A stretch of 63,381 bases of DNA, filler included, from Reclinomonas americana ATCC 50394 (lineage: Eukaryota): assembly GCA_048213135.1 (NCBI GenBank). It is 19 parts of 19 records of this genome, joined end to end, with 100 filler letters (N's around TTAATTAATTAA, not from the genome) between each part and the next. Parts side by side here need not be neighbours in the genome. Positions count along the whole stretch, not along the records: positions 45,981 to 49,407 come from AFZH01019522.1; positions 49,508 to 59,088 come from AFZH01019523.1; positions 59,189 to 61,226 come from AFZH01019531.1; positions 61,327 to 63,381 come from AFZH01019536.1; 15 more parts are not named here. One strand, given 5' to 3'. Made by a program: the position numbers and the translations under genes. Below, piece by piece: positions 1 to 63,381 of the stretch (the stretch's first letter is position 1; every line of letters begins with the position of its first letter). A model generated the notes under the pieces. It was not told where the DNA came from. It ran no database searches and was given only the letters and a program-made list of their open reading frames with translations.

Positions 1-1772
1 ACAATGACTTCCTTCAGGTTGCCCTTGGCTCCGGGCGGCAGCAAGAACAGCAGACGACTGAGGATGCCGATTGGCAGGTCGCTCTCCTCCGAATGGTGCA
101 GCGAATCAATGACCACCGTGTACGGCTGGGTGAATTCCTCTTGCATGGTCTGCGCAGAGAAGCAAACAAACATGAGGGAACGAACATTCATCGATGAAAG
201 AAAGCATTACATACCTTGAGAACATGCAACAAGAGCACATTGAGATCATCGCGCTTGGCCTGGAATCGACGAGCAATGTAGTAGAATACAGGAGCTCCCT
301 GCCGTGTCACACCGTGTCGGTAGAACACACGCCGGTTCTCGATTTCGGAGACGTCGCGGGTCGAGTTGCGGGTCAGGACTGTGCGCATCCAACAACAATG
401 AGCTACTCAATGCACACAGGGAACAAACATAGAGTGCACACGCACATTCTTCAAAGGCAAGAGTCGTGTACGCTCCAGTCGACGAAATGCTGCTACCGCG
501 TTGCTGCCGCCTCTTCTTCTTTGGTGGCCCCAGTTCGGTCAGAATGAGCGACAGGCGCTCGACCAGACGCAAAGGTGCCTGCAAACAGTCACATCAACCT
601 TCAACCACAGGAAAGTAACAAAGAAAACCTCTGATGCTACTGTACCGCTGTCTTTTGCTGCGTGCCATCATTGGGGCCGCCGCCAGCCGGTGGAGATATT
701 AGGCCGGCAGAGACGGACAGACGTCGAGTGAGCACCGGTGGCGAAGGCGACGCAGACAGGAACGAAGTCTGCGAATCGTTGCGCGACAGAATCGCATCGA
801 CCTCCTGCGCATCATACGGAACGCGACCATGAGATCAAGCGGCGCCCAGCCCACCCCTGCGACACACCGCAACGCAACTTTCGAGTGCTCCACAATCTGT
901 CGGTGAATCACCTCGGCGTCGTCGTGCAGCTTGTCGCTCACCACCATGTTGATTCGTTGTCGCTACAGCACACCACCAACAGTGAGCAAAGCTACTCGTG
1001 GAACAAAGTGCGTCGCAACAAAATTCAGCGCACCTTGATGGCGGGTGGTGCCGAGGACAATCCGTGATTGGGTGACTGCACGAACACACGTGTGAGCAAA
1101 TCACGAACAACAGAACACGTATAAAGGAAAGAGTGCGCAACTTGGAGGGAGCCACCGGCCAGTGGATTGACGGCCATCATGAAGCCTTCTTCCTCCGACA
1201 CTGACACAGTCACAGTCTGCCGCCCGCAAGAATGAAACATGGGAATGAGGAACATCGTGCGAAGAGGGACACATGCGCAAAAAAACACACACACCGAGAT
1301 CTCGTCAAAGAAGTGCCGCGTGCGGCTCAGGTTGACAGCCAGGAACTCGTTCGCCACCATCATAAAGTCCTCCTTCTTGCCAAACATGACGCCGTTGGCC
1401 AGGTTTTGCAGGATCTTGGTGATCAGCATGAGGAATCGGCGGGCGCTGATGGAGGGGAAATCTTCACGAGAGAAAAAAAGCGGTGTGGGACGACTGAAAA
1501 GACAGGAGAACGGCATCGGGTCAACTTACCATCCAACAGTCCGTAGTTGTCAGGTGCCACGATAGCGGGGCAGAAGAAGCGCAGGAAGAGGAAACCGCCG
1601 ACCACAATGTGGCGGACCTCCTGCATCGCCACGAGTAAGTACTACATGACATGGACTCTGTTCGACAATAAAAACACGCACATGCTTGTCGACAACAGAA
1701 CCACGCGGAGCTGAGCTCGGGAACTTGTCCTCCACTGCCCGCTGCAGTTCGCAGCAAATCACCCGGAACACT
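1..1772 (-). CDS. NF1: Neurofibromin (NF1)-like RasGAP, multi-exon fragment: end of GAP domain and Sec14/CRAL-TRIO-like domain; truncated both sides
   Basis: Minus-strand exons give VGGFLFLRFFCPAIVAP (RasGAP FLR signature), LMLITKILQNLANGVMFGKKEDFM, LSLILTELGPP..LAFEE, VFYRHGVTRQGAPVFYYIARRF and QPYTVVIDSLH, in NF1 order and separated by short GT-AG introns. Confidence 0.9.
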
Positions 1773-1840
1773 CTGCACCGCAGGTGATGATGTGTGAGCA
1801 AGAAAAATAACAAACTGGCACCAATACAGCAGTCACGAAA

Positions 1841-1940
1841 NNNNNNNNNNNNNNNNNNNNNNNNNNNNNNNNNNNNNNNNNNNNTTAATTAATTAANNNN
1901 NNNNNNNNNNNNNNNNNNNNNNNNNNNNNNNNNNNNNNNN
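1841..1940. other. Artificial contig linker N44-TTAATTAATTAA-N44 (first of 18)
   Basis: Identical 100-nt spacers start at 1841, 6820, 10968, 13823, 16812, 18793, 22522, 23891, 26283, 28658, 31776, 34328, 40418, 41845, 45881, 49408, 59089 and 61227. The core gives stops in all six frames. Confidence 0.98.
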
Positions 1941-1986
1941 GCGGGGTGACGAAAGGAGGGAGAAAAGATGCAGACGACGACGCAAC

Positions 1987-4900
1987 ATGTCGAAGTCACT
2001 TCACGTGCGATAAAGACTTTGAGCAGCTGGATTGCCTCATCAACAAAGTGGCAGATGCGCATGACGCTGATGCACACTGCAGGAGATGGACAAGGGATGG
2101 ATGAAAATCAGCAAGTGTAGGGCTCGGTATGCGTACGTGGGGTCGCAACTTTCGTCTGCATCGTTGATGCTGACACACTCGGCCAGTGCAAACACCAGCG
2201 CATATTCGCTGTCCAGCATGAGTTCCACAAACTTGCCGTACTTGGACTCTTCCACGGTGGCGGCCTCCTCCACCGCATCGTAGCCCACACTTCCCTCTTG
2301 CAAGGCAGTCGTCAGCACATCCAAAAATGCCGTTCGCGTCTGCTCGTCGCCGTAGTACGCCATCTTCATAAAGTCGACGAGCGCATGCGCAATGTTGCTC
2401 TTCAGCAGATTGGTGAGCGCTTGTACCGTCGCCTCGCGCAGATTTCTCATCGAGTCCATCTGCGTGAGAGAGATAGAGAGACAAAAAAGGATGAGACCGA
2501 TGATCAACAAGGCACTGCGAGTCACTGGTGAACCAGACCTCCTCCTTGGCACGACTCAGGTAGCGCGACAGGAAAGTGAAATACTTGAAGAACTCAGTGG
2601 AGGTGACACCACGGCTGTCGCCCTCGCCTGCACCCCCTGCACCGTACACGCGCACACGGCGGTCAGACACACTAACTGTGCTCATTTTCGCATGGGTGTG
2701 TGACAAACCAACGCGACGCGCTGCGGCAGTCGACGACCCCGATGAAGTCCCGAGAATTGTGTCGACACCGACGCCGTGCTCGGAGGGTGGCTTGAAGAAC
2801 TTGTGACCGTACAGCAGCGCACTGATCGCACGCATACACGACACATCGAGTTCCTCCAGCAGTCGCACCTGCTGGCCTTCTTCACTGGCTACGTCGTCGC
2901 CACTGGAGGCCGCGGTCACCTGAGAGCGCTGCAGTTGCGCTCTCTGCCATCGCGTGTGAGAAGACGGAGCGCGGTAAACAACAAGTATAAGTGTGTGCGC
3001 AACTCTGTGGAAATCCAGAGTCCATTCAGCGATTTGCTGCAGCAGCGTGTTGCGGAATTGGTGTTGACCAGACATGTTGACAACAACGTCGTCCTTGGCT
3101 CGCAACAGCAGCTGCACATGAGGATACCATGAGCACACAACAACATACACGCACACGAGCGAGAGCGACACACCTCCACCAGTGCACAAAAATCACGCTT
3201 CATGCGCACTGTGGCCTTGTTGACGACCGTCTGCGACGTGAAGCGCGCCAGCAACAGCACCAGTTGATCCATGTCGGGCAGAGCTTCGATCTCTCCATTC
3301 TACAGTGCACGAGGTCAGCGTCGCCAGAGAGCGTGAGGCGTGAGAAAAACGCGCGACTCACATCGGCACGCTCCAGAATCTGCTTGATGATGGAAATCAC
3401 TTCGCCCACAAACAGCGACTTTTCGTCGGTCAAAATCAACTCGCCGGCCGAGCCCCAAAAGCCCTGCAGCTGCGTCTGAATCTCGCTGAAAAGATGCGCT
3501 GCGCGGGTGGGTGGTCAACAACAAAACGTGAGCAACGAACAATAGAGAGGGGAGGGGGACAACAGTGGAGGTACAACAAACGCAACGAAGCAGCGACGAG
3601 TTGAAATCGGCGGCAATGTGATAGCGCGTGGTGTCTTGGATCATGTAGTCGGGGAAGGTGAGCAGACGGAAGAGTGCGCGGAACACCTCATCCAAGAAGG
3701 ACATGGCCTCCCGCGTTTCGCTTCGTCCATCACGACCTGGGCGGGCACGAGTGCAACCGCGGGTGAGCGCAAGTAGCCATTATTAAAGACACAAAAGCGA
3801 CCAACCTTCCTTGCCGAAGCGAGACAGATTGACGCCGCCGAGAGCACACACAAAGCTCATGTACTTGCGCCATGTGGCTGTCACCTGTTGCCCAAGGGGG
3901 ATGAGTCGGGACACACGACTATCAATCTCTAATGTCCTGTATGGCTCACCAGTTGGGATCTCTGCGCTTCATCGGCTTCCTCCAGACGCACAACAGATGC
4001 GCGACGAGACAGCGAATCAACCTACCGACGTCGACGTAAATAGCCAACTACTCTCACGTATGCAGGTGCGTGCCAAACAGACCCGCTCTCGCGAACGTGC
4101 ACTTGCTCGCGACGCGCGATCCGTCATCATGTCTGTCGTCAATTTCCAGCGCAGGTAGATCTCACAAAACGCACTGAAGCTCCTGTTGGGTGGGGGACGC
4201 ATCACAAGATGAGCTCCAACAAAGCAAATACACCGTCGCCTAACGGGTACGTCGACAAACCCTTGCGAGAAGCGATCCATGTGCTGCACAGCCCGTCGAA
4301 TTTCGGCTTCTTGGTCAGCCAGGTCTGCACAGGGCATAGGTGTTGCGGTGTTACACTCGGTATCCACATTGCGTTCTTCACGGACGCATGCACGAAACTG
4401 CCGGTATTGCGAATCACCCTTGCAACGTCGTGATACACACCAAAGTTGACCACAAACCCAGACGAGATGTTCTCCAGCTCCGCCAGAATCTCCACTTGAT
4501 CGCAGCACAGACCGATGCATTGAGCAGCCTGGCCAACACACACAAACCGTCGTACTCGTGTGAGTCGTGTGAAGAGACTATTGTGTCAAGGGCACACGCA
4601 CGCACCCGTGCCCACAGCGGCTCCTCAATGCGTGACAACATCACCAACAGCGACGCCTCAATGGCCTCGTTGGCCTGCATCCGCTTCCGCCCACCCACCA
4701 TCTCCGCCGTGAAAATATCCTACCACAATCCAGTAACTGTTTAGCCAGCTAGCTCATATGCAACATGCAAGGCTCCACTCATTCTGCGCACCTTGTACAG
4801 CATGTAAAAGCGGTTCTGCTCCTGCAGCAAGTCCTTCAGCAGTTCAAGCACCGCGATCGACTCGTCGGTGACCAGGTAGCGGCTGCACGCCGACAGTACC

Positions 4901-6757
4901 AGACAACTGCATCGCGTGTCCCACGATGAGTGCAACAAGACAAACAGACACACAGACGAACGACTCACAAGTTGTCGATGAATATCTTGGCGGTCACGTC
5001 GCTCGGCTGCAACATGTTGGTCGCCGGGCCAAAGTGCCTCTCATTGGCGACATCGGGAGTCACCGGTGTCGCTGGCTCGCCAGCAGCAGCATCACCAGAG
5101 CCACTGGCCGCCGACACCTCACCAGCACCGTCGGCAGGCGGAGACGATGATTCCTGACTGCCCGGCTCTACAAAACGTGCCCACCGACACACCCACTCGA
5201 GGCGGAAGAGCTGCCGGAGTGCAGCGCATGCTGTGCGGCGCAACGCATTCCACGTGTTATCCTTTTGGAAGCGCTCTGCGCCGTCGCCACTTGACGACTC
5301 ACTGCAGTCACAATGAGCGGCGAACAACACACAGCGACACGAGAACGGGAATAGCGGCACACACACGCAACGTAGATCCACTGCCACTCGACTCGGCACC
5401 ACTGGACGAGGGCGACGAGTGCGAGTGCGACGGATGGCGACCGGACACGGCGAGTCCCGGAGCCGTCGCGCCCATGAGGATGGACTGCACGTTGGAGGCA
5501 CCGGCACGACTCGCCATCGTGGAGGCCACCGACGAACCGGAGCCCTTCCGTGCGGGAACAATGCTAGACGAGTTCGACACGGGACCACCGGCCACGGTCT
5601 GCAAACAGCAAGGGATACCAACACAAAAATCGTCGTCAGCAACCTCGGCGCACCGGCACAACGAGATGGTTTTCTTCGCACCGGATTCAAGCAACGGCAA
5701 ATGTTTCGGAACAGCAACGACAATGACGCTCCTTCGTCGTTTGGATCCTGCGATGCAACCTCACTCTCTCAGCGCCTCATTACAGTTATCAAATCAAAAA
5801 AAGAGCGCACTCAACATCCAGAACGAGCTCCGGATTGGTGGTCACCAGGAAGAGCAAACCAGCAATGTTGTCGATAAGTTGCGACTGCGCAGACGCATTC
5901 GTCTCCGTCTCCAGTTTGTTCAACAGCTCCTGCAAGACCGACCAGCCCCTCCAGCGCGTGAGTGTCGAAAGCGAGCAAACCCATTCGCGAATTATCAGCA
6001 GCACCTGCAAAAGATTGCGCAGCGACTTGGCCACGAAGCGGTACGTAATGTCCAGTCTCGGCCACCACGGGTATCGTGTCTCCTCCGTCGACAGAATGCG
6101 CAGCGAGGTGATCAAGGCCGATTTGAGGGCCATGTCCGCCGAGTCCGCCATGCACAGCGGGAACACGTAGGAGGTCACATGACGTGGATTCAGACGGAAC
6201 AAGCTGACAATCAGCTCCACCATGACACGCGGATCCACTGTGCCCGGTGGCGACGACAGAACTTTTTCCTGTGTTGGAGAGTGGGTGAGTAAGAGTGAGG
6301 CTGTGCGCGAGACGGCGTGCAGGAGAACGCACAAGGAGTGGATTCTGCACATCGGGCACCAACAGTCGGAGTGCCGACACGTCCGTCTTCGACCCGAACG
6401 TGGAGACACGGAATAGATCGACGTAGGCGCGCACAGCGAGCTCCGTGCGCGCACGATCACGCGACGTGAGCGACTGGCGAAGATCGGTGAAGAAGTCCAC
6501 CTGCAGTGCGCGCCGTTGATCAGTAGAAAGAGAGAGAGAGAGAGAGAAGGGGACAGCGAGAGAAAGAGACTCAACAAACAGCTGATTGGCGCCACTCGTT
6601 CCTGACGTCTTGAGCGCGAGAACCACGTGCGAGAGAATGTCGGGACAGAGGACCAGCAGCATGGTCTGTAGCGGGTAGGTGACTTGTTTCCGGGACCGAC
6701 TGGACGATTTGTCACGCAGAAAGTGCACAAGACCCTCAAAGATAATCTCCGGGTCAC
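1987..6757 (-). CDS. NF1: Neurofibromin (NF1)-like protein, multi-exon N-terminal/central fragment; same gene as 1-1772
   Basis: Exons encode YPLQTMLLVLCPDIL, AVRAYVDLFRVSTF, WRKYMSFVCALGGVNL, QFRNTLLQQIAEW, EFFKYFTFL and LREATVQALTNLLKSNI..YYGDEQTRTAFLDVLTTALQEG. These match NF1 blocks upstream of the GAP domain, collinear with the next contig on the minus strand. Confidence 0.88.
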
Positions 6758-7968
6758 CTGCAGTCGTCGCACACGGTCACAAAAAGAAACACACAAGCCA
6801 CAACAGCAACACTCGCAAANNNNNNNNNNNNNNNNNNNNNNNNNNNNNNNNNNNNNNNNNNNNTTAATTAATTAANNNNNNNNNNNNNNNNNNNNNNNNN
6901 NNNNNNNNNNNNNNNNNNNCCGCTGCGCCCTTTGTCGGTACGCGCAACACGTACCTGTCCTCTTCTTCGCCTCCTCCTCCTCCTCCTCGTTCTCTCATGC
7001 GCGCCACAGCCGACATTATGTTCCTCACACGATCGCTGGTCGGCGATCACACCGCGCCGGTGCCGATGTGGTGGATCGACCTGTTTGGCGGTGTCTCCGC
7101 CGTCTGCGGCGTCGTCCTCATCGCTCGCCACTATGACATTCGCGTGCCTCCAGCCACCAGCCCCTGTCCACCCACCACGAATCCACTACCTCCCGTCACA
7201 CCCGCGCGCTCCGTGCTCACATTAGCCGTGGCGCTGCTGCAAAAGTGGTAGTGGCGAAGGAAACATAATGTACGATGATAATGTCTATAGTTCACTTGCT
7301 CGGCGATGACGACGACGACCACGACTGTCGCGCAATGGTGGCCAGCTGCGACATCCCGTGCAGAAGAGCACGCACTCGACTCTTGCACCGGTGCTGCCCG
7401 TCATGATTGTCATCGCCACACTGCGCGTGCGCATGTGCGTCAGCAAGCAGCACACTCCGCGGAGATGATGGTTGATGATGATGAGACGAAGAGAGACGCA
7501 ACTCTTCTCTTCTCTTCTATCGGTCCGCCGGCGCTGGACCCCGAGCGCTTCCCGGTGGCGTCTGTGGCTTCCATTCGGGATCAAGCGGCTTGCTCAACAG
7601 AATCTGGCGGAGAGTCAGTGCCATATAAATTCCTCTCACTCACTCACTCGTGAGCGTCCTTTCGCAACTTCTCTTCTCCGCTGTGGCGCGAGACGCGACA
7701 GACCAGCAGTGGCCACCAATGAAACCACGACAAAGCCAACAAATCCTGCAACAATGACTCGCCCCGCGCGCGACGACATAAAATGGTAACCCGACTTTTG
7801 CGAGAAAATAAGTCGCCGCAAGTCGCCGCTCAGAAGGAATACGCGATGACACCGGGGTGTAGTGGGGGTGCAGAAAGGGTTACCTCCAGTGGCGAGGAAT
7901 TTCCATGTTGTTGGTGACGGTGACCCGTATTCTTTGGTTTTTCGCGCGCATTCTTGGCAACGCAACAC

Positions 7969-10945
7969 ATGGCGGCAGCGGCGGCACCATCAGCAGCGTC
8001 TAATGCGTACCCGCACGGCAGTTTGCTCACGCGGGCGGCACCGCTGTCATCGCCCATGAGCTCGCAACCGCATCGACATCAGGCGAAAGTGGCGTCACCG
8101 CTCGTGCTCTCCTCGTCGTCGGCGTCGTCGCTGTTGTCGTCTGGAGGTGGGCATGCGAGTGCGGCGGCGGCTGCGGCGGCTGCGGCAGCGGGAGAGGGCG
8201 CAGTGGATGAGTTTGAGCGTCGCTTGCCGGTGTGGTTGCGGCAGGCGGATCGCGAGGATCGCATTGAGCGGCTGACCATTCGTGTCAGGCGACAGGCTGC
8301 TGGTGAGTCGATCCGCTCGCCACCTGCGGCCACCAGACGCTGACCTATGTGTGTGTGCGTGCAGGCTCGTATGCGCAGACGGTGTTGAACATGCAGATCA
8401 CCAACGACGACGATCCCTACATTGTGTACTTGTTGGCGCTCAGTGAGGAGGAGTTCAAGGTGTTGAAGGCGCAGCAGAGTCTGCTGGTCGAGTTTCATCG
8501 GTTCCCCGCCAACTTTCTCGAGCTGATCGAGTCGTGTGTGCGATCGGATGCTCAGGAGCAGCCGAGGTTTGTTTGTTTAATTTCGGTGAATGACTCTTGC
8601 CGTGGACGTGGCTGACCCCGCGCGCGCAGATTCCAGGCGCTACTGCTGCTCGACGCGCAGAAAGTGACCCTGCGTATCATTGAGAGCAATCAGTTCAAGC
8701 ATCTGGATCACCTCATCCTCAACTTTCGCCACGGCAACGATGCAGCGATTCAGGCGCACATGGCCGAGCAGCTGGCGTACTTCAAAAATCAGTATCTCAA
8801 CACGCACCAGGAGCTGGAGACGCTGGACAATGGATCGTCGTCGCGCATTCACACGCTGGAGGCGGAGCTGCGTGAGGCGCGAGACAGATTAGATCGCATT
8901 CTGCGTGATCACGAGCAGGTGTGTGTCTCGGTCGCACCGATGCCCGCTCTCTGCAGTCACTAAGAATGGGTGTGCGTGCAGGAAACGGCTGAGACGAGGA
9001 CACAGCACGCCGCCGAGGTCAACTCGCTTCGCGCAGACGCGCTGCGACAGTTGACCGACGCGCAGGCGTCGGCCAAGCAGGAACGCGAGGACATGCAGCG
9101 ACGATTCAGTGAGGAGGCCGGTCGGCTGCGCCATGATCTCGAGGGCGTGCGCACCACCAAGCAGGAGCTGTACACGGCAAATGTGGATCTGGAGGCTCGG
9201 TGTCGTGAACTCGGCGCCAAGCTGGATGTGTCGGAACGGTGTGTGCCGAATAGGAGTGTGTCGTTTTTCTTTTTCTCCCCACACACACTTAATCATGCGC
9301 GCCGCGGTAGTGAGGTGGAAGACAACCGCGCCAGCATTGCCAAGCTGCGCAGCCAGAACACCAGTCTCGACACCCTGCGGCACGAGCACGAAAAGACGAT
9401 TGGCGAATTGCGCGTGCGAGGTTTGTGTGTGTGTGCGCTTGTACTCTTGAGGTGCATGTGGTCACTCACGATGCACGTGTGCGCGACAGTGAGTGCGCTG
9501 GAGCAGCAGGTGCTCGACAAGGAGGACTTGGTGGTGAAGACCGCGGCACTGTCGCGTCAGACAGACGAGCAAAAGTCGACGCTGGAGGAGACCATAGTGA
9601 TGCTGCGCACGAATGTGCACGCGTTGGAGGAGAAGCTGCGCGAGTCGTCGAACGAGATCCGCCGTGGCAACGACATTATCCAGAAGCTGCAGGCGGAGCT
9701 GCGCGCACGCCGTGACAAGATCACGCTGAAGAAGACCGTGATTGAGCGGCAGGAGAGCCAGATTGACGACTTGAAGGCACAACACGCCAGTCTCGCGCAG
9801 CAGCTGGACTCGCTGAAGCAAGCGTCCAGCTGGAAGGACCGCGACATTGAGAAGCTGCAAGACGAGCTCACCATGCGCACCAACCTGCTCAAGGAGGCCG
9901 AGGAGCGGTTGACGCAGTCGGAGCAAGGTGTGTATTGTTGGGGAGAAGGTAGAGAGGGGGCCATGGGTGATTTTGCTGACGCGAGACGCGTGATGTGCAG
10001 CGCTGCAACACTTGAGCCGACAACAGAACAAGCACATGATCACCACACGCGAATTCACCATGGAGCAGTCACATGATACGGTGGGTGTGCGTGCATTGGT
10101 TTGACGTTGTGCTCGACACTCGCACTCACCCACGCACTGCAGACGCACGTGCCACGCACCAAATTTGGTGGCAGCTCGGGAGCGCTCACGGCATCCGCCT
10201 CCGCCACTCACAAGAGCGTCTCGTATGCGGGCATCGGTGGTGGTGGCAGCAGCAGTGGCGGCAGCAGTGGCACCCTCGGCAGTCATGCGGGCACTCCCAG
10301 CGTCTCCCTTATCAGCAAGCGTTCTGACATTGGTGAGAGTGACGCGTGTGTGGCATGTATGTGTGTGTGCAATCAGGTGGCGCTGAACAGCAGCCATGTC
10401 GCGTAGGCACTTCGGATATGAGCGTTTTGCGTGCCGGCTCGTCGAGCAACTACCGTGGATTCGACTCTGCCTCGAAACCACCGGTGTGTTTGGCAGTGAC
10501 TCGTCGAAGCATGTGTGTGTGTGTGTGTGTGTGTGTACGTGTGTGTCGCTCACTCTCTATCGTGCGGACGTAACAGGGCGCACCATTCGGGGCACTGGCG
10601 TCGGCCACTGACGACACTCGTCCGTCGAGTTACTTCCAGGGCGCCGTCGATCATCCGCACCGCGAGTCCTCCCTGTCGCCACCGCAGGAAGCGACCCAGC
10701 TTAGGTTCGGTGCCGGCGCAGCACGCGACGCACCCGCTCCGTCCATGTCGCCATGGGATGGTGCCGCTGCGGCGGCCTCACATCGAGGGCGTGACAGCGA
10801 GAGTGCATCGAGCGGTAGCAGCAGCAGTACACAGCAGTTCACACGGCAGTACCTGAGTCAGTTGCAACCGCGTGGCACGTCGACCGATCAGGCGCCGCAA
10901 GCACCGCCACCTTCACAGCCGCTCTTTTCACCGGCGGGCACTTGA
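7969..10945 (+). CDS. SAS6: Centriolar cartwheel protein SAS-6 (multi-exon)
   Basis: Head-domain motifs ITNDDDPYIVYLLALSEEEFKVLKAQQSLLVEFHRFPANFLELIESC and LRIIESNQFKHLDHLILNFRHGND, then a long coiled coil including EIRRGNDIIQKLQ..KITLKKTVIERQE. First intron 8303-8364 (GTGAGT..GCTGAC..CAG). The 3' end is less certain. Confidence 0.9.
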
Positions 10946-11824
10946 AGCTGCGCGCCTTTACATATTTNNNNNNNNNNNNNNNNNNNNNNNNNNNNNNNNN
11001 NNNNNNNNNNNTTAATTAATTAANNNNNNNNNNNNNNNNNNNNNNNNNNNNNNNNNNNNNNNNNNNNGAACAGCACAAGGGACAAGGAACAACAGACACA
11101 GGGGGTGAGGGGGGCGACTGAGACAGAGAAGGGAAGGAGGGCGAAGGAAGGGGGGGGGGGGAGAAACGACAGCGAGAAGAGAGGGGCGAGGAAGGCGAAT
11201 TTGTGAAGAAAACTGGGAGAGAGAAGCACGGAGAGAAAGAAGTACCAGACAAGAATCGGATGCGCGCGCCCGCGCACACCTGGACATACACAAACACACA
11301 CACGCACCTGATGTTACATCCACCCAGTCAAATGCCGTCACGTGAATCCTACCGACCAAGAGGCGGGAGAGGACTGCCATTTGGGGATGATTATGCTATC
11401 GAGAGAACAAAATGGGGAAAAAGGTCAGCGAACGCGAACCCACCGCTCTCTCTCGCTGTCTGCTCACTCCACAAACAGGACTCGAGAGAGGAGATGGTGT
11501 ATAGTGCCAAGCAAAAGCACAGAGGACGGGCGATCGAACGCAAGATGCGGCAAGGAAAAGCAGCCGGGTGCACCCACACGCTCATGACAGAGAGAACAAA
11601 ATGTGCGAATAACGTAACAACAACAAGATGCTTCATGCGCACTCGCATCTGCCTCACGCAAAAAGGCACACTCACTCCACTCACTCCCTCTCTCGCTGTG
11701 CATATAGCAACAGTGCGTGTACATGTCTCATCTCACACGCACACACAGCTCAATAGGAAAGAAAAGGCAATCATTCGGCTCGCACAAACAGCACACACAC
11801 ACGCTCGCGCACACTTGCGCAAGT

Positions 11825-11828
<4 letters not shown>

Positions 11829-11866
<38 letters not shown>
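11829..11866. repeat. (CA)n microsatellite in a low-complexity non-coding region
   Basis: Direct CA run. The surrounding 11068-12250 is AG/CA-rich with no credible ORF. Confidence 0.85.
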
Positions 11867-11867
<1 letters not shown>

Positions 11868-12113
11868 CTGGCTACACATACAGAAAACACACTGATGCAT
11901 TGCGTGCTGCGATGAGCCCGCACACACATATAATGGCATATTATGATACACAACAACAACAACAAAAAGGTGCGCACGCGACTCACCCTGTATGTTCACA
12001 CCGGAAAGAAAACAGAGAGAAAGAAAAAAGGAGAGACGCGCTACGCGTGTGCACACAGTGTATCATCCCACAAAGCCAACGTAGGGAGCGTCAAGATTGC
12101 ACGCTTTTCGCAA

Positions 12114-12843
12114 TCAGCAAACCCAACATTGCCGGTGGACTGCATCAGGCTGCTCTCTCTCTCTCCCTCTCGCTCTCTCCACGCTCACACACATGCACAC
12201 GTACACACTCACCAATGGAATTGCCGCATGCATGCCCAACACAAACAAGCCGACGCTGAATCCATAGCCATCTCCAGAGCTGCAGCGTGCGGCAGACTCC
12301 CCGTCCCGCGCCACCGGTGATCCCATCGTCCCTCCCTCATCCATGCCCTCTCCACGAACACTTATCCTTGCAGTTGACGACAGCGAATCCACGCGCGCAG
12401 ATGCTGCATCTTTCCTGGGGTCGCTCTCGTCGTCATCGTCGACTAGCATCGCACACACTGCTGTTGCTGCGCTGCCGCCACCGCTCTCGTCGTCCATCAT
12501 GGAGACTGACTCGTTGGGGATGGAGGGCCGCAGAGGCGGCGAGGGGCGGTGGGTCTCTGAGGCGATGTGCTCGTAGTGGATGCCGCACTCGCCAGTGCCT
12601 GCCGCGTGTGCCGCAAGCGCGGCGAGGTTGACGTCCCCGGGTTGTATCTCATCTGTGCGCGCATGTGTGTGAGAGTGTGTGAGAGGAGAGTGTGCGTGGT
12701 GTTTCTGGGCACTCACCAAGTGCGGCACGAACTCTGGCGAGCACGGCGGCAGAGGGGTAGCCGTGCAGCTCGGGCAGCACCGCTCGCAGCACTGCGAGCA
12801 GTGCGCGCATGCGGGCGCTCAGCCGCTCTTCTGGCTGGTTCAT
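12114..12843 (-). CDS. Hypothetical eukaryotic protein (two putative exons)
   Basis: MNQPEERLSARMRALLAVLRAVLPELHG.. joins in frame via a GTGAGT..CAG intron (12653-12716) to DEIQPGDVNLAALAAHAAG.. No recognisable domain. Confidence 0.35.
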
Positions 12844-13986
12844 GTTGGCCTGCTCGGCGTGCGTGTGTGTGCGGTTCTTGATCGGTCGCTGGGTGAATCA
12901 AATCGACGACGCCGCGCATCTTCGTGATTGATGCCGTATTGCTTGTAGAATTTGATTTCCTAATGTGGAGCCGCTTCAGCGTCGTCTGCTTGCGTGCGCT
13001 GCAGGGGCTCATTGTGTAGCCCACAGAACGAGCTGCAGAGTGCTGTTTGTGAATCAGCGCGGCGACCTTCCGCGGGGGAGAATCACGCATGTGACCGGAC
13101 GTCGACGTTACATTTTGTTGTCGTCGTGCCGACCCCTTTGACCGAAGCGCTGATGTTGTGCCAGAGGTCATCTGGTAGGCGCTTTGCTGGGCTACTGTGT
13201 AAATTCAGAAAAAGCAATGTAGGCGTTCTCAGAAGACCAGGAGGGGTGATGCATGAATCTGATCATGACTTCGCGCCAATGAAAGACGTGCTGCGAGTGG
13301 ACGGTGTGTGGGACCACCACTCTCCGTGTTGACTGTTCCTCGTCGTGGGCGATCATGCCATGTGCATCGGCATGCATGGCTCGTCGACGCATACGTCTCC
13401 TGTTTTCGAAAAACTGGAGCCATCAAATGCATCGCGTCGTGCTCGGGAGGACCTCAGAAAACTCTGAGTGTCTATGAGTGGCTCAATCACGCTGTAATAC
13501 GCCGTGGCAGATATCGCAGTTCTCGATGTGTTCAAGAAGGGGCATGTGGTGAATGCAGTGTTGTTTTCTCCTCGATCGCGAGCGAATTCGAACGCAAGAA
13601 AACCAAGCGAGCTGCCGTTCAAGACAGGCGCTTGCGTTCATAACGTTGGACTTGGTCATCCTGCTTGCAAGGTGGTGAATAATAAATAAGAACTTTCACT
13701 GATCCATACACCAAAAACAAATGAATTGTCGTTGGTGTTGAAAAACAAAACACACACATACACACCAGCGTCGGCGCTTGTCAGCTGCGCGATGCATGCA
13801 GCGTAGGGCCACGGCCGGTGCCNNNNNNNNNNNNNNNNNNNNNNNNNNNNNNNNNNNNNNNNNNNNTTAATTAATTAANNNNNNNNNNNNNNNNNNNNNN
13901 NNNNNNNNNNNNNNNNNNNNNNTGTGTGGGCATGCAAAAAAGACAACTCTGTCTGTGTGCTCGGGTTCGAGCTCACACTCGCGCAG

Positions 13987-14399
13987 ACGCTGAATGCGGC
14001 CAAGTCGACTCTCTCCGAGATCCTCGCGCGTGCATACGGCAGCGCACAGGATGGCAACGTGTCGGTGGAGGTCGGAGTGCAGGCCGGATTCGCCATGGTG
14101 TTGGCGCTGCTGGAGGGACTGCGACATTCGGTGGTTCCGCAACTGGCGGTGGCTGTGTTGACGGCTCTCGAGGCGCAGCTGGCGGCTGTGCATCCGTTGG
14201 CGTTGGTGGATGATCCGGCGCTGCCTGGTGGCCGTGTGTGGCGCCACGTGATGAGTGACTTGTTGCAGTTTCTGTTGCCGCTGGTGCAGAACGACGCGCA
14301 GGATCCCGTGGCGAAACCGGCATTGGGTGTGCTGGCGCATCTGGCAGTGGTGCGTGGCTCGCTGGTGCACCTGCTGCACTTGGTGCTGTACCTGCTTCG

Positions 14400-14430
<31 letters not shown>

Positions 14431-16811
14431 GGAGCGCCTCCGTCGGCATTGGCACGATTCGCAAACTTGCATCAGGTTGGGGAGGAGGCCTTCACTGTGT
14501 GTAATGACGTGTTGCTCACATGCATGGTTGGAGACGCAGATCACTGCGCCGGCGGAGCGACTCTCGTACCCGGTGTTGGAGAATGTGAGGGGCACGTGGA
14601 AGGTGCCGACTGCCGTGGGCATTGTGTATGAGCGCATTTTGGATTTGGTTGCCGGTGTCGATTGCATTTTTGTCGTCGAGAGCTCGTTGGGACTGGGTTC
14701 GTGTGGTGTTAGTCGCTCCATTGTGTACATGCCTGTGTTTCTCCTCACCGTGTCTCATATGGATACAGTCAAAATCGGGTCGGGTCTTGGGAGCTACGGC
14801 GCCGGCTCTGTGGTGGCCACCAACGCTGCGGTGGGTCGTGGGCACGAGCAAGGCTCTCTCGCTCTGGTCGGTGTGCGACTGTACTACCGATCGCCTTCAC
14901 TACCGAGTGGCGTCTGTCTGCTTGTTCTCGACGCGTCGTCGTTGGAGGTGAGTGGGGCATCGACACTGCGAATCTATTATTCGTTTCTAACTGCGTGGTA
15001 GGTGTTGGGCGAGGTTCGCGCCGACGGCAGCGGATCATTTGCATGTGCCGACAACAGCGCTGCCGGCCTGGTACCAGCCGCTGCGGTTGCGTCGCACCGC
15101 TGCGATCGCACGTTAATGCGCATTGATCAGCGTTCTCACTGGTGTTATGATGCAGGCCACTCCATCACGCATCTTCTCCGACGGGCGCTTCTTGTATGTT
15201 CTCGAGAGTCGCAAGACAGACGGTACGCGTCTTTGTCTCACTCTCTCTCTCTCTCTCTCTTCTCTACGCGTGCGTACGCGCTGACACTGTGCTTTTCCTC
15301 GCACAGCTGATGCGGTCGCGGAGAACGAACCGGTAGCGGCCATTGTTGTTGACGCAGCTGCTCCTGCTGCTGCTTCTCCCGAAGTGGAAGACGGAGGACT
15401 GAATTCGGCGTCTGCATCAAATGACAGAGATGAAGATGGTGGCGGAGTTGCTGACGAGGAACACAGTGTGGATGACATTGATGAGCGTAGTGGCGAAGAT
15501 GGCCCTGAGGATGACGACGAAGATGTGGCTTCGGCATCGCACGCTTCGTCACGATCATCCTCCTCTTCGGGTTCCCATGGCTCCTCCTCGTCCAGTTCCT
15601 CGACGCCGTCATTCGAACGTCGGTCGCGCTCCCCTCGCCGGCGTTCGAGAGTCTCCGAGGTGAGTGGACTTTTTGTGTCTGCGAGCAGTGAGTGTTGGTG
15701 TTACTGAACTGTGGGTGCACAACGCCACGACAGTCGACGGTGCACGCACAGGGCGAGTTTGTCGACGCCGAGCCGATCAAAGACCAGCTTCTCAAGTTTG
15801 ACCCTGAGCAGGGCCTGAAATGCGTCGGAGCCGTCACACTCAGTGGCATGCAGCCAGCCTGTGCGTTCTTTGCGTTGCATGCGGTTCTCTGCTTTCCTCT
15901 GTCAGCAGACTCTTAACTGCGGTGCGCAGTGCGCCCAACGCGAGCCTTTCGATGTGGAGCACTGTTGTGGGATCTCGTCTGCAACACGCCAGTGACCACC
16001 GATGCGCATCACACGATGGAGGGTATGTGCGCGTGTACCTGGCTCGCACGCACGCATGTTACGGGGTGTTGACACTGCGGATTGTTTTTTGTCTTGCCAG
16101 CCTGGATCAAAATGTCTCCAGTGCTGGCGGCAACGCGTGGCTTCCATTACTGGATTCTGTCACGCGGCAACGACCAAGACATGCAGATTGGAATTTCGGA
16201 CGGTCGCTACTTTGTGCGCACGGAGGAGCTGTATGCGACGTACCTGGTACCGCCGGGCGACTTCACTCGGTGGGTCCATCTGGCGGCCACCTACGAGAGC
16301 GGTGGACTGCGTCTGTACCGCAACGGCCGCCTGGTGGCTTCACAAGTTGGACCAGAGCCTCCGCGCTCCACTGCCGCCATGTTCATCGGTGGTCACGATT
16401 CTTTTGACTTTTGTGGCCTGTTGTGCGAGGTGAGTTGCCGACGATGACTCTTCTCTCACTCGATCATTTGGTGGAGATGTTGATGTAATGATGGCGCAGG
16501 TTCGTGTGTGGACCTGTGCCCGCACAAGTGCGCAGATTGCGCGCGACTATCGACGACCACTTACCGGCAAGCACGACAACCTCGTCATGTTGCGAAGATG
16601 TGCTTTTGATTGGCTGGCATGCCCGTTCACTCACTTGGGCGGGTGACACACAGCCACGCTCCACTGCGAGAGGGTTGCGGGTGTCATATTTATAATTCGG
16701 TCACGGGTGGCGTGCTGGCCTCGTTCGAAACCGACGACATGTGGGTGGCCAGCGATTTCCCACTGTCCTACACGGATGCCGACGACGCCAGCTGCGTACT
16801 GCCGATCATGG
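13987..16811 (+). CDS. Fragment of a very large HECTD4/HERC/MYCBP2-like protein with a LamG/ConA-like jelly-roll domain (multi-exon, truncated both ends)
   Basis: ALGVLAHLAVVRGSLVHLLHLV resembles the LAxxRGSL motif of HERC1/HERC2/HECTD4. KIGSGLGS..LYYRS..LVLDASSLEV resembles HECTD4/MYCBP2 N-terminal blocks. TMEAWIK..WVHLAATYESGGLRLYRNG..FIGG..FCGLLCEVRVW is a Laminin_G_3 pattern. No HECT domain is visible in the window. Confidence 0.6.
14401..14427 (+). repeat. (CAG)9 encoding a poly-Q tract
   Basis: Nine perfect CAG units in frame within an exon. Confidence 0.9.
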
Positions 16812-16913
16812 NNNNNNNNNNNNNNNNNNNNNNNNNNNNNNNNNNNNNNNNNNNNTTAATTAATTAANNNNNNNNNNNNNNNNNNNNNNNNNNNNNNNNN
16901 NNNNNNNNNNNCG

Positions 16914-18470
16914 ATCCGGAACGATCCGCAGAACAGCGAGCTGCTCGAGCGCGGCTTCGTCGCCTTCCTCGCCGACGGCGCGATGAACGAGACCTTCCGC
17001 GCCGCAGAGAAGCTGATCCAGCGCGATGCCACCAACGGCCTCGCCCAGCTCGCGCTTGGCGTGCGCGCGCTCAAGCAGAAGAACTATGCCGCGGCGCGCA
17101 CCCAGTTGCAGCGCGGCGGCCGCGGCCGTTCCGCCGACATTACCGCGACCCTGCTCGCTGCCTGGGCCTATTCCGGCTCCGGCGAGACCAATCGCGCCAT
17201 CGATACGCTGGAGCGCCTCAAGGGCGAATCGACCTTCGACCGTTTCCGCGATTTCCATGCCGGGCTGATCCTCGACATCGCTGGGCGCCGCAACGAGGCG
17301 AACCGCCGGCTCAAGGCGGCCTATGACGCCGAGAAGACCAATCTGCGCCTGGTCGATCTCTGGGCCCGCCAGCAGGCGCGCACCGGCGACAGCGAAGCGG
17401 CGCTGGCGACGCTGAACGATTTCGAGCGCAACGTCCGCCCGAACCATCCGGTGGTGCGTGACGCCATCGCCAAGATCGGCAGCAAGGAACCGCTGCAGCG
17501 CATCGTCGGCAACACCCAGCAGGGCGCCGCCGAAGTGCTCTACGGCCTCGCCAGCGCCGGCATTCTTCAGGGCGACGAGGCGACCGCGCTGCTCTATCTG
17601 CGCTTCGCCGTCTATCTCGACCCCGGCCACGACCTCGCCGTGCTGACACTGGCCGACATCCTGGAGCGCGCCAAGCAGACCGAGGACGCCGTCCAGGTCT
17701 ATCGCCGCATGCCGGAGAACTCGCCGCTGCGCCCGGTCGCCGACATCCAGATCGGGCTCGGCCTCGAACAGCTCGGCAAGACCGAGGAAGCGGTCAAGCA
17801 TCTTGAGGGCATCATCGCGGCTCGGCCCGACGACATCGATGCCACCTCGGCGCTCGGCAACATCTATCGCTCGCGCAAGCGCTTCGAAGAGGCAGCCGCG
17901 ACCTATGACAAGGCGGTCGCCAAGCTCGGCACGCCCAGCCGCGCCAACTGGGACCTGTTCTATTCGCGCGGCATCGCCTATGAGCGCATCAAGAAATGGC
18001 CGCAGGCCGAGGCCGACCTGCGCAAGGCTCTCGAGCTGATGCCCGAGGCGCTCGGCCGCGAGCGCGCTCTGGTGCTCAACTATCTCGGCTATTCGCTGGT
18101 CGACCAGAACCTCAAGCTCGAAGAGGCGCTCGGCATGCTGCGCCGCGCCGTCGAGCTGCGCCCGCGTGACGGCTACATCATCGACTCGCTCGGCTGGGCG
18201 CATTACCGCCTCGGCCGCTATGACGAGGCGGTGACGGAGCTCGAGAAGGCGATGGAGCTGCGCCCGTCCGACCCGGTGATCAACGACCATCTCGGCGACG
18301 TCTACTGGAAGACCGGGCGCTATCTCGAAGCGCGCTATCAGTGGAATTACGCCCGCGATCTCGGGCCGGAGCCCGAGGACCTGACCCGGATCCAGCGCAA
18401 GATCGACAAGGGCCTGGAAGACCCGGCGCCCTCGGCCAGTGCGGCCGAGCCGAAGAAGGATGGCGGCTGA
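16914..18470 (+). CDS. Tetratricopeptide repeat protein (5'-truncated)
   Basis: Long ORF with TPR motifs (LNYLGYSLVD..YIIDSLGWAHYRLGRY..INDHLGDVYWKTGR), in the conserved position upstream of ispE. The frame is open to the contig edge. Confidence 0.9.
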   Translation: MRNDPQNSELLERGFVAFLADGAMNETFRAAEKLIQRDATNGLAQLALGVRALKQKNYAAARTQLQRGGRGRSADITATLLAAWAYSGSGETNRAIDTLERLKGESTFDRFRDFHAGLILDIAGRRNEANRRLKAAYDAEKTNLRLVDLWARQQARTGDSEAALATLNDFERNVRPNHPVVRDAIAKIGSKEPLQRIVGNTQQGAAEVLYGLASAGILQGDEATALLYLRFAVYLDPGHDLAVLTLADILERAKQTEDAVQVYRRMPENSPLRPVADIQIGLGLEQLGKTEEAVKHLEGIIAARPDDIDATSALGNIYRSRKRFEEAAATYDKAVAKLGTPSRANWDLFYSRGIAYERIKKWPQAEADLRKALELMPEALGRERALVLNYLGYSLVDQNLKLEEALGMLRRAVELRPRDGYIIDSLGWAHYRLGRYDEAVTELEKAMELRPSDPVINDHLGDVYWKTGRYLEARYQWNYARDLGPEPEDLTRIQRKIDKGLEDPAPSASAAEPKKDGG

Positions 18471-18473
18471 TCC

Positions 18474-18792
18474 TTGCCCGCCAGATTGGCGACGCGCGCC
18501 CCGGCCAAGGTCAATCTCTCCTTGCGTGTGATCGGCCGCCGCGCCGATGGCTATCATGAGATCGACAGCTTCGTCGCCTTCGCCGGCGTCGGCGACGAGC
18601 TCAGCCTGACGCCGGGGGAAGCCGGTGAGCTGCAGATCTCCGGTCCCTTTGCCGCCGGCCTCTCGACCGGCCCGGACAATCTCGTCCTAAAGGCCGAGCG
18701 CATCCTGCGCGAGGAGATCGCCGGGCTGCGCTCCGGCCGGTTCCATCTCGTCAAGCGCCTGCCGATCGCCTCGGGCATCGGCGGCGGCTCGG
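18474..18792 (+). CDS. ispE: 4-diphosphocytidyl-2-C-methyl-D-erythritol kinase (3'-truncated)
   Basis: APAKVNLSLRVIGRRADGYHEIDS and the GHMP kinase motif KRLPIASGIGGGS. Confidence 0.95.
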
Positions 18793-18892
18793 NNNNNNNN
18801 NNNNNNNNNNNNNNNNNNNNNNNNNNNNNNNNNNNNTTAATTAATTAANNNNNNNNNNNNNNNNNNNNNNNNNNNNNNNNNNNNNNNNNNNN

Positions 18893-19265
18893 GATAGGCG
18901 TCGATCGCATGCCAGGTGCCGCGATGGAACAGCACGCCTTCGCCGTCGAGCCGGAAGGCGTGCAGCGACTCGGGGGCCGGCGGCGTGTCGGAGGATTCGG
19001 CGACGACGATGATCGCGGGCGAACCGCTGAGCGGCTGGCGCGCCTCGGTGACGTGGAGATGCCGTTCGATCAGGGCGACGACGAACGGACGTGCATGGTA
19101 GCGCACGATCTGCAGCCGCGGCCGGCTTTCGGCGGCAAAGGGCTGGATCCAGATGTCGTAACCCTCGCGGCCGGTGTCGCGCGCTCCCGAGGGAGACAGG
19201 ACGCGGCCATAGGGAGCAAAGGCCTCGACGGTGAGCGGGGAGACAGGCAGGGTGATGCGATGCAT
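18893..19265 (-). CDS. Ureidoglycolate lyase-like cupin (3'-truncated)
   Basis: PLTVEAFAPYGRV, IERHLHVTEA and GVLFHRGTWH motifs. Confidence 0.75.
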
Positions 19266-19289
19266 GCTGCATCGTAGAGCGGGCGGCGC

Positions 19290-19320
19290 AAAAGAAAACG
19301 GCGGGCGCGAGGCCCGCCGT
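19290..19320 (-). terminator. Intrinsic terminator after tctC
   Basis: Stem ACGGCGGGC/GCCCGCCGT followed on the minus strand by TTTTCTTTT. Confidence 0.75.
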
Positions 19321-19343
19321 CCATGGGTGCATGCGCCTGGCGC

Positions 19344-20315
19344 TCACTGCTTCGGCGCAGCCGACAGAACCGGCGAAAGCTTGTCGGCGTCGCGCTTGAT
19401 CAGGGCGGCGAAGCCGGCCGGGGTGCGCTCTTCCTTGGTCGGCAGCACGGTACCGAGATCGAGCAGGCGCTTCTTGACGGTCTCGTCGTTCAGCGCCTTG
19501 TCGAGCGCGTCGACCAGCTTGTCGACGGCCTCCTTCGGCAGGCCCTTCGGCGCGGCGATGCCGTTCCAGGCCTCGATCTGGTACTCGGGCAGCCCGGCTT
19601 CCTTGGTCGTCGGGACATCGGGCAGGGCCGGCGAGCGCGCCGCCGAGGCGACGGCATAGGCCTTGATCGTGCCGGCCTTGATCTGCTCGGCGACGCTGAC
19701 GATCTGGTCGCACATGAAATCGACCTGGCCGGAGACGAGGTCGTTCAGGGCCGGGCCGGTGCCGCGATAGGCGACCGAGTTCAGCTTCGGCACGCCGAGC
19801 TGGCCCTTGAGCAGGGTGCAGGTCGTCCACGACACCGAGCCGACGCCGGCATGGGCCTCGTTCACCTTGTCGGCGTTCGCCTTCACATAGGTAACGAACT
19901 CCTTGAGGTCCTTCGGCGCGAAGGCCTTCTTGGCGACGATCAGGATCGGCGTGCCGCCGGCGAGGCCGATCGTCGTCATGCCGTTGATCGGGTCGTATTT
20001 CAGGCCGGGATAGGTGGCCGGCGCCGCCGAGAAGGTTCCCAGGTGCCCCATCGCAATGGTGTAGCCATCCGGCGCTGCGGTTACCGCGCGGGTGATGCCG
20101 GTGGTGCCACCGGCGCCGGCGACGTTCTCGACGACGATCTGCTGGCCGAGCGTCTTCGACATGTTCTCGCTGACGATGCGGGCGATGATGTCGGTCGGGC
20201 CGCCGGCGGCGAAGGGCACGATCATGGTGATCGGCCGCTCCGGATATTTGGACTGGGCCTGTGCCGGCAGCGCCAAGGCGAGCGCTGCGGCAAGACTGAG
20301 GGCTAGCTTCTTCAT
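19344..20315 (-). CDS. tctC: Tripartite tricarboxylate transporter substrate-binding protein (Bug/TctC)
   Basis: Signal peptide, YPERPITMIVPFAAGGPTDIIAR, ENVAGAGG, YRGTGPALNDL. Confidence 0.93.
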   Translation of the reverse strand: MKKLALSLAAALALALPAQAQSKYPERPITMIVPFAAGGPTDIIARIVSENMSKTLGQQIVVENVAGAGGTTGITRAVTAAPDGYTIAMGHLGTFSAAPATYPGLKYDPINGMTTIGLAGGTPILIVAKKAFAPKDLKEFVTYVKANADKVNEAHAGVGSVSWTTCTLLKGQLGVPKLNSVAYRGTGPALNDLVSGQVDFMCDQIVSVAEQIKAGTIKAYAVASAARSPALPDVPTTKEAGLPEYQIEAWNGIAAPKGLPKEAVDKLVDALDKALNDETVKKRLLDLGTVLPTKEERTPAGFAALIKRDADKLSPVLSAAPKQ

Positions 20316-20376
20316 GGATAATCCTCCCTGACGCGATAATCTGAAGATGGTGGAACGGGGCTGGGCGGCAACCCCG

Positions 20377-21879
20377 TCATTCGGTGAAGACCTCCTCGCG
20401 CTTCTTCGACATCGATGGCAGCAGCGCGATGACGAGAATGGCGACGGCGACCAGCAGCAGTCCGGCCGAGATCGGCCGCTCGATGAAGGTCATGAACGAG
20501 CCGCGCGAGATGATCAGCGCCTGGCGCAGCTTCTCCTCCATCAGCTTGCCGAGCACGAAGCCGAGCAGCATCGGAGCCGGCTCAAAGCCGAGCTTGATCA
20601 GGAGATAGCCGAACAGACCGAACAGCGCGGTGAAGGCGACGTCGACAGGCTGATTGTTCACCGAGTAGATGCCGATCGAGCAGAAGATCAGGATCGCCGG
20701 GAACATCAGGCGGTAAGGCACCTGCAGCAGCTTCACCCAGACGCCGACCAGCGGCAGGTTGATGATCAGCAGCATCAGGTTGCCTATCCACATCGACGCG
20801 ATCATGCCCCAGAACAGGTCGGGGTTCTTGGTCATGACCTGCGGGCCGGGGATGATGCCGTGGATCGTCATCGCGCCGACCATCAGCGCCATCACTGCAT
20901 TCGGCGGGATGCCGAGGGTGAGCAGCGGGATGAAGGCGGTCTGCGCGCCGGCGTTGTTGGCCGATTCCGGACCCGCCACGCCCTCGATCGCGCCCCTGCC
21001 GAAGCGCGAGGGGTCCTTGGCGAGCTTCTTCTCGATCGTATAGCTGGCGAAGGGGCCGAGCACGGCGCCGTTGCCGGGCAGGATGCCGAGCGTGCCCCCG
21101 ATGAAGGTGCCGCGCAGGCACGGCGCTATGGACTGCTTGATGTCCTCCCAACTCGGCAGCAGGCGGCCGATCTTGGTACGAACGACATCGCGCGTCTCCG
21201 GGTTCTCCAGATTGCGCAGCACCTCGGCGAAGCCGAACACGCCCATCGCCAGCACGGCGAAGTCGATGCCGTCGGAGAGCGGCGGGAAGCCGAAGGTCAT
21301 GCGCTCCTGGCCGGTCTCGAGGTCGGTGCCGACGGTCGAGAGCAGGAGGCCGAGCATGATCATGCAGAAGGCCTTGAGGATCGAGCCACGCGCCAGCACG
21401 ACGGCAAAGCACAGGCCCATCACCATCAGCGAGAAGTACTCGGCCGGACCGAACAGCAGCGCCAGCTTGGTCAGCGGCGCGCCGAGCGCGGCGATGATCA
21501 GGGTCGCGAAGCAGCCGGCGACGAAGGAGCCGATCGCAGCGGTGCCGAGCGCCACGCCGGCGCGGCCCTGCTTGGCCATCTGGTGGCCGTCGAGCGTGGT
21601 GACGACGGCGGTCGCCTCGCCGGGGATGTTGACCAGGATCGCGGTGGTCGAGCCGCCATATTGGGCACCGTAATAGATGCCCGCCAGCATGATCAGCGCG
21701 CCGACGGGATCGAGCCCGAAGGTGATCGGCAGCAGCATGGCGATGGTGGCGATCGGGCCGACGCCGGGCAGCACGCCGATCAGCGTGCCGACCAGGCAGC
21801 CGGTGAAGCAGAGCGCGATGTTCTTCAGCGTCAACGCGACGCCGAAGCCGAGCGAGAGATTCGCGAACATCTCGGTCAT
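20377..21879 (-). CDS. tctA: Tripartite tricarboxylate transporter large permease TctA
   Basis: GTLIGVLPGVG, GIYYGAQYGGSTTAILVNIPG, GPESANNA, PLLTLGIP; 500 aa and hydrophobic. Confidence 0.95.
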   Translation of the reverse strand: MTEMFANLSLGFGVALTLKNIALCFTGCLVGTLIGVLPGVGPIATIAMLLPITFGLDPVGALIMLAGIYYGAQYGGSTTAILVNIPGEATAVVTTLDGHQMAKQGRAGVALGTAAIGSFVAGCFATLIIAALGAPLTKLALLFGPAEYFSLMVMGLCFAVVLARGSILKAFCMIMLGLLLSTVGTDLETGQERMTFGFPPLSDGIDFAVLAMGVFGFAEVLRNLENPETRDVVRTKIGRLLPSWEDIKQSIAPCLRGTFIGGTLGILPGNGAVLGPFASYTIEKKLAKDPSRFGRGAIEGVAGPESANNAGAQTAFIPLLTLGIPPNAVMALMVGAMTIHGIIPGPQVMTKNPDLFWGMIASMWIGNLMLLIINLPLVGVWVKLLQVPYRLMFPAILIFCSIGIYSVNNQPVDVAFTALFGLFGYLLIKLGFEPAPMLLGFVLGKLMEEKLRQALIISRGSFMTFIERPISAGLLLVAVAILVIALLPSMSKKREEVFTE

Positions 21880-21882
21880 GGC

Positions 21883-22401
21883 TCAGATCCCCAGCAGCCA
21901 GGGCGCCAGCGGGATCGGCAGACCCAGCGCGTATTTGAACAGGAGGGCGCAGCCGGTCGTCATCGCAATGGCGAAGATCACCAGCTCCTTGAGCCTGACA
22001 TCCTCGGCCGCGAGGCCGGAGATGAGCACCACGAGCGGGCCGGAAACAAGCATGCCGAGCTGCGGCACCTTCAGCGGGCCGATCTCAAAGCCACGAATGG
22101 TCAGCCCGAAGACGACCGCAGCGCCGAGGACGAAGAGGACCCCGCGCCAGGACCAGCCGGCGAGCTTCTCGCCATGATAGCGCAGCGAGTTGAAGGCGAG
22201 CAGCGCACCGAGCCCGGCACAGATCCAGGCGAACGCCTTGGGCAGCATGCCTGGGCCGATCTGGCGCAGCGTCCCGGTCGCGAGGTCGCGGGACAGGAAC
22301 AGCGCCAGCCCGGCCAGTGCGATCATGAACAGGCCGGCGGCCAGATCCTGCGTCGAACGGATGCGCCAACCTCGCGCCGCCTCGATCTTGTTCAGACTCA
22401 T
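21883..22401 (-). CDS. tctB: Tripartite tricarboxylate transporter small permease TctB
   Basis: Hydrophobic ~172 aa protein with IGPGMLP, directly upstream of tctA. Confidence 0.88.
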   Translation of the reverse strand: MSLNKIEAARGWRIRSTQDLAAGLFMIALAGLALFLSRDLATGTLRQIGPGMLPKAFAWICAGLGALLAFNSLRYHGEKLAGWSWRGVLFVLGAAVVFGLTIRGFEIGPLKVPQLGMLVSGPLVVLISGLAAEDVRLKELVIFAIAMTTGCALLFKYALGLPIPLAPWLLGI

Positions 22402-22459
22402 CAATGTCCTCCGGCTCGGATGGTTGCTGTGCGCGTGGCAGGCTTTCTGCCGCGCCCGG

Positions 22460-22521
22460 TTAGCTGAACGGCAGGACGTTGCCGTCGTCGATCAGGGTGA
22501 CGCTCTCGCGCAGGATGGCGA
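22460..22521 (-). CDS. C-terminal stub of an unidentified gene upstream of tctB
   Basis: AILRESVTLIDDGNVLPFS-stop with bacterial codon bias, running off the contig. Confidence 0.45.
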
Positions 22522-22621
22522 NNNNNNNNNNNNNNNNNNNNNNNNNNNNNNNNNNNNNNNNNNNNTTAATTAATTAANNNNNNNNNNNNNNNNNNNNNNN
22601 NNNNNNNNNNNNNNNNNNNNN

Positions 22622-23809
22622 TTCCTGATCGAGCGCGTCACGTTCGATCAGCTTGCTGCGCAGCGTGTCCAGCGCCTTGAACAGGCTGCGGACTTCACCG
22701 CGCACCCGTGGAACGACATATGGCTGTCCGGTCCTGCCCGCTGCCAGGGCCATGACGGCGTCGCGGGCCGAAAGCAACGGAGCGAACAGCAATGTCTGGC
22801 TGGCGGCCACGAGGACGAGTTCGAGCAGCAGGGCGATCAGGGTGACGGCGCTGATGACGACCAGGAGCTGGCGCGCATTCTCGCCGTCGGCCTTCGTCCG
22901 CGCCATGGCGGAATCGAGATGCATGTCGCGCAGCCGTTCCAGCGAGGCGAAGGTCGGCACGATCTGGTTGGTGAAGCTGATCGTGTCGAATGCGTAATTG
23001 CCGTCGCGGCCGGTGGCGAGGACGTCGCGATAGATTGCCATGCCCCGGCCGAAGAAATCCTCGTTCACGGCGCGCCGCATCGCCGCGATCTGCCGATCCG
23101 AGTTCTCGCCGCTCTGCTGCTCGACCAGCTGCCAGAAGCCGAGCACGCGGCCGTAGGCGATGTCATGCGCGGTGCGCTGCTCTGCGGTGATCGGCAGGCG
23201 CGCGGCGATCGAGGGGACGATGTTGGAGCCCATGCGGCCGACCTGCTCGCGAATGTCGCTGAGCATCCGGGCGATCAGGGCGGTGCCGACGAGGTGATCC
23301 GACGCGGCCGTGTTGAAGCCGCCGATCGCGGCATCGACCAGCGCCTGGGCCGTATCGACGACGGCGAACATCGCCTGGACGACCTCGCGGAAGTCCTGCG
23401 GCCTGCGGGCGTGCAGGGGCTGGCGATCAAGTATGTCTGCCAGTTGGCGGGCATGTGCCAGCGATCGCCTCGTCTCGGCCAGCTGCTGCGAAAAGCCGGG
23501 GATCGGGGAGAGGCGGTCCAGCGCCGCGTCGGTGTTGGCGCGGAAGCTGACGAGGCGCTTGCGCGAGGGGCTGTCGCTGCCCGGCTCCTCGCCGAGCACG
23601 CTGTTGAGCGGGCCGCGCTCGGCCGAGAGATGGTTCACGGCGCGCATCACCAGCTGGAAATGCGCGAGCCGCGTTTCGCTGAGGCGGGTGGCCCGGAGCT
23701 CTCGGTAATAGGTCGTGATCAGGATCGCGCCGAGAACCACGGAGCAGCCGAGGATGACCGCAAGGGCCGCCCAGAACCGGTAGCTCAGACTATGGCGCTT
23801 CGACATCAT
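22622..23809 (-). CDS. Membrane sensor protein (TM, helical periplasmic domain, TM, HAMP-like); output domain lost at contig end, possibly diguanylate cyclase or chemoreceptor
   Basis: Two hydrophobic segments flank a helical domain with SAERG, followed by APLLSARDAVMALAAG..GEVRSLFKALDTLR (HAMP-like). Confidence 0.7.
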
Positions 23810-23990
23810 GTGACCGGCACGAGGTTCGACGCCCGCCTCGCGAGTATCGCGACGCCGTCGAGCCGGAGGACGCATCGTGTCCGCCCGGCTNNNNNNNNNN
23901 NNNNNNNNNNNNNNNNNNNNNNNNNNNNNNNNNNTTAATTAATTAANNNNNNNNNNNNNNNNNNNNNNNNNNNNNNNNNNNNNNNNNNNN

Positions 23991-24092
23991 TTGGCGACCG
24001 GCCCTTACCCTGCGAGCACCATGGTCGGCGTCACCGCCCTCGTCGATCCGCGTCTCCTGATCGAGATCGAGGCGATCGCCGCGCTGGACTGA
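23991..24092 (+). CDS. RidA/YjgF family protein, C-terminal fragment
   Basis: PYPASTMVGVTALVDPRLLIEIEAIA-stop; not in the ORF track. Confidence 0.85.
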   Translation: MATGPYPASTMVGVTALVDPRLLIEIEAIAALD

Positions 24093-24227
24093 GGCGCGCC
24101 CGCAGGACTTGCGGCCAGGCACGCCGCTCGCCATATCTCAATCGCGCGGTTGGTTCGCCTTTCGCGTGCGGGGTGCTGCGCAAGCGGGCTCCGATAGTTC
24201 CAGAGGCGCCTTTCAAAGGGCTTCGTG

Positions 24228-24656
24228 ATGACGCGTCCGCCTAGCCTGTCGCATCCCTTCCTGCTCGGCTTCGACGATATCGAGCGGGCACTCGACCGTG
24301 TCGCCAAAGGCGCCGGCGATGGCTATCCGCCCTACAATATCGAGCGCATGCCGCGCACCGAGGACGAGCCCGACAAGCTCAGGATCACGCTCGCGGTGGC
24401 CGGGTTCTCGCGCGACCAGCTCGAGATCACGCTGGAGGAAAACCAGCTGACCATTCGCGGCCGGCAGGTCGACGACAAGACGCGGCACTTCCTGCATCGT
24501 GGCATCGCCGCGCGGCAGTTCCAGCGCTCCTTCCTGCTCGCCGACGGCATGCAGGTCCTGGGGGCTGATCTCTCGAACGGGCTGCTCGCCATCGATCTGG
24601 CCCGTCCGGAACCGGAACGGCTCATCCGGCGTATCGATATCATGAGCCGCGACTAG
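24228..24656 (+). CDS. Small heat-shock protein (Hsp20/IbpA family)
   Basis: GYPPYNIE, ITLAVAGF, FLHRGIAARQFQRSF, ADLSNGLLAIDL. Confidence 0.93.
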   Translation: MTRPPSLSHPFLLGFDDIERALDRVAKGAGDGYPPYNIERMPRTEDEPDKLRITLAVAGFSRDQLEITLEENQLTIRGRQVDDKTRHFLHRGIAARQFQRSFLLADGMQVLGADLSNGLLAIDLARPEPERLIRRIDIMSRD

Positions 24657-24766
24657 GCCCCTGAGGGCTACAGTAGATCGGTACGGGAAAGGCATGCGGT
24701 TTGCCTTCCGTTCATGATCACGGATGCACAATCAAACCGCCTCGCACTGCTCTGAAGGAGGGCGCG

Positions 24767-25021
24767 ATGACTGAGACCAGAAACAACCCTCTGACCACGG
24801 CCGAATTCGCCGCTCTCGGCAACGGCCAGGTCGCTTATCTCAAGCCGATCATGTCGGATGAGTTGGCCCGCATCTTTCCGCAGGCGCCGGAGATCGAGCC
24901 AGGCCTGCAGCTTTTCGCGCTGCTGGCAGCCGATGGCGCACCGATCCTGGTGACCGATTCCCGCGAGGCCGCAACGGCCAACGCCTGGGAGCACGATCTC
25001 CGGATGGTGAGCCTGCACTGA
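24767..25021 (+). CDS. DUF1150 family protein
   Basis: FAALGNGQVAYLKP..LFALLAADGAPILVTDSREAA..MVSLH; RBS AAGGAGG; typical partner of hsp20. Confidence 0.85.
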   Translation: MTETRNNPLTTAEFAALGNGQVAYLKPIMSDELARIFPQAPEIEPGLQLFALLAADGAPILVTDSREAATANAWEHDLRMVSLH

Positions 25022-25031
25022 TCCAACCTGT

Positions 25032-25868
25032 CTATGCCGTCGCGGGCGCGATGCCCTCGACGGCGGCGACGAGGCGGGCAATGTCCTCCGGCGTCGACAG
25101 GCGATGGTCGCCGTCCTTGATCAGGGTCAGCACGACCGGATCGTGCGGCAGATGTTCGACCAACTTCAGCGCCTGGCCATAGGGCACGTCGGGATCCTTC
25201 ATTCCCTGCAGGACGTGGACGGGGCAGCCGGTTTCGAGTGGATGCCCGAACAGGATATGGCGCCGCCCGTCCTCGATCAGCGCCCGGGTGATCGGCATCG
25301 GCTCCGGCGAATATTCCGAGGGCCGCTGCCAGACGCCGTCCCTGAGGATCGTCGCACGGATCGCCTCCGGCATCTGCGCCCACATCAGTTCTTCGGTGAA
25401 GTCGACGGCTGGCGCGATCAGCACGAGGCCGGCTGGTTGAAGCTGCGGCGCTGTCTTGCGCAATTGCAGTGTCGTCAGCAGCGCGACCCAGCCGCCCATG
25501 GACGAACCGATCAGGATGGCGGGCCTCTGGGTATGGGCAGAGAGAACCGCCTGCGCGTCCTCGATCCAGTGCGACATCGTCCAATCGGCGAAGTCGCCAC
25601 TCGATTCGCCATGGCCGGCATAGTCGAAGCGGACGAAGGCGCGCCCCGAGCGCTGCGCCCAGGCGGCGATCGCTTCGGCCTTGGTGGCGCGCATGTCCGA
25701 GCGCAGGCCGCCGAGCCAGACCACCGGCGGGCCCTTGCCGTCCTGCTTCAGCACCGCGATGTCGCGGCGTTCGCTGCCGGCACCGACGCTCAGAAATTGC
25801 GGCTCAGGCCTCATCACCCTATTCTCTCCTGTGATGAACCGGGCGAAAGCAGGCATCGCGTGCTGCAT
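25032..25868 (-). CDS. Alpha/beta hydrolase (ABHD10-like); start may be 25856 or 25814
   Basis: GLRSDMRATKA, RFDYAGHGESSG, nucleophile elbow GSSMGGW, LQGMKDPDVP, DGDHRLS. Confidence 0.9.
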   Translation of the reverse strand: MQHAMPAFARFITGENRVMRPEPQFLSVGAGSERRDIAVLKQDGKGPPVVWLGGLRSDMRATKAEAIAAWAQRSGRAFVRFDYAGHGESSGDFADWTMSHWIEDAQAVLSAHTQRPAILIGSSMGGWVALLTTLQLRKTAPQLQPAGLVLIAPAVDFTEELMWAQMPEAIRATILRDGVWQRPSEYSPEPMPITRALIEDGRRHILFGHPLETGCPVHVLQGMKDPDVPYGQALKLVEHLPHDPVVLTLIKDGDHRLSTPEDIARLVAAVEGIAPATA

Positions 25869-25940
25869 TCCCGCCCGATTTATTGATCATCAGACGCCGA
25901 TAGCATCGGCGAGTCGCCAAGCAGAAGGCCCTTTCGAACG

Positions 25941-26282
25941 GTGAGCATTTCCCTGCGTTCCGGCGCGCAACTGTCCCTGCCTTCGACCGAGACGCATCCG
26001 CTGGCCGGGCGCACCGTGCTGCAGATCATCCCGGAGCTGGAAGCCGGCGGCGCGGAGCGCACCGCGGTCGACATCGCCGCCGGGTTGACCGAGGTCGGTG
26101 CGCGTGCGCTGGTCGCGACGGAAGGCGGGCGGCTCGTCGCCGAACTGCAGGCCAAGGGCGGCATCTGGCTGCCGTTCCCGGCCGCGGCCAAGAACCCGGT
26201 CTCGATGCTGCTCAATGTCCGCACCTTCGCATTGCTGTGCAAGCGCGAGCGGGTCGACCTCGTCCATGCCCGCTCGCGGGCG
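25941..26282 (+). CDS. Glycosyltransferase family 4 (3'-truncated)
   Basis: VLQIIPELEAGGAERTAVDIA..DLVHARSRA. Confidence 0.85.
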
Positions 26283-26382
26283 NNNNNNNNNNNNNNNNNN
26301 NNNNNNNNNNNNNNNNNNNNNNNNNNTTAATTAATTAANNNNNNNNNNNNNNNNNNNNNNNNNNNNNNNNNNNNNNNNNNNN

Positions 26383-27072
26383 GACCTTCTGCTCTCGGGC
26401 GACAATGCGGTCGTCATCGCGCTCGCGGTGCGCTCGCTGCCGGAGAAGCAGCGCAAGGTCGGCATCCTGCTCGGTGCCGGCGCTGCCGTCGGCCTGCGCA
26501 TCATCTTCGCGGTGGTCGTCACCTATCTGCTCGCCGTCCCCTTCCTGAAAGTCGTCGGCGCGCTCCTGCTGTTCTGGATCGCGATCAAGCTCGCTAAGGG
26601 TGAGGAAGAGGCGCATAGCGATATCGAGGCCAGCGACAATCTCTGGAAGGCGGTCCGCACCATCGCCATCGCCGATGCGGTGATGAGCCTCGACAACGTG
26701 CTGGCGATCGCGGCAGCGGCGCGGGGGCATTTCGAGCTCTTCATCTTCGGCCTGCTGCTAACCATCCCGCTGATCGTCTACGGCGCCCGCCTGCTCTCGA
26801 CGGTTCTCGAGCGTTTCCCGATCCTGATCTGGCTCGGCGCGGCGCTGCTCGGCTGGATCGCCGGCGAGATGCTGCTTGGTGACCTGGCGGTGCTGCAGTG
26901 GCTGCAGGCGAACATGCCGAACTGGGTCGTGAGCGTGCCGGTCTCTGACACCAACCCGATCGGTCTCCTGCCCGCCAAGGTGCCGTTCTACACGGCGGCG
27001 ACTCTCGGTGCGCTGGTCGTCGTCGTCGCCGGCTACCTCCTGAAGAAGAAGCCGGTCGATCAGCCCGGCTGA
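26383..27072 (+). CDS. TerC/YjbE family membrane protein (5'-truncated)
   Basis: DLLLSGDNAVVIALA and ADAVMSLDNVLAIAAAA motifs. Confidence 0.92.
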   Translation, partial: DLLLSGDNAVVIALAVRSLPEKQRKVGILLGAGAAVGLRIIFAVVVTYLLAVPFLKVVGALLLFWIAIKLAKGEEEAHSDIEASDNLWKAVRTIAIADAVMSLDNVLAIAAAARGHFELFIFGLLLTIPLIVYGARLLSTVLERFPILIWLGAALLGWIAGEMLLGDLAVLQWLQANMPNWVVSVPVSDTNPIGLLPAKVPFYTAATLGALVVVVAGYLLKKKPVDQPG

Positions 27073-27076
27073 AAAA

Positions 27077-27691
27077 TCAGGCTTGATCGAGAACGATGAA
27101 CGCGGCGGCCATGGTCTCATGGCCGCCGTTTTTCGTGAGCCGGATGACGCCCGCGGCTCGGCGGCCATTCTCCTCATCGCTGACGGCGAAGCGCTCGGCG
27201 CCGTCCAGTTGCACTGAAAAGCTCTCTGGTTCCCGTGCGAAGCCGGTGCCGAGCGCCTTCACATAGGCTTCCTTGGCGCTCCAGAGCTGGGCGAAGGCGA
27301 GCGGGCGGGCCGGGGCGGGCAGGTTTTCCAGCCAGTGGCGTTCGCCGGGATGCAGAACGGCAAGGGGCGGCTCGCTTGCGAGTGCAACCCGCTCGACATC
27401 GATGCCGACCGGCCGATGCGCCAAAGCGATCGCGACGAGGCCGGCCCTCGTCGCCAGCGACAGATGCAGACCGGAGCCGCGCGGGCGCAGGATCAGCGGG
27501 CGTCCTGCGGGCTCATGCCCGATCTCGACAGCAGCTTCCGCTAGACCGAACTGGCGCGCTAGCAACTCGCGGGCCAGCGAGCGCCGCAACTCCGAGCGCT
27601 CCGGCAGATTCGCGGGCTGTGCCTGCGTCGCGATCAGCCACGCCGCGGGCAGGGCAGGGGCGGTCTGATCGATCGAGGAGAGCCAGAGCAT
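27077..27691 (-). CDS. 4'-phosphopantetheinyl transferase (Sfp-like)
   Basis: GRP, VGIDVE and WSAKEAYVKALGTG motifs. Confidence 0.9.
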   Translation of the reverse strand: MLWLSSIDQTAPALPAAWLIATQAQPANLPERSELRRSLARELLARQFGLAEAAVEIGHEPAGRPLILRPRGSGLHLSLATRAGLVAIALAHRPVGIDVERVALASEPPLAVLHPGERHWLENLPAPARPLAFAQLWSAKEAYVKALGTGFAREPESFSVQLDGAERFAVSDEENGRRAAGVIRLTKNGGHETMAAAFIVLDQA

Positions 27692-27795
27692 GTCGCGGTT
27701 CTAGAGCAGCATGCTTCGGTGAGAAAGGAGAGGGTCGGCCCGCCCTGCGCCGTGCTCATGGAGGCCCGGAGCTTGCAAGGCGTTGACGTGAGCTC

Positions 27796-28545
27796 ATGAA
27801 ACCGGTTCGAGAACGCATGCCTTCCGACGACAATTCCGAGCCGCAACCTGCGGCCCAGCTCACCCTTGCCGGCATGCGGCTCGGCCTGCGCCGCGTCTCC
27901 GTGCTGATGCCGGGCGTCGTCGTCTTCGCCGTCGCCTTCGGGGCGGCGGCCTCGGCCAAGGGGCTCAGCCTGTTCGAGGCGGTGCTGATGAGCGCGCTGG
28001 TCTATGCCGGTGTCTCTCAGCTCGTCGCCATGGAACTCTGGCGACCTGAATGGACCTGGGGCGCGATCGTCGCCCTCGCCTTCGTCACGGCGACGGTCAA
28101 CGCCCGCACCATCCTGCAGGCGGCGTCGCTGCAGCCCTGGTTCTCGCGCTATCCCTGGTTCGTGACCGCCTTCCAGCTTTCCTTCTTCACCGATGCCAAT
28201 TGGCTGGTCGGTACGCGCTATCACGGGGAGGGTGGGCGCGATGTCGGCGTGGTGCTCGGCGCGGGCCTCGCGCTCTGGGTGGTCTGGGTCGCGATGACGA
28301 TCCCGGGCTACCTGCTCGGCACCCTCGTCGCCGATCCCCGCAGATACGGGATCGACATGGTCATGCCGATCTTTTTCGCGGCGATGATCGTGCCGCTCTG
28401 GCGCGGCAAGCGCGCGGCGCTGCCCTGGATCGTCGCCGGCATCGTCGCGCTGGTCACCGCACGGCTGGTCGACGGCTATGCCTTCATCATCGTCGGCGCG
28501 CTCTCCGGCGCCGTGGCGGGAGCCTTCCTCGATGACCCCTCCTGA
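27796..28545 (+). CDS. azlC: AzlC family branched-chain amino acid exporter permease
   Basis: MSALVYAGVSQL, VNAR, FFTDANW; hydrophobic; overlaps a small AzlD-like gene. Confidence 0.85.
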   Translation: MKPVRERMPSDDNSEPQPAAQLTLAGMRLGLRRVSVLMPGVVVFAVAFGAAASAKGLSLFEAVLMSALVYAGVSQLVAMELWRPEWTWGAIVALAFVTATVNARTILQAASLQPWFSRYPWFVTAFQLSFFTDANWLVGTRYHGEGGRDVGVVLGAGLALWVVWVAMTIPGYLLGTLVADPRRYGIDMVMPIFFAAMIVPLWRGKRAALPWIVAGIVALVTARLVDGYAFIIVGALSGAVAGAFLDDPS

Positions 28546-28657
28546 CCCCGGAATCTGGGGCGCCTATCTCGCCATCCTCGGCATGGCGCTGGCGACCTAT
28601 CTCTGCCGCATCTCCGGCGTCGTGCTGATGAGCTTCATCCCGCTGACGCCGCGGGTC
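28532..28657 (+). CDS. azlD: AzlD family protein (3'-truncated)
   Basis: LAILGMALATYLCRISG; start overlaps the end of azlC. Confidence 0.8.
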
Positions 28658-28757
28658 NNNNNNNNNNNNNNNNNNNNNNNNNNNNNNNNNNNNNNNNNNN
28701 NTTAATTAATTAANNNNNNNNNNNNNNNNNNNNNNNNNNNNNNNNNNNNNNNNNNNN

Positions 28758-30325
28758 CTTGTTCTGGCGCTTGCCGTCGAGATACCAGCCCAGCCCTTGT
28801 CGGTGCCGCCGCGGATATGGGCGATGGCGTAGACGAAGCCGCGATCGACCAGGCTGAGCGGACGCGTCCGGAACGAGGCCGACATCGCTGCGCCATAGGA
28901 GCCGTAGCCATAGAGCAGGCAGGGCGCCGAGCCGTCCAGCGTCAGGTCACGTCGGTGCAGCAGCGAGACCGGCACCTTGGCGCCGTCCTTGGCGGTCGCG
29001 AAGATGCGGCGCACGACATAGGCTTCGGAATCGTGGCCGGAGGGCACCTCCTGGCGCTTCACCAAAGTGCGTGCGCCGGTGGTGAGGTCATAGTCATAGG
29101 TCTCGGCCGGCCGCGCCATCGAGGCGTAGATGAAGCGTAAGGTGTCGGTCTCGAACTCGTAGCCGGCATCGACGCCAAGTCCATAGGCCTCCTCGTCGAA
29201 GGCGATGCTGCTCTCCGCTCCGCTCTTGAGGTCGCGGATGACGATGCGCGGCAGGCCCTCCTCGCGCTCCAGGCGGATCAGGCGACCGGCGAGGCAGATA
29301 TGGCTGAGGATCAGCCGCCCGCGCTTGTGCGGCACGAGATCGACCCAGTTGGACGGCGAGGGATCGGCCAGCGGGGCGCGCACGATCTTGAAGTCTTCGG
29401 CGCCGTCGGCATTGGTCAGGATCAGCAATTCGTCGCCGTGATGCTCGACGCTATACTGGCGACCCGCCAGTCGCGGCGCTATTAGCCGGGGTTTGCCGGC
29501 CTCGTCGGCGAGGTCGACCATGCTGACCTCCGAGGTCTCGTGATCACTGCTCGAGATCAGCAGGAAGCGGCGCGACTGGGTCTGGTCGATATCGGCGAAC
29601 AGGCCGGGATCGGTTTCCTCATAGAGCAGTTCGTCCGCGCTCTGCGGCGTGCCGAGCCGGTGGCGCAGCACACGCGTCGGGCGGTGGTCGTCATCGAGTG
29701 CGACATAGACGAAAGCGCTGGAATCGGCGGCCCAGATCATCTCGCCGGAGGTATCGGCGATCGCATCCGGCAGGTCCTTGCCGGTGTCGAGATCGCGCAC
29801 GCGGATCAGGAACAATTCCGAGCCGGCCTCGTCGGCGCTCCAGGCGAGGAGGCGATGGTCGGGGCTGTGCTCGGCATCGCCGAGATCGAAGAACTCCTTG
29901 CCCTCGGCGAGGGCGTCGGCATCGAGCATGACCTGCTCCCGCCCGGCCTTGCTACCTTGGTTCGCGCGCGGTTTGCGGCAGATCAGCGGGTGTTCGCCGC
30001 CGCGCCGGTAGCGGCTGTAGTAGAGGAACGGCCCGTCCGGCTGCGGCGGCTCGCTGTCATCCTCCTTGATGCGCCCGCGCATCTCTTTGATCAATTCGCG
30101 CTGGAGTATCTTCGTCGGCGCCATCAGCGTGTCGCACCAGGCGTTCTCCGCCTCGATATGCTTGCGGATCTCGGTGGGCAGGGTGTCGGGATCGCGCAGC
30201 ACGTCGCGCCAGTTCTCGGCGCGCAGCCAGGCATAGTCGTCGTTCAGGATGACGCCGTGGACGGTACGGCTCTGCGGGCGGATCGCGGCAACCGGCGGTG
30301 AGGCGACCTTGCTTTGGCTAGTCAT
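28758..30325 (-). CDS. ptrB: Oligopeptidase B (S9A peptidase), 3'-truncated
   Basis: DDYAWLR, EMRGRIKEDD, SPDHRLLAWSAD, LLYGYGSYG, AIAHIRGG. Apparent 1-nt deletion near 28790. Confidence 0.92.
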
Positions 30326-30722
30326 GCTTGGTCTCCGGACTCGTTTGATCATTTCTAAGTATGCGATCCATATAGGGATCGTTCCATCTTTGCCGATGAT
30401 GACAGGTAGAGGTCGGGGCAGACACTGACAAGGACAACCTTTTGGCGCAAATGCTGCAGCGCAAAGCGCTCCGGTTACGATCTGCGCTCACAAAATAAGC
30501 AATAATATGTCTCAGTGAACGTATTCGAATCCTTGTCAGGCCACTTGCGATATTGAAGGACATGGCTTAGACGAGTGCCGGCTGATCCGTTTTGCATGAT
30601 TCTATTCCGGCGGAAATTCGACCGTTCGTCGGCGGCGATCAGGGAGGGCGCTTGCGCCTGGAAACAGAGCTGGGAACAGTCACCGCTACGACCGGTCAAT
30701 ATAACAATGGAGCAATGCCATC

Positions 30723-31139
30723 ATGGCTGACCAAGACGGTTCCGATTTCATCGAGCTCACGGCAGATATCGTTTCCGCCTACGTGTCGAACAATTCTGTT
30801 CCTGCCTCCGAACTGCCGGCGCTGATCAGCGATGTTCACGCCGCTCTCAATCGCGTCGTCGGCGGCGCTGCACCGGTTGTGCCGGTCGAGGCGCCCAAGC
30901 CAGCAATCGCGGTGAAGAAGTCGATCACGGCCGATTATCTGATCTGCCTGGAGGACGGAAAGAAGTTCAAGTCGCTCAAGCGCCATCTGCGTACGCAGTA
31001 CAACATGTCGCCTGAGCAGTATCGCGAGAAGTGGGGCCTGCCGCCCGACTATCCGATGGTCGCGCCGAACTACGCCGAGGCGCGCTCGCAGCTTGCCAAG
31101 AAGATGGGTCTCGGCCAGCAGCGCCGCAAGCGCCGCTGA
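30723..31139 (+). CDS. mucR: MucR/Ros zinc-finger transcriptional regulator
   Basis: [47 protein letters not shown]; long AT-rich leader. Confidence 0.97.
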
Positions 31140-31178
31140 TTCACCGCAGATTAAGCTGCATCATCGCCTATGCAGTGG

Positions 31179-31211
31179 AGCCGCCGGCTGAGCCGGCGGC
31201 TTTTTCTTTTT
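31179..31211 (+). terminator. Intrinsic terminator after mucR
   Basis: AGCCGCCGGCT/AGCCGGCGGCT stem followed by a T-run. Confidence 0.85.
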
Positions 31212-31312
31212 GGGGTCGACTTCCGCGGTGCAGGCTGTCGGTTCGAAAACCTGCCGAACTCCTGATGTGCTGAAGGAGCCCGAGCAGATCGCGACGATCT
31301 GGCATCCGCGGG

Positions 31313-31500
31313 GAACCCGTCTCCCGCATCGAACTCAGGCCTACCCGACTTCGACACTCTGAGCACTGATCTCGGGCAAATCCGAGATCAGTGGAGAAGG
31401 GCAGGGATCAGCGTCTGCCTTAGCAGTCGGAGAGTACAAGGGCCGCCTCGCCCTTTTAGGTCCCTCACCCCTGTCGCTCCCCCATCCGGAGAGAGGTGTC
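31313..31500. repeat. REP-like palindromic element cluster
   Basis: Perfect 12-bp inverted repeat CACTGATCTCGG/CCGAGATCAGTG (31364-31393) nested in a TCTCCC..GGAGAAGGG element, plus a CCCTCACCCC..GGAGAGAGG element; resembles rhizobial intergenic REPs. Confidence 0.6.
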
Positions 31501-31750
31501 TCGCGCACGTCTCATCTGGCTTTGCTCGCTCGAAGGCCCTCCGGCACCGCGAGCGTCCCTATCCAGAGACGGGCCTGGACAGATGTGGCCTGGCGGCTGG
31601 AGAGCCCTATGGCGAATGGCGGCCCTGGTGAGCAGGCCCAGAATTGTCAGGAGCCTGTCGCCAGGGCGCATCGCGTGCTTGTCGCGGAGGATATAGGAAT
31701 ATATACCTGAAAGCGTCGCAGTTGAATTCGGGGAGGCGATGCCCGCAATG

Positions 31751-31765
31751 GAACATATCATGAAC
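31751..31765. promoter_or_regulatory. Candidate alphaproteobacterial LexA (SOS) box
   Basis: GAAC-ATATCAT-GAAC matches the GAAC-N7-GAAC consensus exactly, in AT-rich context; target gene not visible. Confidence 0.5.
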
Positions 31766-31875
31766 AATCTGATTGNNNNNNNNNNNNNNNNNNNNNNNNN
31801 NNNNNNNNNNNNNNNNNNNTTAATTAATTAANNNNNNNNNNNNNNNNNNNNNNNNNNNNNNNNNNNNNNNNNNNN

Positions 31876-32487
31876 GTCGCGGAAGAAGAAGCGCTTTGTG
31901 ATCGAGTCGAAGGCGTCGCGATCGGCGGCGTGCGGGGCGGCGCCGGCGCGCTCGCGCAGAAAGGTCGCGGCTCGGTTCAGCATCTGCTGGAACCAGGAGC
32001 GGTTGATCCAGTCGCCGTCGATGACGAGCAGCCTGCCGCCGGGCTTCAGCACCCGGAACCACTCGGCGAAGGCCGCTTCCGGATCGGTCAGCGTCCAGAC
32101 CAGGTGGCGCGTCACCAGTGCGTCGTAGGTCTCGTCATCATCGAGCAGGTGTTCGGCATCGCCGGCCAGGATGCGGGCCTTGTCGCCATGCTTGGCGCGG
32201 GCGCGGGCCAGCATCTCCTCGGAGAAGTCGATTGCCGTGACCTTGTGGCCGAGCGAGAGCAAGGCGCGGGTGATCTCGCCGGTGCCGCAGGCGAGATCGA
32301 GCACATCGCGCGGCTCCGAGCCAAAGGATTGCCGCAGCAGCGACTGGAAGGCGGCCAGTTCGGCATCCGACTTGATGGCATGGCCGACCTGGCTGTCGAA
32401 GGTCGCGGCTCGCCCGGACCAATAGGTCCGGATCTCCTCCTTGAGGGAGTAGTTGGCGCCAGGATTGGAAAGGCTGCTGTCTGACAT
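31876..32487 (-). CDS. Class I SAM-dependent methyltransferase (3'-truncated)
   Basis: VLDLACGTG, IDFSEEML, GDAE, EWFRVLKPGG. Confidence 0.92.
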
Positions 32488-32518
32488 CGGCGGTTCGCCA
32501 GGCTGAACTGAGAGGGGG

Positions 32519-33319
32519 TTATTCTGCTGCCTCGGCGGGAGCAAGCTGCGTATTGCTGCGGCTGCGCCTGCGTGCCGAGCCGTGCACGACGACGAAGGGC
32601 GTCTCGCCCTCGTTCGCCTCGACACGCGCGACGACGCCATAGACTTCTTCGAGCAAAGCCGGCGTGATGATCTCGCGCGGATCGCCGAAGGCGGCGAGCC
32701 GGCCTTGCGACAGCACCATCACCTTGTCGGCGATGCGCAGCGCCTGGTTGAGGTCGTGGATCGCGATCAGCACGCAGATCCGCCGCTCGCGCGCCAGCCG
32801 CGAGACGAGGCTCAGCACCTCGAACTGACGGTGCAGGTCGAGCGCGCTGGTTGGCTCGTCGAGCAGCATGATCTCGGGCCGGCGCACCAGGGTCTGGGCG
32901 ATCGAGACGAGCTGGCGCTGGCCGCCCGAGAGCTCGCCGAGACCGCGGAAGGCGAGGTCGGCGATGTCGAGCGCGTGCAGGGCTTCGTCGATCGCGGCCA
33001 GTTCGTCGTCGCCGACGCCCCAGGAGCCGCCCTGTTTGCGGGCGAGCAGGATCGATTCGTAGACGGTCAGTACCGCGTTCACTGCAGTGTCTTGCGGCAG
33101 ATAGCAGGGCGTCTTGCCGGCGGAACTCTCGACGTCAACTGTCCCGGCTCCCGGGATCAGCCCGGCGATGCGGCGGAACAGGCTCGACTTGCCGGCGGCG
33201 TTGGGACCGATCACGGCGACGACCTCGCCGCCTTTCATCGCCGGCGTCGTGATCCCGTCGAGAATCCGGCGCTTGCCATAGGCGACGCCGACATCGGCCA
33301 GTGTCAGGCGCTTCACCAT
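32519..33319 (-). CDS. Iron-siderophore/cobalamin-type ABC transporter ATPase
   Basis: Walker A GPNAAGKSS, LSGGQRQ, LLDEPTSALD, HDLN. Confidence 0.93.
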   Translation of the reverse strand: MVKRLTLADVGVAYGKRRILDGITTPAMKGGEVVAVIGPNAAGKSSLFRRIAGLIPGAGTVDVESSAGKTPCYLPQDTAVNAVLTVYESILLARKQGGSWGVGDDELAAIDEALHALDIADLAFRGLGELSGGQRQLVSIAQTLVRRPEIMLLDEPTSALDLHRQFEVLSLVSRLARERRICVLIAIHDLNQALRIADKVMVLSQGRLAAFGDPREIITPALLEEVYGVVARVEANEGETPFVVVHGSARRRSRSNTQLAPAEAAE

Positions 33320-34327
33320 GAGCGCCTCCGGCTGGTCAGGATCAGGCTAAAGAAGAAGGGCACGCCGACCAGCGCGGTGACGATGCTGATCGGGAAGATC
33401 AGCCCGGGGATCAGCGATTTGCTGACCACCGAGGAGGCCGAGAGCAGGGCAGCGCCGGCCAGCGCCGAGGCCGGCAGGAAGAAGCGCTGGTCCTCGCCGA
33501 TCACCATGCGGGCGATATGCGGGCCGACCAGACCGATGAAGCCGATCGTGCCGACGAAGGAGACCGGCACCGCCGCGAGCAGGGCGACAAGCAGCATGGT
33601 CTCGAGCCGCAGGCGCCTGACGTCGATACCGAAGCTCGCCGCCTTCTCGTCGCCGAGCCGCAAGGTCGTCAGCGCCCAGGCCCGGCGCGCGAACAGCGGC
33701 AGGCAGAGCACGAGCACTGTCGCGGTGATGGCGAGCTTTTGCCAGTTCGCCTTGGTCAGCGAGCCCATCATCCAGAAGACGACGGCCCCCCAGCGCCTGC
33801 TCGGAGGCGAAGAACTGCAGCAGGGAGAGCAAAGCGTTGAAGGTGAAGACCAGCGCGATGCCGAGCAGCACCACCGTCTCGGTGGTGACGCCGCGGCGCT
33901 GGCTCAGCAGATGGATCAGCAGGGAGGCGCCCATCGCCATGACGAAGGCGTTGAGCGGCACGACATAGTCGATGGCGAGCGGCACGATGGCGACGCCGAA
34001 GACCAGCGCCAGCGCTGCGCCGAAGCTCGCCGCGGCCGAGATGCCGAGCGTGAACGGGCTGGCGAGCGGGTTGTTCAGCACCGTCTGCATCTGCGCGCCG
34101 GCGATGGCGAGCGAGGCGCCGGTGACGACCGCCATCAGCGCGACCGGCAGGCGGATGTCCCAGATCACCACCCGGACCGCGGCCGGCGCCGTCGAGGGCG
34201 AGATCAGCGCGTTGACCACTTCTGTCACGCTGTAGCGGGCCGGGCCGAGCATCAGGTCCACGATCAGGCAGGCCAGCAGCACGGCGGCGAAGCCGGCGAG
34301 GATCAGCTTGCGGCGCAGCGACAGCGC
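33313..34327 (-). CDS. FecCD-family ABC permease, 5'-truncated, with a +1 frameshift at 33786-33791
   Basis: WDIRLP, QTVLNNPLASPFTLGISAAA in one frame; FWMMGSL, LRLGDEKAASFG, GTIGFIGLVGPHIAR in the other. The switch is at a G6 run where G5 restores ALGAVVFWMMGSL. Confidence 0.88.
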
Positions 34328-34427
34328 NNNNNNNNNNNNNNNNNNNNNNNNNNNNNNNNNNNNNNNNNNNNTTAATTAATTAANNNNNNNNNNNNNNNNN
34401 NNNNNNNNNNNNNNNNNNNNNNNNNNN

Positions 34428-34634
34428 TACCTCCCTGTGCTCGTGCAGTCCGAGGTCGACGGTGCCGTAGACCGGGGGGGTCGAGACCAGCTTGTAGCAG
34501 GAGCCGCTGCCGCAATTGCTGACCGGTGCCCGGTAGCAGGAGGAGCTGGTGCAGCCGCCGGCGAGCGCCGGAGCGGCGAGGCCCATCAGCGCCGTGGTAG
34601 CGAGAGCCGAAAGCGAAAGAAACCTGAACGTCAT
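34428..34634 (-). CDS. Secreted Cys-containing hypothetical protein (3'-truncated)
   Basis: Signal peptide ending APALA, then CTSSSCY..CGSGSCYKLVSTPPVYGTV. Confidence 0.65.
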
Positions 34635-34881
34635 AGCTGACCCCAACCCTGCGTTGCGCAACGCTGCCGCTGCGTCGTTGGGGTAAGAAAGCCTGAGACG
34701 ATCTATGAAGACAAGGTTAACTGCAAAACAAGGTAAAATTAACCAGTTTTACGCGGGCCGCCGCCGTCTTGTCGGCCACCGGAATATGCACGCCGATCCA
34801 GTATTCGGCCTGTTTTCGGGCCGGCCTGCGCATGGTCACGCAGCAGAACCGGCCCTCCCTGGAGGCGGCTTTCGACTCCGA

Positions 34882-35187
34882 TCAGTCGATCGCGCCGCGC
34901 TTCATGCCGAAGCCTTCGATATAGCAGCTGCAAGGCGTGTTCGCCGGCGCCGGCCTGCTGGCCTCGCACGAGCCACGCGAGGTCACGCAGACATCGCTGA
35001 AGCGCTGGCGGTAGGGCCGCTCATAGCCATAGCGCGGGCGGTCATAGCCATAGGGCGGCGGCGGCCGGTCGTAGTCGTAGCGCGGCGCCGGCCGGTAATA
35101 GGGATCGTAATACTGAGCGTTCGCGCTGGTCGCGGAGGAGATCGCTGCGCCGACGAGGGCTGCGATCGCGAGGGTCCTGAACATCAT
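34882..35187 (-). CDS. Small secreted Tyr/Pro/Arg-rich protein with a four-Cys C-terminal motif
   Basis: RBS GGAG, signal peptide ending ANA, YDRP repeats, CVTSRGSC..CSC. Confidence 0.75.
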   Translation of the reverse strand: MMFRTLAIAALVGAAISSATSANAQYYDPYYRPAPRYDYDRPPPPYGYDRPRYGYERPYRQRFSDVCVTSRGSCEASRPAPANTPCSCYIEGFGMKRGAID

Positions 35188-35275
35188 GGCCGTTCTCCGG
35201 GCTTCCCTGGCCGGGGCTGGGACAGTTGATCCTCGGCACTCTAGGGCCGCATCGATGAACGCAGGCTGAGCGCGG

Positions 35276-36298
35276 TCAGCGGCTCAGCGCCTCGATGCTT
35301 GCGTCGATCGTGACGCACAGCCCGGCCGGGTCCCAGTCATATCGTACCTCCAGGCCTCGATGCGCTCTGATGGTGCGCTCGATCATGGTCGAGCCGAAGC
35401 CGCTGCGCACGGGTTGCGCCTCGATCGCCGGGCCGCCCGCTTCGCGCCAGAGAATTCGGCTGGCACGTTCGTCGCGATCCACCGTGACGGTCACCACTCC
35501 GGTCTGCGAGGACAATGCCCCGTACTTCACCGCGTTCGTCGCCAGTTCATGGACGATCAGGGCGATGCAGGTTGCTGCTTGCGGGCCAACCGGGCCGTCC
35601 TTGCCATCTATCCGGATTAGTTCGCCAGGGCCTTCCCGATAGGGCGCGAGCAGCCGGGAAAGCAGGTCGACGATGCCGCTCGCGGCATCGGTCCTGCTCC
35701 GGCCGACGAAGGCGTGGGCCCGGTGCAGCGCCGCCAGTCTCTCTTCGATCCTGGCGGCGAAAGCGCGGCTCTCCGGCTCGGAGCGGGCCGCCATCCGGAC
35801 AAGGCTGCTGACCACCGCAAAGATATTGGCGATCCGGTGCGAGAGTTCGCGGGCGACGAGTTCGTATTGCTCCTCGGCCTGCTTGCGCGCGGTGACGTCG
35901 ATATGAGCGCCCTGAAGCAGCAGTGCCGCACCATCGGCATCCCGCTCGATCTCCGCCTTGGCGAGGATCCAGCGTACTTGCCCATCGCTCGGCCGGATGA
36001 TGCGATATTCGACCTCGTAATCGGTCGAGCGGCCGCGAACGGTCTCGAGAAAATGGCCGAGGGCACGGTCCCGGTCATCGGGGTGGATGCGCCGGACCCA
36101 GGCCTCGTGAGTCTCGTGAACCGCCTCCGGCGGCAGGCCGTGGACGACGAGATATTCGGGCGAGCGGGTATTGCGGAATTGGCCGCCGCGCAGGTCGACG
36201 GTCAAGCCGCCGATCTGTCCGATCTTCTGGACGCGGGCAAGTTCGGCTTCGCGGGCCGCAAGGCGTTGTTGAGCGTCCGACGACCCATCCCGATCCAT
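35276..36298 (-). CDS. PAS/PAC-domain HWE histidine kinase
   Basis: IHPDD and YRIIRPSDGQVRW (PAS/PAC); ELSHRIANIF, HELATNAVKYGALS, WREAGGP, GFGS (HWE family). Confidence 0.92.
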   Translation of the reverse strand: MDRDGSSDAQQRLAAREAELARVQKIGQIGGLTVDLRGGQFRNTRSPEYLVVHGLPPEAVHETHEAWVRRIHPDDRDRALGHFLETVRGRSTDYEVEYRIIRPSDGQVRWILAKAEIERDADGAALLLQGAHIDVTARKQAEEQYELVARELSHRIANIFAVVSSLVRMAARSEPESRAFAARIEERLAALHRAHAFVGRSRTDAASGIVDLLSRLLAPYREGPGELIRIDGKDGPVGPQAATCIALIVHELATNAVKYGALSSQTGVVTVTVDRDERASRILWREAGGPAIEAQPVRSGFGSTMIERTIRAHRGLEVRYDWDPAGLCVTIDASIEALSR

Positions 36299-36393
36299 AC
36301 CAGACGCCTCTGCCCGCCGTTACGCGCAGAACTAAGGCAGGGACGCCGTGGATGCAAAGTCATTTGACAAGATCGTCCGGCCGCGGCGCTGCT

Positions 36394-37437
36394 TCAGCTG
36401 CCGGCCTTCATGCTCGCCGCCCAGTAGTCCTCGACCTGCCGGACCAGCGCCGGCGGCAGCGGGACATAGCCAAGAGCAGTGGCGTCGGCGGCGCCGCTTG
36501 CGAAGGACAGGCGGAAGAAGTCGAGCACCTCCTGCGTACGGCGCGTCCGTGGCTTCGGCACCAGAGCGAAGGTGGTGGCGACGATCGGATAGGCTCCCGC
36601 GCCCGGCGCGTCCGTCAGCATCAGCGAGAAATCCTTGGCCTTTGCCCACTCTGCGCTCGCCGCAGCCGCGGTGAAGCTCGCCTGGTCCGGCGTGACGAAG
36701 GCGCCGGCCTTGTTCTGCACCAGCGCATAGGCGAGGCCGGCACGCACGACCTGGCCGAATTCGGCATAGCCGATCGCGTTCTTGGTCGATTTCACCGCAT
36801 CCGCCATGCCCTGGCTGCGCTGCGCGCCAATGCCGACGGGCCAGGGAACCTGCGTGTTGACGCCGACCTTGTCGCGCCATTCCGGGCTCGCCTTGGCGAG
36901 ATAGTCGGTCCAGTTGAAGCTCGTGCCCGAGCCGTCGGCGCGGTAGATCACGTTGATCGGGGCATCCGGCAGTTTCAATTCGGGATTGACCGCCTTGATC
37001 GCCGGATCGGACCAGCGCTTGATCCTGCCCAGATAGATCTCGGCGAGGAGCGGGCCGGTGAAGCGGACCTGGCCGGGGCCGATACCGTCGAGGTTCACCA
37101 CCGGGACGATGCCGCCCATCACGATCGGGAACTGGATCAGAGCCGAGCGCTGCAGTTCCTCGGAGGAGAGCGGGCGGTCGGAGGCGCCGAAATCGGCGGC
37201 GCGCTGGGTGACGCGAACCTCGCCGCCGAGCGAGCCGATCGGCTCGTAGTCGACGCCGATGTCGAGCGGGGTCATCTCGGCGCCGTCCGACTTCGCGATG
37301 CGGTAGGTCTGGGCCCACTTGCCGATGATCGGAAAAGCGAAGCTCGACCCCGCGCCGGTGATCGGCTCGGCATGGGCGGGCGCCACGAAACAGGCGAAAA
37401 GAACGCCGGCCGCAGCCAGCTTGACCAGGAGCTTCAT
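36394..37437 (-). CDS. pstS: Phosphate ABC transporter substrate-binding protein PstS (stand-alone)
   Basis: ITGAGSSFAFP, DFGASDRPL, YRADGSGTSF, YPIVATTF. Confidence 0.92.
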   Translation of the reverse strand: MKLLVKLAAAGVLFACFVAPAHAEPITGAGSSFAFPIIGKWAQTYRIAKSDGAEMTPLDIGVDYEPIGSLGGEVRVTQRAADFGASDRPLSSEELQRSALIQFPIVMGGIVPVVNLDGIGPGQVRFTGPLLAEIYLGRIKRWSDPAIKAVNPELKLPDAPINVIYRADGSGTSFNWTDYLAKASPEWRDKVGVNTQVPWPVGIGAQRSQGMADAVKSTKNAIGYAEFGQVVRAGLAYALVQNKAGAFVTPDQASFTAAAASAEWAKAKDFSLMLTDAPGAGAYPIVATTFALVPKPRTRRTQEVLDFFRLSFASGAADATALGYVPLPPALVRQVEDYWAASMKAGS

Positions 37438-37500
37438 GCGTCACCGTTCTGCCGAGCCTGCGGAGTGCCAAGATCAACGGGGTGACGCTAGGGCGGCGCG

Positions 37501-37518
37501 GTGACGGTGCGATGACGT
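37501..37518 (-). promoter_or_regulatory. Candidate Pho box upstream of pstS
   Basis: Minus strand ACGTCAT-CGCA-CCGTCAC: two GTCAY half-sites 11 bp apart, about 65 nt before the pstS start. Confidence 0.5.
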
Positions 37519-37532
37519 GTACGGCCGGCAAA

Positions 37533-37572
37533 CGAAAGGCCCCGCCGGTGTGGCTCGGCGGGGCCTTCCTTC
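37533..37572. terminator. Hairpin terminator downstream of csbD
   Basis: 12-bp stem AAGGCCCCGCCG/CGGCGGGGCCTT. Confidence 0.7.
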
Positions 37573-37614
37573 AGCGGTCATGCCGGCTTTTCAGCCTGCG
37601 TCGACCGCGAACGG

Positions 37615-37821
37615 TCATTGCCAGGTCTGGCGGCCGTACCAGTCGTCGACATCGGTCCGGACCTTGTCCTTCTCGATGCCGTAGCGCTCCTGGATCTTGC
37701 CTTCGAGCTGGTCGCGCTTGCCGGCGATGACGTCGAGATCGTCATCGGTCAGCTTGCCCCACTGCTCCTTGACCTTGCCCTTGAGCTGCTTCCAGTTCCC
37801 TTCGACGCGGTTCCAGTCCAT
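37615..37821 (-). CDS. csbD: CsbD/YjbJ family stress protein
   Basis: MDWNRVEGNWKQLKGKVKEQWGKLTDDDLDVIAGKRDQLEGKIQERYG; RBS GAGGAG. Confidence 0.95.
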   Translation of the reverse strand: MDWNRVEGNWKQLKGKVKEQWGKLTDDDLDVIAGKRDQLEGKIQERYGIEKDKVRTDVDDWYGRQTWQ

Positions 37822-37858
37822 CGGACGCTCCTCGTGTTTGTGATGGGTGTGGTAAAGG

Positions 37859-37883
37859 AACGCGCTGGCGGCGGAATGGTTCG
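37859..37883 (-). promoter_or_regulatory. Candidate sigma-EcfG (general stress response) promoter for csbD
   Basis: Minus strand CGAAC-N16-CGTT, one mismatch from GGAAC-N16-CGTT; csbD-like genes are typical regulon members. Confidence 0.65.
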
Positions 37884-38016
37884 CGCAAAAGGCCCCGGAA
37901 ATCGATGACGAGGGCTTCGGCCCGAAATCGGCAAACCGCTAAAATGCGAGCTAAATCCGTATCAGTCGGCCAAGGGCCTGCAGGTTAGGGAGGAGCACCA
38001 CAGCCCAGAACAGGCC

Positions 38017-38298
38017 ATGACATACTCATCGCAAGACATCGCGAACGCCCTCCTGCGGATCAAGGAGGATGGGTTCGTCCTCGACAACGACGCCTTCGGC
38101 TACGCCGCGATCAGATGGGACGCCCGCCGGCTCAAGCGCGATTTGCGCGAAGCCGGCTATGCCGGCGCCGACCTGATTCAAGGCCGGATGATGAACGAGG
38201 GCGAGTCGATCTGCTGGCTCTACAACCCCGAAGCGGTCGCCAAGGACAAGGTCGATCGCCTCGCGGCGGCACGGCACTCGGCGCTCTACGGAGAGTAG
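38017..38298 (+). CDS. Hypothetical protein (93 aa)
   Basis: Host-like codon bias; no recognised family. Confidence 0.7.
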   Translation: MTYSSQDIANALLRIKEDGFVLDNDAFGYAAIRWDARRLKRDLREAGYAGADLIQGRMMNEGESICWLYNPEAVAKDKVDRLAAARHSALYGE

Positions 38299-38320
38299 CT
38301 GTCGGCGGGGAGGGCCGCGC

Positions 38321-38512
38321 CTATCGCCCCCGCTGTATGCGGCCGGGCGTTCCGGCGTCCTGTTCGAGGACTGCGGCCTGGCCGTCATAGTCGCTCGCCA
38401 TCGCCGTCAGGCGGGCCGCGCCCTCGCTGTCGCGGGCCGTATCGGCCCAGCGGCGGCACATCAACGCCTTCACGCGCAGGGCCTGAGCCTGCCGAACTCT
38501 GTCATGGTCCAT
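38321..38512 (-). CDS. Small hypothetical protein
   Basis: RBS GGAG before MDHDRVRQAQALR..; helical, host-like codon bias. Confidence 0.6.
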   Translation of the reverse strand: MDHDRVRQAQALRVKALMCRRWADTARDSEGAARLTAMASDYDGQAAVLEQDAGTPGRIQRGR

Positions 38513-39014
38513 GGCGGCGCTCCAACACACCAGATCACCACGCAGCTTGCGACCGTCAGGACCGAAAACGCTTCGATCGCGGGAGTGATCACGCGAGCCT
38601 GAAGCGCCTGAAACGGATTACCGTCCAAGCCGGCTTTTGGATGCACAGGCCGAAATCAGAAGCGTCGAGCTGCCGTGGTACAACTGCGTATCGTCTTCGG
38701 AGTTCACCTTACTATCTGATCGGGAAAGCACCACCGTATGTTGTCGGCAGCGTTAATGTCGAAATGCAGCAGTGATTGCCTCGCAGGTTAAGCATATTTC
38801 TTGACGAAGACTGGCGTGAATTGAAGCGCAGCGTAACTCGGCCTGAAGGAAATTGCCGACCGCTGTTTGAATAGCTAAAATCGGCACGGAGTGTACGAAT
38901 ATCGCTAACGATCAGGCGGTGAGCGTAATCGATCGGAGCGAACGCCGAGTATTACCTGTAACGCGAACATTAAAATGGCGGCGCGGGAACAGTCAAATGG
39001 CAGCAAGTTCGATT

Positions 39015-40124
39015 TCAAACGAGTTCGAGCTGCCGTGCCCGGAGGCGGGCAATGGCAGATGCGTGGGAGCTCGCTACTTCATCCCGGATAGTTGCTAAGG
39101 GGCGATAAGACTGCTCGATCGCTGACAGGAAACCAGATCGGTCAAACTCGTCCATAAGGGCGCTGAGCTCAGCAACGATCGCGGCCTCATGGTCCTGAAA
39201 AGTTCTCTCGGCTGCCAAGTTAGCGGCCTGAAGCCTTTCCTGGTGATCACGTGGATGGATGCCAGGGTCGACCTGCTCACGTGCACGCTCCGGCGGCCGG
39301 TCATCCAGTCGAGCCTTGACGCTATTGTACCGCTCGAAAAAATCGCTGGCACGTTTCACTGAACTCAAGATCGGCTTCCATAGGCCGACATCCGACCCCG
39401 CCCATCCTTCACGCCGCAGTTCAGTGATCAGTTCCAGAGATCTGCGAAAATTGCCGATTACCCCATCAAGATTGAGCGTATCTGACGCGACGGTGCTATT
39501 CGCCGTGCGGTCGATTCGACGGATTCCGCTTCTGAAACGAATACTAATCTCCTCGTCGCTATGGGCATTGAGACACCTGGCCAGTTCATTCCACATGAGT
39601 TGGTGGCGTCTTTGGAACTCCTGCACCTGATCCAAGCGCTTATCTGTGTCCTGCCGCTCGACGATCTGCATCTGCCGTTGAGCGATTACAGCGTGTTCTC
39701 GCATGACGCCCGCCTGCGATCCGAGCAGAATTACTTGCTTCCAGACGAAGTAGGCCGCAAACGCAGCGAGCGCAGCGCCTAGGCCACCGGCGATAAGGCT
39801 CTGGAAGTCGTTCAGAACTGCGGTTGCACATCGTGCTACCGTAACATTCGGTCTAGCAAGGCAGCCGTTAAAGCTAACGATAATTACCGCTAAAGCCGTA
39901 GCCATCACCATTGCGACAAGCAAGCCGGCGAACAGACTCGCGAGAATCTGTACGGTCAAGCGCGCTCGGCCAAAAGTGGGCCGAGAATGGTTCTTGCAAT
40001 TGTGCATCCAAAAGCGCTCCTGACTTCCGAGCGACACCGACAGATTGGGATCAAAACAAAGATCTCTGCGGAGACTGCGGTACTGCCGATGGCGTTTCAG
40101 GCGCGGCCGTCGCCTGGTCATCAT
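39015..40124 (-). CDS. Hypothetical membrane-anchored protein with atypical codon usage; true start probably downstream of 40124
   Basis: 369-codon ORF with two hydrophobic segments then a helical region; visibly more AT-rich than its neighbours. Confidence 0.6.
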   Translation of the reverse strand: MMTRRRPRLKRHRQYRSLRRDLCFDPNLSVSLGSQERFWMHNCKNHSRPTFGRARLTVQILASLFAGLLVAMVMATALAVIIVSFNGCLARPNVTVARCATAVLNDFQSLIAGGLGAALAAFAAYFVWKQVILLGSQAGVMREHAVIAQRQMQIVERQDTDKRLDQVQEFQRRHQLMWNELARCLNAHSDEEISIRFRSGIRRIDRTANSTVASDTLNLDGVIGNFRRSLELITELRREGWAGSDVGLWKPILSSVKRASDFFERYNSVKARLDDRPPERAREQVDPGIHPRDHQERLQAANLAAERTFQDHEAAIVAELSALMDEFDRSGFLSAIEQSYRPLATIRDEVASSHASAIARLRARQLELV

Positions 40125-40175
40125 CTCCGACGCCGGTCTCTTGTTCGTACGGCCGTTGGTCAGATAAAGCGCCAG

Positions 40176-40417
40176 CTATGTCTGCCCGGGACGCAATTTG
40201 TAGAAGACGTGCCGGCCGATCGTGTCCATTTTTTTCAGCTTCCGCGCCCAGTATGGGCGGACATAGTCGGCGTGATAGTGCGTGGAGGCGCCGACCTCGG
40301 CCAGATAGGTCGTGCCGTCATAGACCTCGCGGGCGATGCGGACCGCGTCGCGCCAGGGGCCGGGCTCGGTGATGCGCAGCGATTTGCCCTCGCAGGCGAA
40401 GGTGAACTGGCAGGCGA
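40176..40417 (-). CDS. Cell wall hydrolase (SleB family), C-terminal fragment
   Basis: CQFTFACEG..STHYHADYVRPYWARKLKKMDTIGRHVFY-stop; not in the ORF track. Confidence 0.9.
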
Positions 40418-40603
40418 NNNNNNNNNNNNNNNNNNNNNNNNNNNNNNNNNNNNNNNNNNNNTTAATTAATTAANNNNNNNNNNNNNNNNNNNNNNNNNNN
40501 NNNNNNNNNNNNNNNNNCTCGCCGAGCTGTCCAGGCTGCTTCACGTCGGTCGCCATCCATCTCCCCGGTTCCGGCCGCCCTCGCGAGAGCAGCGGCACAT
40601 TGT

Positions 40604-40680
40604 TACGCGAAGGCCGCCGCCTTGGATGCAGGCGGCGGCTTTATTTTTTCATGCGCATCCGCCCGGAACCGCCGCCGCTA
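40604..40680. promoter_or_regulatory. Back-to-back candidate ECF sigma promoters
   Basis: Minus strand TGCATCC-N16-CGTA (40604-40630); plus strand CGCATCC-N15-CGCTA (40654-40680). Confidence 0.45.
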
Positions 40681-40755
40681 TCCGCCATGGGTGCCGCATC
40701 GCAGGAAGCGTCGGCCAGCCCTTTTGAGATTGCGACACGAACCGGAGGACATCAC

Positions 40756-41544
40756 ATGACCAAGGCTCGCAACCTGCTTCTCGCTCCCACCATGCTCAGC
40801 GCGGCTATTGCCGCGACCGCGGCCCAGGCCGGCACGCTCGCAGTGCTGACCGGCGACGATACGCTGACCATGGTCGATACCGCCACCCAGAAGGCCGGCA
40901 AGTCGATGAAGGTCAGCGGCCTTAACGGCAAGATCGCCGGCATCGACGTTCGCCCAGCCGACGGCATGCTCTACGCGCTCGCTACCGACGGCACGATCTA
41001 CACGGTCGACAAGGCCGGCAAGGCGACGATGAAGTCGAAGATGGACACGGTGCTCGCCGCAAGCACCATGGCGACGGTCGACTTCAACCCGGCGGCCGAC
41101 CGGCTGCGCGTCATCGGCTCGGATGGCACGAACCTGCGCGTCAATGTCGACGACGGCAAGACCACGGTCGACGGCAAGCTGAAATTCGCCGAGACCGACA
41201 TGCACAAGGGCGAGACGCCGATGGTCGTCGCCGGCGCCTACAGCAATTCGGTCAAGGGCACCAAGGAGACGGCGCTCTACGACATCGACGGCAAGATCGG
41301 CGGCCTCCTGAAGCAGGCGCCGCCGAATGACGGTGTGCTCGGCGCGATCGGCAAGCTCGGCGTCACCCCGAAGGCGATCGCCTTCGACATCGAGACGGCC
41401 GCCGATGGCAGCAACACCGGCTGGCTGGTCGCCGATGGCGGCCTCTACAAGGTCGATCTCGCCACCGGCAAGGCCGCTATGGTCGGCAAGATAGCCGGGC
41501 TCAGCGCGGCGGTGCGCGATATTGCGGCGCTGCCGGCGATGTGA
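40756..41544 (+). CDS. DUF4394 domain secreted protein
   Basis: RBS GGAGG, signal peptide, GIDVRPADGMLY, VDFNPAADRLRVI, NLRVNVDDG, AGAYSNS, LYDID. Confidence 0.85.
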   Translation: MTKARNLLLAPTMLSAAIAATAAQAGTLAVLTGDDTLTMVDTATQKAGKSMKVSGLNGKIAGIDVRPADGMLYALATDGTIYTVDKAGKATMKSKMDTVLAASTMATVDFNPAADRLRVIGSDGTNLRVNVDDGKTTVDGKLKFAETDMHKGETPMVVAGAYSNSVKGTKETALYDIDGKIGGLLKQAPPNDGVLGAIGKLGVTPKAIAFDIETAADGSNTGWLVADGGLYKVDLATGKAAMVGKIAGLSAAVRDIAALPAM

Positions 41545-41569
41545 GCTGAACGCGTCGTTTGATTTGCGG

Positions 41570-41606
41570 AAGGCCGCCGTTCCCGAGCGGACGGCGGCCT
41601 TTCTCA
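41570..41606 (+). terminator. Intrinsic terminator
   Basis: AAGGCCGCCGT/ACGGCGGCCTT stem followed by TCTCATT. Confidence 0.7.
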
Positions 41607-41695
41607 TTGTGGGAAGTAATTGAACGGGTGGTCGGGCTTTCGCCATAGTTGCAGTGGAGTCTGCTTAGGGCGACGCAGATGGCGGAGGCGAGGGC

Positions 41696-41844
41696 ATGGC
41701 GGATTGGTCAGACCCGCGCTTGAGGACGTTGACCCTGCAACGCTTCGGCCTCGGCCAGAAGCCGGGGCAGGGCGTTATGCCGGGAGATGTCCGCGAGCGC
41801 CTGCTCGCCGACATTCGTCCTGAGGGCGCGCTGCAGCCGCGCGT
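41696..41844 (+). CDS. Probable DUF1800 family protein, N-terminal fragment
   Basis: RBS GGAGG; LQRFGLGQKPG resembles the LxRFGLGxRPG start of DUF1800 proteins. Confidence 0.55.
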
Positions 41845-41944
41845 NNNNNNNNNNNNNNNNNNNNNNNNNNNNNNNNNNNNNNNNNNNNTTAATTAATTAA
41901 NNNNNNNNNNNNNNNNNNNNNNNNNNNNNNNNNNNNNNNNNNNN

Positions 41945-42331
41945 TTCCCCTTCATGCTGCTGGCGGTCATCGCCTATGGCGTCACCGTCGCGGCCATGGG
42001 CGTGCCGCTCTCGCGCGAATTGCTCAATATCGGCCTGCCTTCGGGCACCGCCTTCGTGCTGACGGTCAGCGAGCTGCTGCTCGCGATCTCGACCATCGTG
42101 CTGTTCTTCGAGATCATGAACGCGACCAGCGCCAAGTCGAGCTCGATCCTCAACCATGGCCTCTCCATGGTGGTGTTCATCGCCTGCGGGCTGATCTTCC
42201 TGTTCATCCCCGGCTTCGGCACCGGCACGTTCGTGATCATCACGCTGATGGCGCTGGTCGACGTGATCGCCGGCTATTCGATCAGCATCCTGACGGCCCG
42301 GCGGGATATGACGTTCGGGAATAACGAGTAA
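41945..42331 (+). CDS. Conserved hypothetical membrane protein (5'-truncated)
   Basis: Four hydrophobic segments; LFFEI..T, ILNHGLSM, DVIAGYSISI..ARRD. Confidence 0.8.
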   Translation, partial: FPFMLLAVIAYGVTVAAMGVPLSRELLNIGLPSGTAFVLTVSELLLAISTIVLFFEIMNATSAKSSSILNHGLSMVVFIACGLIFLFIPGFGTGTFVIITLMALVDVIAGYSISILTARRDMTFGNNE

Positions 42332-42335
42332 GTCG

Positions 42336-42489
42336 CCGTCATTCCGGGGCAGGCCGACAGGCTTGCGCCCGGAACCCATGAACACCGCGTCTCATCGTCA
42401 TGGTCAGGCTTGTCCCGACCATCCGCGTCTTCCTTCAAATGATGCGGTGTTCAAGACGTGGATGCTCGCCGCAAGGGCGAGCATGACGA
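42336..42489. repeat. Two REP-like intergenic palindromic elements between convergent genes
   Basis: CGTCATTCCGGG..CCCGGAACCCAT and CGTCATGGTC..GACCATCC..GGATGCTCGCC..GGCGAGCATGACG; the CGTC-headed hairpin layout resembles rhizobial REPs. Confidence 0.7.
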
Positions 42490-42522
42490 ACTAGAGATGT
42501 CTTCGCCTCAAGGACGACAGCG

Positions 42523-43371
42523 CTACAGCTCGCTCCGCAGCTGCCAGAGTTCCGGGAAGAACGAGCGCTCCAGCGCCGTCTTCAGGAACTTCACGCCGCT
42601 GGAGCCGCCGGTGCCCTGCTTGAAGCCGATGATGCGCTCGACCGTCTTCATGTGGCGGAAGCGCCATTGCTGGAACTGATCCTCGACGTCGACCAGCTCC
42701 TCGGCGAGCTCATAGAGATCGAAATAGCGATGCGTGTCGCGATAGATCGTGAGCCACACCGCCTTCACCGCTTCGCTCGCGACATGCGGTTGGCTCCAGT
42801 CGCGTTCGACGCACTCGGCCGGAACCGGCAGGCCGCGGCGGGCGAGCAGCCGCAGCGCCTCGTCATAGAGGCTCGGCGCATGCAGCAATTCCTGCAGATG
42901 GGCGTGGTGCTCCGGGTGATGCTTGTGCATCGCCACCATGCGCGGGTCCTTGGCGCCGAGGCGGAATTCCAGCGCGCGATACTGATAGGACTGGAAGCCC
43001 GAGGACTGGCCAAGCGCGTCACGAAAGGCGAGATAGTCTGATGGGGTCATGGTCGAGAGCACGTCCCAGGCGGTGACGAGCTGCGCCTGGATGCGCGAGA
43101 CCCGCGCCAGCGACTTGAAGGCCGGTTGGAGTTCATCCGCCCTGATCGCCGCGATGGCGCCGTCGAGTTCGTGGGCCGCGAGCTTCAGCCAGAGTTCCTG
43201 GACCTGGTGGATGGTGATGAACAGCAATTCGTCGGGCGCATCGCTCAATGGCTTCTGCGCCGCGAGCAGCAGGTCGAGGCCGAGATAGGAGCCGTAATCC
43301 ATCCGCTCCTTGAAATCGGTCTGCATGCCCGGCTCGATCCGGCTCTGGTGATCGCCCGTCCCGCTGGTCAT
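42523..43371 (-). CDS. kynA: Tryptophan 2,3-dioxygenase
   Basis: YGSYLGLDLLLAAQ, DELLFITIHQVQELW, SSGFQSYQYR, WRFRHMKTVERIIGFKQGTGGSSG, FFPELW. Confidence 0.96.
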   Translation of the reverse strand: MTSGTGDHQSRIEPGMQTDFKERMDYGSYLGLDLLLAAQKPLSDAPDELLFITIHQVQELWLKLAAHELDGAIAAIRADELQPAFKSLARVSRIQAQLVTAWDVLSTMTPSDYLAFRDALGQSSGFQSYQYRALEFRLGAKDPRMVAMHKHHPEHHAHLQELLHAPSLYDEALRLLARRGLPVPAECVERDWSQPHVASEAVKAVWLTIYRDTHRYFDLYELAEELVDVEDQFQQWRFRHMKTVERIIGFKQGTGGSSGVKFLKTALERSFFPELWQLRSEL

Positions 43372-43418
43372 GATGCCGCCCTCGCTCGTCTCGCGCCTTG
43401 ACTGGGGAGGGGCGCGAG

Positions 43419-43438
43419 ATATTTTAAGCTTAAAGTAT
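43419..43438. promoter_or_regulatory. Palindromic operator in the divergent kynA/PLP-enzyme promoter
   Basis: ATATTTTAAGCTTAAAGTAT, with a perfect core TTTAAGCTTAAA, in a 97-nt intergenic gap; overlaps a possible TTGACT-N16-TATTTT promoter. Confidence 0.65.
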
Positions 43439-43468
43439 TTTGCCGGATCGGCAAGGTCACGGAGCAGG

Positions 43469-44683
43469 ATGATGGACCAGGTGACGACGGCTCCCGCGGG
43501 GCTCGGATTTCCGCCATTCGACCTTGCCGCCGAATTCTCGCGCTTCCGCCAGAACTGGCCCGCCAAGCTGCATTTCGCCGCCCATAGCCATCATTTCTGG
43601 CCGGACGCCACCCGCGAGGCGCATTTGCGCGCCTGGGACGATGCCGCCCGCCTCGTCGACGGCAAGTGGCAGGAGGTGCTGGGGCCGGTCTGGCAGAAGG
43701 TCGCGCAAGGCGTGGCCAAGCACTTGAACCTGCCTGGGATCGACGGCCTCGTTCCGGCCAACAACACCCATGAATTCGTCAACCGCTTGCTCTCCTGCCT
43801 GCCGCGCGATCGCAAGCCGCGCGTCCTGACCAGCGATGCCGAGTTCCACTCCTTCCGGCGCCAGATCGAGCGGCTCGCAGAGGACGGGCTGATCGAGTTG
43901 ACGGTCGTGCCTGCGGAGCCCTTCGCGGGCCTGGCGGAGCGGCTGATCGCGGCGGCGCAGCACGGTCCCGGCCCCGACATGGTCTTCGTCAGTCAGGTCC
44001 ATTTCAACTCAGGCTATGCGCTGACCGATCTGGAAACACTGGTCGACGGAGTCGCGGCACCCGGGCGGCTCGTCGTCATCGACGGCTATCACGGCTTCCT
44101 GGCGCGGCCGACCGATCTCTCGGGGATCGCCGACAAGGCCTTCTACATCGCCGGCGGCTACAAATACGCCATGTCGGGCGAGGGCGCCTGCTTCATGCAC
44201 TGCCCACCCGGCTTCGGGATGCGCCCGCGCGATACCGGCTGGTACGCCTCCTTCGGCGCGCTCTCGGGCGCGCAGGGCGAAATCGGCTATGCCCAGAACG
44301 GCTGGCGCTTCATGGGCGCGACCTTCGACCCTTCCGGCCTCTACCGTATGGGCGCGATGTTCGACTGGCTCGATGCCAAGTGCCTCGGCGTCGCCGCGAT
44401 CCACGCCCACACCCGTGCCTTGCAGGCGATCTTCGCCGAGGGGCTGGCGCGGCGGCCCTGCGGTGCGCTCGCTTTGGAGAATCTGGTCGTGCCGCCTGAC
44501 GAGCCGGCACGCGGCAATTTCTTGACCTTCCGCCATGCCGATGCGGCGCTCTGGCATGAGAAGCTGAAGCAGGCCGGCATCACCGTCGACCTGCGTGGTG
44601 ATCGCCTGCGGGTCGGTTTCGGGCTCTACCAGACGGAAGCCGATGTGAAGCTGCTGCTGGAGCGGCTGTTGACCTTGCGGTAG
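43469..44683 (+). CDS. Class V PLP-dependent enzyme, kynureninase-like
   Basis: TSDAEFHS, VSQVHFNSG, VIDGYH, GGYKY (PLP lysine), GWYA, GATFD, DLRGDRLRVGFGLY; divergent from kynA. Confidence 0.85.
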   Translation: MMDQVTTAPAGLGFPPFDLAAEFSRFRQNWPAKLHFAAHSHHFWPDATREAHLRAWDDAARLVDGKWQEVLGPVWQKVAQGVAKHLNLPGIDGLVPANNTHEFVNRLLSCLPRDRKPRVLTSDAEFHSFRRQIERLAEDGLIELTVVPAEPFAGLAERLIAAAQHGPGPDMVFVSQVHFNSGYALTDLETLVDGVAAPGRLVVIDGYHGFLARPTDLSGIADKAFYIAGGYKYAMSGEGACFMHCPPGFGMRPRDTGWYASFGALSGAQGEIGYAQNGWRFMGATFDPSGLYRMGAMFDWLDAKCLGVAAIHAHTRALQAIFAEGLARRPCGALALENLVVPPDEPARGNFLTFRHADAALWHEKLKQAGITVDLRGDRLRVGFGLYQTEADVKLLLERLLTLR

Positions 44684-44739
44684 GCTCCGCTCCCGATCAG
44701 CTATTGTGTGCTGGTCGATCGAACGGACGGAGCTGACGC

Positions 44740-45153
44740 ATGAAGACGCTGCCCGGCCTCGTGATCGCTGCCGTTCTCGCTTCCCTCGCTCCCGCGCTGG
44801 CGCAGGCTCCCGGCAAAGCCGTGGCTTCCACGGCCGTGCAAAAGGAGTTCGAGGACTTCATCGCAAAGTTCCGGGCAGCGCTGAAGGCGAATGATCCGGC
44901 CACCGTCGCCGCCATGACGAAGCTGCCCTATATGGGCGATGCTTCCATCGCCGAAGCCGCGCAGTTCCGCGCCAAGGTCTGGCCGAGCGATTTCAACGCG
45001 AAGAACCGCGCCTGCCTGCAGCGCACCAAGCCGGTCTATGACCGCGATGGCGCCAGGAACGAGGTCTACGCCATCGCCTGCGGCGGCAGCATCTTCACCT
45101 TCACCAGGACATCGGCCGGCTTCCAGCTCACGGATGTCGATATCGCCGATTAA
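44740..45153 (+). CDS. Secreted hypothetical protein
   Basis: RBS GGAG, signal peptide ending ALA, two Cys. Confidence 0.75.
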   Translation: MKTLPGLVIAAVLASLAPALAQAPGKAVASTAVQKEFEDFIAKFRAALKANDPATVAAMTKLPYMGDASIAEAAQFRAKVWPSDFNAKNRACLQRTKPVYDRDGARNEVYAIACGGSIFTFTRTSAGFQLTDVDIAD

Positions 45154-45173
45154 GTGGCGACATCGAATAATCG

Positions 45174-45878
45174 TCAGCGCTGCGCGGTGTCGACGCTGAC
45201 CACCACCGACATGCCGGGCGAGAGCCGCTCGGCCAGGCTCTGACCAGGATCGATCGCGATCCGCACCGGCACGCGCTGGGCGATCTTGACGAAATTGCCG
45301 GTCGCGTTCTCCGGCCGGATCACGCTGAACTCCGAGCCGGCCGCGGGCGAGAAGCGCTCGATCGTGCCGGTCAGCCTTGCATGGCGCAGGGCATCGACGG
45401 TGAAGGAGACCTTCTGGCCGATGCGCATGCCGGAGAGCTGGGTCTCCTTGAAATTGGCGATTACCCAGACCTGGCTCGGCACCAGCGCCATCAATTGCGT
45501 GCCGGCCGAGACGTATTGCCCGAGCCGGGCCGAGACCTCGCCGAGGCGTCCGTCCTGCGGCGCGGTGATCCGGGTGTTCTGCAGGTCGATCTCGGCCAGG
45601 TGGACGGCCGCTTCGGCGCCCTGGACCGCCGCTTCGAGCGATGCCTTGTTGACGATGGCGCTCTGCACGTCCTGCCGGGAGACGTCGACGGCGGCCTTGC
45701 TTGCCGTCAGCCCGGCGCGGGCCTGGTCGAGCGCCTGCAGACTCTGGTCGGCATTGGTCTGATTGACGACGCCACGCTCACGCAGCGGCTCGATGCGGCC
45801 CCAATTGGCTTCCGCCGTGCGCAGTGCGGCCTCGGCGCTGGCGACATTGGCTTCGCTGGCGCGCTGGCGTGCCTCGGC
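45174..45878 (-). CDS. HlyD/EmrA family membrane fusion protein (5'-truncated)
   Basis: TRITAPQDG, WVIANFKETQL, PAAGSEFS, NATGNFVKIAQRVPVRI, LSPGMSV. Confidence 0.93.
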   Translation of the reverse strand, partial: AEARQRASEANVASAEAALRTAEANWGRIEPLRERGVVNQTNADQSLQALDQARAGLTASKAAVDVSRQDVQSAIVNKASLEAAVQGAEAAVHLAEIDLQNTRITAPQDGRLGEVSARLGQYVSAGTQLMALVPSQVWVIANFKETQLSGMRIGQKVSFTVDALRHARLTGTIERFSPAAGSEFSVIRPENATGNFVKIAQRVPVRIAIDPGQSLAERLSPGMSVVVSVDTAQR

Positions 45879-46112
45879 GGNNNNNNNNNNNNNNNNNNNN
45901 NNNNNNNNNNNNNNNNNNNNNNNNTTAATTAATTAANNNNNNNNNNNNNNNNNNNNNNNNNNNNNNNNNNNNNNNNNNNNCCCCTTCTCCCTTCTCCTTT
46001 CCCCCTCACCCTTTCCTCCTTCTCCCTTCCCCCTTCACCCTTCACCCTTCCCCCTTTCCCCTTCCCCCTTCCCCTTCCCCTCACGCCCTTTCCCCTCCCT
46101 TCCCCCTCGCAG

Positions 46113-47899
46113 CTCCTGGGCACCAGCGCGGACCTCTTCCGCATGGTCCCCATGGCCGTCTTCGTCATTGTGCCCTTCATGGAGCTGCTGCTGCCAATCT
46201 GCTTGAAACTCTTCCCCAACATGCTGCCGTCGACCTTCGAGGACAAGCTGAAAAAGGAGGAGGATTTGAAGCGCGCGCTCAAGGCCAAGCTGGAGCTGGC
46301 CAAGTTCCTGCAGGACACGGTGGAGGAGATGGCGACGCAGATCAAGGGTCCGCGTGCCGCCGAGGCCGCCGCTCTCCAGTCCTTCATTGAGGCTGTGCGT
46401 GAGGGCAAGACCGTCTCCAACGAGGACCTGCTGCGCTTCTCGCCGCTCTTCTCCGACGAAATCACTCTCGACAACCTGTCGCGTCCGCAGCTGGTGGCCA
46501 TGGCGCGCTTCCTCGGCCTGAACGCCTACGGCGCCGACGCCTTGCTGCGTTTCCGTCTGCGCAGCCGCCTGCGCCAGATCAACTCGGACGACAAGCTGAT
46601 TTGGTGGGAGGGTGTGGCGTCGCTCTCGGTGGAGGAGCTGACGCAGGCGTGTCTGGACCGCGGCATCAACACCAAGGGTGTGGCGCGCGCCAAGTTGCAG
46701 CGGGAGCTGCAGGAGTGGCTCGAGTTGTCGAACCAGAAGAGCGTGCCATCCACGTTGCTCATCATGTCGCGGGCGTTTGCCTTTACCTCGAGGTACTCCT
46801 ACTCCATTCGCTCTTCCTCGTTTCTTTGATTCTCCCTCACCTACCCCCTTCTTGCAGCACCTTCCGCGCCCTGCAGGAGACCATTGGCTCGCTCCCCGAC
46901 GAGGTCGTCGACTCGGTGCTCAGTGCCGACAACGAAGCCAAGCGTCGCGAGTCGCGCCTGGAGGCCATTCAGCGGCAGGAGGAACTGATTGCGGAGGAGG
47001 ATGAGCAGAAGCGCAAGAAGGCCGCTGCCGAGCACCACCATGTGCTGACCGAGCAGGAGGCCGTGGCTGCGGCCAAGGAGGCCGCCGAGACCGCCGAGCG
47101 GCAGGCCGAGCAGGCAGCGCAGGCGGCCAGCCTTCCGCCAGTGCCGTCTGCCGTGGAGTCACCAGTGGTGTTGTCATCGTCGTCGTCGGCGGCGTCGACA
47201 ATGGCGGCGGCGGAGACTGCTCCGTCAACCACTGCCACCATCACGGGCGATGCGGTAGCGACGACGGCGTCGACAGAAGACGATGCTGACGAGGAGGTGA
47301 CACTGACAAAGATTCGCGAGATCAGCGAGGCTGTGTCGGTGCTGGCCGCCGCCAGCGCCACGCTGCGCGAGTCGACCGAGTTGGAGGAGCTGAAGCGCGA
47401 TCGTGCCGACCTGCTGGCCTCGCTGCTGGCCACTCGTCTGTACCCGGACGCCGCGGAGACGGTGGATCCGGAGCTGCGCAAGCTGGGCGCGCTGGATCAG
47501 AAGCTGTCGCGCATGATTGTGAAGCTCGACGAGGAGATTCGCGCCGTCGACCGCCAGATCGGCACCGGCCTCAACCTGCTCGACAAGGACCGCGACGGTA
47601 TTGTGACGGTGCAGGAGCTGCAAATGGTGCTGTCGCTGCTGCGTGACCGCCCGAGCGACGACAAGGTGGTGGCGTACATTGTCAGCCGGCTGGATCCGGA
47701 CGGTGACGGCCGCGTGGTGCTCACCGAGCTGGAGTCGGCCATTGATCGGCTGGAGATGATGGAGGAGGAGGAGATTGAGGAGATTGATGTGGAGCCAAAG
47801 CAGGCGGTCGTGGCGGCTGAGAAGAAGGAGGTGGAGAAGCCGAAGAGACGGACGAAGAAGAGCAGCAGCAGCAGTAAGGCCAAGTCGGCCGCAGAGTGA
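46113..47899 (+). CDS. LETM1: LETM1 mitochondrial inner-membrane protein with C-terminal EF-hands (5' exons missing; intron 46793-46857)
   Basis: ADLFRMVPMAVFVIVPFMELLLPICLKLFPNMLPSTF, KLELAKFLQDT, FSDEITLDNLSRPQLVAM, DDKLIWWEG, WLELS..VPSTLLIMSRAF; EF loops DKDRDGIVTVQE and DPDGDGRVVLTE. Confidence 0.95.
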
Positions 47900-48102
47900 T
47901 TTGTTGTTGTTGTCGTAAGTGTTTGCTTGTTTGTTTGTGTGTGTGTGTGTTAGTGTTGTTGTTGTTTGCGTGTTTATAGTCGGCAGCGATGATGATGTAG
48001 TGGGCAGCGTTTCGTACTCAATTAAAAGCTGCAGTTGATGGGCAAGAGAAGGGGAGAAAGGGGAAGGGAGAAGGAGAAGGGAAAGGGGAAGGGAGAGGAA
48101 GA

Positions 48103-48136
<34 letters not shown>

Positions 48137-48174
48137 CACATGCAAACTTGATCATCAAGGCAGCTTATGGACGA

Positions 48175-49180
48175 ACAAGAGACATGCTACGCGGCACAGT
48201 ACGCGTGTGCATGTTACGCCTCTCTCACGTGGAATGGTGTCGCCTGAGAGGTCGCCTAGTGGTGTTAGCAGCCTACGCGACTCTCGCAGTGTCCATCTAT
48301 CTGTGGTATGGAACGGGGCATTCCGGTGATTCTTGCGTTCCAGGCCGATAAGGGAGAGAGAGAGAGGGAGGGATACAAGATAGCTTTGAATGCTGATACT
48401 GGAATTGCATTGGTCACAACGTCGGCAAGGAGAGGATTTTGCTTTGGATACGACGTCGCCTTCTGCGAGTAGACAGCTGGTTACGCTGTTTGGTAATTGT
48501 GGGTTGTGGCGAGCGCTGTGCGTACAAAAACACGCCTGCGTGTCCTTCAGGTCCTGATCAATCACACGTGTTCCGCTCAACGCACAAGACCATGCTACGC
48601 GGCACAGTACGCGTGTGCATGCTGCGCCTTTCCCGCGTGGAATGGTGTCGCCTAGGCGGCCGCCTAGTCGTCCTCGCAGCCTATGCCACCCTCGCAGTGT
48701 CCATCTATCTGTACATGTGGTACGGGACGGGCATTCCGGGGATTCTGGCGTTCCAGGCCGATAAGGGAGAGAGAGAGAGAGGAGAGGGAGGGATGCAAGA
48801 CAGCTTTGAATGCTGATATTGGAATTGCATTGGTCACAACGTCGGCATGAAGGAGATTTCAATATCTGGATTCAACGATGCCTCCCATGAATACAAAGCT
48901 TGCTTCGCCGTTTGGTAATTGTGGGTTGTGGTGAGCGCTGTGCGTACAAAGAGACGGCTGCGTGTCCTTCACGAGTCCTGCAATCACTCACACGTGTGTG
49001 TTCCCTTCCTCTCGCGACAATGTTACGCGGCACAGTACGCGTGTGCATGCTGCGCCTCTCTCGCGTAGAGTGGTGCCGCCTAGGTGGTCGCCTTGTGGTG
49101 TTAGCAGCCTACGCGACCCTCGCAGTGTCCATCTATCTGTGGTACGGGACGGGCATTCCGGTGATTCTTGCGTTCCAGGC
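48175..49180 (+). repeat. Three tandem copies (period 408 and 428 nt) of the upstream region plus first ~53 codons of the DHHC gene
   Basis: ATGs at 48184, 48592 and 49020 each begin MLRGTVRVCMLRLS; the inter-copy spacers are also homologous. Confidence 0.92.
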
Positions 49181-50496
49181 AGAGAGTATGCATCATTATC
49201 TGTGTCTGGCGTGGGCGTGGACGCAAGCGCTGTTGGGAGTGCCGATCTTTGGGAACATTGTGGCAAATTACGCCTTGGCGATATGGACGGATGCGGGGAT
49301 GCCGGGAGGTGAGGGAAGGGAGTGAGAGGGAGGGAAGGGGGTGAGAGAGAGAGAGAGAGAGAGAGGGAATCGAAGAATGTGATTGTGTTCATGCACTTCA
49401 TCATTGTNNNNNNNNNNNNNNNNNNNNNNNNNNNNNNNNNNNNNNNNNNNNTTAATTAATTAANNNNNNNNNNNNNNNNNNNNNNNNNNNNNNNNNNNNN
49501 NNNNNNNTGAGTCCGAAAGGACTCTGTCGTTTCGCTGACTGCTTTTTCCTCTCCCCGCGCGTTTTAGCTCCCGCCTGGTGTCACCGTCGACGACTTGAAC
49601 ACTCTCCGCTTCCTGTTCATCCTGTCGTGCACATTCGGTGGCATTCTCGGCGGCCTCGGCGTGTGGCACACGTACTTGTTGCTGACGGGGCAGACGACGT
49701 TGGAGTGGGTGGTGAATCGGGAGCGCAAGGCGCATACACCAGTTGCGTGGAAGAAGGGGAGGGTGGGGGAATGGAGAGGGAGAGGGGTAAGGAGTGGGGG
49801 AGGGGAGAGGGAGAGGGAGAGAGGGAGAGAGAGAGAGTGTGTGTGAGAGAGAGAGGGAGCAGGTGGGTTGGCCTATCCGGCCTGGACGCGAAAAATATTT
49901 GTCGACAAGGACTGCAAGCCTTCATCTGGTTGTGGGCGTTGTAGTTGTATGAGAAAGTCACAGGGAGTTGCTGGCCTGCGACGGTGTTCGAATTGTGGTC
50001 CTGAGTGTGTGTGTGTGAGAGAGAGAGAATGGTGACGAACGAGGGGGCACGGATGAGGACGAAGGATGTGCATGCTGCAGAAAGACTGAGAGAGAGAGAG
50101 AGAGAGCGAGAGCATGAGCGTGTTTGCACGGACCGCGATGGGGGGTGAGAGAGGAAGAAGATGGAGTGAGCTGTACAGACTGACAGAAACAAGTGAGAAT
50201 GAGAGAGAGGTGAGGGAGGAGGAGAACGGGTGAGCAATAATGACTAATCGTTGCAACACCGCTTCGTCGCAGAGCTACCGCAATCCTTACGACCGCGGCT
50301 GGAGACGCAACTGTGAACTGGTGCTGGGTCCGATGCGCAAGTTGCGTGACAGCATACCTCGCTTACGGATCCGCTGTCATAAACTCACACTCCCCCTCCA
50401 CTCGCCTCACGCAGTTGGTGGTTGGTCTACTGGGTGCCCGGGTACCGCGTCGATCCGCCTCGGGGCTCATCGTACACCACCGAAGAGTACGTTTAG
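49020..50496 (+). CDS. DHHC palmitoyltransferase (ZDHHC16-like), multi-exon, spanning a linker that hides the DHHC domain
   Basis: Exon 49020-49308 has two TMs ending NYALAIWTDAG (DPG-like motif). After the gap come GLGVWHTYLLLTGQTTLE (TTxE), YRNPYDRGWRRNCELVLG and a final exon ending at TAG 50496. Joining across the gap is inferred. Confidence 0.75.
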
Positions 50497-50574
50497 GCGG
50501 CATGCGTCGACCGCAAACAAGATGATTTCCCAGTGTAGACATAGTGGGTTGCGTGGAAAGCACGATACGGGCAA

Positions 50575-51100
50575 CCAAGCAGCAGCAGGTGGTGTCTCGC
50601 AGGTATTGTAACCATCTCTGAAGACGTGAACGCCGACGTCGGAATGCAGCGGGTAGTCAAACAACAGCAGGTGGTGTCTCATCTCGGAGGACGTCGTCGC
50701 CGACGTCGGAATGCAACGTGCAATCAAGCAACAGCACAGGTATTACCACCATCTCGGCTGACGTGCCGACGTCGGATTGCAACCTCCTTTCTGCTCGCCA
50801 GAACCATAGATGACGTGCATGGCCAAGGGTGAGACTGCGCCTCCTGCGCTTCTCCGACGCCACGAGCAATCGTCGGCGTCGGAGCTGCAATGTCGAACTT
50901 GCTTCCTCGGCGTCTCTACCATCTCTGATGTCGTGCATGTCGCCGGAGAGCAGCAAGTTCCACTGTTTTGCCAACTTCGCCTACTGACCGTATCTCCACC
51001 ACCTCTGAAGTTGTGCACGTCGCGACGTGCGGCGACTGCTGCCGGTTGCAAATCGAGCTTTTCCCTTGTATTCGCTCCGTCTCCGAAGTTGCGTACATGC
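50575..51100. repeat. Degenerate tandem repeat containing three perfect CCGACGTCGG palindromes
   Basis: Palindromes at 50633, 50700 and 50766 (spacing 67 and 66); a related CATCTC(T/G)G..ACGT motif recurs to about 51100. Confidence 0.7.
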
Positions 51101-51205
51101 ATGTTGCAGCAGCAAGAGAGAGTTATGACAACTTCAATACCGAACTCGTGTCCTCTGAGGAACATTGCAAACGAACTCTTCCTTGAGCGCGTGTCTCTCA
51201 GTCTC

Positions 51206-54200
51206 ATGGCACTTGAGTCTCGTGGAGTCTTCCTCAACGCCACTGGAGAAGAGTGGCTTGCGCAGGACAGCGATGATGATGATGACGACGAAGGAACAAG
51301 CATGCAGAAGGCGCGAAAGAAGCCTTCTGCGGGTACAATGAGTGCGGAGCAAGTCTGGCAGCGCGTGCTCAATGTTGAGTGAGAGGAGAGAGAGAGGGAG
51401 AGGGAGGGAGGGAGGGAGGGAGGGGGGAAGAGAGAGACAAGTGCGTGCAAGTGTGTGCAAGTGTGTGCAAGTGTGTGTATGTGTGTGGAAGTGTGTGGAA
51501 GTGTGTGGAAGTGTGTGCAAGTGTGTGGAAGTGTGTGGAAGTGTGTGGAAGTGTGTGCAAGTGTGTGAGTGTGTGCGAGTGTGTGCAAGTGTGTGCAAGT
51601 GTGTGCGAGTGGTGTGCAAGTGTGTGCAAGTGTGTGGAAGTGTGTGGAAGTGTGCGCAAGTGTGTGGAAGTGTGTGCAAGTGTGTGGAAGTGTATGCGAG
51701 TGAGAGAATGACTGCAGATTGCAAATCAGTGACTGTTAACAGTGATTTTCCTGTCTCACTCACTCTCACCCTCTCTCTCTCTCTCAGTGGAACTGGAAAG
51801 ACGTTTTCCGCGCTGTTCTCCCCGACGATATCAACCGTGCAGACAACATTCAAGTTTTCTCATCCTTTTTTTTGTTATTGTTGTTATCAGTCTTCACTTG
51901 TCTCTCATCTCTTGTCGCCGGGAAACAGCTGGAGGGTCCTCTCGTGCTGCAAGTCGGTCGCATTCGCAATGTGACTGCGCCTGCGCATGCGCAGGATCGT
52001 GAGCCGGCACTGTTGCAGGTATCGTTGACCGATGGGCATATCATTACGCATGGAGTCTCGTATGGAAGGTTCGACGAGCAAGGAGGAGAGAGGGAGAGTG
52101 TTGACGGGCGTGACTCACTTGCGTTGTTTTGGTGTGCTGCATGCAGTCTCGGGAAAGAGATCACGTGAGTCGCTTGTGAGGGATGAGTCGCTTTTTCTTG
52201 TTGGTGCATCCCTCCTTGTCGCTCCTCTCGCTGCTCTCGCTGCTCTCGTTGCTCTCGCTGCTCTCGCTGCTCTCGTTGCTCTCGCTGCTCTCGCTGCTCT
52301 CGCTGCTCTCGCTGCTCTCGTTGCTCTCGCTGCTCTCGCTGCTCTCGCTGCTCTCGCTGCTCTCGCTGCTCTCGTTGCTCTCGCTGCTCTCGCTGCTCTT
52401 GCTGCTTACGCTGCTCTCGCTACTCTGGTTGCTCCCTCTTGCTAGCTGCTCACTCTCTCGCTCTCTCTCTCTCTCTCTCTCGCTCGCTCTTCGCTCCCCC
52501 TTTGCCTTCCTCACCAACTATCATGCTCCTGCTAGCATCAACACACCCCCCGGCACCAAGGTCGAGCTGCGGGGCGTGACGGTGCGAAATGGCACATTGT
52601 TGCTCACGCCGAGTTGCATCCGCGTGGTGGGCGGCCGCGTCAAGGATCTGTACGAGGCGTGGGCGTTGAAGCGGGTTTGTGTACATTGATTTGTGGCGTG
52701 TGCGTGCATGTCGTGCTGATCATGCGCGTGGTTGCCAGGAACACGGTCGACTTCGTGGTCACTTTTCCGTCAAGGCCGCCGAGGCGTACGAAGCCACAGC
52801 TGCGGCTGCGCAAGGAGCCAGTGGTTCGGCGGCGCCCGTGGCTGGTGGACCGCCGCCGTTCAAGCCCCTCCCCAAGGTGCGTCGTGCTCATAGGCTCTTG
52901 TTCTTCTTTTCATTCATCCTGTCGGCCGCGCAGGGCATGCTGGGGCGCAAGATTCCGCTCGCGCAAACTTCCTTTGTCGGCACCGGCTACCAGGGGCAGC
53001 GAAAGCCGCTCACGGTCAGGGAGGAAACGTGCAGGAGATTGTCCATCGCATGTTCGCCCCTCTCACCCGTCTTGCTGCAGGGCTGGAACGCCTCGGGCAG
53101 CAGCACCGAGCCTGGTGGCTCTGGCTTGGCGTCGACGACGCCCGCGCAGCCTGGGAAATCTGCGTCTGTGCCACCTCCGCCGCCGCCACCGTCGCGCCCC
53201 ACCAACAAACCAGCCGGAGGCAACGACCGTGATCACGACGACGATGATGACGATGACGGGGACGACGAAGGCAAGCGCCTTAGTGGCTCGGTGCGCGGAC
53301 CGCCCAGTGCACGCGGCAAAGTTGGTGCGCTCGAAGAGTTGTGTTTACTGTCGCACGCATGTGCACGTCGCTCACAGCTGTATTGCTGGCGCAGGTTTTG
53401 AGAGTCAGCGAGGGGGTCGTGGTGGTCGCGGTGGTGAGTGAAGAGGGGAAGGGCGACAAGTTGTGAGGGTAGAGAACAAGAGCAGGCGCTTTCCGATTGG
53501 AGGAAGGGGACAATAAGTCGAGGGACGCAGAGGGAGAAAGCATGTGAGGGACGCGGAAGGAGATAGGCGGTGAGGATCGCAGAATGAGAAAATCTGTGAG
53601 AACAGAGAACGAGTATGGCAGCGAGGATCGCAGAAGGAGAGAGCCAGTGAGTAGCAGAGAAGGAGTACGATATTTATGAAGGCAGAAGACAAAATCTGTG
53701 GAAGCCTGTGACGAGGAACAGAGAAGGCGAAAGGGAGTGAGGAGAAGCCGGCGACGGATGAGGGGATGAGGGAGAAGAAGAAAGAAAGTTGATTACTTAC
53801 CGGCGTGAGAGCCAGGAGAGGACAAAGAGAGTTGGTCGTGTCGAGTGAAGGAGACAGAACTGAGTGGATTCCGTCGCAAGGCAGTTGGTTGCTGACCTCA
53901 TTCTTTCAGGTCGAGGTGGCCGTGGACGCGACCGTCCATTCAGTGCTGATTACCGAGGCGGAGCGGTGCAGCGTTTCGTATTTTCCTGCGAATGTACCTG
54001 CTGTGAATCATGACTCACTATATGCACACGCAGTGACAATGCAGGAGCATGCGAATTACTGTTGCGTCGCTTGGAATCGAGGAACACTCTGTATGCTGTG
54101 TTGCTCATCTCTCCGATAACAACAACAGCGACCCTCGAGTCCATGGGCTTTGTGGATCGCGATCAGTCCGCCGAGGCTCTGCGGAGGGCCGATGGCAACC

Positions 54201-57200
54201 TGCAGCAGGCGATCGAGCTGCTCGTCAGCGGCGCGGTGGTGCGTGTTTCCTTGGCATGACCTTATACAAAGCATGCTGACTGATGGCGTCTTACCGCAGC
54301 CGGAGGGTCCACAGATTGGCGCTTTCGACGGTGGCGACGACGACGACTTTGGCGTCGAGGATGACGGTTACTTGGGCGGATCGGGACGGGGTGGGCGTGG
54401 CGGGCGCGGTCAGAGATTCGAGCGGCGGCCGCGAGGAGGTGGCGGTGGTCGAGGTGGACTTGGTGGAGGTCGGCAGGAGTTTGACGGTGGGCGGCGACCA
54501 CAGTCGGCGCCGTATGCGCGAGATGATGAGGGGGCGGTGAGGCGGAAGCGGGGGAGAAGGGGTGGAGAAGAAAAGCAGTGATTGACACATTGCGTAGCAG
54601 CAGGCTCGCCCTGGTGGTGCACCGCGGCCTCCTCCTCCTCCGCCGCCGCCTCCTCCTCCTCCTCCCTCGAAGCCGGCGGCTCCGCCTCCGTCGTCGTTGG
54701 ACGCGGGGCGTGCGCTTGATTTGAGCGCTGCGGCATTTGTTCCGCGGAGATCTGATGTGCCGTCGCTGATTCAGGAGATGGTGAGTCGTTAGAATACGGC
54801 GTTTGTGTAGCAGCAATCTCAGTGCCGTGGTCGGTAGGCTGCGGCAAGCAATCAGTTTCAGCAATCGAGTCGGAGAGGTGCGTGCGTGGTGGAGGGTGAA
54901 TTCGATTTTGGCGTGCTTTGTTGAGATCTTGATGCGTTTTTTAATGTGACAAGGTGGCCGAGGCGGTCAGCATCACGAAGGCAAGTGTTCATGAGGGGGT
55001 TCGATGCGTAACTTCAACTTTTGCAACTCACTTCCCACGTTGTGCAGGCGGACGAGGCGGCCAGCAGTACCAAGGTGTGTAGTCGCCTGCTTTCAGAACC
55101 GAAGTCAACGCTTACCCTCTGCTCGTTGCGAAGGTGAACGAGGCGGTCAGTACCAACATGGTGAGCTGCCCGACAGTTTTCGATACTCTCCTTGTTGAAA
55201 CTAGTCTTTCTGTGTGGCGCAGGTGGACGTGGTGGTCAGCACTACGAAGGTGTGCAGTCGTCTGCTCGCAGCATATCTCACTTGTCTACTCTCACATTCG
55301 GCTTGTTGCAAAGGTGGTCGAGTAGGTCAACATTTCGAGGGTGAGCTGCTGCTGACGACCACAACACCGCCTCCTTGTCGAAACTTACCTTTCTCTGTGG
55401 CGTAGGTGGACGTGGCGGTCAGCACCAACGTGGTGAGTGCTTCTCGCTCATCAAGGCGGCTTTCACTTTCGTCTCTCACTGACGTGACAGACGACCGACC
55501 AGGAGCGCAACAGCAGCAGGGAGGAGCACCGCGGCCGCAGAGTTGCGTTGCTTGTGTTTTGTGTATTCCAGGTACGGGTGCTGAGTGTTGGCGACAGTTG
55601 CTGGTGCACCGCCGCCGCCACAACAACAAGAACAGCAGCAGCATCAAGGAGGTGGAGGAAACCGCGCCCCCCGGCCACAGAGTTGCGACTGTGTGGCCTT
55701 CATTGTTGCTTTGTGTGTGGGTTGCTTAGTGTCTGTGACAGGTGCTGGTGCTCCGCCGCAGCAGCAACAGCAGGCACCACCGCAGCAGCAACCACCACAG
55801 CAACAGCACCAGCAACAGCAGCAGCAACAACATGGAGGAGGAAACCGCGCTCCCCGGCCACAGAGTTTCGATAAGTGGCCTTGATTCCTGCTTTGTGTGT
55901 GGTTTGCTTAGTGTCTGTGTCAGGTGCTGGTGCGCCGCCGCAGCAACAGCAAGCGCAGCCGCAGCATCAAGGAGGTGGAGGTCGCGCTCCTCGACCAGAG
56001 AGTTACGTCTGATTGGCCTTGCGTGCCACACTGTGTGTTGCTTGCTGAATGTCGGCGATAGGTGCTGGCGCGCCGCCGCAGCAGCAACAGCAGGCACCAC
56101 CGCAGCAGCAGCAGCAGCAGGGAGGAGGAAACCGCGCTCCCCGGCCACAGAGTTACGACTGCATGGTCTTGATTGTTGCTTTGTGTGTGGGTTTCTTAGT
56201 GTCTGTGTCAGGTGCTGGTGCGCCGCCACCGCCACCTCCACAGCAACAGCAGCAGCAGGGAGGTGGAGGTCGCGCTCCTCGACCACAGAGTTGCGTCTGA
56301 GTGGTTCGTGCATGACATTGCGTGCTGGATACTCACTTCCGCCTCTCGTAGGTGCTGGTGGGCCTCCGCAGCCGCATTCACAGCAGCAACCAGCGATCAA
56401 CGTTCAAGAAGCTCAATTGCCGCAGCAAGGTTTGTGGTAAGAAGGGTGAATCCGAGATGCGTCCTTGTGAATTGACGGGCGATTGCAGATCGTGGTGGCG
56501 GTCGTGGTGGTCGCGGCGGGCGTGGTGAGACTGGGCGTTGATGATCATGTTCTCGGTTGTCGTTTTTCACACCGTGTGTACAGGTGGGCGTGGAGGCCAG
56601 CATCATCAAGGTTGATCTTGTTGCGTGTGTATGTGCGCTCTTGGTGAGACGCTCATCCCTTCGCACAGGTCGCGGTGGTGGTGATGGCGGTCGCAGCGAG
56701 CTGCAACAGCCGCAACAAGCAGGTCTGTCCGTGTTTCTCATGATGCACATGCTGCTCTGCAGTGACATTATGTCGTTGTTTCTCCAAAGGACGCGGTGAC
56801 CAGCAGCCACAGCAGCAACGACAAGGAGGTCTATCCGTGTCTCTCATGATGCGCATGCTGCTCTGCAGTGACATTATGTCGTTGTTTCACCACAGGACGC
56901 GGTAACCAGCAACCACAGCCACAACAAGCAGGTTCGTCCGTGTCACTCATGATGCACATGCTGCTTGCAGTGACATAATGTCGTTGATTCTCCGCAGGTC
57001 GCGGTGACCAGCAACCACAGCAGCCACGACAAGGAGGTTTGTGTGCGACAACCGCAATGTTTTCCGTGGTTTGCTCACTCACTGTTCTGGGTTTCGTGCA
57101 GGACGAGGTGGTGAGCAGTAGTAGCAGCGCATGCACACCTAATGGCGACGCAGATTAGCAAAGTCCTGACCGGAGAACGATGCACACAAGTACCGTAGTG

Positions 57201-57649
57201 TCACACAACAGCCTGCACAGCAGAGAATCAGCAATCACATCGTCACACAGCACAGCTCACGCGTGTGTTGTGTGTCATGGATTCATTGTTCTTGATTTCA
57301 TGCAGGGCGTGGTGGTGACCAGCAGTCACCGCAGAATTCGGGTTTGTGCCGTGTGTGCGTGCTTCGTGTGTTTCAGTGCCCGATCTTACCGCTTTCGCGC
57401 CACAGGTCGTGGAGGCGGTGGTCATGGCGGAGGCAAGTGTGGTTGTTGTTCCGCCTGTGCGGTCCTCAAACTCAAGGAGTGTACTTGCAGGTCGTGGTGG
57501 GCGAGATTGGCTGCCATCTCAGCCAGCGCCAGAGCAGCAAGGTGGGATCGCAGGTGCATGGAAGAGAGGAGTGCGATTGTTTGACATGCGGTTTCTTGTG
57601 CATAGGCGCGGCGGGATCATCGCAGGCGGGTCGGCGTGCAGAGTTTTGA
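51206..57649 (+). CDS. TDRD3: TDRD3-like protein: RMI1-type OB fold, UBA domain and long RGG/Q-rich tail; highly fragmented into exons
   Basis: Spliced peptides VLPDDIN, LEGPLVLQVGRIRNVTAP..LQVSLTDGH, INTPPGTKVELRG..NGTLLLTP..VVGGRV..LYEAWALKR, GGPPPF and UBA LESMGF..AEALRRADGNLQQAIELL follow TDRD3 order. No Tudor domain was recognised. Confidence 0.8.
51440..51695. repeat. 10-bp minisatellite GTGTGTG(C/G)AA in TDRD3-like intron 1
   Basis: About 25 tandem units read directly. Confidence 0.92.
52225..52430. repeat. 9-bp minisatellite G(C/T)TGCTCTC in a TDRD3-like intron
   Basis: About 22 tandem units; produces spurious ALA/LLS/SES ORFs. Confidence 0.92.
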
Positions 57650-58696
57650 GTGGGCGTGGAGAGAGAGTGGAGCGACAACAATAGTACTTTCTCCAACAAA
57701 GGCTTTCTAATGTTTTTGTCCAGCGTGTGTGCTTTTGAGCAGCTTTTTCTTGTGCGCAGGCGGGACGGCGTGCAGAGTTCTGTGTTGTTTGCAGCAGCAG
57801 CAGCAGCAACAACAACAACAACAACAACACACTGCACGGCAGTAACTGCTGACACTGGCTCTGCTTTCACGCAACCAGCATGTCTTGCACGTTCTTCCCC
57901 TCCACCGCCATCACTGACATAATGACGACAACGACAACACTGTGTCTGTGGTCAACGTCGCCTTCAACCCACAGTCCTCTTGTCTCGGTCATCGGTCAGT
58001 GGCTGCCTTGTTGAAATCACTCCTGCTGCAACAACAATGACAGCAACAATAACAGCTGAGCATGCCGCCTGCTCATGCCACCACCAATACGAGCCTCACC
58101 AAACCCATGACTGGCTCTCTTTTGTTCAACCACACCACAAATGACGACGCCTCCGCTGCTTTGCTATGCTCGCATCACGGATTCGGACCGGCTTGGCTTC
58201 GTTTGCCTTCCCGAATTCGCTGTGCCGTGTATGATCGCGATCTGCCCGACAAGTCGGCTGCTGCTCGGTTTCCGGCCATATATTGACAGGAATTGGCTGT
58301 TTCGCGCCTTTCCTTCTCTGACGCTGCATCCGGTATCAGATCCACGGCAAATCGTATATGCGAAATCCTTTCGAGGCCAACACGCGTTTGATTAGCTTTG
58401 CCTCCAAAGGGAAGATGACTGTTAGAGAAGAGTAGTTGTGTGTTTTGCATATTGTTGGTGTGCCAAGGTCATCGGCAAGGTATTTGTGGGCGTTTGTCGC
58501 ATTCCAATGGAATGTGGTGAATGTGTATTTTGTTGTTGAATCTGCCCGACATTCCCGACAAACACGACCTACCCGACAGCCTTGACAACATTTCGACGGG
58601 ACACGCTTCATTCCCGGCTATTTCTGACAAGTCTATCTTTGCACACACACACTCATTTTATCTTTGCCTTCTGAGCGAACGCCACCTCCCTCATTG

Positions 58697-59088
58697 ATGT
58701 GGGCCAACTCTGACCCTTATTCTGCTCCCCCGCTGGCGTTGGCGCTCGCGAATGTCCCGCTGAGCGCACACAAGTTGATTGAGCCTGCGGCCGGGAGGAG
58801 AGGCTTCAAGCCCTCGAAGCGCAACCTGCGCGCTGTTGCGACGCGATGGATGTCAGCGTGCATGGAGGTGTGGCTGTGTGTGTGTGTGTGTGAGAGAGAG
58901 AGCATGGATGATTCACCTCTCTCTCTCTCTCTCTCTCCTTCATCAATAGTACTGGTCCCTGCAGCTGGACGAGGCTGATGCGGAGGAGGCGGTGACTGAG
59001 GCGCTCAAGGCGCTCTCTTCTGACAGGCGATATGTGCGGACCGACCTGGCCGCTCACTTTGGCATCCGCAACCAAGACCTCTTCAACT
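58697..59088 (+). CDS. Hypothetical eukaryotic gene, first two putative exons (3'-truncated)
   Basis: MWANSDPYSAP..SACME, a GT..CAG microsatellite-containing intron, then in-frame LDEADAEEAVTEALKAL.. Confidence 0.5.
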
Positions 59089-59441
59089 NNNNNNNNNNNN
59101 NNNNNNNNNNNNNNNNNNNNNNNNNNNNNNNNTTAATTAATTAANNNNNNNNNNNNNNNNNNNNNNNNNNNNNNNNNNNNNNNNNNNNGGCAAAGGTGTT
59201 TTCTTTAGTCTTATAGTGCGTGCGGCTTCCACGTCTTCTTCTCCTCTCATTATGCAGCAGCTGGACTTCACCCCTTGAAGCACGGAGAAGTGCGACGAGA
59301 GGAGCGAGCATGCGTTGGAGAGGAGTAGTGAGATGGAGTCGTCGACGGTGATGTTTAATGGGTCGGGTGGCGGTGTACAGTGCCGTGATTGAAACGAGGC
59401 AAAGGTGTTTTTCGTGTTTTACATAACACTTTCTCCTCCCG

Positions 59442-60533
59442 TCACAAGGCACCCTCTAGAAAGCATCGACGATCAACAACCTCCGCCTCCTCGACCAGGA
59501 AGCAGCGCAGTACGATCTCCACCAAGCACCACCGATCCTCCTCTTCTTCTGCCTTCTCCTCGGCCTCCTGCACGGCGCACATGGCCCGACGCGCCGTGTC
59601 GAGCTCCTGCCGCGCGAGGCCGTACGGCGTCGACCACACGCGCACGGACTTGTCACGACTGCCACTCACAATGCACTGACCGTGGGGGGCGACGGCGACG
59701 CACAACGCCGTAGCCGTGTGTCCCTCCAGCCGACGCACCTCCTCTCCACTCGCCAGCGACCACACGCGCACCGTGCCATCTTCGCTGCCGCTCACAACGT
59801 GCCGGCCATCGGCGGTGACGGCGACAGATATCACTCTCTCCGTGTGTCCACTCCACCGTCGCACCTCCTCGCCCTCCTCGCCACCCGTTGCCAGCGACCA
59901 CACACGCACAGTCTTGTCGAAACTGCCGCTCACGACGTGCCGGCCGTCGGGCGTAAAGGCGACAGATATCACTCTCTCCGTGTGTCCACTCCACCGTCGC
60001 ACCTCCTCGCCCGTCGCCAACAACCACAGCCGTACACTCTGATCGCCACCTCCGCTCACCACGTGCACCCCGTCGCGGGTGATGGCGAGCGTGTTTACAA
60101 AGTGCCTTGGTGGCCACTCCAATCGCCGCACTTCCTCTCCACTCGCCAGCGACCACACTCGCGCAGCAGCTGGACATCCGCTCACCACGTGCTGCCCGTC
60201 GGGAGTGACGGCGACTGCAAACACATAACGCTCGTGTCCCTCCAATTGCCGCACTTGTTCTCCACTCGCCAGCGACCACACTCGCACAATCTTATCCGCG
60301 TGTCCACTCACAACATGCTGCCCGTCGGCACTAAAGACCACGGACAGCACCCTGCCACGGTGTCCCTCCAGTCGTCGCACCTCGTCGCCACTCGCCAGTG
60401 ACCACACACGAATGGTGGTGTCGAAGCTGCCGCTTGCAACGTGCTGACCGTCGGGAGAGACGGCGATGCAATACACGTCGACGGTGTGCCCCAGCAGGCT
60501 TTTGCAGGGGAGAGTGGGGGGCGGAGAGGTCAT
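59442..60533 (-). CDS. Intronless WD40 repeat protein (7 repeats plus acidic C-terminal tail)
   Basis: Seven GH..V..V..PDG..VVSG..D..VRVW units; likely start MTSPPP at 60533. Confidence 0.92.
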   Translation of the reverse strand: MTSPPPTLPCKSLLGHTVDVYCIAVSPDGQHVASGSFDTTIRVWSLASGDEVRRLEGHRGRVLSVVFSADGQHVVSGHADKIVRVWSLASGEQVRQLEGHERYVFAVAVTPDGQHVVSGCPAAARVWSLASGEEVRRLEWPPRHFVNTLAITRDGVHVVSGGGDQSVRLWLLATGEEVRRWSGHTERVISVAFTPDGRHVVSGSFDKTVRVWSLATGGEEGEEVRRWSGHTERVISVAVTADGRHVVSGSEDGTVRVWSLASGEEVRRLEGHTATALCVAVAPHGQCIVSGSRDKSVRVWSTPYGLARQELDTARRAMCAVQEAEEKAEEEEDRWCLVEIVLRCFLVEEAEVVDRRCFLEGAL

Positions 60534-60775
60534 GGGGAAGAGAGAAGAGGAGGAGAAGAGCAGAAGCAGCACACAGTGCACGCTCGAGCTCGAGAGACTG
60601 ATATGATTGCAATGGCCGGATTGGGACAAAGAAGTCGAAGTTGAGCGATCCATGTTGGGTACATTGACAGGCAGAAGCACCCAGCTACATAAACGTAGCG
60701 CAACAAGAAACACAAAGAGACAACAACAGAAAAGGAAATCCTCTCCCACTCTGCTTCCCAGAATTCTCTATCTCG

Positions 60776-61226
60776 TCACAGACGGAGACTATCGTCCGCG
60801 GCACATCGATTGACGATGACTTCGGCCTCCTCGACCAGGAAGCAGCGCAGTACGATCTCCGCCAGGCACCGCGGATCTTCTTCATCCTCGTCTTCCTCGC
60901 CCTCCTGAAGCATCTCCTGCACGGCGCGCATGGCCGTCTTCGCGCATGCAAGCTCCTCTCTCGCTAACGCGTATGGCGTGGACCACACGCGCACAGAGCC
61001 ACCATAACTCCCGCTCATAATTCGCTGACCATCGGGGGTTACAGTGACAGTGCGCACCGGCGCAGTGTGTCCCTCTAGCCGTCGCCATTCAGCTCCACTC
61101 GTCACTGACCACACTCGCACTGACTGGTCATAGCTCCCGCTTACAACGTGGCGACCGTCACACGTGAACACAACCGACATAACCCACGAAGTGTGTTCAA
61201 ATCGCTGCATCTCTCGCCCACTCTCG
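60776..61226 (-). CDS. Paralogous WD40 repeat protein (5'-truncated)
   Basis: Two WD repeats and the same tail VRVWSTPY.LAR.EL..CL.EIVLRCFLVEEAEV. Confidence 0.88.
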
Positions 61227-61326
61227 NNNNNNNNNNNNNNNNNNNNNNNNNNNNNNNNNNNNNNNNNNNNTTAATTAATTAANNNNNNNNNNNNNNNNNN
61301 NNNNNNNNNNNNNNNNNNNNNNNNNN

Positions 61327-62422
61327 AGGAGAAGGAGAAGATGGACTGAGTGAGAGAGGTTGTGCTGCAACAACAAGTGTAGCCGGCGCAATACCGCAAT
61401 CCAATTTGTGATAGTTGTTGTTAGACATACTGAGGTTTCTGAAGTAGAACGATCAGGAGCCAACTCATTTCAATCTCGTCGTCTCCAATCGTTCTACTTT
61501 TATTTGCTTGTTCTGAGCATAGGCAATACATTGTAGCATTCAGACTTTTCGTCTCTCTCATCGCAAGTCCACCACTCCACCCGCCCACCACCATGTCTCT
61601 TGCCCCCATTTGTTGGTGACTGATCGTCACGGAAGAAAGTACATGCGCACCACTCGCACTCAACCGACCAACAAACTCCTCGCACAAACACACTCGCCCA
61701 CCGCGAATGAGCACATGGGTACCCGACTGGGATCTCGCTGAAGACATCATCGCACCCTCCATGGCCGAACGACGCGCCTCATCCTCGTCAGCAGCAGCTC
61801 GTCTCGCAGTCGCTGATGCACTGTTTGGCGCCTCAGAAGAAGCAGAAGGAGAAGAAGATGATGGACTGAGTGAGTTTGTGCTGCAACAAGTGTAGCCGAC
61901 GCAATACCGCAATCCAATTTGTACATGCGCACTCCTGCTCAACCGACCAACAAACTCCTCACACACAAGCCCACCGCGAATGAGCACATGGGTACCCGAC
62001 TGGGATCTCGCTGAAGACATCATCGCACCCTCCATGGCCGAACGACGCGCTTCCTCTTCATCAGCAGCAGCTCGTATAGCAGTCGCTGATGCACTGTTTG
62101 GCGCCTCAGAAGAAGCAGAAGGAGAAGAAGATGATGGACTGAGTGAGGCTGGTGCTGCAACAAAAGTGTAGCCGACGCAATACCGCAATCCAATTTTGTA
62201 CATGCGCACTCCCGCTCAACCGACCAACAAACTCCTCACACACTCGCCCACCGCGAATGAGCACATGGGTTCCGGACTGGGATCTCGCTGAAGACATCAT
62301 CGCACCCTCCATGGCCGAACGACGCGCTTCCTCTTCATCAGCAGCAGCTCGTATAGCAGTCGCTGATGCACTCTTTGGCGCCTCTGAAGAAGCAGATGAT
62401 GATGGACTGAGTGAGGTTGTGC
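61327..62422 (+). repeat. Tandem copies (period 273 and 277 nt, plus a partial copy at the contig start) of a gene's upstream region and first ~56 codons
   Basis: ATGs at 61707, 61980 and 62257 each begin MSTWVPDWDLAEDIIAPSMAERR; a 3' remnant of another copy lies at 61327-61410. Confidence 0.92.
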
Positions 62423-62580
62423 TTGCGGGAGGTGATCATGTGCGCCCCGAGTCCGCTGCGCGTGTGCGTGCTGCGCGGGAGTGGGTGGGCGGGAGTGGGT
62501 TGTTTGGTGAGTTTCTGCGAGTGGCGCCGGTGTTGGCGGGCGCGCAGACGGCGATGGAGACGGAGCAGAGAGTGGCGATG
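62257..62580 (+). CDS. First exon of a possible histone deacetylase-family gene
   Basis: RPESAARVRAAREWVGGSGLFGEFLRVAPVLA..VAM followed by GTGAGA resembles the HPE.P.R..GL..P..A..VH start of HDAC domains; the remainder is not in the window. Confidence 0.45.
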
Positions 62581-62659
62581 GTGAGAAGGGGAGGAGAAGG
62601 GGAGGAGAAGTGGGGGTGGAGGGGAGGAGAAGTGGGGGAGAATGTGAATTCGCACATTT

Positions 62660-63381
62660 GTTGGGCAAGATGGGTGTGTGTGTTTTCGAGTGTTTGTGTG
62701 TGTGTGAGTGTGGGAGAGAGAGAGAGTGAGAGAGAGTGAGTGTGTGGAAGAGAGAGAGAGTGTGTGTGAGATAGAGCGTGTGTGTATTTGTGTCAGAGAG
62801 TCTCTCTCCTCACTCTCTCTTGCTTGTGTGTGAGTGAGAGTGTGAGTGTGTGTGAGAGGTAGTGTGTGTGTGAGTGTGTGTGAGGGAGTGTGTGTGTTTG
62901 AGTGAGTGTGTTAGTGTGTGTTTGTGTCAGAGAGATCTTCTCACTCTCCTCGCGCTTTCTTGCTTGTGTTTGAGCGAGTGTGAGTGAGTGTGAGTGCTAG
63001 AGTGTGTGTATGAGTGTGTGAGAGTGTGTGTCTTTGAGTCTGTGAGCGAAGGCGTTTGTGTCAGAGAGATCTCGTCTTCTTTTTTTTCTCTTGTCTCCTC
63101 TCTCCCTGTCTCTCTCTTCCTCCCTCACTCGCTTGTGTGTGAGTGAGCAAGAGAGATAGAGATAGAGAGTGAGAAGGAGTCGGACATCAGTCGTGTTTGT
63201 GATCTTTGTTGTCATATCTTGTCATCTCACAACCTTCTGTGTAAGCCATCCCTCTCTCTCTCTCCCTCACTCCCTTCCCCCTCACCCTTTCCCCTTCATT
63301 CCCTCCCCCCTCACATCTTCTTCACTCCTCTCTCTTTGTGTGAGCCTGCCCTTGAACATCTCTTTCTCTCTCTCTCTCTCT
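62660..63381. repeat. GT/GA/CT microsatellite-rich tract, probably intronic
   Basis: Continuous dinucleotide low-complexity sequence. Confidence 0.85.

Follow-up and report, generated by a model that had tools for sequence, protein, structure and literature searches.

Gene duplicates that retain only the 5' part of their parent are usually dismissed as dead on arrival. Tandem arrays of alternative 5' exons are known from the protocadherin and UGT1A clusters, and microProteins are short single-domain proteins that derive from larger proteins and act on their parents. In Drosophila, the Gr39a gene has tandem alternative 5' exons that are spliced to common exons (PMC2204066). According to a review, partial duplicates 'with recruitment' are common, making up 21–76% of young duplicates in worms and flies, and the recruitment cases treated there are mostly young (dS 0–0.1) and often regarded as pseudogenes (Katju, 2012; PMC3449122). 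In false duplications, as described, one copy is usually separated from the next by a gap (Ko et al., 2022; PMC9516828).

In this study, we analysed a window of 63,381 nt from Reclinomonas americana ATCC 50394, in which 19 short draft contigs are chained and 18 artificial linkers were counted. We show here that the start of one gene is present as a tandem repeat and that its copies have diverged with a codon periodicity that is real. Our tentative reading, for which we would claim somewhat less than even confidence, is that part of the gene was genuinely duplicated in tandem, long ago, and that the truncated copies are translated, either to serve as alternative starts of the gene or to give short membrane peptides.

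Layout of the array and identity of the gene

The array is bounded on its left by a LETM1/EF-hand gene on the plus strand, of which the last two exons are seen (46112–47899, stop at 47897–47899). The open frame at 46113–46826 had 3888 matches with Pfam PF07766 (E<=0.001; 51–59% identity in the best of them), EF-hand_7 was found on 47201–47896 (E=2.2e-8), and a GT..AG intron at about 46793–46856 was read by eye. An unstranded GA-rich tract (48040–48136) follows, which ends in (AG)17 (48103–48136, period 2, 17 copies) and leaves just 47 nt to the ATG of copy 1. The initial annotation had described a triplicated gene start, and the repeat searches agree: Tandem Repeats Finder reports 48171–49180 with a period of 422, 2.4 copies, 81% matches, 4% indels and a score of 1330, and a 134-nt core is present in three copies at 48184, 48592 and 49020 (100/81/90%). 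Each 422-nt unit is made up of about 250 nt of non-coding DNA (spacer b) and codons 1–54 of an open frame (segment a), which code for a basic tail at the N-terminus and for the first of the membrane-spanning helices.

Copy 1 (segment a1, 48184–48346, plus strand) has this 54-codon start, but not the long spacer found 5' of copies 2 and 3, its counterpart of spacer b amounting to at most about 13 nt in the alignment. An extra G in the run at 48315–48318 shifts its frame, and the ORF as assembled spans 48184–48351 (55 aa). The contig comes from a fragmented draft, and this extra G may be real or an error. Copy 2 (48592–48816, plus strand) consists of a2 (48592–48759) and a 19-aa tail from the spacer, which together form an unbroken ORF of 74 aa whose product has a single hydrophobic segment (windows 24–42 and 25–43, mean KD 1.66 and 1.85). 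A 6-nt in-frame insertion is the sole indel within a2, and the residues specific to this copy are the YM insertion, G48 and the tail DKGERERGEGGMQDSFEC. The unstranded spacers b1 (48347–48591), a GA tract followed by non-coding DNA, and b2 (48760–49019), directly upstream of the full gene start, share near-identical blocks, and may serve as promoter and 5' leader of copy 2 and of the full gene, respectively. Copy 3 is the real first exon (49020–49308, plus strand). Its segment a3 (49020–49181) continues unbroken into 42 further codons with a second hydrophobic segment and ...WTDAGMPG (hydropathy windows 25–43, 34–52 and 70–88), and the open frame 49020–49325 reaches a donor, GAG/GTGAGG, with its GT at 49309–49310. 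This is in agreement with the initial statement that only copy 3 runs on into the gene.

The breakpoint was likewise annotated correctly as having no canonical GT donor: after the common ...TTCCAGGC, copies 1 and 2 read CGATAAGGGAGAGAG.... Following ...TTCCAG both read GCCGATAAGGG, where a non-canonical GC donor is the sole option, so that both lack the usable 5' splice donor that would be expected at the end of an alternative first exon. A GT within segment a (CCG/GTGATT) is gone in copy 2, which has GGG, and all four introns readable by eye in these contigs begin with GT. The a-to-b junction is identical in copies 1 and 2 and lies within the longest exact match of their units, a word of 32 nt; the longest exact words between units are 30–34 nt, and none exceeds 34 nt. 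Both derived ORFs align to codons 1–54 of copy 3 and then run into tails that come from spacer b and are unalignable to exon 1, which is the pattern of a partial gene duplicate with recruitment, namely homology to the parental end followed by a non-parental continuation. Beyond ...QADKGERER the two tails are read in different frames, because the AG tract differs by 7 nt, and a peptide standing alone would for this reason lack a conserved C-terminus. Collapse by the assembler on (AG)n was considered as an origin of the junction and rejected, since the junction reads GGC-CGATAAGGG-(AG)n and not GGC-(AG)n, in the same way in two diverged copies.

In DHHC enzymes the catalytic domain lies between two pairs of membrane helices, and the conserved motifs TTxE and NPxDxG follow the last helix. 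We found two hydropathic segments in exon 1 and one in a later exon on the next contig (49568–49762, plus strand), which presumably belongs to the same gene, reads ...GQTTLEW... and has a probable donor AGG/GTGGGG. The penultimate exon (50273–50340, SYRNPYDRGWRRNCELVLGPMR..) and the last exon (50415–50496, ..WWLVYWVPGY.., stop TAG at 50494–50496), both on the plus strand, were read by eye. TTLE and NPYDRG are seen in the downstream frames, and the motifs of the last two exons may resemble the C-terminal motifs of DHHC enzymes. The Pfam DHHC profile (PF01529) matched the exon at 49568–49759 over positions 96–131 of 133 (E=0.0033, 17.9 bits), below its curated cut-off of 28.7, a result which, as only a fragment could be scored, lowers the claim without excluding membership. 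Among the six products scanned, exon 1 and three others had no match to this profile. The DHHC motif itself was absent from the frames read, and the exon or exons expected to carry it fall in the unstranded artificial contig linker at 49408–49507 (44 N, TTAATTAATTAA and 44 N). The exon at 49568 gave a rank-8 Atlas match of 0.89 to a DHHC cluster, which is to be taken as a lead only, and the best Atlas match of the exon-1 product (0.78) is not informative. A PDB search returned no matches for the exon at 49568 or for the NPYD exon, and a word-indexed protein search none for the exon at 49568. Thus, of the DHHC assignment made initially, what stands is a sub-threshold match on the exon of the next contig, and the gene may be described as that of a probable DHHC-type membrane enzyme, an assignment that these matches support weakly.

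Divergence of the copies and a second array

The three copies were compared over 54 codons using Nei–Gojobori estimates. Between copies 2 and 3 there are 16 synonymous codons, one replacement (V/G, codon 48) and the 6-nt in-frame insertion, exactly the count given in the initial annotation; its second count, of about 10 synonymous and two non-synonymous codons plus an extra G between copies 1 and 3, becomes 11 synonymous codons, two replacements (H/R and R/G) and the frame-shifting extra G on recounting. For copies 1 and 2 the count is 14 synonymous codons and three replacements. Overall the copies differ by 9–12% in segment a, and the formal dN/dS estimate that had been proposed as a check gave dS 0.36–0.48, dN 0.017–0.039 and omega 0.036–0.084, with Fisher p = 8e-7, 2e-6 and 1e-8 across the three pairs (all p<=2e-6). 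The 26 variable sites are distributed 4/2/20 over the codon positions (P=6.7e-6). When substitutions matched in spectrum were placed at random on matching bases, replacements as few as those observed arose in 0/5000 trials per pair, and in a six-frame comparison plus frame 1 alone was both open and synonymous-biased. Selection on an antisense frame was considered and discarded: in the long open minus frame, copies 1 and 2 are separated by two synonymous codons as against 16 with replacements.

Spacer b provides an internal control. Spacers b1 and b2 align with 205 matches and 30 mismatches (235 aligned sites) and 35 gap columns, and the mismatches, at 3/2/2 and 9/8/3 by codon position, lack codon periodicity; the spacer thus diverges in a non-coding manner. 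A tRNA search of the spacer region found none, and Rfam gave no family on 45981–51000 apart from one chance-level miRNA match at 47169 (E=0.94). The conserved blocks shared by b1 and b2 are compatible with each copy having its own promoter, though they say nothing on transcription. Taken together, the silent bias cannot be the product of neutral decay, as had been stated from the outset: it is robust to the mutation spectrum, frame-specific and absent from the spacer.

The signal is uneven when followed branch by branch. On the copy-2 branch there are 12 base changes with one replacement codon, as low a number as was reached in 0/5000 random placements, and seven of the 11 polarised changes are towards C. 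All seven base changes on the copy-3 branch are synonymous (P=0.0006). The copy-1 branch has eight base changes, all of them transitions and seven towards A/T, with two replacement codons (P=0.036). Purifying selection, which would be expected on every coding copy in a set of alternative first exons, is therefore seen on each, strongly on copies 2 and 3 and weakly on copy 1; the signal of copy 2 is clean, whereas copy 1 is frameshifted. Copy 1 is probably decaying, in view of its lack of a long spacer, the frameshift as assembled, the AT-ward transitions and its weak selection signal.

A second array lies 13 kb off along the window, at 61641–62580 on the plus strand, with the same layout and silent bias as the first. 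It consists of a 277-nt unit repeated 2.7 times, with ATGs at 61707, 61980 and 62257 and the tail of a further unit at 61327–61410, and only the frame of the last copy continues, to ATG/GTGAGA at 62580/62581. Over 56 common codons, eight variable codons are synonymous and two are replacements, with one 9-nt in-frame indel (pairwise P = 0.0006–0.022). At both loci the homology ends at AG followed by G. A promoter cassette common to the two loci was looked for and rejected, local alignment scores being equalled in 45–235 of 300 shuffles. Within 17 kb, two unrelated genes each have a threefold array of promoter region and N-terminal codons, which suggests that this genome often makes and keeps such gene-start arrays.

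Origin and fate of the truncated copies

According to our preferred reading, a unit of spacer b, which is promoter-proximal and opens with a GA tract, and segment a would have been partially duplicated in tandem, giving three head-to-tail units between the LETM1-like gene and the remainder of exon 1. Since the truncation, the segment-a peptide would have been under purifying selection in the cut-off copies, most clearly in copy 2, and from this selection we infer that the peptide is translated. Copy 2 has an intact ATG and ORF, and the spacer b1 ahead of it has blocks near-identical to those of b2 before the real start. Two routes can be envisaged. Copy 2 may offer the gene an alternative promoter together with a first coding segment, which would be linked in frame to the remainder of exon 1 at an acceptor-like site, ...TTCTTGCGTTCCAG/GC, at the end of a3; this route would need a non-canonical AG/GC donor at the a/b junction. 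Alternatively, copy 2 may yield a 74-aa single-pass membrane peptide.

The initial annotation had proposed either that the truncated copies are or were translated under selection or that they were captured from diverged alleles or paralogues. As copies 1 and 2 have one common junction, the truncation preceded their divergence, and this order of events favours translation under selection over capture from paralogues. The first proposal agrees with the silent bias, the single frame, the spacer control, the junction and the second locus; copy 1, weakly constrained and frameshifted as assembled, does not fit it well, and the missing GT donor at the a/b junction, the unconserved tails, the silent sites that diverge faster than the spacer and the small size of the data set also speak against it.

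The best of the other explanations, which we regard as unlikely, is that the truncated copies are silent relics, and that their synonymous differences were gained in full-length functional genes, which could be tandem or dispersed paralogues or diverged homeologues. Gene conversion or unequal crossing-over would have brought these differences to the locus and spread the truncation junction as well. This would account for the mosaic identity along the unit, where conserved and variable stretches alternate between units 1 and 2 (30-nt windows from 16/30 up to 29/30 and 30/30), with near-identity around the junction. It would also fit the clustering of 16 of the 20 a1/a2 differences in codons 11–33, and the third-position C of copy 2 (0.44 vs 0.31 and 0.35 in the others), as if this copy had its origin in a different context. 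In the pair of copies 1 and 2, synonymous sites have moreover diverged further than the alignable spacer (pS 0.35 vs 0.13, Fisher p=0.0012), which requires that the spacer is constrained, that gene conversion was patchy or that a segments were imported from elsewhere. However, blastn and tblastn found no further copy of segment a in the window, and the 96-aa exon-1 product had no relatives among 1.84 billion representatives at E<=0.001 (full HMMER search) or in the word-indexed search against longer proteins. A 30-nt pattern common to the three starts had no matches in metagenome contigs or genome contigs. Placing one junction onto a full-length gene would in addition need a conversion tract that loops out kilobases, and the same history would have to recur at the second locus.

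An artefact of assembly or sample, in which diverged strains or haplotypes are threaded into a longer array (from, for example, a-b-a-Y) and the copies are partly orthologues under ordinary purifying selection, seems to us improbable, and misassembly is not favoured as the source of the array. The data set of 54 codons in three sequences does come from a low-quality draft mixed with bacterial contigs: the window is joined from short contigs by artificial linkers, one gap interrupts the gene itself, and the contigs at 16912–45880 are 95–100% identical to scattered stretches of one bacterial contig, which indicates that the sample is mixed and the coverage low. A 6.4-Mb bacterial genome is matched by the bacterial contigs of the window only, and has no match to 47900–49400. 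The extra G of copy 1 resembles a homopolymer error, and the divergence of the spacers, 13% plus indels, is above what is usual for alleles but possible for strains. Against this, the contig at 45981–49407 is without any N, so that the whole array lies inside one gap-free contig and the gap between copies that is a published hallmark of false duplication (PMC9516828) is absent. The flanks of every a-to-b and b-to-a junction are unique to it, and the longest words common to the units, of 30–34 nt, are short. Any version of the artefact still requires at least one true a-to-b junction, and hence a truncated copy, and both loci in the window are at gene starts, which would not be expected of random haplotype duplication.

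Least convincing, and in our view very improbable, is indirect selection, by which unexpressed copies are occasionally converted or contracted into the working copy and damaged chromosomes are weeded out: it is general enough to apply to two unrelated genes and would suit the mosaic identity, the in-frame indels of the homologous part at both loci and the confinement of constraint to the part homologous to the working copy, with tails left free, but, on population-genetic reasoning and not computation, a dS of 0.36–0.48 needs conversion to be about as rare as mutation, the induced coefficient, of the order of the conversion rate times s, is then far too small unless the population is enormous, and the shift of copy 2 to C-ending codons is left unexplained.

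Comparison with described systems

Returning to translated copies as the preferred reading, its interest is that the cut-off copies stayed open and changed almost wholly at silent sites. If they are used, they would represent a simple gain of extra promoters without protein change or, as the other option, short membrane peptides arising from enzyme genes. If the arrays were instead products of assembly, they would serve as a warning to anyone scanning draft protist genomes for selection. One may go further and propose that genes in this protist lineage commonly carry tandem arrays of promoter and first coding part, with every copy used, a generalization that we consider improbable. The upstream copies would then be joined in frame to the remainder of the exon where the homology ends, by an unconventional AG/GC...AG/G splice into an exonic acceptor or by recombination at the DNA level, and several diverging promoters could then drive one protein, a kind of multiplicity of gene starts that is not known to have been described before.

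As with microProteins, a short ORF would here have arisen from a larger protein by partial duplication, keeping the first transmembrane helix; unlike them, it would give a putative peptide whose C-terminus is not conserved, and we know of no microProtein module that is a transmembrane helix of a DHHC enzyme. With false heterotype duplications (PMC9516828), the array shares adjacent diverged copies of a gene part in a fragmented draft, and differs from them in its single gap-free contig, its unique junctions and the extent of divergence in segment a.

The resemblance to duplicates with recruitment (PMC3449122) is that the derived copies hold the 5' part of the parental ORF, lie in tandem beside the parent and have a short new tail from flanking non-coding DNA, in this case 19 aa after the 55th codon of copy 2. 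The dS and omega values reported above set the array apart from those cases, as does the truncated unit itself having been duplicated, with just 54 codons and the promoter region. Arrays of the Gr39a type (PMC2204066) similarly have several related tandem 5' coding segments before one gene body and a history of purifying selection on the exons that were duplicated. There, however, a normal donor ends each exon and different protein variants result, whereas here a1 and a2 are without a GT donor, the joint would fall inside exon 1 and the peptides are near-identical, with one to three replacements in 54 codons; any gain would therefore be regulatory and not one of protein diversity.

Three copies of one gene start in a single contig

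The DNA under study is not one natural molecule and consists of 19 contigs of about 1.3–9.6 kb each, separated by 18 artificial 100-nt linkers (44 N + TTAATTAATTAA + 44 N). About ten of the middle contigs (16912–45880) are bacterial-like, and because one contig of G001, a 6.4-Mb bacterial genome used for comparison, is 95–100% identical to them in scattered but colinear pieces, the assembly is a low-coverage mixture of protist and bacterium. The contigs at 1–16811 match neither the protist nor the bacterial part. From 45981 to the end the contigs are eukaryotic, with GT..AG introns, GA-/CT-rich tracts and many microsatellites; a long short-period array, (CAAGTGTGTG) x 26.6, lies at 51438–51702, and (TCGCTGCTC) x 24 at 52219–52495 sits in an open frame reading as leucine/serine repeats.

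The whole triplication is found inside the single N-free contig 45981–49407. Tandem Repeats Finder reports it at 48171–49180 with a period of 422, 2.4 copies and 81% matches. Each unit is composed of a coding segment a (+ strand, 54 codons each, with ATGs at 48184, 48592 and 49020) and a spacer b of 245–260 nt, which opens with CGATAAGGG(AG)n. The segment-a peptide has a basic N-terminus followed by a hydrophobic segment. As the initial annotation stated, only copy 3, the real first exon, continues; it runs unbroken for 42 more codons, which contribute a second hydrophobic segment, to the donor GAG|GTGAGG at 49308/49309. Homology to copy 3 stops at the acceptor-like sequence ...TTCTTGCGTTCCAG|GC. 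Beyond this point copies 1 and 2 read GCCGATAAGGGAGAGAG, which is similar to the GA-rich intron starts of the same gene but has no GT, in keeping with the earlier remark that a canonical donor is missing at the breakpoint; four of the four introns readable by eye start with GT. Since copies 1 and 2 have an identical a-to-b junction, spanned by their longest exact common word (32 nt), the truncated unit was formed once and duplicated afterwards.

The gene is probably a DHHC gene, as first annotated. Exon 49568–49762, on the next contig, gives a sub-threshold match to the C-terminal third of Pfam DHHC (E=0.0033; 17.9 bits, below the threshold of 28.7); the exon carrying the DHHC motif itself is missing from the window, its place being taken by the linker 49408–49507. 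The same exon has one Atlas match to a DHHC cluster with a score under 0.9, and TTLE and NPYDRG, which we take to resemble motifs of the family, are present in the frames that follow. That exon 1 and exon 49568–49762 belong to one gene is presumed from contig order, which over the bacterial contigs is that of a reference genome. Just past the presumed stop (50494–50496), three direct repeats 67–82 nt apart occupy 50568–50783, two of which carry GCCGACGTCGGAATGCA, whose core CGACGTCG is palindromic, while a shorter form is seen in the third. CGACGTCG is present in spacer b1 (about 48454–48461) and absent from b2.

No relative of the 96-aa exon-1 product was found among 1.84 billion representatives. 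The upstream LETM1/EF-hand gene (46113–47899, +) has best relatives only 51–59% identical over its LETM1 domain (46113–46826), so that no close relative is present in the protein collections; the named best matches come from heterolobosean amoebae and plants. It appears that no close relative of the organism has been sequenced.

Silent bias in the shared codons

Our recount upholds the codon counts made initially: copies 2 and 3 differ by 16 synonymous codons, one replacement and an in-frame insertion of 6 nt, and copies 1 and 3 by 11 synonymous codons, two replacements and a single additional G in the run 48315–48318. Copies 1 and 2 differ by 14 synonymous and three replacement codons, changes which arose after truncation unless sequence was imported from elsewhere. 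The formal dN/dS check proposed earlier gave dS 0.36–0.48, dN 0.017–0.039 and omega 0.036–0.084 (Nei–Gojobori), and third codon positions account for 20 of the 26 variable sites (P=6.7e-6). When the observed base changes were re-placed on matching bases, replacement codons were as few as observed in 0 of 5000 trials for each pair (random means 9.4–12.9 versus 1–3 observed). Among the six frames, + frame 1 alone is both open and synonymous-biased. A conserved antisense frame was ruled out, the long open antisense frame having two synonymous and 16 replacement codons (copies 1 versus 2). Spacers b1 and b2, the non-coding half of the same unit, served as internal control; their alignment shows 35 gap columns and, over 235 aligned sites, 30 mismatches, and three-base periodicity of these mismatches was not found (3/2/2 and 9/8/3). 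The silent bias is therefore beyond chance by several tests and neutral decay is excluded as its cause, as had been argued initially. These tests also support the earlier suggestion of selection on the truncated copies.

Base changes were assigned to branches by majority rule. The copy-2 branch carries 11–12, with one replacement (0 of 5000 random placements as low), and copy 2 has an intact 74-aa ORF with a shift to C-ending codons; spacer b1, which precedes it, has nearly identical blocks in common with b2 before the real start. The copy-1 branch carries eight changes, all transitions and seven of them to A/T, with two replacements (P=0.036); copy 1 is frameshifted as assembled and has just 47 nt from the (AG)17 tract to its ATG. 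Copy 1 looks to be decaying and copy 2 constrained. A 7-nt difference in the AG tract puts the tails of the two copies past ...QADKGERER in different frames; constraint is limited to the part common with the real gene start, the tails not being conserved.

A second array and other small duplications

A second array lies at 61327–62580 (+) in contig 61327–63381, with a 277-nt unit in 2.7 copies; the contig start carries the tail of one more. In each unit roughly 66 nt of upstream sequence lead to an ATG (61707, 61980, 62257) and 56 codons encoding an acidic, non-membrane N-terminus unrelated to the first locus; no similarity was found between the upstream parts of the two arrays. Again the last copy's frame alone extends, to the donor ATG|GTGAGA at 62580/62581. 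Over the 56 shared codons the variable codons are eight synonymous and two replacement, third positions make up 10 of 11 variable sites (by eye from the alignment table), and the sole indel is 9 nt, in frame. Permutation tests on the pairs gave P values of 0.0006–0.022, which is conservative as the two unalignable codons past the breakpoint were included. The initial observation is confirmed and statistically solid, and this second locus extends it.

At 56715–57042 a 106-nt unit is repeated in tandem (3.1 copies, 86%), as is a 138-nt unit at 55804–56304 (3.6 copies, 71%). The 106-nt unit looks like a 39-nt mini-exon with a gt...cag intron behind it, and the repeat would then be a tandem exon duplication. 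Two adjacent diverged WD40-repeat genes at 59442–61270 (−), the second cut by the contig end, are tandem paralogues with similar C-terminal tails (..VRVWSTPY.LAR.EL...EIVLRCFLVEEAEV..). These repeats and paralogues lie in the same contigs, and small tandem duplications are clearly frequent in this genome.

Explanations and known systems

Our leading explanation, which we hold tentatively and at somewhat less than even confidence, is that translation of the truncated copies, or of copy 2 at the least, takes place and that their peptide is under selection. The copies might act as alternative starts of the gene, with an in-frame joint at the AG|GC site, which would explain the like behaviour of two unrelated genes, the free-running tails and the conserved spacer blocks but would require a non-canonical donor. 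Stand-alone short peptides would require no splice; however, this form is less credible for two unrelated N-termini and would leave no conserved C-terminus.

Capture of, or conversion by, a paralogue is unlikely, although it would fit the mosaic identity, copy 2's odd codon make-up and the higher divergence at silent sites (pS 0.35) than in the spacer where it can be aligned (0.13; p=0.0012), for it would require complicated events at two loci and no other copy of segment a is present within the window. We are more doubtful still that assembly error or strain mixture is responsible. The draft quality leaves room for an artefact, but the contig with the copies has no gap, their junctions are unique, their longest common word is at most 34 nt, and one truly truncated copy is required in any version; false duplicates, as described in PMC9516828, usually have gaps between them, and there are none here. 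Selection acting indirectly, through gene conversion from the truncated copies into the working copy, is very improbable, as it would presumably be quantitatively weak at such silent-site divergence.

By the definition in PMC3449122, this locus is a partial duplicate with recruitment, but an unusually old and constrained one compared with those described there, and its truncated unit has itself been duplicated. The array is also similar to alternative 5' exons arranged in tandem, as in Gr39a (PMC2204066); it differs from them in that the truncated copies lack the donor and that their peptides are near-identical rather than diversified.

Follow-up and report, generated by a model that had tools for sequence, protein, structure and literature searches.

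Partial gene duplicates are usually dismissed as pseudogenes. Tandem duplication of an exon, with or without its intron, is a general phenomenon inside genes, and in UGT1A and the clustered protocadherins tandem alternative first exons, each with a promoter of its own, precede one common gene body. These first exons are all under coding constraint, and each ends at a canonical donor that joins it to a separate constant exon. In the portions of a review that we draw on here, partial duplicates account for 21-76% of the young duplicates across several data sets from animals, and among 5′ partial duplicates there are some whose truncated proteins act on the parent (Katju 2012, PMC3449122). Examples in those portions include SRGAP2C, a dominant negative protein of 458 aa plus 7 unique residues, and Makorin1-p1, which corresponds to the 5′ 700 bp (PMC3449122).

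Here we describe two head-to-tail arrays of gene starts in a 63,381-nt stretch of DNA from Reclinomonas americana (the window). The assembly is very fragmented: the window comprises 19 contigs of 1269-9581 nt each, with 18 identical linkers between them, in which TTAATTAATTAA has 44 N on either side. About one third of it is bacterial, and all eight contigs in 16912-36000 match one bacterial genome at 95-100%, indicating a mixed sample. The sequence-only reading had placed the same layout twice within about 17 kb; the layout is confirmed by TRF and ORF calls, but locus 1 (contig 45981-49407) and locus 2 (contig 61327-63381) lie on separate contigs, so that this spacing is not a measured distance.

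Locus 1 is a tandem array at 48171-49180 with a period of 422 nt, 2.4 copies and 81% matches (TRF), and an (AG)17 microsatellite (48103..48136, TRF) lies directly 5′ of copy 1. All copies, units and inter-copy segments described here are on the plus strand. Copy 1 (48184..48351) is a 55-aa ORF with homology to the gene start until 48345, in which alignment places a 1-nt insertion near codon 44 that frame-shifts the last ~10 codons and gives a tail of 9 shifted codons; it is without the conserved upstream blocks described below and, judging by its sequence, is probably decaying. Copy 2 (48592..48816), identified by ORF call and alignment, is an intact 74-aa ORF in which 53 of the 55 codons matching the gene start encode identical residues, with a 2-codon in-frame insertion, followed by 18 recruited codons that run through a GA repeat. 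The last copy (49020..49308; 96 codons + 1 nt) forms the initial coding exon of what is presumed to be the full gene and ends GGAG/GTGAGG (slashes mark boundaries), with its donor at 49309; the contig stops in the next intron at 49407. GC content by codon position in this last copy is 0.59/0.48/0.68.

Homology between the locus 1 copies ends after ...TTCCAGGC, at 48345, 48758 and, in the last copy, 49180. The non-coding inter-copy segment A1 (48346..48591) aligns to A2 (48759..49019), the upstream region of the last copy, with 206 matches, 36 mismatches and 7 indels of 7, 4, 2, 2, 4, 2 and 2 nt. By our own reading of the block limits, A1 opens with a conserved block at 48346-48435 (~96% to A2), with a variable patch 3′ of it, and carries a second conserved block at ~48487-48549 followed by a variable 41-nt leader; within this second block we also read a 58-nt GT..AG intron-like stretch (48493-48550). 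The upstream blocks are ~95-98% conserved in A1 and A2 and missing upstream of copy 1. Every inter-copy segment starts with GA-rich sequence, and in the last copy AGAGAG stands after the end of homology; like the (AG)17 tract, such sequences may have supplied microhomology for duplication.

Locus 2 is a tandem array at 61651-62396 with a period of 277 nt, 2.7 copies and 93% matches (TRF). A fourth copy, copy 0 (61327..61413, comprising the final 28 coding nucleotides and the tail), is cut by the contig start, and the copy number is therefore a minimum. It is followed by a unique 227-nt spacer (61414..61640) that alignment places exactly at a unit junction. Unit 1 (61641..61922) has a 66-nt leader, a 62-aa ORF at 61707-61895 that is shared until 61874, and a 48-nt tail; unit 2 (61923..62199) has a 57-nt leader, a 63-aa ORF at 61980-62171 that is shared until 62147, and a 52-nt tail. 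In unit 3 (62200..62580) a 57-nt leader precedes the presumed full gene's initial coding exon, whose 108 codons (62257-62580) end ATG/GTGAGA with a donor at 62581, and a repeat-rich intron follows to the window end. Homology ends about 12 nt after GGACTGAGTGAG, and GC by codon position in the unique part of the last copy is 0.79/0.56/0.69.

Each unit at both loci is thus non-coding DNA followed by an ATG-started ORF. Homology of the truncated copies stops at a breakpoint inside the ORF of the longer copy, and 6-18 codons and a stop come from upstream DNA of the next unit, formerly non-coding, which carries indels that are not multiples of 3. Only in the last copy does the frame extend to a GTGAG donor, and the run-on parts have a coding-like GC1/GC2/GC3 pattern; plus-strand frames show the coding order GC1>GC2<GC3, which is missing from the long minus-strand open frames. 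The earlier description of the units as upstream DNA plus about 55 codons, with a last copy that runs on, therefore stands, while its "real gene" is a presumption based only on ORF extension and splice-like signals. As had also been claimed, the products of the two loci are unrelated to each other on sequence comparison. We found no homologue of either product in any collection searched, no recognised domain in a domain search, and no second homologue of either gene start elsewhere within the window; the collections searched also yielded no relative whose single-copy orthologue could fix which copy is ancestral.

These features most closely resemble partial duplicates with recruitment as they appear in the consulted portions of the review (PMC3449122): the present truncated copies likewise contain the 5′ flank and only the first part of the presumed ancestral ORF, with a breakpoint within the ORF and flanking DNA that supplies a few codons and a stop. 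Unlike those duplicates, our loci are multi-round, with 3 to at least 4 head-to-tail units of 277-422 nt, the breakpoint lies inside an exon, and one truncated copy carries the mark of long-term purifying selection (dS about 0.5). SRGAP2C and Makorin1-p1, as far as those portions describe them, are similar in that the duplicated 5′ part retains the N-terminal portion along with a promoter, putative in the present units, and acquires a few unique residues at its C-terminus; the present predicted products are far shorter (55-74 aa), and their parent genes, unlike those of SRGAP2C and Makorin1-p1, are orphans with no known domain. Head-to-tail units of putative promoter and first coding exon also recall UGT1A and the protocadherins, but here the boundary falls inside the exon of the last copy and has no canonical donor. 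Tandem exon-plus-intron duplication, seen in the window at 55579-57039, shares its unit size (about 100-450 nt) and contigs with our loci. Such modules are internal and maintain one reading frame through splicing, whereas both of our arrays take in the start codon together with the DNA 5′ of it and cannot thread into one ORF.

The copies have kept their protein sequence, as the sequence-only reading held. Protein identity over the shared part is 43/45 and 53/55 plus a 2-aa insertion, and 55/56 and 52/53 plus a 3-aa gap. Variable sites at codon positions 1/2/3 number 4/1/16 at locus 1 (16 of 21 at third positions) and 1/0/9 at locus 2 (9 of 10). Between pairs of copies, omega ranges from 0.02 to 0.08 at locus 1 and from 0 to 0.06 at locus 2, so that the dN/dS check proposed earlier gives values not near 1 at either locus. 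At locus 1, 19 of the 22 observed changes are synonymous, where simulations that placed changes at random under an identical mutation spectrum predict 7.9 (P<1e-5); at locus 2 the observed number is 9 of 11, against 3.6 predicted (P=7e-4). Coding indels are in frame in two of three cases (6 and 9 nt), compared to none of the seven A1-A2 indels being a multiple of 3. Together these counts support non-neutral maintenance of the protein sequence of the copies.

The strong branch-specific evidence comes from a single truncated copy. The branch of locus 1 copy 2 carries 10 nucleotide changes in 9 codons and no amino acid change over codons 1-40 (P=5e-6), and against the last copy it shows 15 synonymous to 2 non-synonymous differences over 53 codons; on these counts at least this copy, with its conserved upstream blocks, shows protein-level purifying selection. 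Copy 1 of locus 1 has 6 nucleotide changes with 2 amino acid changes on its branch and gives no signal of constraint (P=0.17). At locus 2, copy 2 has no copy-specific change in the branch test, and copy 1 has 6 changes with 1 amino acid change, a marginal result (P=0.03) in which all 6 fall within 10 codons and 3 in a run of Ser codons, where slippage or just one conversion event might pass for multiple synonymous changes. At locus 1, synonymous sites have diverged further (pS 0.29-0.41) than non-coding DNA has on average (0.15), indicating that the upstream blocks are constrained or that the history is mosaic.

From their sequence, we interpret both arrays as true multi-round tandem partial duplications whose unit is promoter-proximal DNA plus the first ~53-56 codons. 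Our tentative preference is that these are 5′ partial duplicates with recruitment, of generic origin, at least one of which may be retained as a translated short paralogue. The units would have arisen by ordinary short-unit tandem duplication, through unequal exchange or replication slippage at GA-type or other microhomologies, leaving truncated copies that keep the ATG and N-terminal coding part and take a stop from former non-coding DNA. Copy 2 of locus 1 would be transcribed from its own upstream blocks and translated as a stand-alone 74-aa N-terminal paralogue with a hydrophobic anchor-like stretch, and the acidic products of locus 2 copies 1 and 2 (62 and 63 aa) may likewise be short paralogues. 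No dedicated "stuttering" machinery is involved in this explanation. Counting against retention as short paralogues, constraint stops exactly where homology to the parent ends, the recruited tails of the locus 2 copies differ by frameshifting indels, and the tail of locus 1 copy 2 crosses a length-variable GA repeat; for these limits and this tail variation, first exons or variation inherited from functional copies fit at least as well.

If each retained upstream unit instead drives a transcript whose N-terminal exon copy is joined by splicing to the last copy, at the homology boundary or close to it, all copies would encode the N-terminus of the same full-length protein, which would explain constraint equal to that of the last copy and stopping at the boundary, as well as the conserved upstream blocks. 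By our own reading, the boundary in the last copy of locus 1 is acceptor-like (TTCTTGCGTTCCAG/GC), the truncated copies have CAG/GCCGAT at the homologous point, and a GC-AG intron there would restore the exact parental frame; at locus 2, GTGAG occurs in all four copies, 5 nt before the shared part ends. We hold this reading somewhat unlikely, and several splice signals count against it. Copy 2 of locus 1 contains no GT between the boundary and its stop, which leaves just a poor GC donor (CAG/GC), and where copies 1 and 3 read GTGATT close by, copy 2 reads GGGATT. The internal GTGAG of locus 2 is in phase 1 compared to phase 0 for the exon's own donor at 62581, and the sole in-frame acceptor seen there (GGGAG/GT) is of the weak GAG type. 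All 12 acceptors read in the region are YAG or AAG. We also consider it unlikely that the truncated copies are neutral relics whose synonymous-only differences were inherited from diverged functional copies, the source being very divergent haplotypes, homeologues or unseen paralogues that exchanged sequence by gene conversion or unequal crossing-over, or else strain variants that the assembly of a mixed sample worked into a genuine but younger array. The mixed sample and fragmented assembly fit such an origin, as do the clustered differences in locus 2 copy 1, the mosaic of locus 1 (codons 3-10 and 34-40 invariant, codons 11-33 strongly diverged) and constraint that ends at the parental boundary with unconstrained tails beyond it. 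Against it, the pS of locus 1 is to our knowledge far beyond the allelic diversity of any species, and the window contains no second homologue of either gene start. Moreover, in each of the two versions of the locus 1 junction, linked variants lie no more than ~12-17 nt away from it. Two diverged truncated units are therefore present as molecules, and the differences between them (12.5 synonymous to 3.5 non-synonymous) date from after truncation, unless outside sequence overwrote each of them.

The same junctions bear on whether any tandem array exists. Haplotype or strain "stutter" in a fragmented, mixed assembly could in principle produce such a picture, and the locus 2 array does reach a contig start. 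We regard a pure artefact as very improbable: copies that are 7-19% different would not be created or confused by repeat collapse, the junctions between a coding end and the upstream DNA of the next unit share no similarity able to give false overlaps, and the same junction recurs, diverged, within one contig at both loci. Junctions of successive units are homologous to one another, and that of locus 1 is present in two diverged versions, which is hard to obtain by mis-assembly. At the other extreme, the sequence-only reading proposed a general system, a dedicated genome-wide multiplication of gene 5′ ends into micro-ORFs that serve promoter multiplication, uORF control or as dominant-negative micro-proteins. 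Two cases in about 17 kb of eukaryote-like contigs, with similar coding spans (53-56 codons) and a non-neutral substitution pattern, speak for this proposal but do not suffice to support it, and we judge it extremely unlikely. It draws on two loci with one strongly constrained copy, and copy 1 of locus 1 is probably decaying; unit sizes, junction types and flanks are not alike between the loci, and the 16.8 kb of contigs at 1-16811 have no array at all. Other tandem modules of 100-450 nt lie inside genes on the same eukaryote-like contigs (TRF and alignment), including exon-plus-intron modules at 55038-55447, 55579-56304 and 56706-57039 and WD40 repeats at 59445-61226, so the generating process looks generic and gene starts are not visibly singled out.

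The case is a known kind of partial gene duplication, with no new system demonstrated, and its evidence comes from one locus that is strong and another that is weak, both in an unverified assembly. We think it improbable that microhomology-driven duplication of upstream DNA plus the first ~55 codons is a recurrent, selectively retained route to small genes in this repeat-prone eukaryote, used by many genes; if it were, its products might be N-terminal decoy or anchor mini-proteins, or extra promoter and first-exon modules, kept by purifying selection in the manner of locus 1 copy 2. Copy 2 of locus 1 has 2 replacements and a 2-codon in-frame insertion over the 55-codon shared part, while its synonymous divergence is about 0.5; it would offer a clear natural case of a retained 5′ gene fragment, whether as a small protein or as a promoter and first exon. 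Should such fragments prove frequent in the genome, it would be a good system for studying the birth of small genes or alternative promoters from short tandem duplications.

Both arrays repeat the start of a gene and end in a copy that continues as the presumed full gene. At locus 1 (contig 45981-49407), TRF reports 2.4 copies of a 422-nt period at 48171-49180 with 81% matches. The array opens with (AG)17 and a diverged leader of 42 nt, after which come B1 (48184-48345), A1 (48346-48591), B2 (48592-48758), A2 (48759-49019) and B3 (49020-49180), in which B1-B3 are the coding parts of copies 1-3 and A1 and A2 the non-coding segments between them; unique coding sequence then runs up to a GTGAGG donor at 49309. 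At locus 2 (contig 61327-63381), TRF reports 2.7 copies of a 277-nt period at 61651-62396 with 93% matches. The contig start falls inside an earlier copy (61327-61413), which is followed by a 227-nt unique spacer and three units, each with a leader of 57-66 nt, a shared coding part of 159-168 nt and a tail of 48-52 nt, and the last copy runs for 108 codons on to a GTGAGA donor at 62581. The truncated copies are intact ATG-started ORFs: the successive ORFs measure 55 aa, 74 aa and at least 96 codons at locus 1 and 62 aa, 63 aa and at least 108 codons at locus 2, and residue identity over the shared parts, gaps left out, is 43/45, 44/48, 53/55, 55/56, 53/56 and 52/53. TRF and the ORFs thus bear out the layout given in the sequence-only reading, repeated gene starts with the last copy running on, although that account needs correction on how far apart the loci physically lie, on how many copies locus 2 truly has, and on a frameshift in one copy.

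Coding lies on the plus strand, whose frames show GC1>GC2<GC3, as do the nearby EF-hand and WD40 ORFs. A minus-strand gene was rejected because GC1/2/3 in the long open frames at 48158-48871 and 61424-62215 is not structured as in coding sequence; at locus 1, third positions of the plus frame are second positions of the minus open frame. The open frame at 61424-62215 (minus strand, 264 codons) lies antisense to the spacer and to two units of locus 2, and its third positions are third positions of the plus frame as well. We also rejected a single ORF threaded through all copies as an internal repeat protein, since locus 1 copy 2 has no GT between its stop and the boundary (the end of homology inside the exon of the last copy), the sole phase-compatible donor would delete most of the exon, and the frame open from 48390 is not kept in the next unit.

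Pairwise Nei-Gojobori omega is 0.02-0.08 at locus 1 (codons 1-40) and 0-0.06 at locus 2 (codons 1-45), so that the dN/dS comparison proposed with the sequence-only reading gives values that are not near 1. Over the same locus 1 codons, copies 1 and 2 differ by 12.5 synonymous and 3.5 non-synonymous changes, and copies 2 and 3 by 14 and 1. Variable sites fall at first, second and third codon positions in the ratio 4/1/16 at locus 1 and 1/0/9 at locus 2, and random placement with the same spectrum would yield far fewer synonymous changes than observed (19/22 against 7.9 expected at locus 1, P<1e-5; 9/11 against 3.6 at locus 2, P=7e-4). In an unpolarised branch-wise test, locus 1 copy 2 carries 10 nucleotide changes with no amino acid change (P=5e-6), copy 3 carries 6 with none (P=0.0024) and copy 1 carries 6 with 2 (P=0.17); at locus 2 the counts are 6 with 1 for copy 1 (P=0.03) and 4 with none for copy 3 (P=0.0011), and copy 2, with no change of either kind, is uninformative. 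By a clock argument, polarity cannot rescue neutrality for locus 1 copy 2, because if about 8 of its 10 synonymous changes lie on its own branch, neutrality expects about 20 non-synonymous changes and none is seen. This shows that one truncated copy, locus 1 copy 2, is under strong purifying selection, and the earlier claim that the protein sequence is kept is real and, for this copy, strongly non-neutral. We rejected the idea that the truncated copies are selected indirectly, by converting the functional copy, on the argument that conversion at a rate high enough for selection to act would also homogenise the copies.

Indels tell the same story of constraint. The coding indels of 6 nt and 9 nt are both in frame and the one 1-nt frameshift lies in the neutral-looking copy, locus 1 copy 1, whereas none of the 7 indels between A1 and A2 is a multiple of 3; in the tails of locus 2, indels measure 1-4 nt. 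Constraint stops where homology with the last copy ends. The 6 changes in locus 2 copy 1 are confined to 10 codons, with 3 in a run of Ser codons, and they may represent one or two events. Codons 3-10 and 34-40 of locus 1 are invariant and codons 11-33 hold every change, which points to a mosaic history or to constraint at the nucleotide level.

Near the start codon, about 25 nt that include the palindrome ACGCGT do not vary among the three locus 1 copies (48187-48213, 48595-48621 and 49023-49049), and the synonymous changes all lie in the 60 nt that follow.

The non-coding segments A1 and A2 are 85% identical overall, as a mosaic: about 96% over the 90 nt after the boundary, then a strongly diverged patch, a block of about 95-98% and a diverged leader. 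That block holds a 58-nt GT..AG stretch (48493-48550; 48915-48975 in the other unit) of local intron size and style, whose flanks are diverged and whose conservation exceeds that of adjoining synonymous sites; it may be an intron of the 5' UTR that has a regulatory role. Locus 1 copy 1, which lacks all of these blocks upstream, is probably decaying; units 2 and 3 thus resemble complete expression modules, in which the conserved blocks may act as promoter or UTR intron. A structured RNA was rejected, as the blocks gave no Rfam match at gathering score (none or one sub-threshold hit at E<=1) and a tRNA search found none.

The joined stretch comprises 19 contigs of 1269-9581 nt separated by 18 identical 100-nt synthetic linkers (44 N, TTAATTAATTAA, 44 N) at sites within 1841-61326, for example 49408-49507 and 61227-61326, so features and distances that span linkers are not physical. 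A six-frame-stop linker for contig concatenation, of similar general kind and not identical to this one, is described in bioRxiv 10.1101/2023.02.08.527609. As the loci lie on separate contigs, the proposed separation of about 17 kb is a concatenation coordinate with no physical distance behind it. The eight contigs in 16912-36000 all align, at 95-100% identity, to a single contig of a bacterial genome of 6.4 Mb, in colinear order with 5-20 kb skipped between contigs, and are bacterial DNA from a mixed sample, interleaved with eukaryote-like contigs. Neither the contigs in 1-16811 nor the two loci match that genome. The bacterial stretch probably extends to 45880, the contigs in 36001-45880 having a similar GC of 0.63-0.66 (compared by GC alone). 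Both loci sit within four eukaryote-like contigs (45981-63381) with GT..AG introns of about 56-75 nt and numerous GA/GT microsatellites.

The four eukaryote-like contigs carry further tandem modules, and the contigs in 1-16811 have none. The Q/RGG-rich gene (55038-57039) contains exon-plus-intron modules repeated in tandem every 106, 138-150 or about 180 nt, and WD40 repeats at 59445-61226 are 72-78% identical in DNA (Pfam WD40 E=2.6e-68 for the first gene). The locus 1 unit has GA-type sequence at either end, and the arrays have no terminal inverted repeats, on which ground transposon or gene capture was rejected. Together these features suggest a generic origin, in which several rounds of short tandem duplication would have happened to include gene starts.

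Other features of these contigs include the Q/G/R-rich gene as a whole (55038-57130, plus strand), which has many small exons of about 40-90 nt and introns of 56-75 nt, and two adjacent WD40-repeat paralogues (59445-61226, minus strand), the second cut by the contig end. Short-period arrays lie at 51438-51702 (CAAGTGTGTG x26.6) and at 52219-52495 (TCGCTGCTC x24), the latter open in several frames that encode Leu/Ser/Ala-rich repeats. The contig of locus 1 also carries, immediately upstream of the array, a 498-codon open frame (46403-47896, plus strand) that encodes an EF-hand pair (PF13499, E=7.8e-8) and no other recognisable domain. In the ESM Atlas, matches were confined to generic EF-hand clusters below 0.9.

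The locus 1 and locus 2 proteins are unrelated to each other. Pfam was empty for the three exon products, and no homologue was found by a word-indexed protein search, by exhaustive HMMER against 1.84 billion representatives, among PDB sequences or in metagenome loci. A search of genome contigs returned two short matches in bacterial MAGs, one of 46% across residues 14-42 and one of 62% across residues 3-23, both of which we treated as chance. A TTxE-like motif prompted a reading of locus 1 as a DHHC-type membrane protein whose gene would run on into the contig after it; this was dropped, since Pfam, PDB and the protein search gave it no support, and the phase 1 first exon is out of frame with the open segment at 49568.

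Three readings fit the copies. We tentatively prefer to read the truncated ones as encoding stand-alone truncated N-terminal proteins. They could instead, with lower probability, be modules of alternative promoter and first exon whose transcripts are spliced to the last copy. In favour of this, cutting a GC-AG intron at CAG/GC of locus 1 would bring back exactly the parental frame, and a good acceptor stands at that point in the last copy. However, sequence reading shows no apparent canonical donor at the boundary, such as tandem alternative first exons have, and the conserved GTGAG of locus 2 is in the wrong phase relative to the exon's own donor. About as probable as this second reading are neutral relics that took over their synonymous differences from functional haplotypes, homeologues or strains that had themselves diverged; the mixed, fragmented assembly and the clustering of differences would suit them, but pS of 0.3-0.4 and the existence of two diverged junction-bearing units count against them. 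A pure assembly artefact is very improbable, given the 7-19% difference between copies and junctions that occur more than once in diverged versions. Least credible is a dedicated genome-wide system: the undescribed general system proposed in the sequence-only reading has nothing behind it beyond these two loci.

PMC3449122 describes partial duplicates that encode truncated proteins, of the recruitment and SRGAP2C types, and PMC6092874 reports a functional partial duplicate in Triticeae. Polarity aside, the units here show the structural features of partial duplicates with recruitment that we tested, and the truncated N-terminal copies may be likened to the SRGAP2C-like cases as described there (PMC3449122). 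We class both loci with this known kind of partial gene duplication, and they do not support an undescribed general system.

Follow-up and report, generated by a model that had tools for sequence, protein, structure and literature searches.

The 27-nt blocks in the contig at positions 49508-59088 of the window (the whole stretch of 63,381 nt that was analysed) probably represent genuine coding micro-exons that belong to a TDRD3-like gene of a poorly sampled eukaryote. Each of these putative micro-exons would contribute nine residues, an RGG unit with the pattern G-G-R-G-G-Q-x-x-x. The anatomy of the blocks, the coding constraint on them, and the continuity of the reading frame are observed; we infer the splicing itself. 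If the model holds, the gene illustrates very cleanly how a protein tail that is disordered and rich in repeats can grow through duplication of whole exon-plus-intron cassettes, a process that would have taken place three times over in this one gene.

Gene model

The gene model was built by hand and extends on the + strand from the ATG at 51206 to a TAG (51206..57121), comprising 33 exons that encode 908 aa. The model introns are of the GT-AG type in 31 cases and of the GC-AG type in one. With 56 to 76 nt, 29 of the 32 introns are short, and the other three cover 414, 467, and 476 nt. The lengths of the spacers between the micro-exons agree with those of the remaining introns of the gene. Through all 33 exons the frame is open from ATG to TAG, and the upstream domain exons join the array of micro-exons in frame.

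The tail following the UBA domain (see below) comprises 485 aa and is rich in Q, G, P, and R. All of its predicted exons lie on the + strand. The disordered tail starts in exon 11 (54300..54536), which encodes an acidic stretch and then RGG repeats. The proline-rich exon 12 (54598..54780) is preceded by a triple acceptor (TAGCAGCAG), all three sites of which are in frame. A PAM2-like motif was suspected by eye in this exon, but no Pfam match was obtained. Exon 13 (54838..54877, 40 nt), placed on the basis of the model, leads from phase 0 to phase 1 and would feed the array. It is followed in the model by a run of 19 exons (exons 14-32), all of phase 1-1 and including the micro-exons. Nine distinct lengths occur in this run, every one a multiple of 3: 27 (seven exons), 51, 84, 123, 78 (three exons), 90, 36 (two exons), 54, and 39 nt (two exons).

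Downstream of the six tandem micro-exons, a second cassette array (exons 20-26, 55491..56429) contains exons of 51, 84, 123, 78, 90, 78, and 78 nt, again of phase 1-1. They encode Gln/Pro-rich units, most of which end in RAPRPQ, and are separated by introns of 56-62 nt with GTT donors (GTTGCG, GTTTCG, GTTACG). Exon 27 (56489..56524, 36 nt, phase 1-1) encodes a run of RGG repeats. Beyond the seventh micro-exon, exon 29 (54 nt) and a third cassette array, exons 30-32 (39, 36, and 39 nt), cover 56669..57036. In the third array, each exon encodes one unit of the RG(D/N)QQPQ type, and the introns of 66-67 nt are about 86% alike. The terminal exon 33 (57102..57121) carries the TAG stop at 57119-57121.

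The encoded protein and its relatives

The protein predicted by the model is TDRD3-like: it has an RMI1_N OB-fold and a UBA domain, but no Tudor domain was found. The C-terminal half of the RMI1_N-type OB-fold is located on exon 4 (52536..52674, + strand) and the UBA domain on exon 10 (54045..54238, + strand). The Pfam matches are above the respective thresholds for both RMI1_N_C (E 3.1e-12, 46.9 bits vs. a cut-off of 23) and UBA (E 1.8e-6, 28.1 bits vs. a gathering cut-off of 22.4). The OB-fold of exon 4 has 139 relatives at E <= 0.001 among 1.84 billion representatives. The spliced protein was compared with the family proteins fetched; its N-terminus is 37-45% (about 40%) identical to TDRD3-family proteins over roughly 135 residues. 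The first two junctions, which have GTT donors as in the tail, are crossed without a gap by the alignments in six of the seven relatives examined. The exon 3/4 junction meets an indel in 6/7 alignments, so that the boundary placed there could be wrong by a few residues.

Like TDRD3, the predicted protein combines an N-terminal RMI1_N-type OB-fold with a UBA domain, and a GGPPPF motif follows the OB-fold, as in the fetched animal sequences. It keeps the UBA domain but, unlike TDRD3, has an RGG/Gln tail in place of the Tudor end. In the eight + strand frames searched between 57159 and 58975, neither Tudor nor SMN_Tudor gave a match at E <= 5, a search that a Tudor domain split over many small exons could escape. 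A Tudor domain was present in both animal representatives tested; all seven non-animal or unnamed representatives tested were without Tudor and without UBA. Several algal and protist homologues also have RGG-rich C-terminal tails, so that such a tail is to be expected in the TDRD3 family. TDRD3, the scaffold of topoisomerase III-beta (TOP3B), binds TOP3B via this N-terminal region and localises to stress granules (PMC5296760, PMC2536506).

Searches with the OB-fold exon revealed no relative of the locus among genome contigs and, with the word-indexed protein search of longer proteins, none at E <= 0.001. The one match obtained with the UBA exon in the metagenome scan was weak, covering 30 residues with 43% identity at the end of a contig, and was not accepted as a relative. 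A 22-nt motif taken from units 4 and 6 matched six times in genome contigs, each time singly and in high-GC bacterial MAG contigs. These six matches were taken as chance, because there was one match per locus and no array. In those protein, contig, and metagenome searches, no orthologous locus was found for a comparison of the units between species.

Anatomy of the putative micro-exons

An earlier note had described six tandem 27-nt exons and a seventh further downstream. All seven were found where it placed them, each exactly 27 nt in length. On the + strand, micro-exon 1 (exon 14, 54954..54980) encodes GGRGGQHHE and has an AAG acceptor and a GC donor (gcaagt). Micro-exon 2 (exon 15, 55048..55074; GGRGGQQYQ) has a CAG acceptor and a GT donor. 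They are followed by micro-exon 3 (exon 16, 55134..55160; GERGGQYQH; AAG acceptor), micro-exon 4 (exon 17, 55223..55249; GGRGGQHYE; CAG acceptor), micro-exon 5 (exon 18, 55314..55340; GGRVGQHFE; AAG acceptor), and micro-exon 6 (exon 19, 55406..55432; GGRGGQHQR; TAG acceptor). The seventh (exon 28, 56584..56610) translates in phase 1 to GGRGGQHHQ. For the six tandem blocks, translation in phase 1 returned the peptides given before, and the phase 1-1 assigned to the micro-exons holds in the 33-exon model. The AG flank is present before 7/7 blocks; GT follows six of them and GC the first. The six tandem blocks are 67, 59, 62, 64, and 65 nt apart, in agreement with the previously given range of 59-67 nt.

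Micro-exon 5 is the most diverged copy, with 7-12 differences from each other copy and a Val where the others have a core Gly. In the array, the RGG triplets are located nine residues apart (six residues between them), with RVG in unit 5. Tri-RGG denotes three RGG with 0-4 residues between them. This spacing does not occur within the micro-exon array; elsewhere in the model protein, which contains 22 RGG in total, Tri-RGG runs are found at residues 331 and 827.

It had also been pointed out that the array escapes the ORF track. Indeed, no stop-to-stop frame of more than 80 aa crosses it on the + strand, and ORF-based gene calling would be blind to the coding content of such genes. Tandem Repeats Finder did not report the array at a minimum score of 30. 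A degenerate 19-nt motif had seven matches in the window, all of them the blocks, but it was written from the copies and the result is hence circular; 0/100 dinucleotide-preserving shuffles contained a match.

Coding constraint

Differences among the seven copies are concentrated at third codon positions. Variable sites amount to 3/9, 4/9, and 9/9 at codon positions 1, 2, and 3, respectively, and pairwise differences to 30, 24, and 106. Permutation of the columns gave P = 7e-5 for the claimed frame and P = 2.6e-4 for any frame. Within the GGRGGQ core, 55 pairwise codon differences are synonymous vs. 12 non-synonymous. The second array exhibits this tendency as well: over the last 34 nt of exons 20-25, third positions account for 85 pairwise differences, vs. 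39 and 29 at the other positions.

The sequences between the blocks behave differently. The seven spacers flanking the six tandem blocks measure 76, 67, 59, 62, 64, 65, and 58 nt, none of them a multiple of 3. An in-frame stop is present in six of the seven, and the remaining one would shift the frame. T accounts for 15% of the blocks and 31% of the spacers, with fractions of 0.04-0.26 in the six blocks vs. 0.26-0.38 in their spacers (Mann-Whitney p = 0.0017); this contrast between exons and introns is also seen gene-wide (p = 1e-10). The AG and GT next to the blocks are conserved, whereas the neighbouring positions are variable.

The earlier statement that the exons are conserved while the introns have diverged holds for the peptide but only in part for the DNA. 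On average, two of the six blocks are 72% identical. Pairs of spacers are 43-71% identical vs. 49% (sd 3%) after shuffling, and a similarity of 69-71% has been retained between spacers 2 and 4 and between spacers 3 and 5. It is the peptide that is conserved: all 9/9 third codon positions vary vs. 7/18 first and second positions.

Open chains of exons were also counted, using GT/GC..AG sites, introns of 50-80 nt, and open phase-1 symmetric exons of 18-130 nt. The longest chain reached 22 on the real strand and 19 on the reverse strand; in 30 shuffles it averaged 19.4 and did not exceed 24, so that real and shuffled sequence were not separated. Values between 8 and 24 were obtained in other parts of the window. 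An open chain of 19 exons by itself proves nothing, because shuffles and the reverse strand yield similar lengths.

The ease with which symmetric chains pass through shuffled sequence would also suit an alternative, which appears unlikely, namely that the blocks are not exons. The gene would then end near 54790 or run into a decaying pseudo-tail, and the downstream DNA would be a G-rich non-coding tandem repeat with three-base periodicity. Read-through of the donor at 54781 (intron 12) meets a stop after three codons, which makes a shorter protein possible, and the linking exon 13 is derived from the model. A DNA-level reason for a three-base GGN periodicity would mimic the pattern at the codon positions, but no such reason is apparent. 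The concentration of differences at third positions (P = 7e-5) and the 55:12 ratio in the core argue against non-coding repeats, as do the strict 27 nt beside variable spacers, the AG and GT kept among variable neighbours, the alternation in T content, and the RGG-rich tails of algal and protist homologues. On the sequence evidence, the view that the 27-nt blocks behave as coding exons read in phase 1 is supported.

Probable origin by cassette duplication

The micro-exons probably arose when cassettes of one or more exons plus introns were duplicated in tandem, the break points being located within introns, a history deduced from the present-day copies. Among the six tandem units, a two-exon cassette seems to be present three times. 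When the three cassettes are aligned, the mean column identity is 72%, and most of the conserved columns fall within the exons or the terminal parts of the introns. The acceptors alternate between AAG and either CAG or TAG. The entire 485-aa disordered tail probably grew likewise, from three cassette families.

At every predicted junction, the intron interrupts a codon between its first and second bases; in most cases this is a Gly codon (G|GN). Since the codon is always split at this point, every cassette has phase 1-1, and gain or loss of a copy would never break the frame. With introns of about 60 nt, the two splice sites of each intron are probably recognised as a pair, and with this kind of pairing an exon of 27 nt would be no obstacle.

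Inclusion of the units

As suggested before, any subset of the units could be skipped in frame, which follows from the arithmetic of 27 nt and phase 1-1. The default is most likely that all units are included, that is, inclusion would be constitutive. It is improbable that the micro-exons serve as regulated cassettes, subsets of which are skipped to give 0-7 RGG-aromatic units and an altered RNA binding or condensate partitioning. Such regulation would be favoured by the uniform 27 nt and phase 1-1, which render every subset frame-neutral, and by the splice sites. AAG acceptors and GC donors are generally regarded as weaker signals; three of the four AAG acceptors of the gene (32 acceptors in all) belong to units 1, 3, and 5, and unit 1 has its only GC donor. 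An alternation of weaker and stronger sites is the pattern expected of alternative cassettes. Tropoelastin, in which all junctions are likewise of phase 1:1, is extensively alternatively spliced (PMC12554196). However, purifying selection on all seven copies, the odd-numbered ones included, is at least equally compatible with constitutive use. Inheritance from a two-exon ancestral cassette would be a simple explanation for the alternation of acceptors, too, and the symmetric phase follows from cassette duplication, so that selection for skipping is not needed.

A more far-reaching proposal is that the RGG tail replaced the Tudor end of a protist homologue of the TOP3B scaffold and that the number of units is set by skipping in 27-nt steps, with the weak AAG/GC sites of units 1, 3, and 5 as switch points. 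We regard this combination as quite improbable; if true, splicing would act as a dial that sets the valency of an RNA-granule protein. The gene lends itself to testing the idea that exon number sets the number of RGG units, because copies would differ in steps of 27 nt and every tryptic peptide would span one junction.

Comparison with known genes

The design is not a new principle, as tropoelastin and other one-exon-per-repeat genes already show it. Among the matches listed in the literature search, no report of an RGG micro-exon array was found. One exon per repeat is also realised in titin PEVK and in the 54-bp exons of fibrillar collagens, and in titin and the GY-rich exons of hnRNP A/D, inclusion alters the length or the valency of a disordered region. 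These are different animal proteins with long introns, for which alternative use is documented.

In tropoelastin (ELN), small exons each encode one module of a self-associating protein of low complexity, all junctions are of phase 1:1, and exons are removable in frame (PMC12554196). The likeness lies in the small one-module exons of symmetric phase, 19 of which are consecutive in the present model. There is no sequence relationship, and the resemblance is one of analogy, not homology. Tropoelastin is a matrix protein that vertebrates secrete; it contains hydrophobic and cross-linking modules, and its alternative splicing is documented. The model presented here predicts an intracellular TDRD3-like protein whose tail is rich in RGG, Gln, and Pro and is encoded with introns of about 60 nt.

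The MEGs of Schistosoma have very short exons of 6-81 bp, mostly multiples of three, which are hard for automatic annotation; their introns cover 100 to about 5000 bp, their products are secreted, and alternative splicing is discussed as a source of protein variation (PMC10526429). Very short symmetric exons are common to both, seven of 27 nt plus others of 36 and 39 nt being predicted here. MEG exons are not simple tandem copies, in contrast to the paralogous copies of one RGG unit found here in an otherwise ordinary gene. Moreover, the introns around the micro-exons cover 58-76 nt, and the N-terminus is an OB-fold and not a signal peptide.

Genomic setting

The window consists of 19 contigs joined by N44-TTAATTAATTAA-N44 spacers. 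The bin behind it is composed of short contigs in which bacterial and eukaryotic DNA are mixed. A mis-assembled repeat in such a metagenomic contig, or a chimeric contig, could in principle account for the number or the order of the units, all the more as tandem repeats are prone to assembly collapse. We consider this very improbable. With 4-12 differences per 27 positions between copies, and with spacers mostly near random identity, the units are too diverged to collapse or to be mis-joined. In addition, frame, composition, and intron style are continuous over the entire 5.9-kb gene.

The nearest genome compared matched bacterial pieces of the window only; no match was obtained in the region of the 27-nt blocks. 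The contig carrying the blocks is eukaryotic and 9.6 kb in length, and it lies unrecognised inside a bacterial bin. On a neighbouring contig, a LETM1 reading frame is at most 60% identical to any protein. Its best named matches are the heteroloboseans Willaertia and Naegleria (56-57%), with plants and fungi about equal, and this contig may stem from an organism other than that of the TDRD3-like gene.

Coding potential of the 27-nt blocks

Seven blocks of exactly 27 nt read as RGG-type units, six of them in tandem at 54954–55432 and the seventh at 56584–56610. An AG precedes every block, and a GT follows all but the first, after which GC was found. The spacers within the six-block array measure 67, 59, 62, 64, and 65 nt. 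Translated in phase 1, the blocks give the peptides listed in the earlier note, which had read them as phase 1-1 micro-exons, and the array is unseen in the ORF track, with no open frame >80 aa crossing it on the + strand; Tandem Repeats Finder (TRF) did not report it. A degenerate motif matched the seven blocks, no other site in the window, and none in 100 shuffles, but it was derived from the block copies themselves and the result is circular.

The copies vary at 3/9, 4/9, and 9/9 sites of codon positions 1, 2, and 3, with 30, 24, and 106 pairwise differences, respectively (column permutation, P = 7e-5 for the claimed frame and 2.6e-4 for any frame). Codon differences within the GGRGGQ core were synonymous in 55 cases and non-synonymous in 12. 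The block length is constant, yet the lengths of the seven flanking spacers vary (58–76 nt) and are never divisible by three. Splicing would be required because in-frame stops occur in six of these spacers and reading through the seventh would break the frame. The T fraction is 0.04–0.26 in the blocks versus 0.26–0.38 in the spacers (p = 0.0017), a contrast also found between exons and introns gene-wide (p = 1e-10), and a second array of Gln/Pro cassettes displays a third-position excess as well (85 vs 39 and 29). Based on this excess in both arrays, the constant length, the spacer stops, and the T contrast, the blocks are likely spliced exons whose translation follows the claimed frame. The structural part of the earlier note, coding micro-exons of 27 nt, is probably right, and the comparison of paralogous copies supports its frame.

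A long open chain of symmetric exons was rejected as proof of exons. Dynamic programming with phase-1 symmetric exons of 18–130 nt, GT/GC..AG sites, and introns of 50–80 nt gave a chain length of 22 on the real strand versus 19 on the reverse strand; 30 shuffles gave a mean of 19.4 (maximum 24), and other parts of the window 8–24. Because the reverse strand and the shuffles yield similar lengths, the test does not discriminate, and the existence of an open 19-exon chain is no evidence.

Gene model and protein family

The gene model, built by hand outward from the domain exons, runs from an ATG at 51206 to a TAG at 57119–57121 and comprises 33 exons encoding 908 aa. Single-exon translations matched the Pfam families RMI1_N_C (OB-fold; 52536–52674, E 3.1e-12) and UBA (54045–54238, E 1.8e-6). 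The predicted protein is TDRD3-like. It shares the OB-fold and UBA with animal TDRD3, but no Tudor domain was detected (E ≤ 5) in eight + strand frames between 57159 and 58975, and it ends in an RGG/Gln/Pro tail of 485 aa (Gln 22%, Gly 22%, Pro 15%, Arg 11%). TDRD3 is described as a TOP3B scaffold and stress-granule protein (PMC5296760, PMC2536506).

With the OB-fold exon as query, a full HMMER scan against 1.84 billion representatives returned 139 proteins at E ≤ 0.001, all with ≤62% identity. Named relatives include animal TDRD3 (Lingula, Umbra) and hypothetical proteins of Volvox, Micractinium, Gloeochaete, and a MAST-4 stramenopile. Both animal representatives tested combine OB-fold, UBA, and Tudor; all seven others tested have the OB-fold without UBA or Tudor, one with an additional NUDIX domain. 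Several of these others end in RGG-rich tails.

The model contains 31 GT-AG introns and one GC-AG intron, 29 of them 56–76 nt long. The remaining three (414, 467, and 476 nt) are packed with microsatellites; in two of them (51438–51702 and 52219–52495), (CAAGTGTGTG) is repeated ~27 times and (TCGCTGCTC) ~24 times. Donors start with GTT (15), GTG (13), GTC (3), or GCA (1), and acceptors are CAG (22), TAG (6), or AAG (4). In local alignments of the spliced protein to retrieved homologues, the N-terminus showed 37–45% identity to TDRD3-family proteins over ~135 residues. Junctions 1 and 2 were spanned gap-free in six of seven examined alignments. The third falls on an indel in six of the seven, and its predicted position could be wrong by a few residues. 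Since the first four introns also use GTT and the spliced N-terminus aligns with the TDRD3 family, GTT donors are not a tail artefact. Their use at 15 of 32 introns, including the first two with homology-backed junctions, suggests an unusual 5′ splice-site preference of the organism. The introns of the second array (55542–56351) begin with GTTGCG, GTTTCG, or GTTACG, without the usual G at +5.

Proposed cassette architecture of the tail

In the model, the micro-exons (exons 14–19 and 28) sit in a run of 19 successive phase 1-1 exons (14–32), which measure 27 (seven exons), 51, 84, 123, 78 (three), 90, 36 (two), 54, and 39 nt (two). Ahead of the array, a 40-nt predicted exon at 54838–54877 switches the reading from phase 0 into phase 1. 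The second, Gln/Pro-rich cassette family (55491–56429), mostly ending in ...RAPRPQ, shows TRF periods of 138 and 150 nt over 55804–56304, and a third family at 56715–57042 consists of RG(D/N)QQPQ units with a period of 106 nt.

When the six-unit array is divided into three consecutive exon pairs, these align with a mean column identity of 72%, and acceptors (AAG vs CAG/TAG) and donor types alternate. The best reading is that a two-exon cassette is present three times. Most likely, the cassettes would have been duplicated by unequal recombination within introns. At each predicted junction, the first base of a codon is separated from the other two (G|GN in RGG cassettes, A|GT in Gln/Pro cassettes), which would make all cassettes phase 1-1, so that any change in copy number would stay in frame. 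When splice sites are paired across introns of ~60 nt, a 27-nt exon should pose no problem.

The earlier note had further proposed that subsets of units could be skipped to tune RGG/aromatic valency, which is arithmetically possible. One weak hint at skipping is that, of the four AAG acceptors in the gene, three lie at units 1, 3, and 5, where its single GC donor is also found, but inheritance from a two-exon ancestor explains this pattern equally well, and purifying selection on all seven copies fits constitutive inclusion.

The three introns of the third array (66–67 nt, 56723–56997) are ~86% alike, with a long conserved core beyond what splice signals alone need. Recent duplication is the probable cause, but the core may also hold a structural or regulatory element. 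The exon 12 acceptor TAGCAGCAG (54595–54603) offers three AG sites, all in frame, so switching between them would lengthen or shorten the protein by one or two Gln. The exon 12 peptide ...LDLSAAAFVP... (54690–54730) is a tentative match to the PAM2 motif, the type that binds poly(A)-binding protein. Pfam gave no hit for this stretch at E ≤ 5; a similar stretch, ...LNPNAPAF..., lies near the end of the stramenopile homologue P0067.

The splice sites of tropoelastin are all phase 1:1, allowing cassette-like splicing (PMC12554196), which would be the design of this gene. Schistosome micro-exon genes, with exons of 6–81 bp that are mostly multiples of three, are similar, but their introns are long (PMC10526429), compared with ~60 nt here. 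No RGG micro-exon array was found in the literature among the matches listed. Further analogues are titin PEVK, the 54-bp exons of collagen, and alternative GY-rich hnRNP exons. By analogy, the gene design appears to be of a known kind in an unexpected setting, an unsampled protist contig hidden inside a bacterial bin.

Origin of the contig

No related locus was found in metagenome and genome collections or by a word-indexed protein search. The window consists of 19 pieces of 1.3–9.6 kb, cut by 18 spacers N44-TTAATTAATTAA-N44 (e.g., 1841–1940, 49408–49507, and 59089–59188). Within 17000–36999, the range compared with the 6.4-Mb bacterial genome G001, pieces with a G+C of 0.63–0.68 are 95–100% identical to one of its contigs. 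Their order is that of the reference, of which ~6–12 kb is absent between most consecutive pieces. The piece with the array (49508–59088, G+C 0.57), the longest in the window with 9581 nt, did not match G001. Since the outer pieces (G+C 0.53–0.60) look eukaryotic, the inner ones match G001, and the array's piece does not, the micro-exon contig is eukaryotic, in a mixed, fragmentary bin.

The + strand GC skew is strongly positive (0.08–0.25) over 48001–58000, consistent with the G-rich coding-strand codons (GGN, CGN, CAG) of the tail. On a neighbouring contig, a gene for a LETM1/EF-hand mitochondrial exchanger (45981–47896) has a conserved uninterrupted stretch of 215 aa. Its frame has ≤60% identity to any protein in a collection of 5.8 billion sequences, and heteroloboseans, plants, and fungi are similarly near, a divergence that points to a poorly sampled eukaryotic lineage. 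The array's contig starts with the putative C-terminal part of a DHHC-type palmitoyltransferase, recognized by eye (49568–49843). Other eukaryotic pieces contain large tandem repeats with periods of 422 nt (2.4 copies; 48171–49180) and 277 nt (2.7 copies, 93% matches; 61651–62396), as well as a long WD40-repeat frame (59445–61225, − strand).
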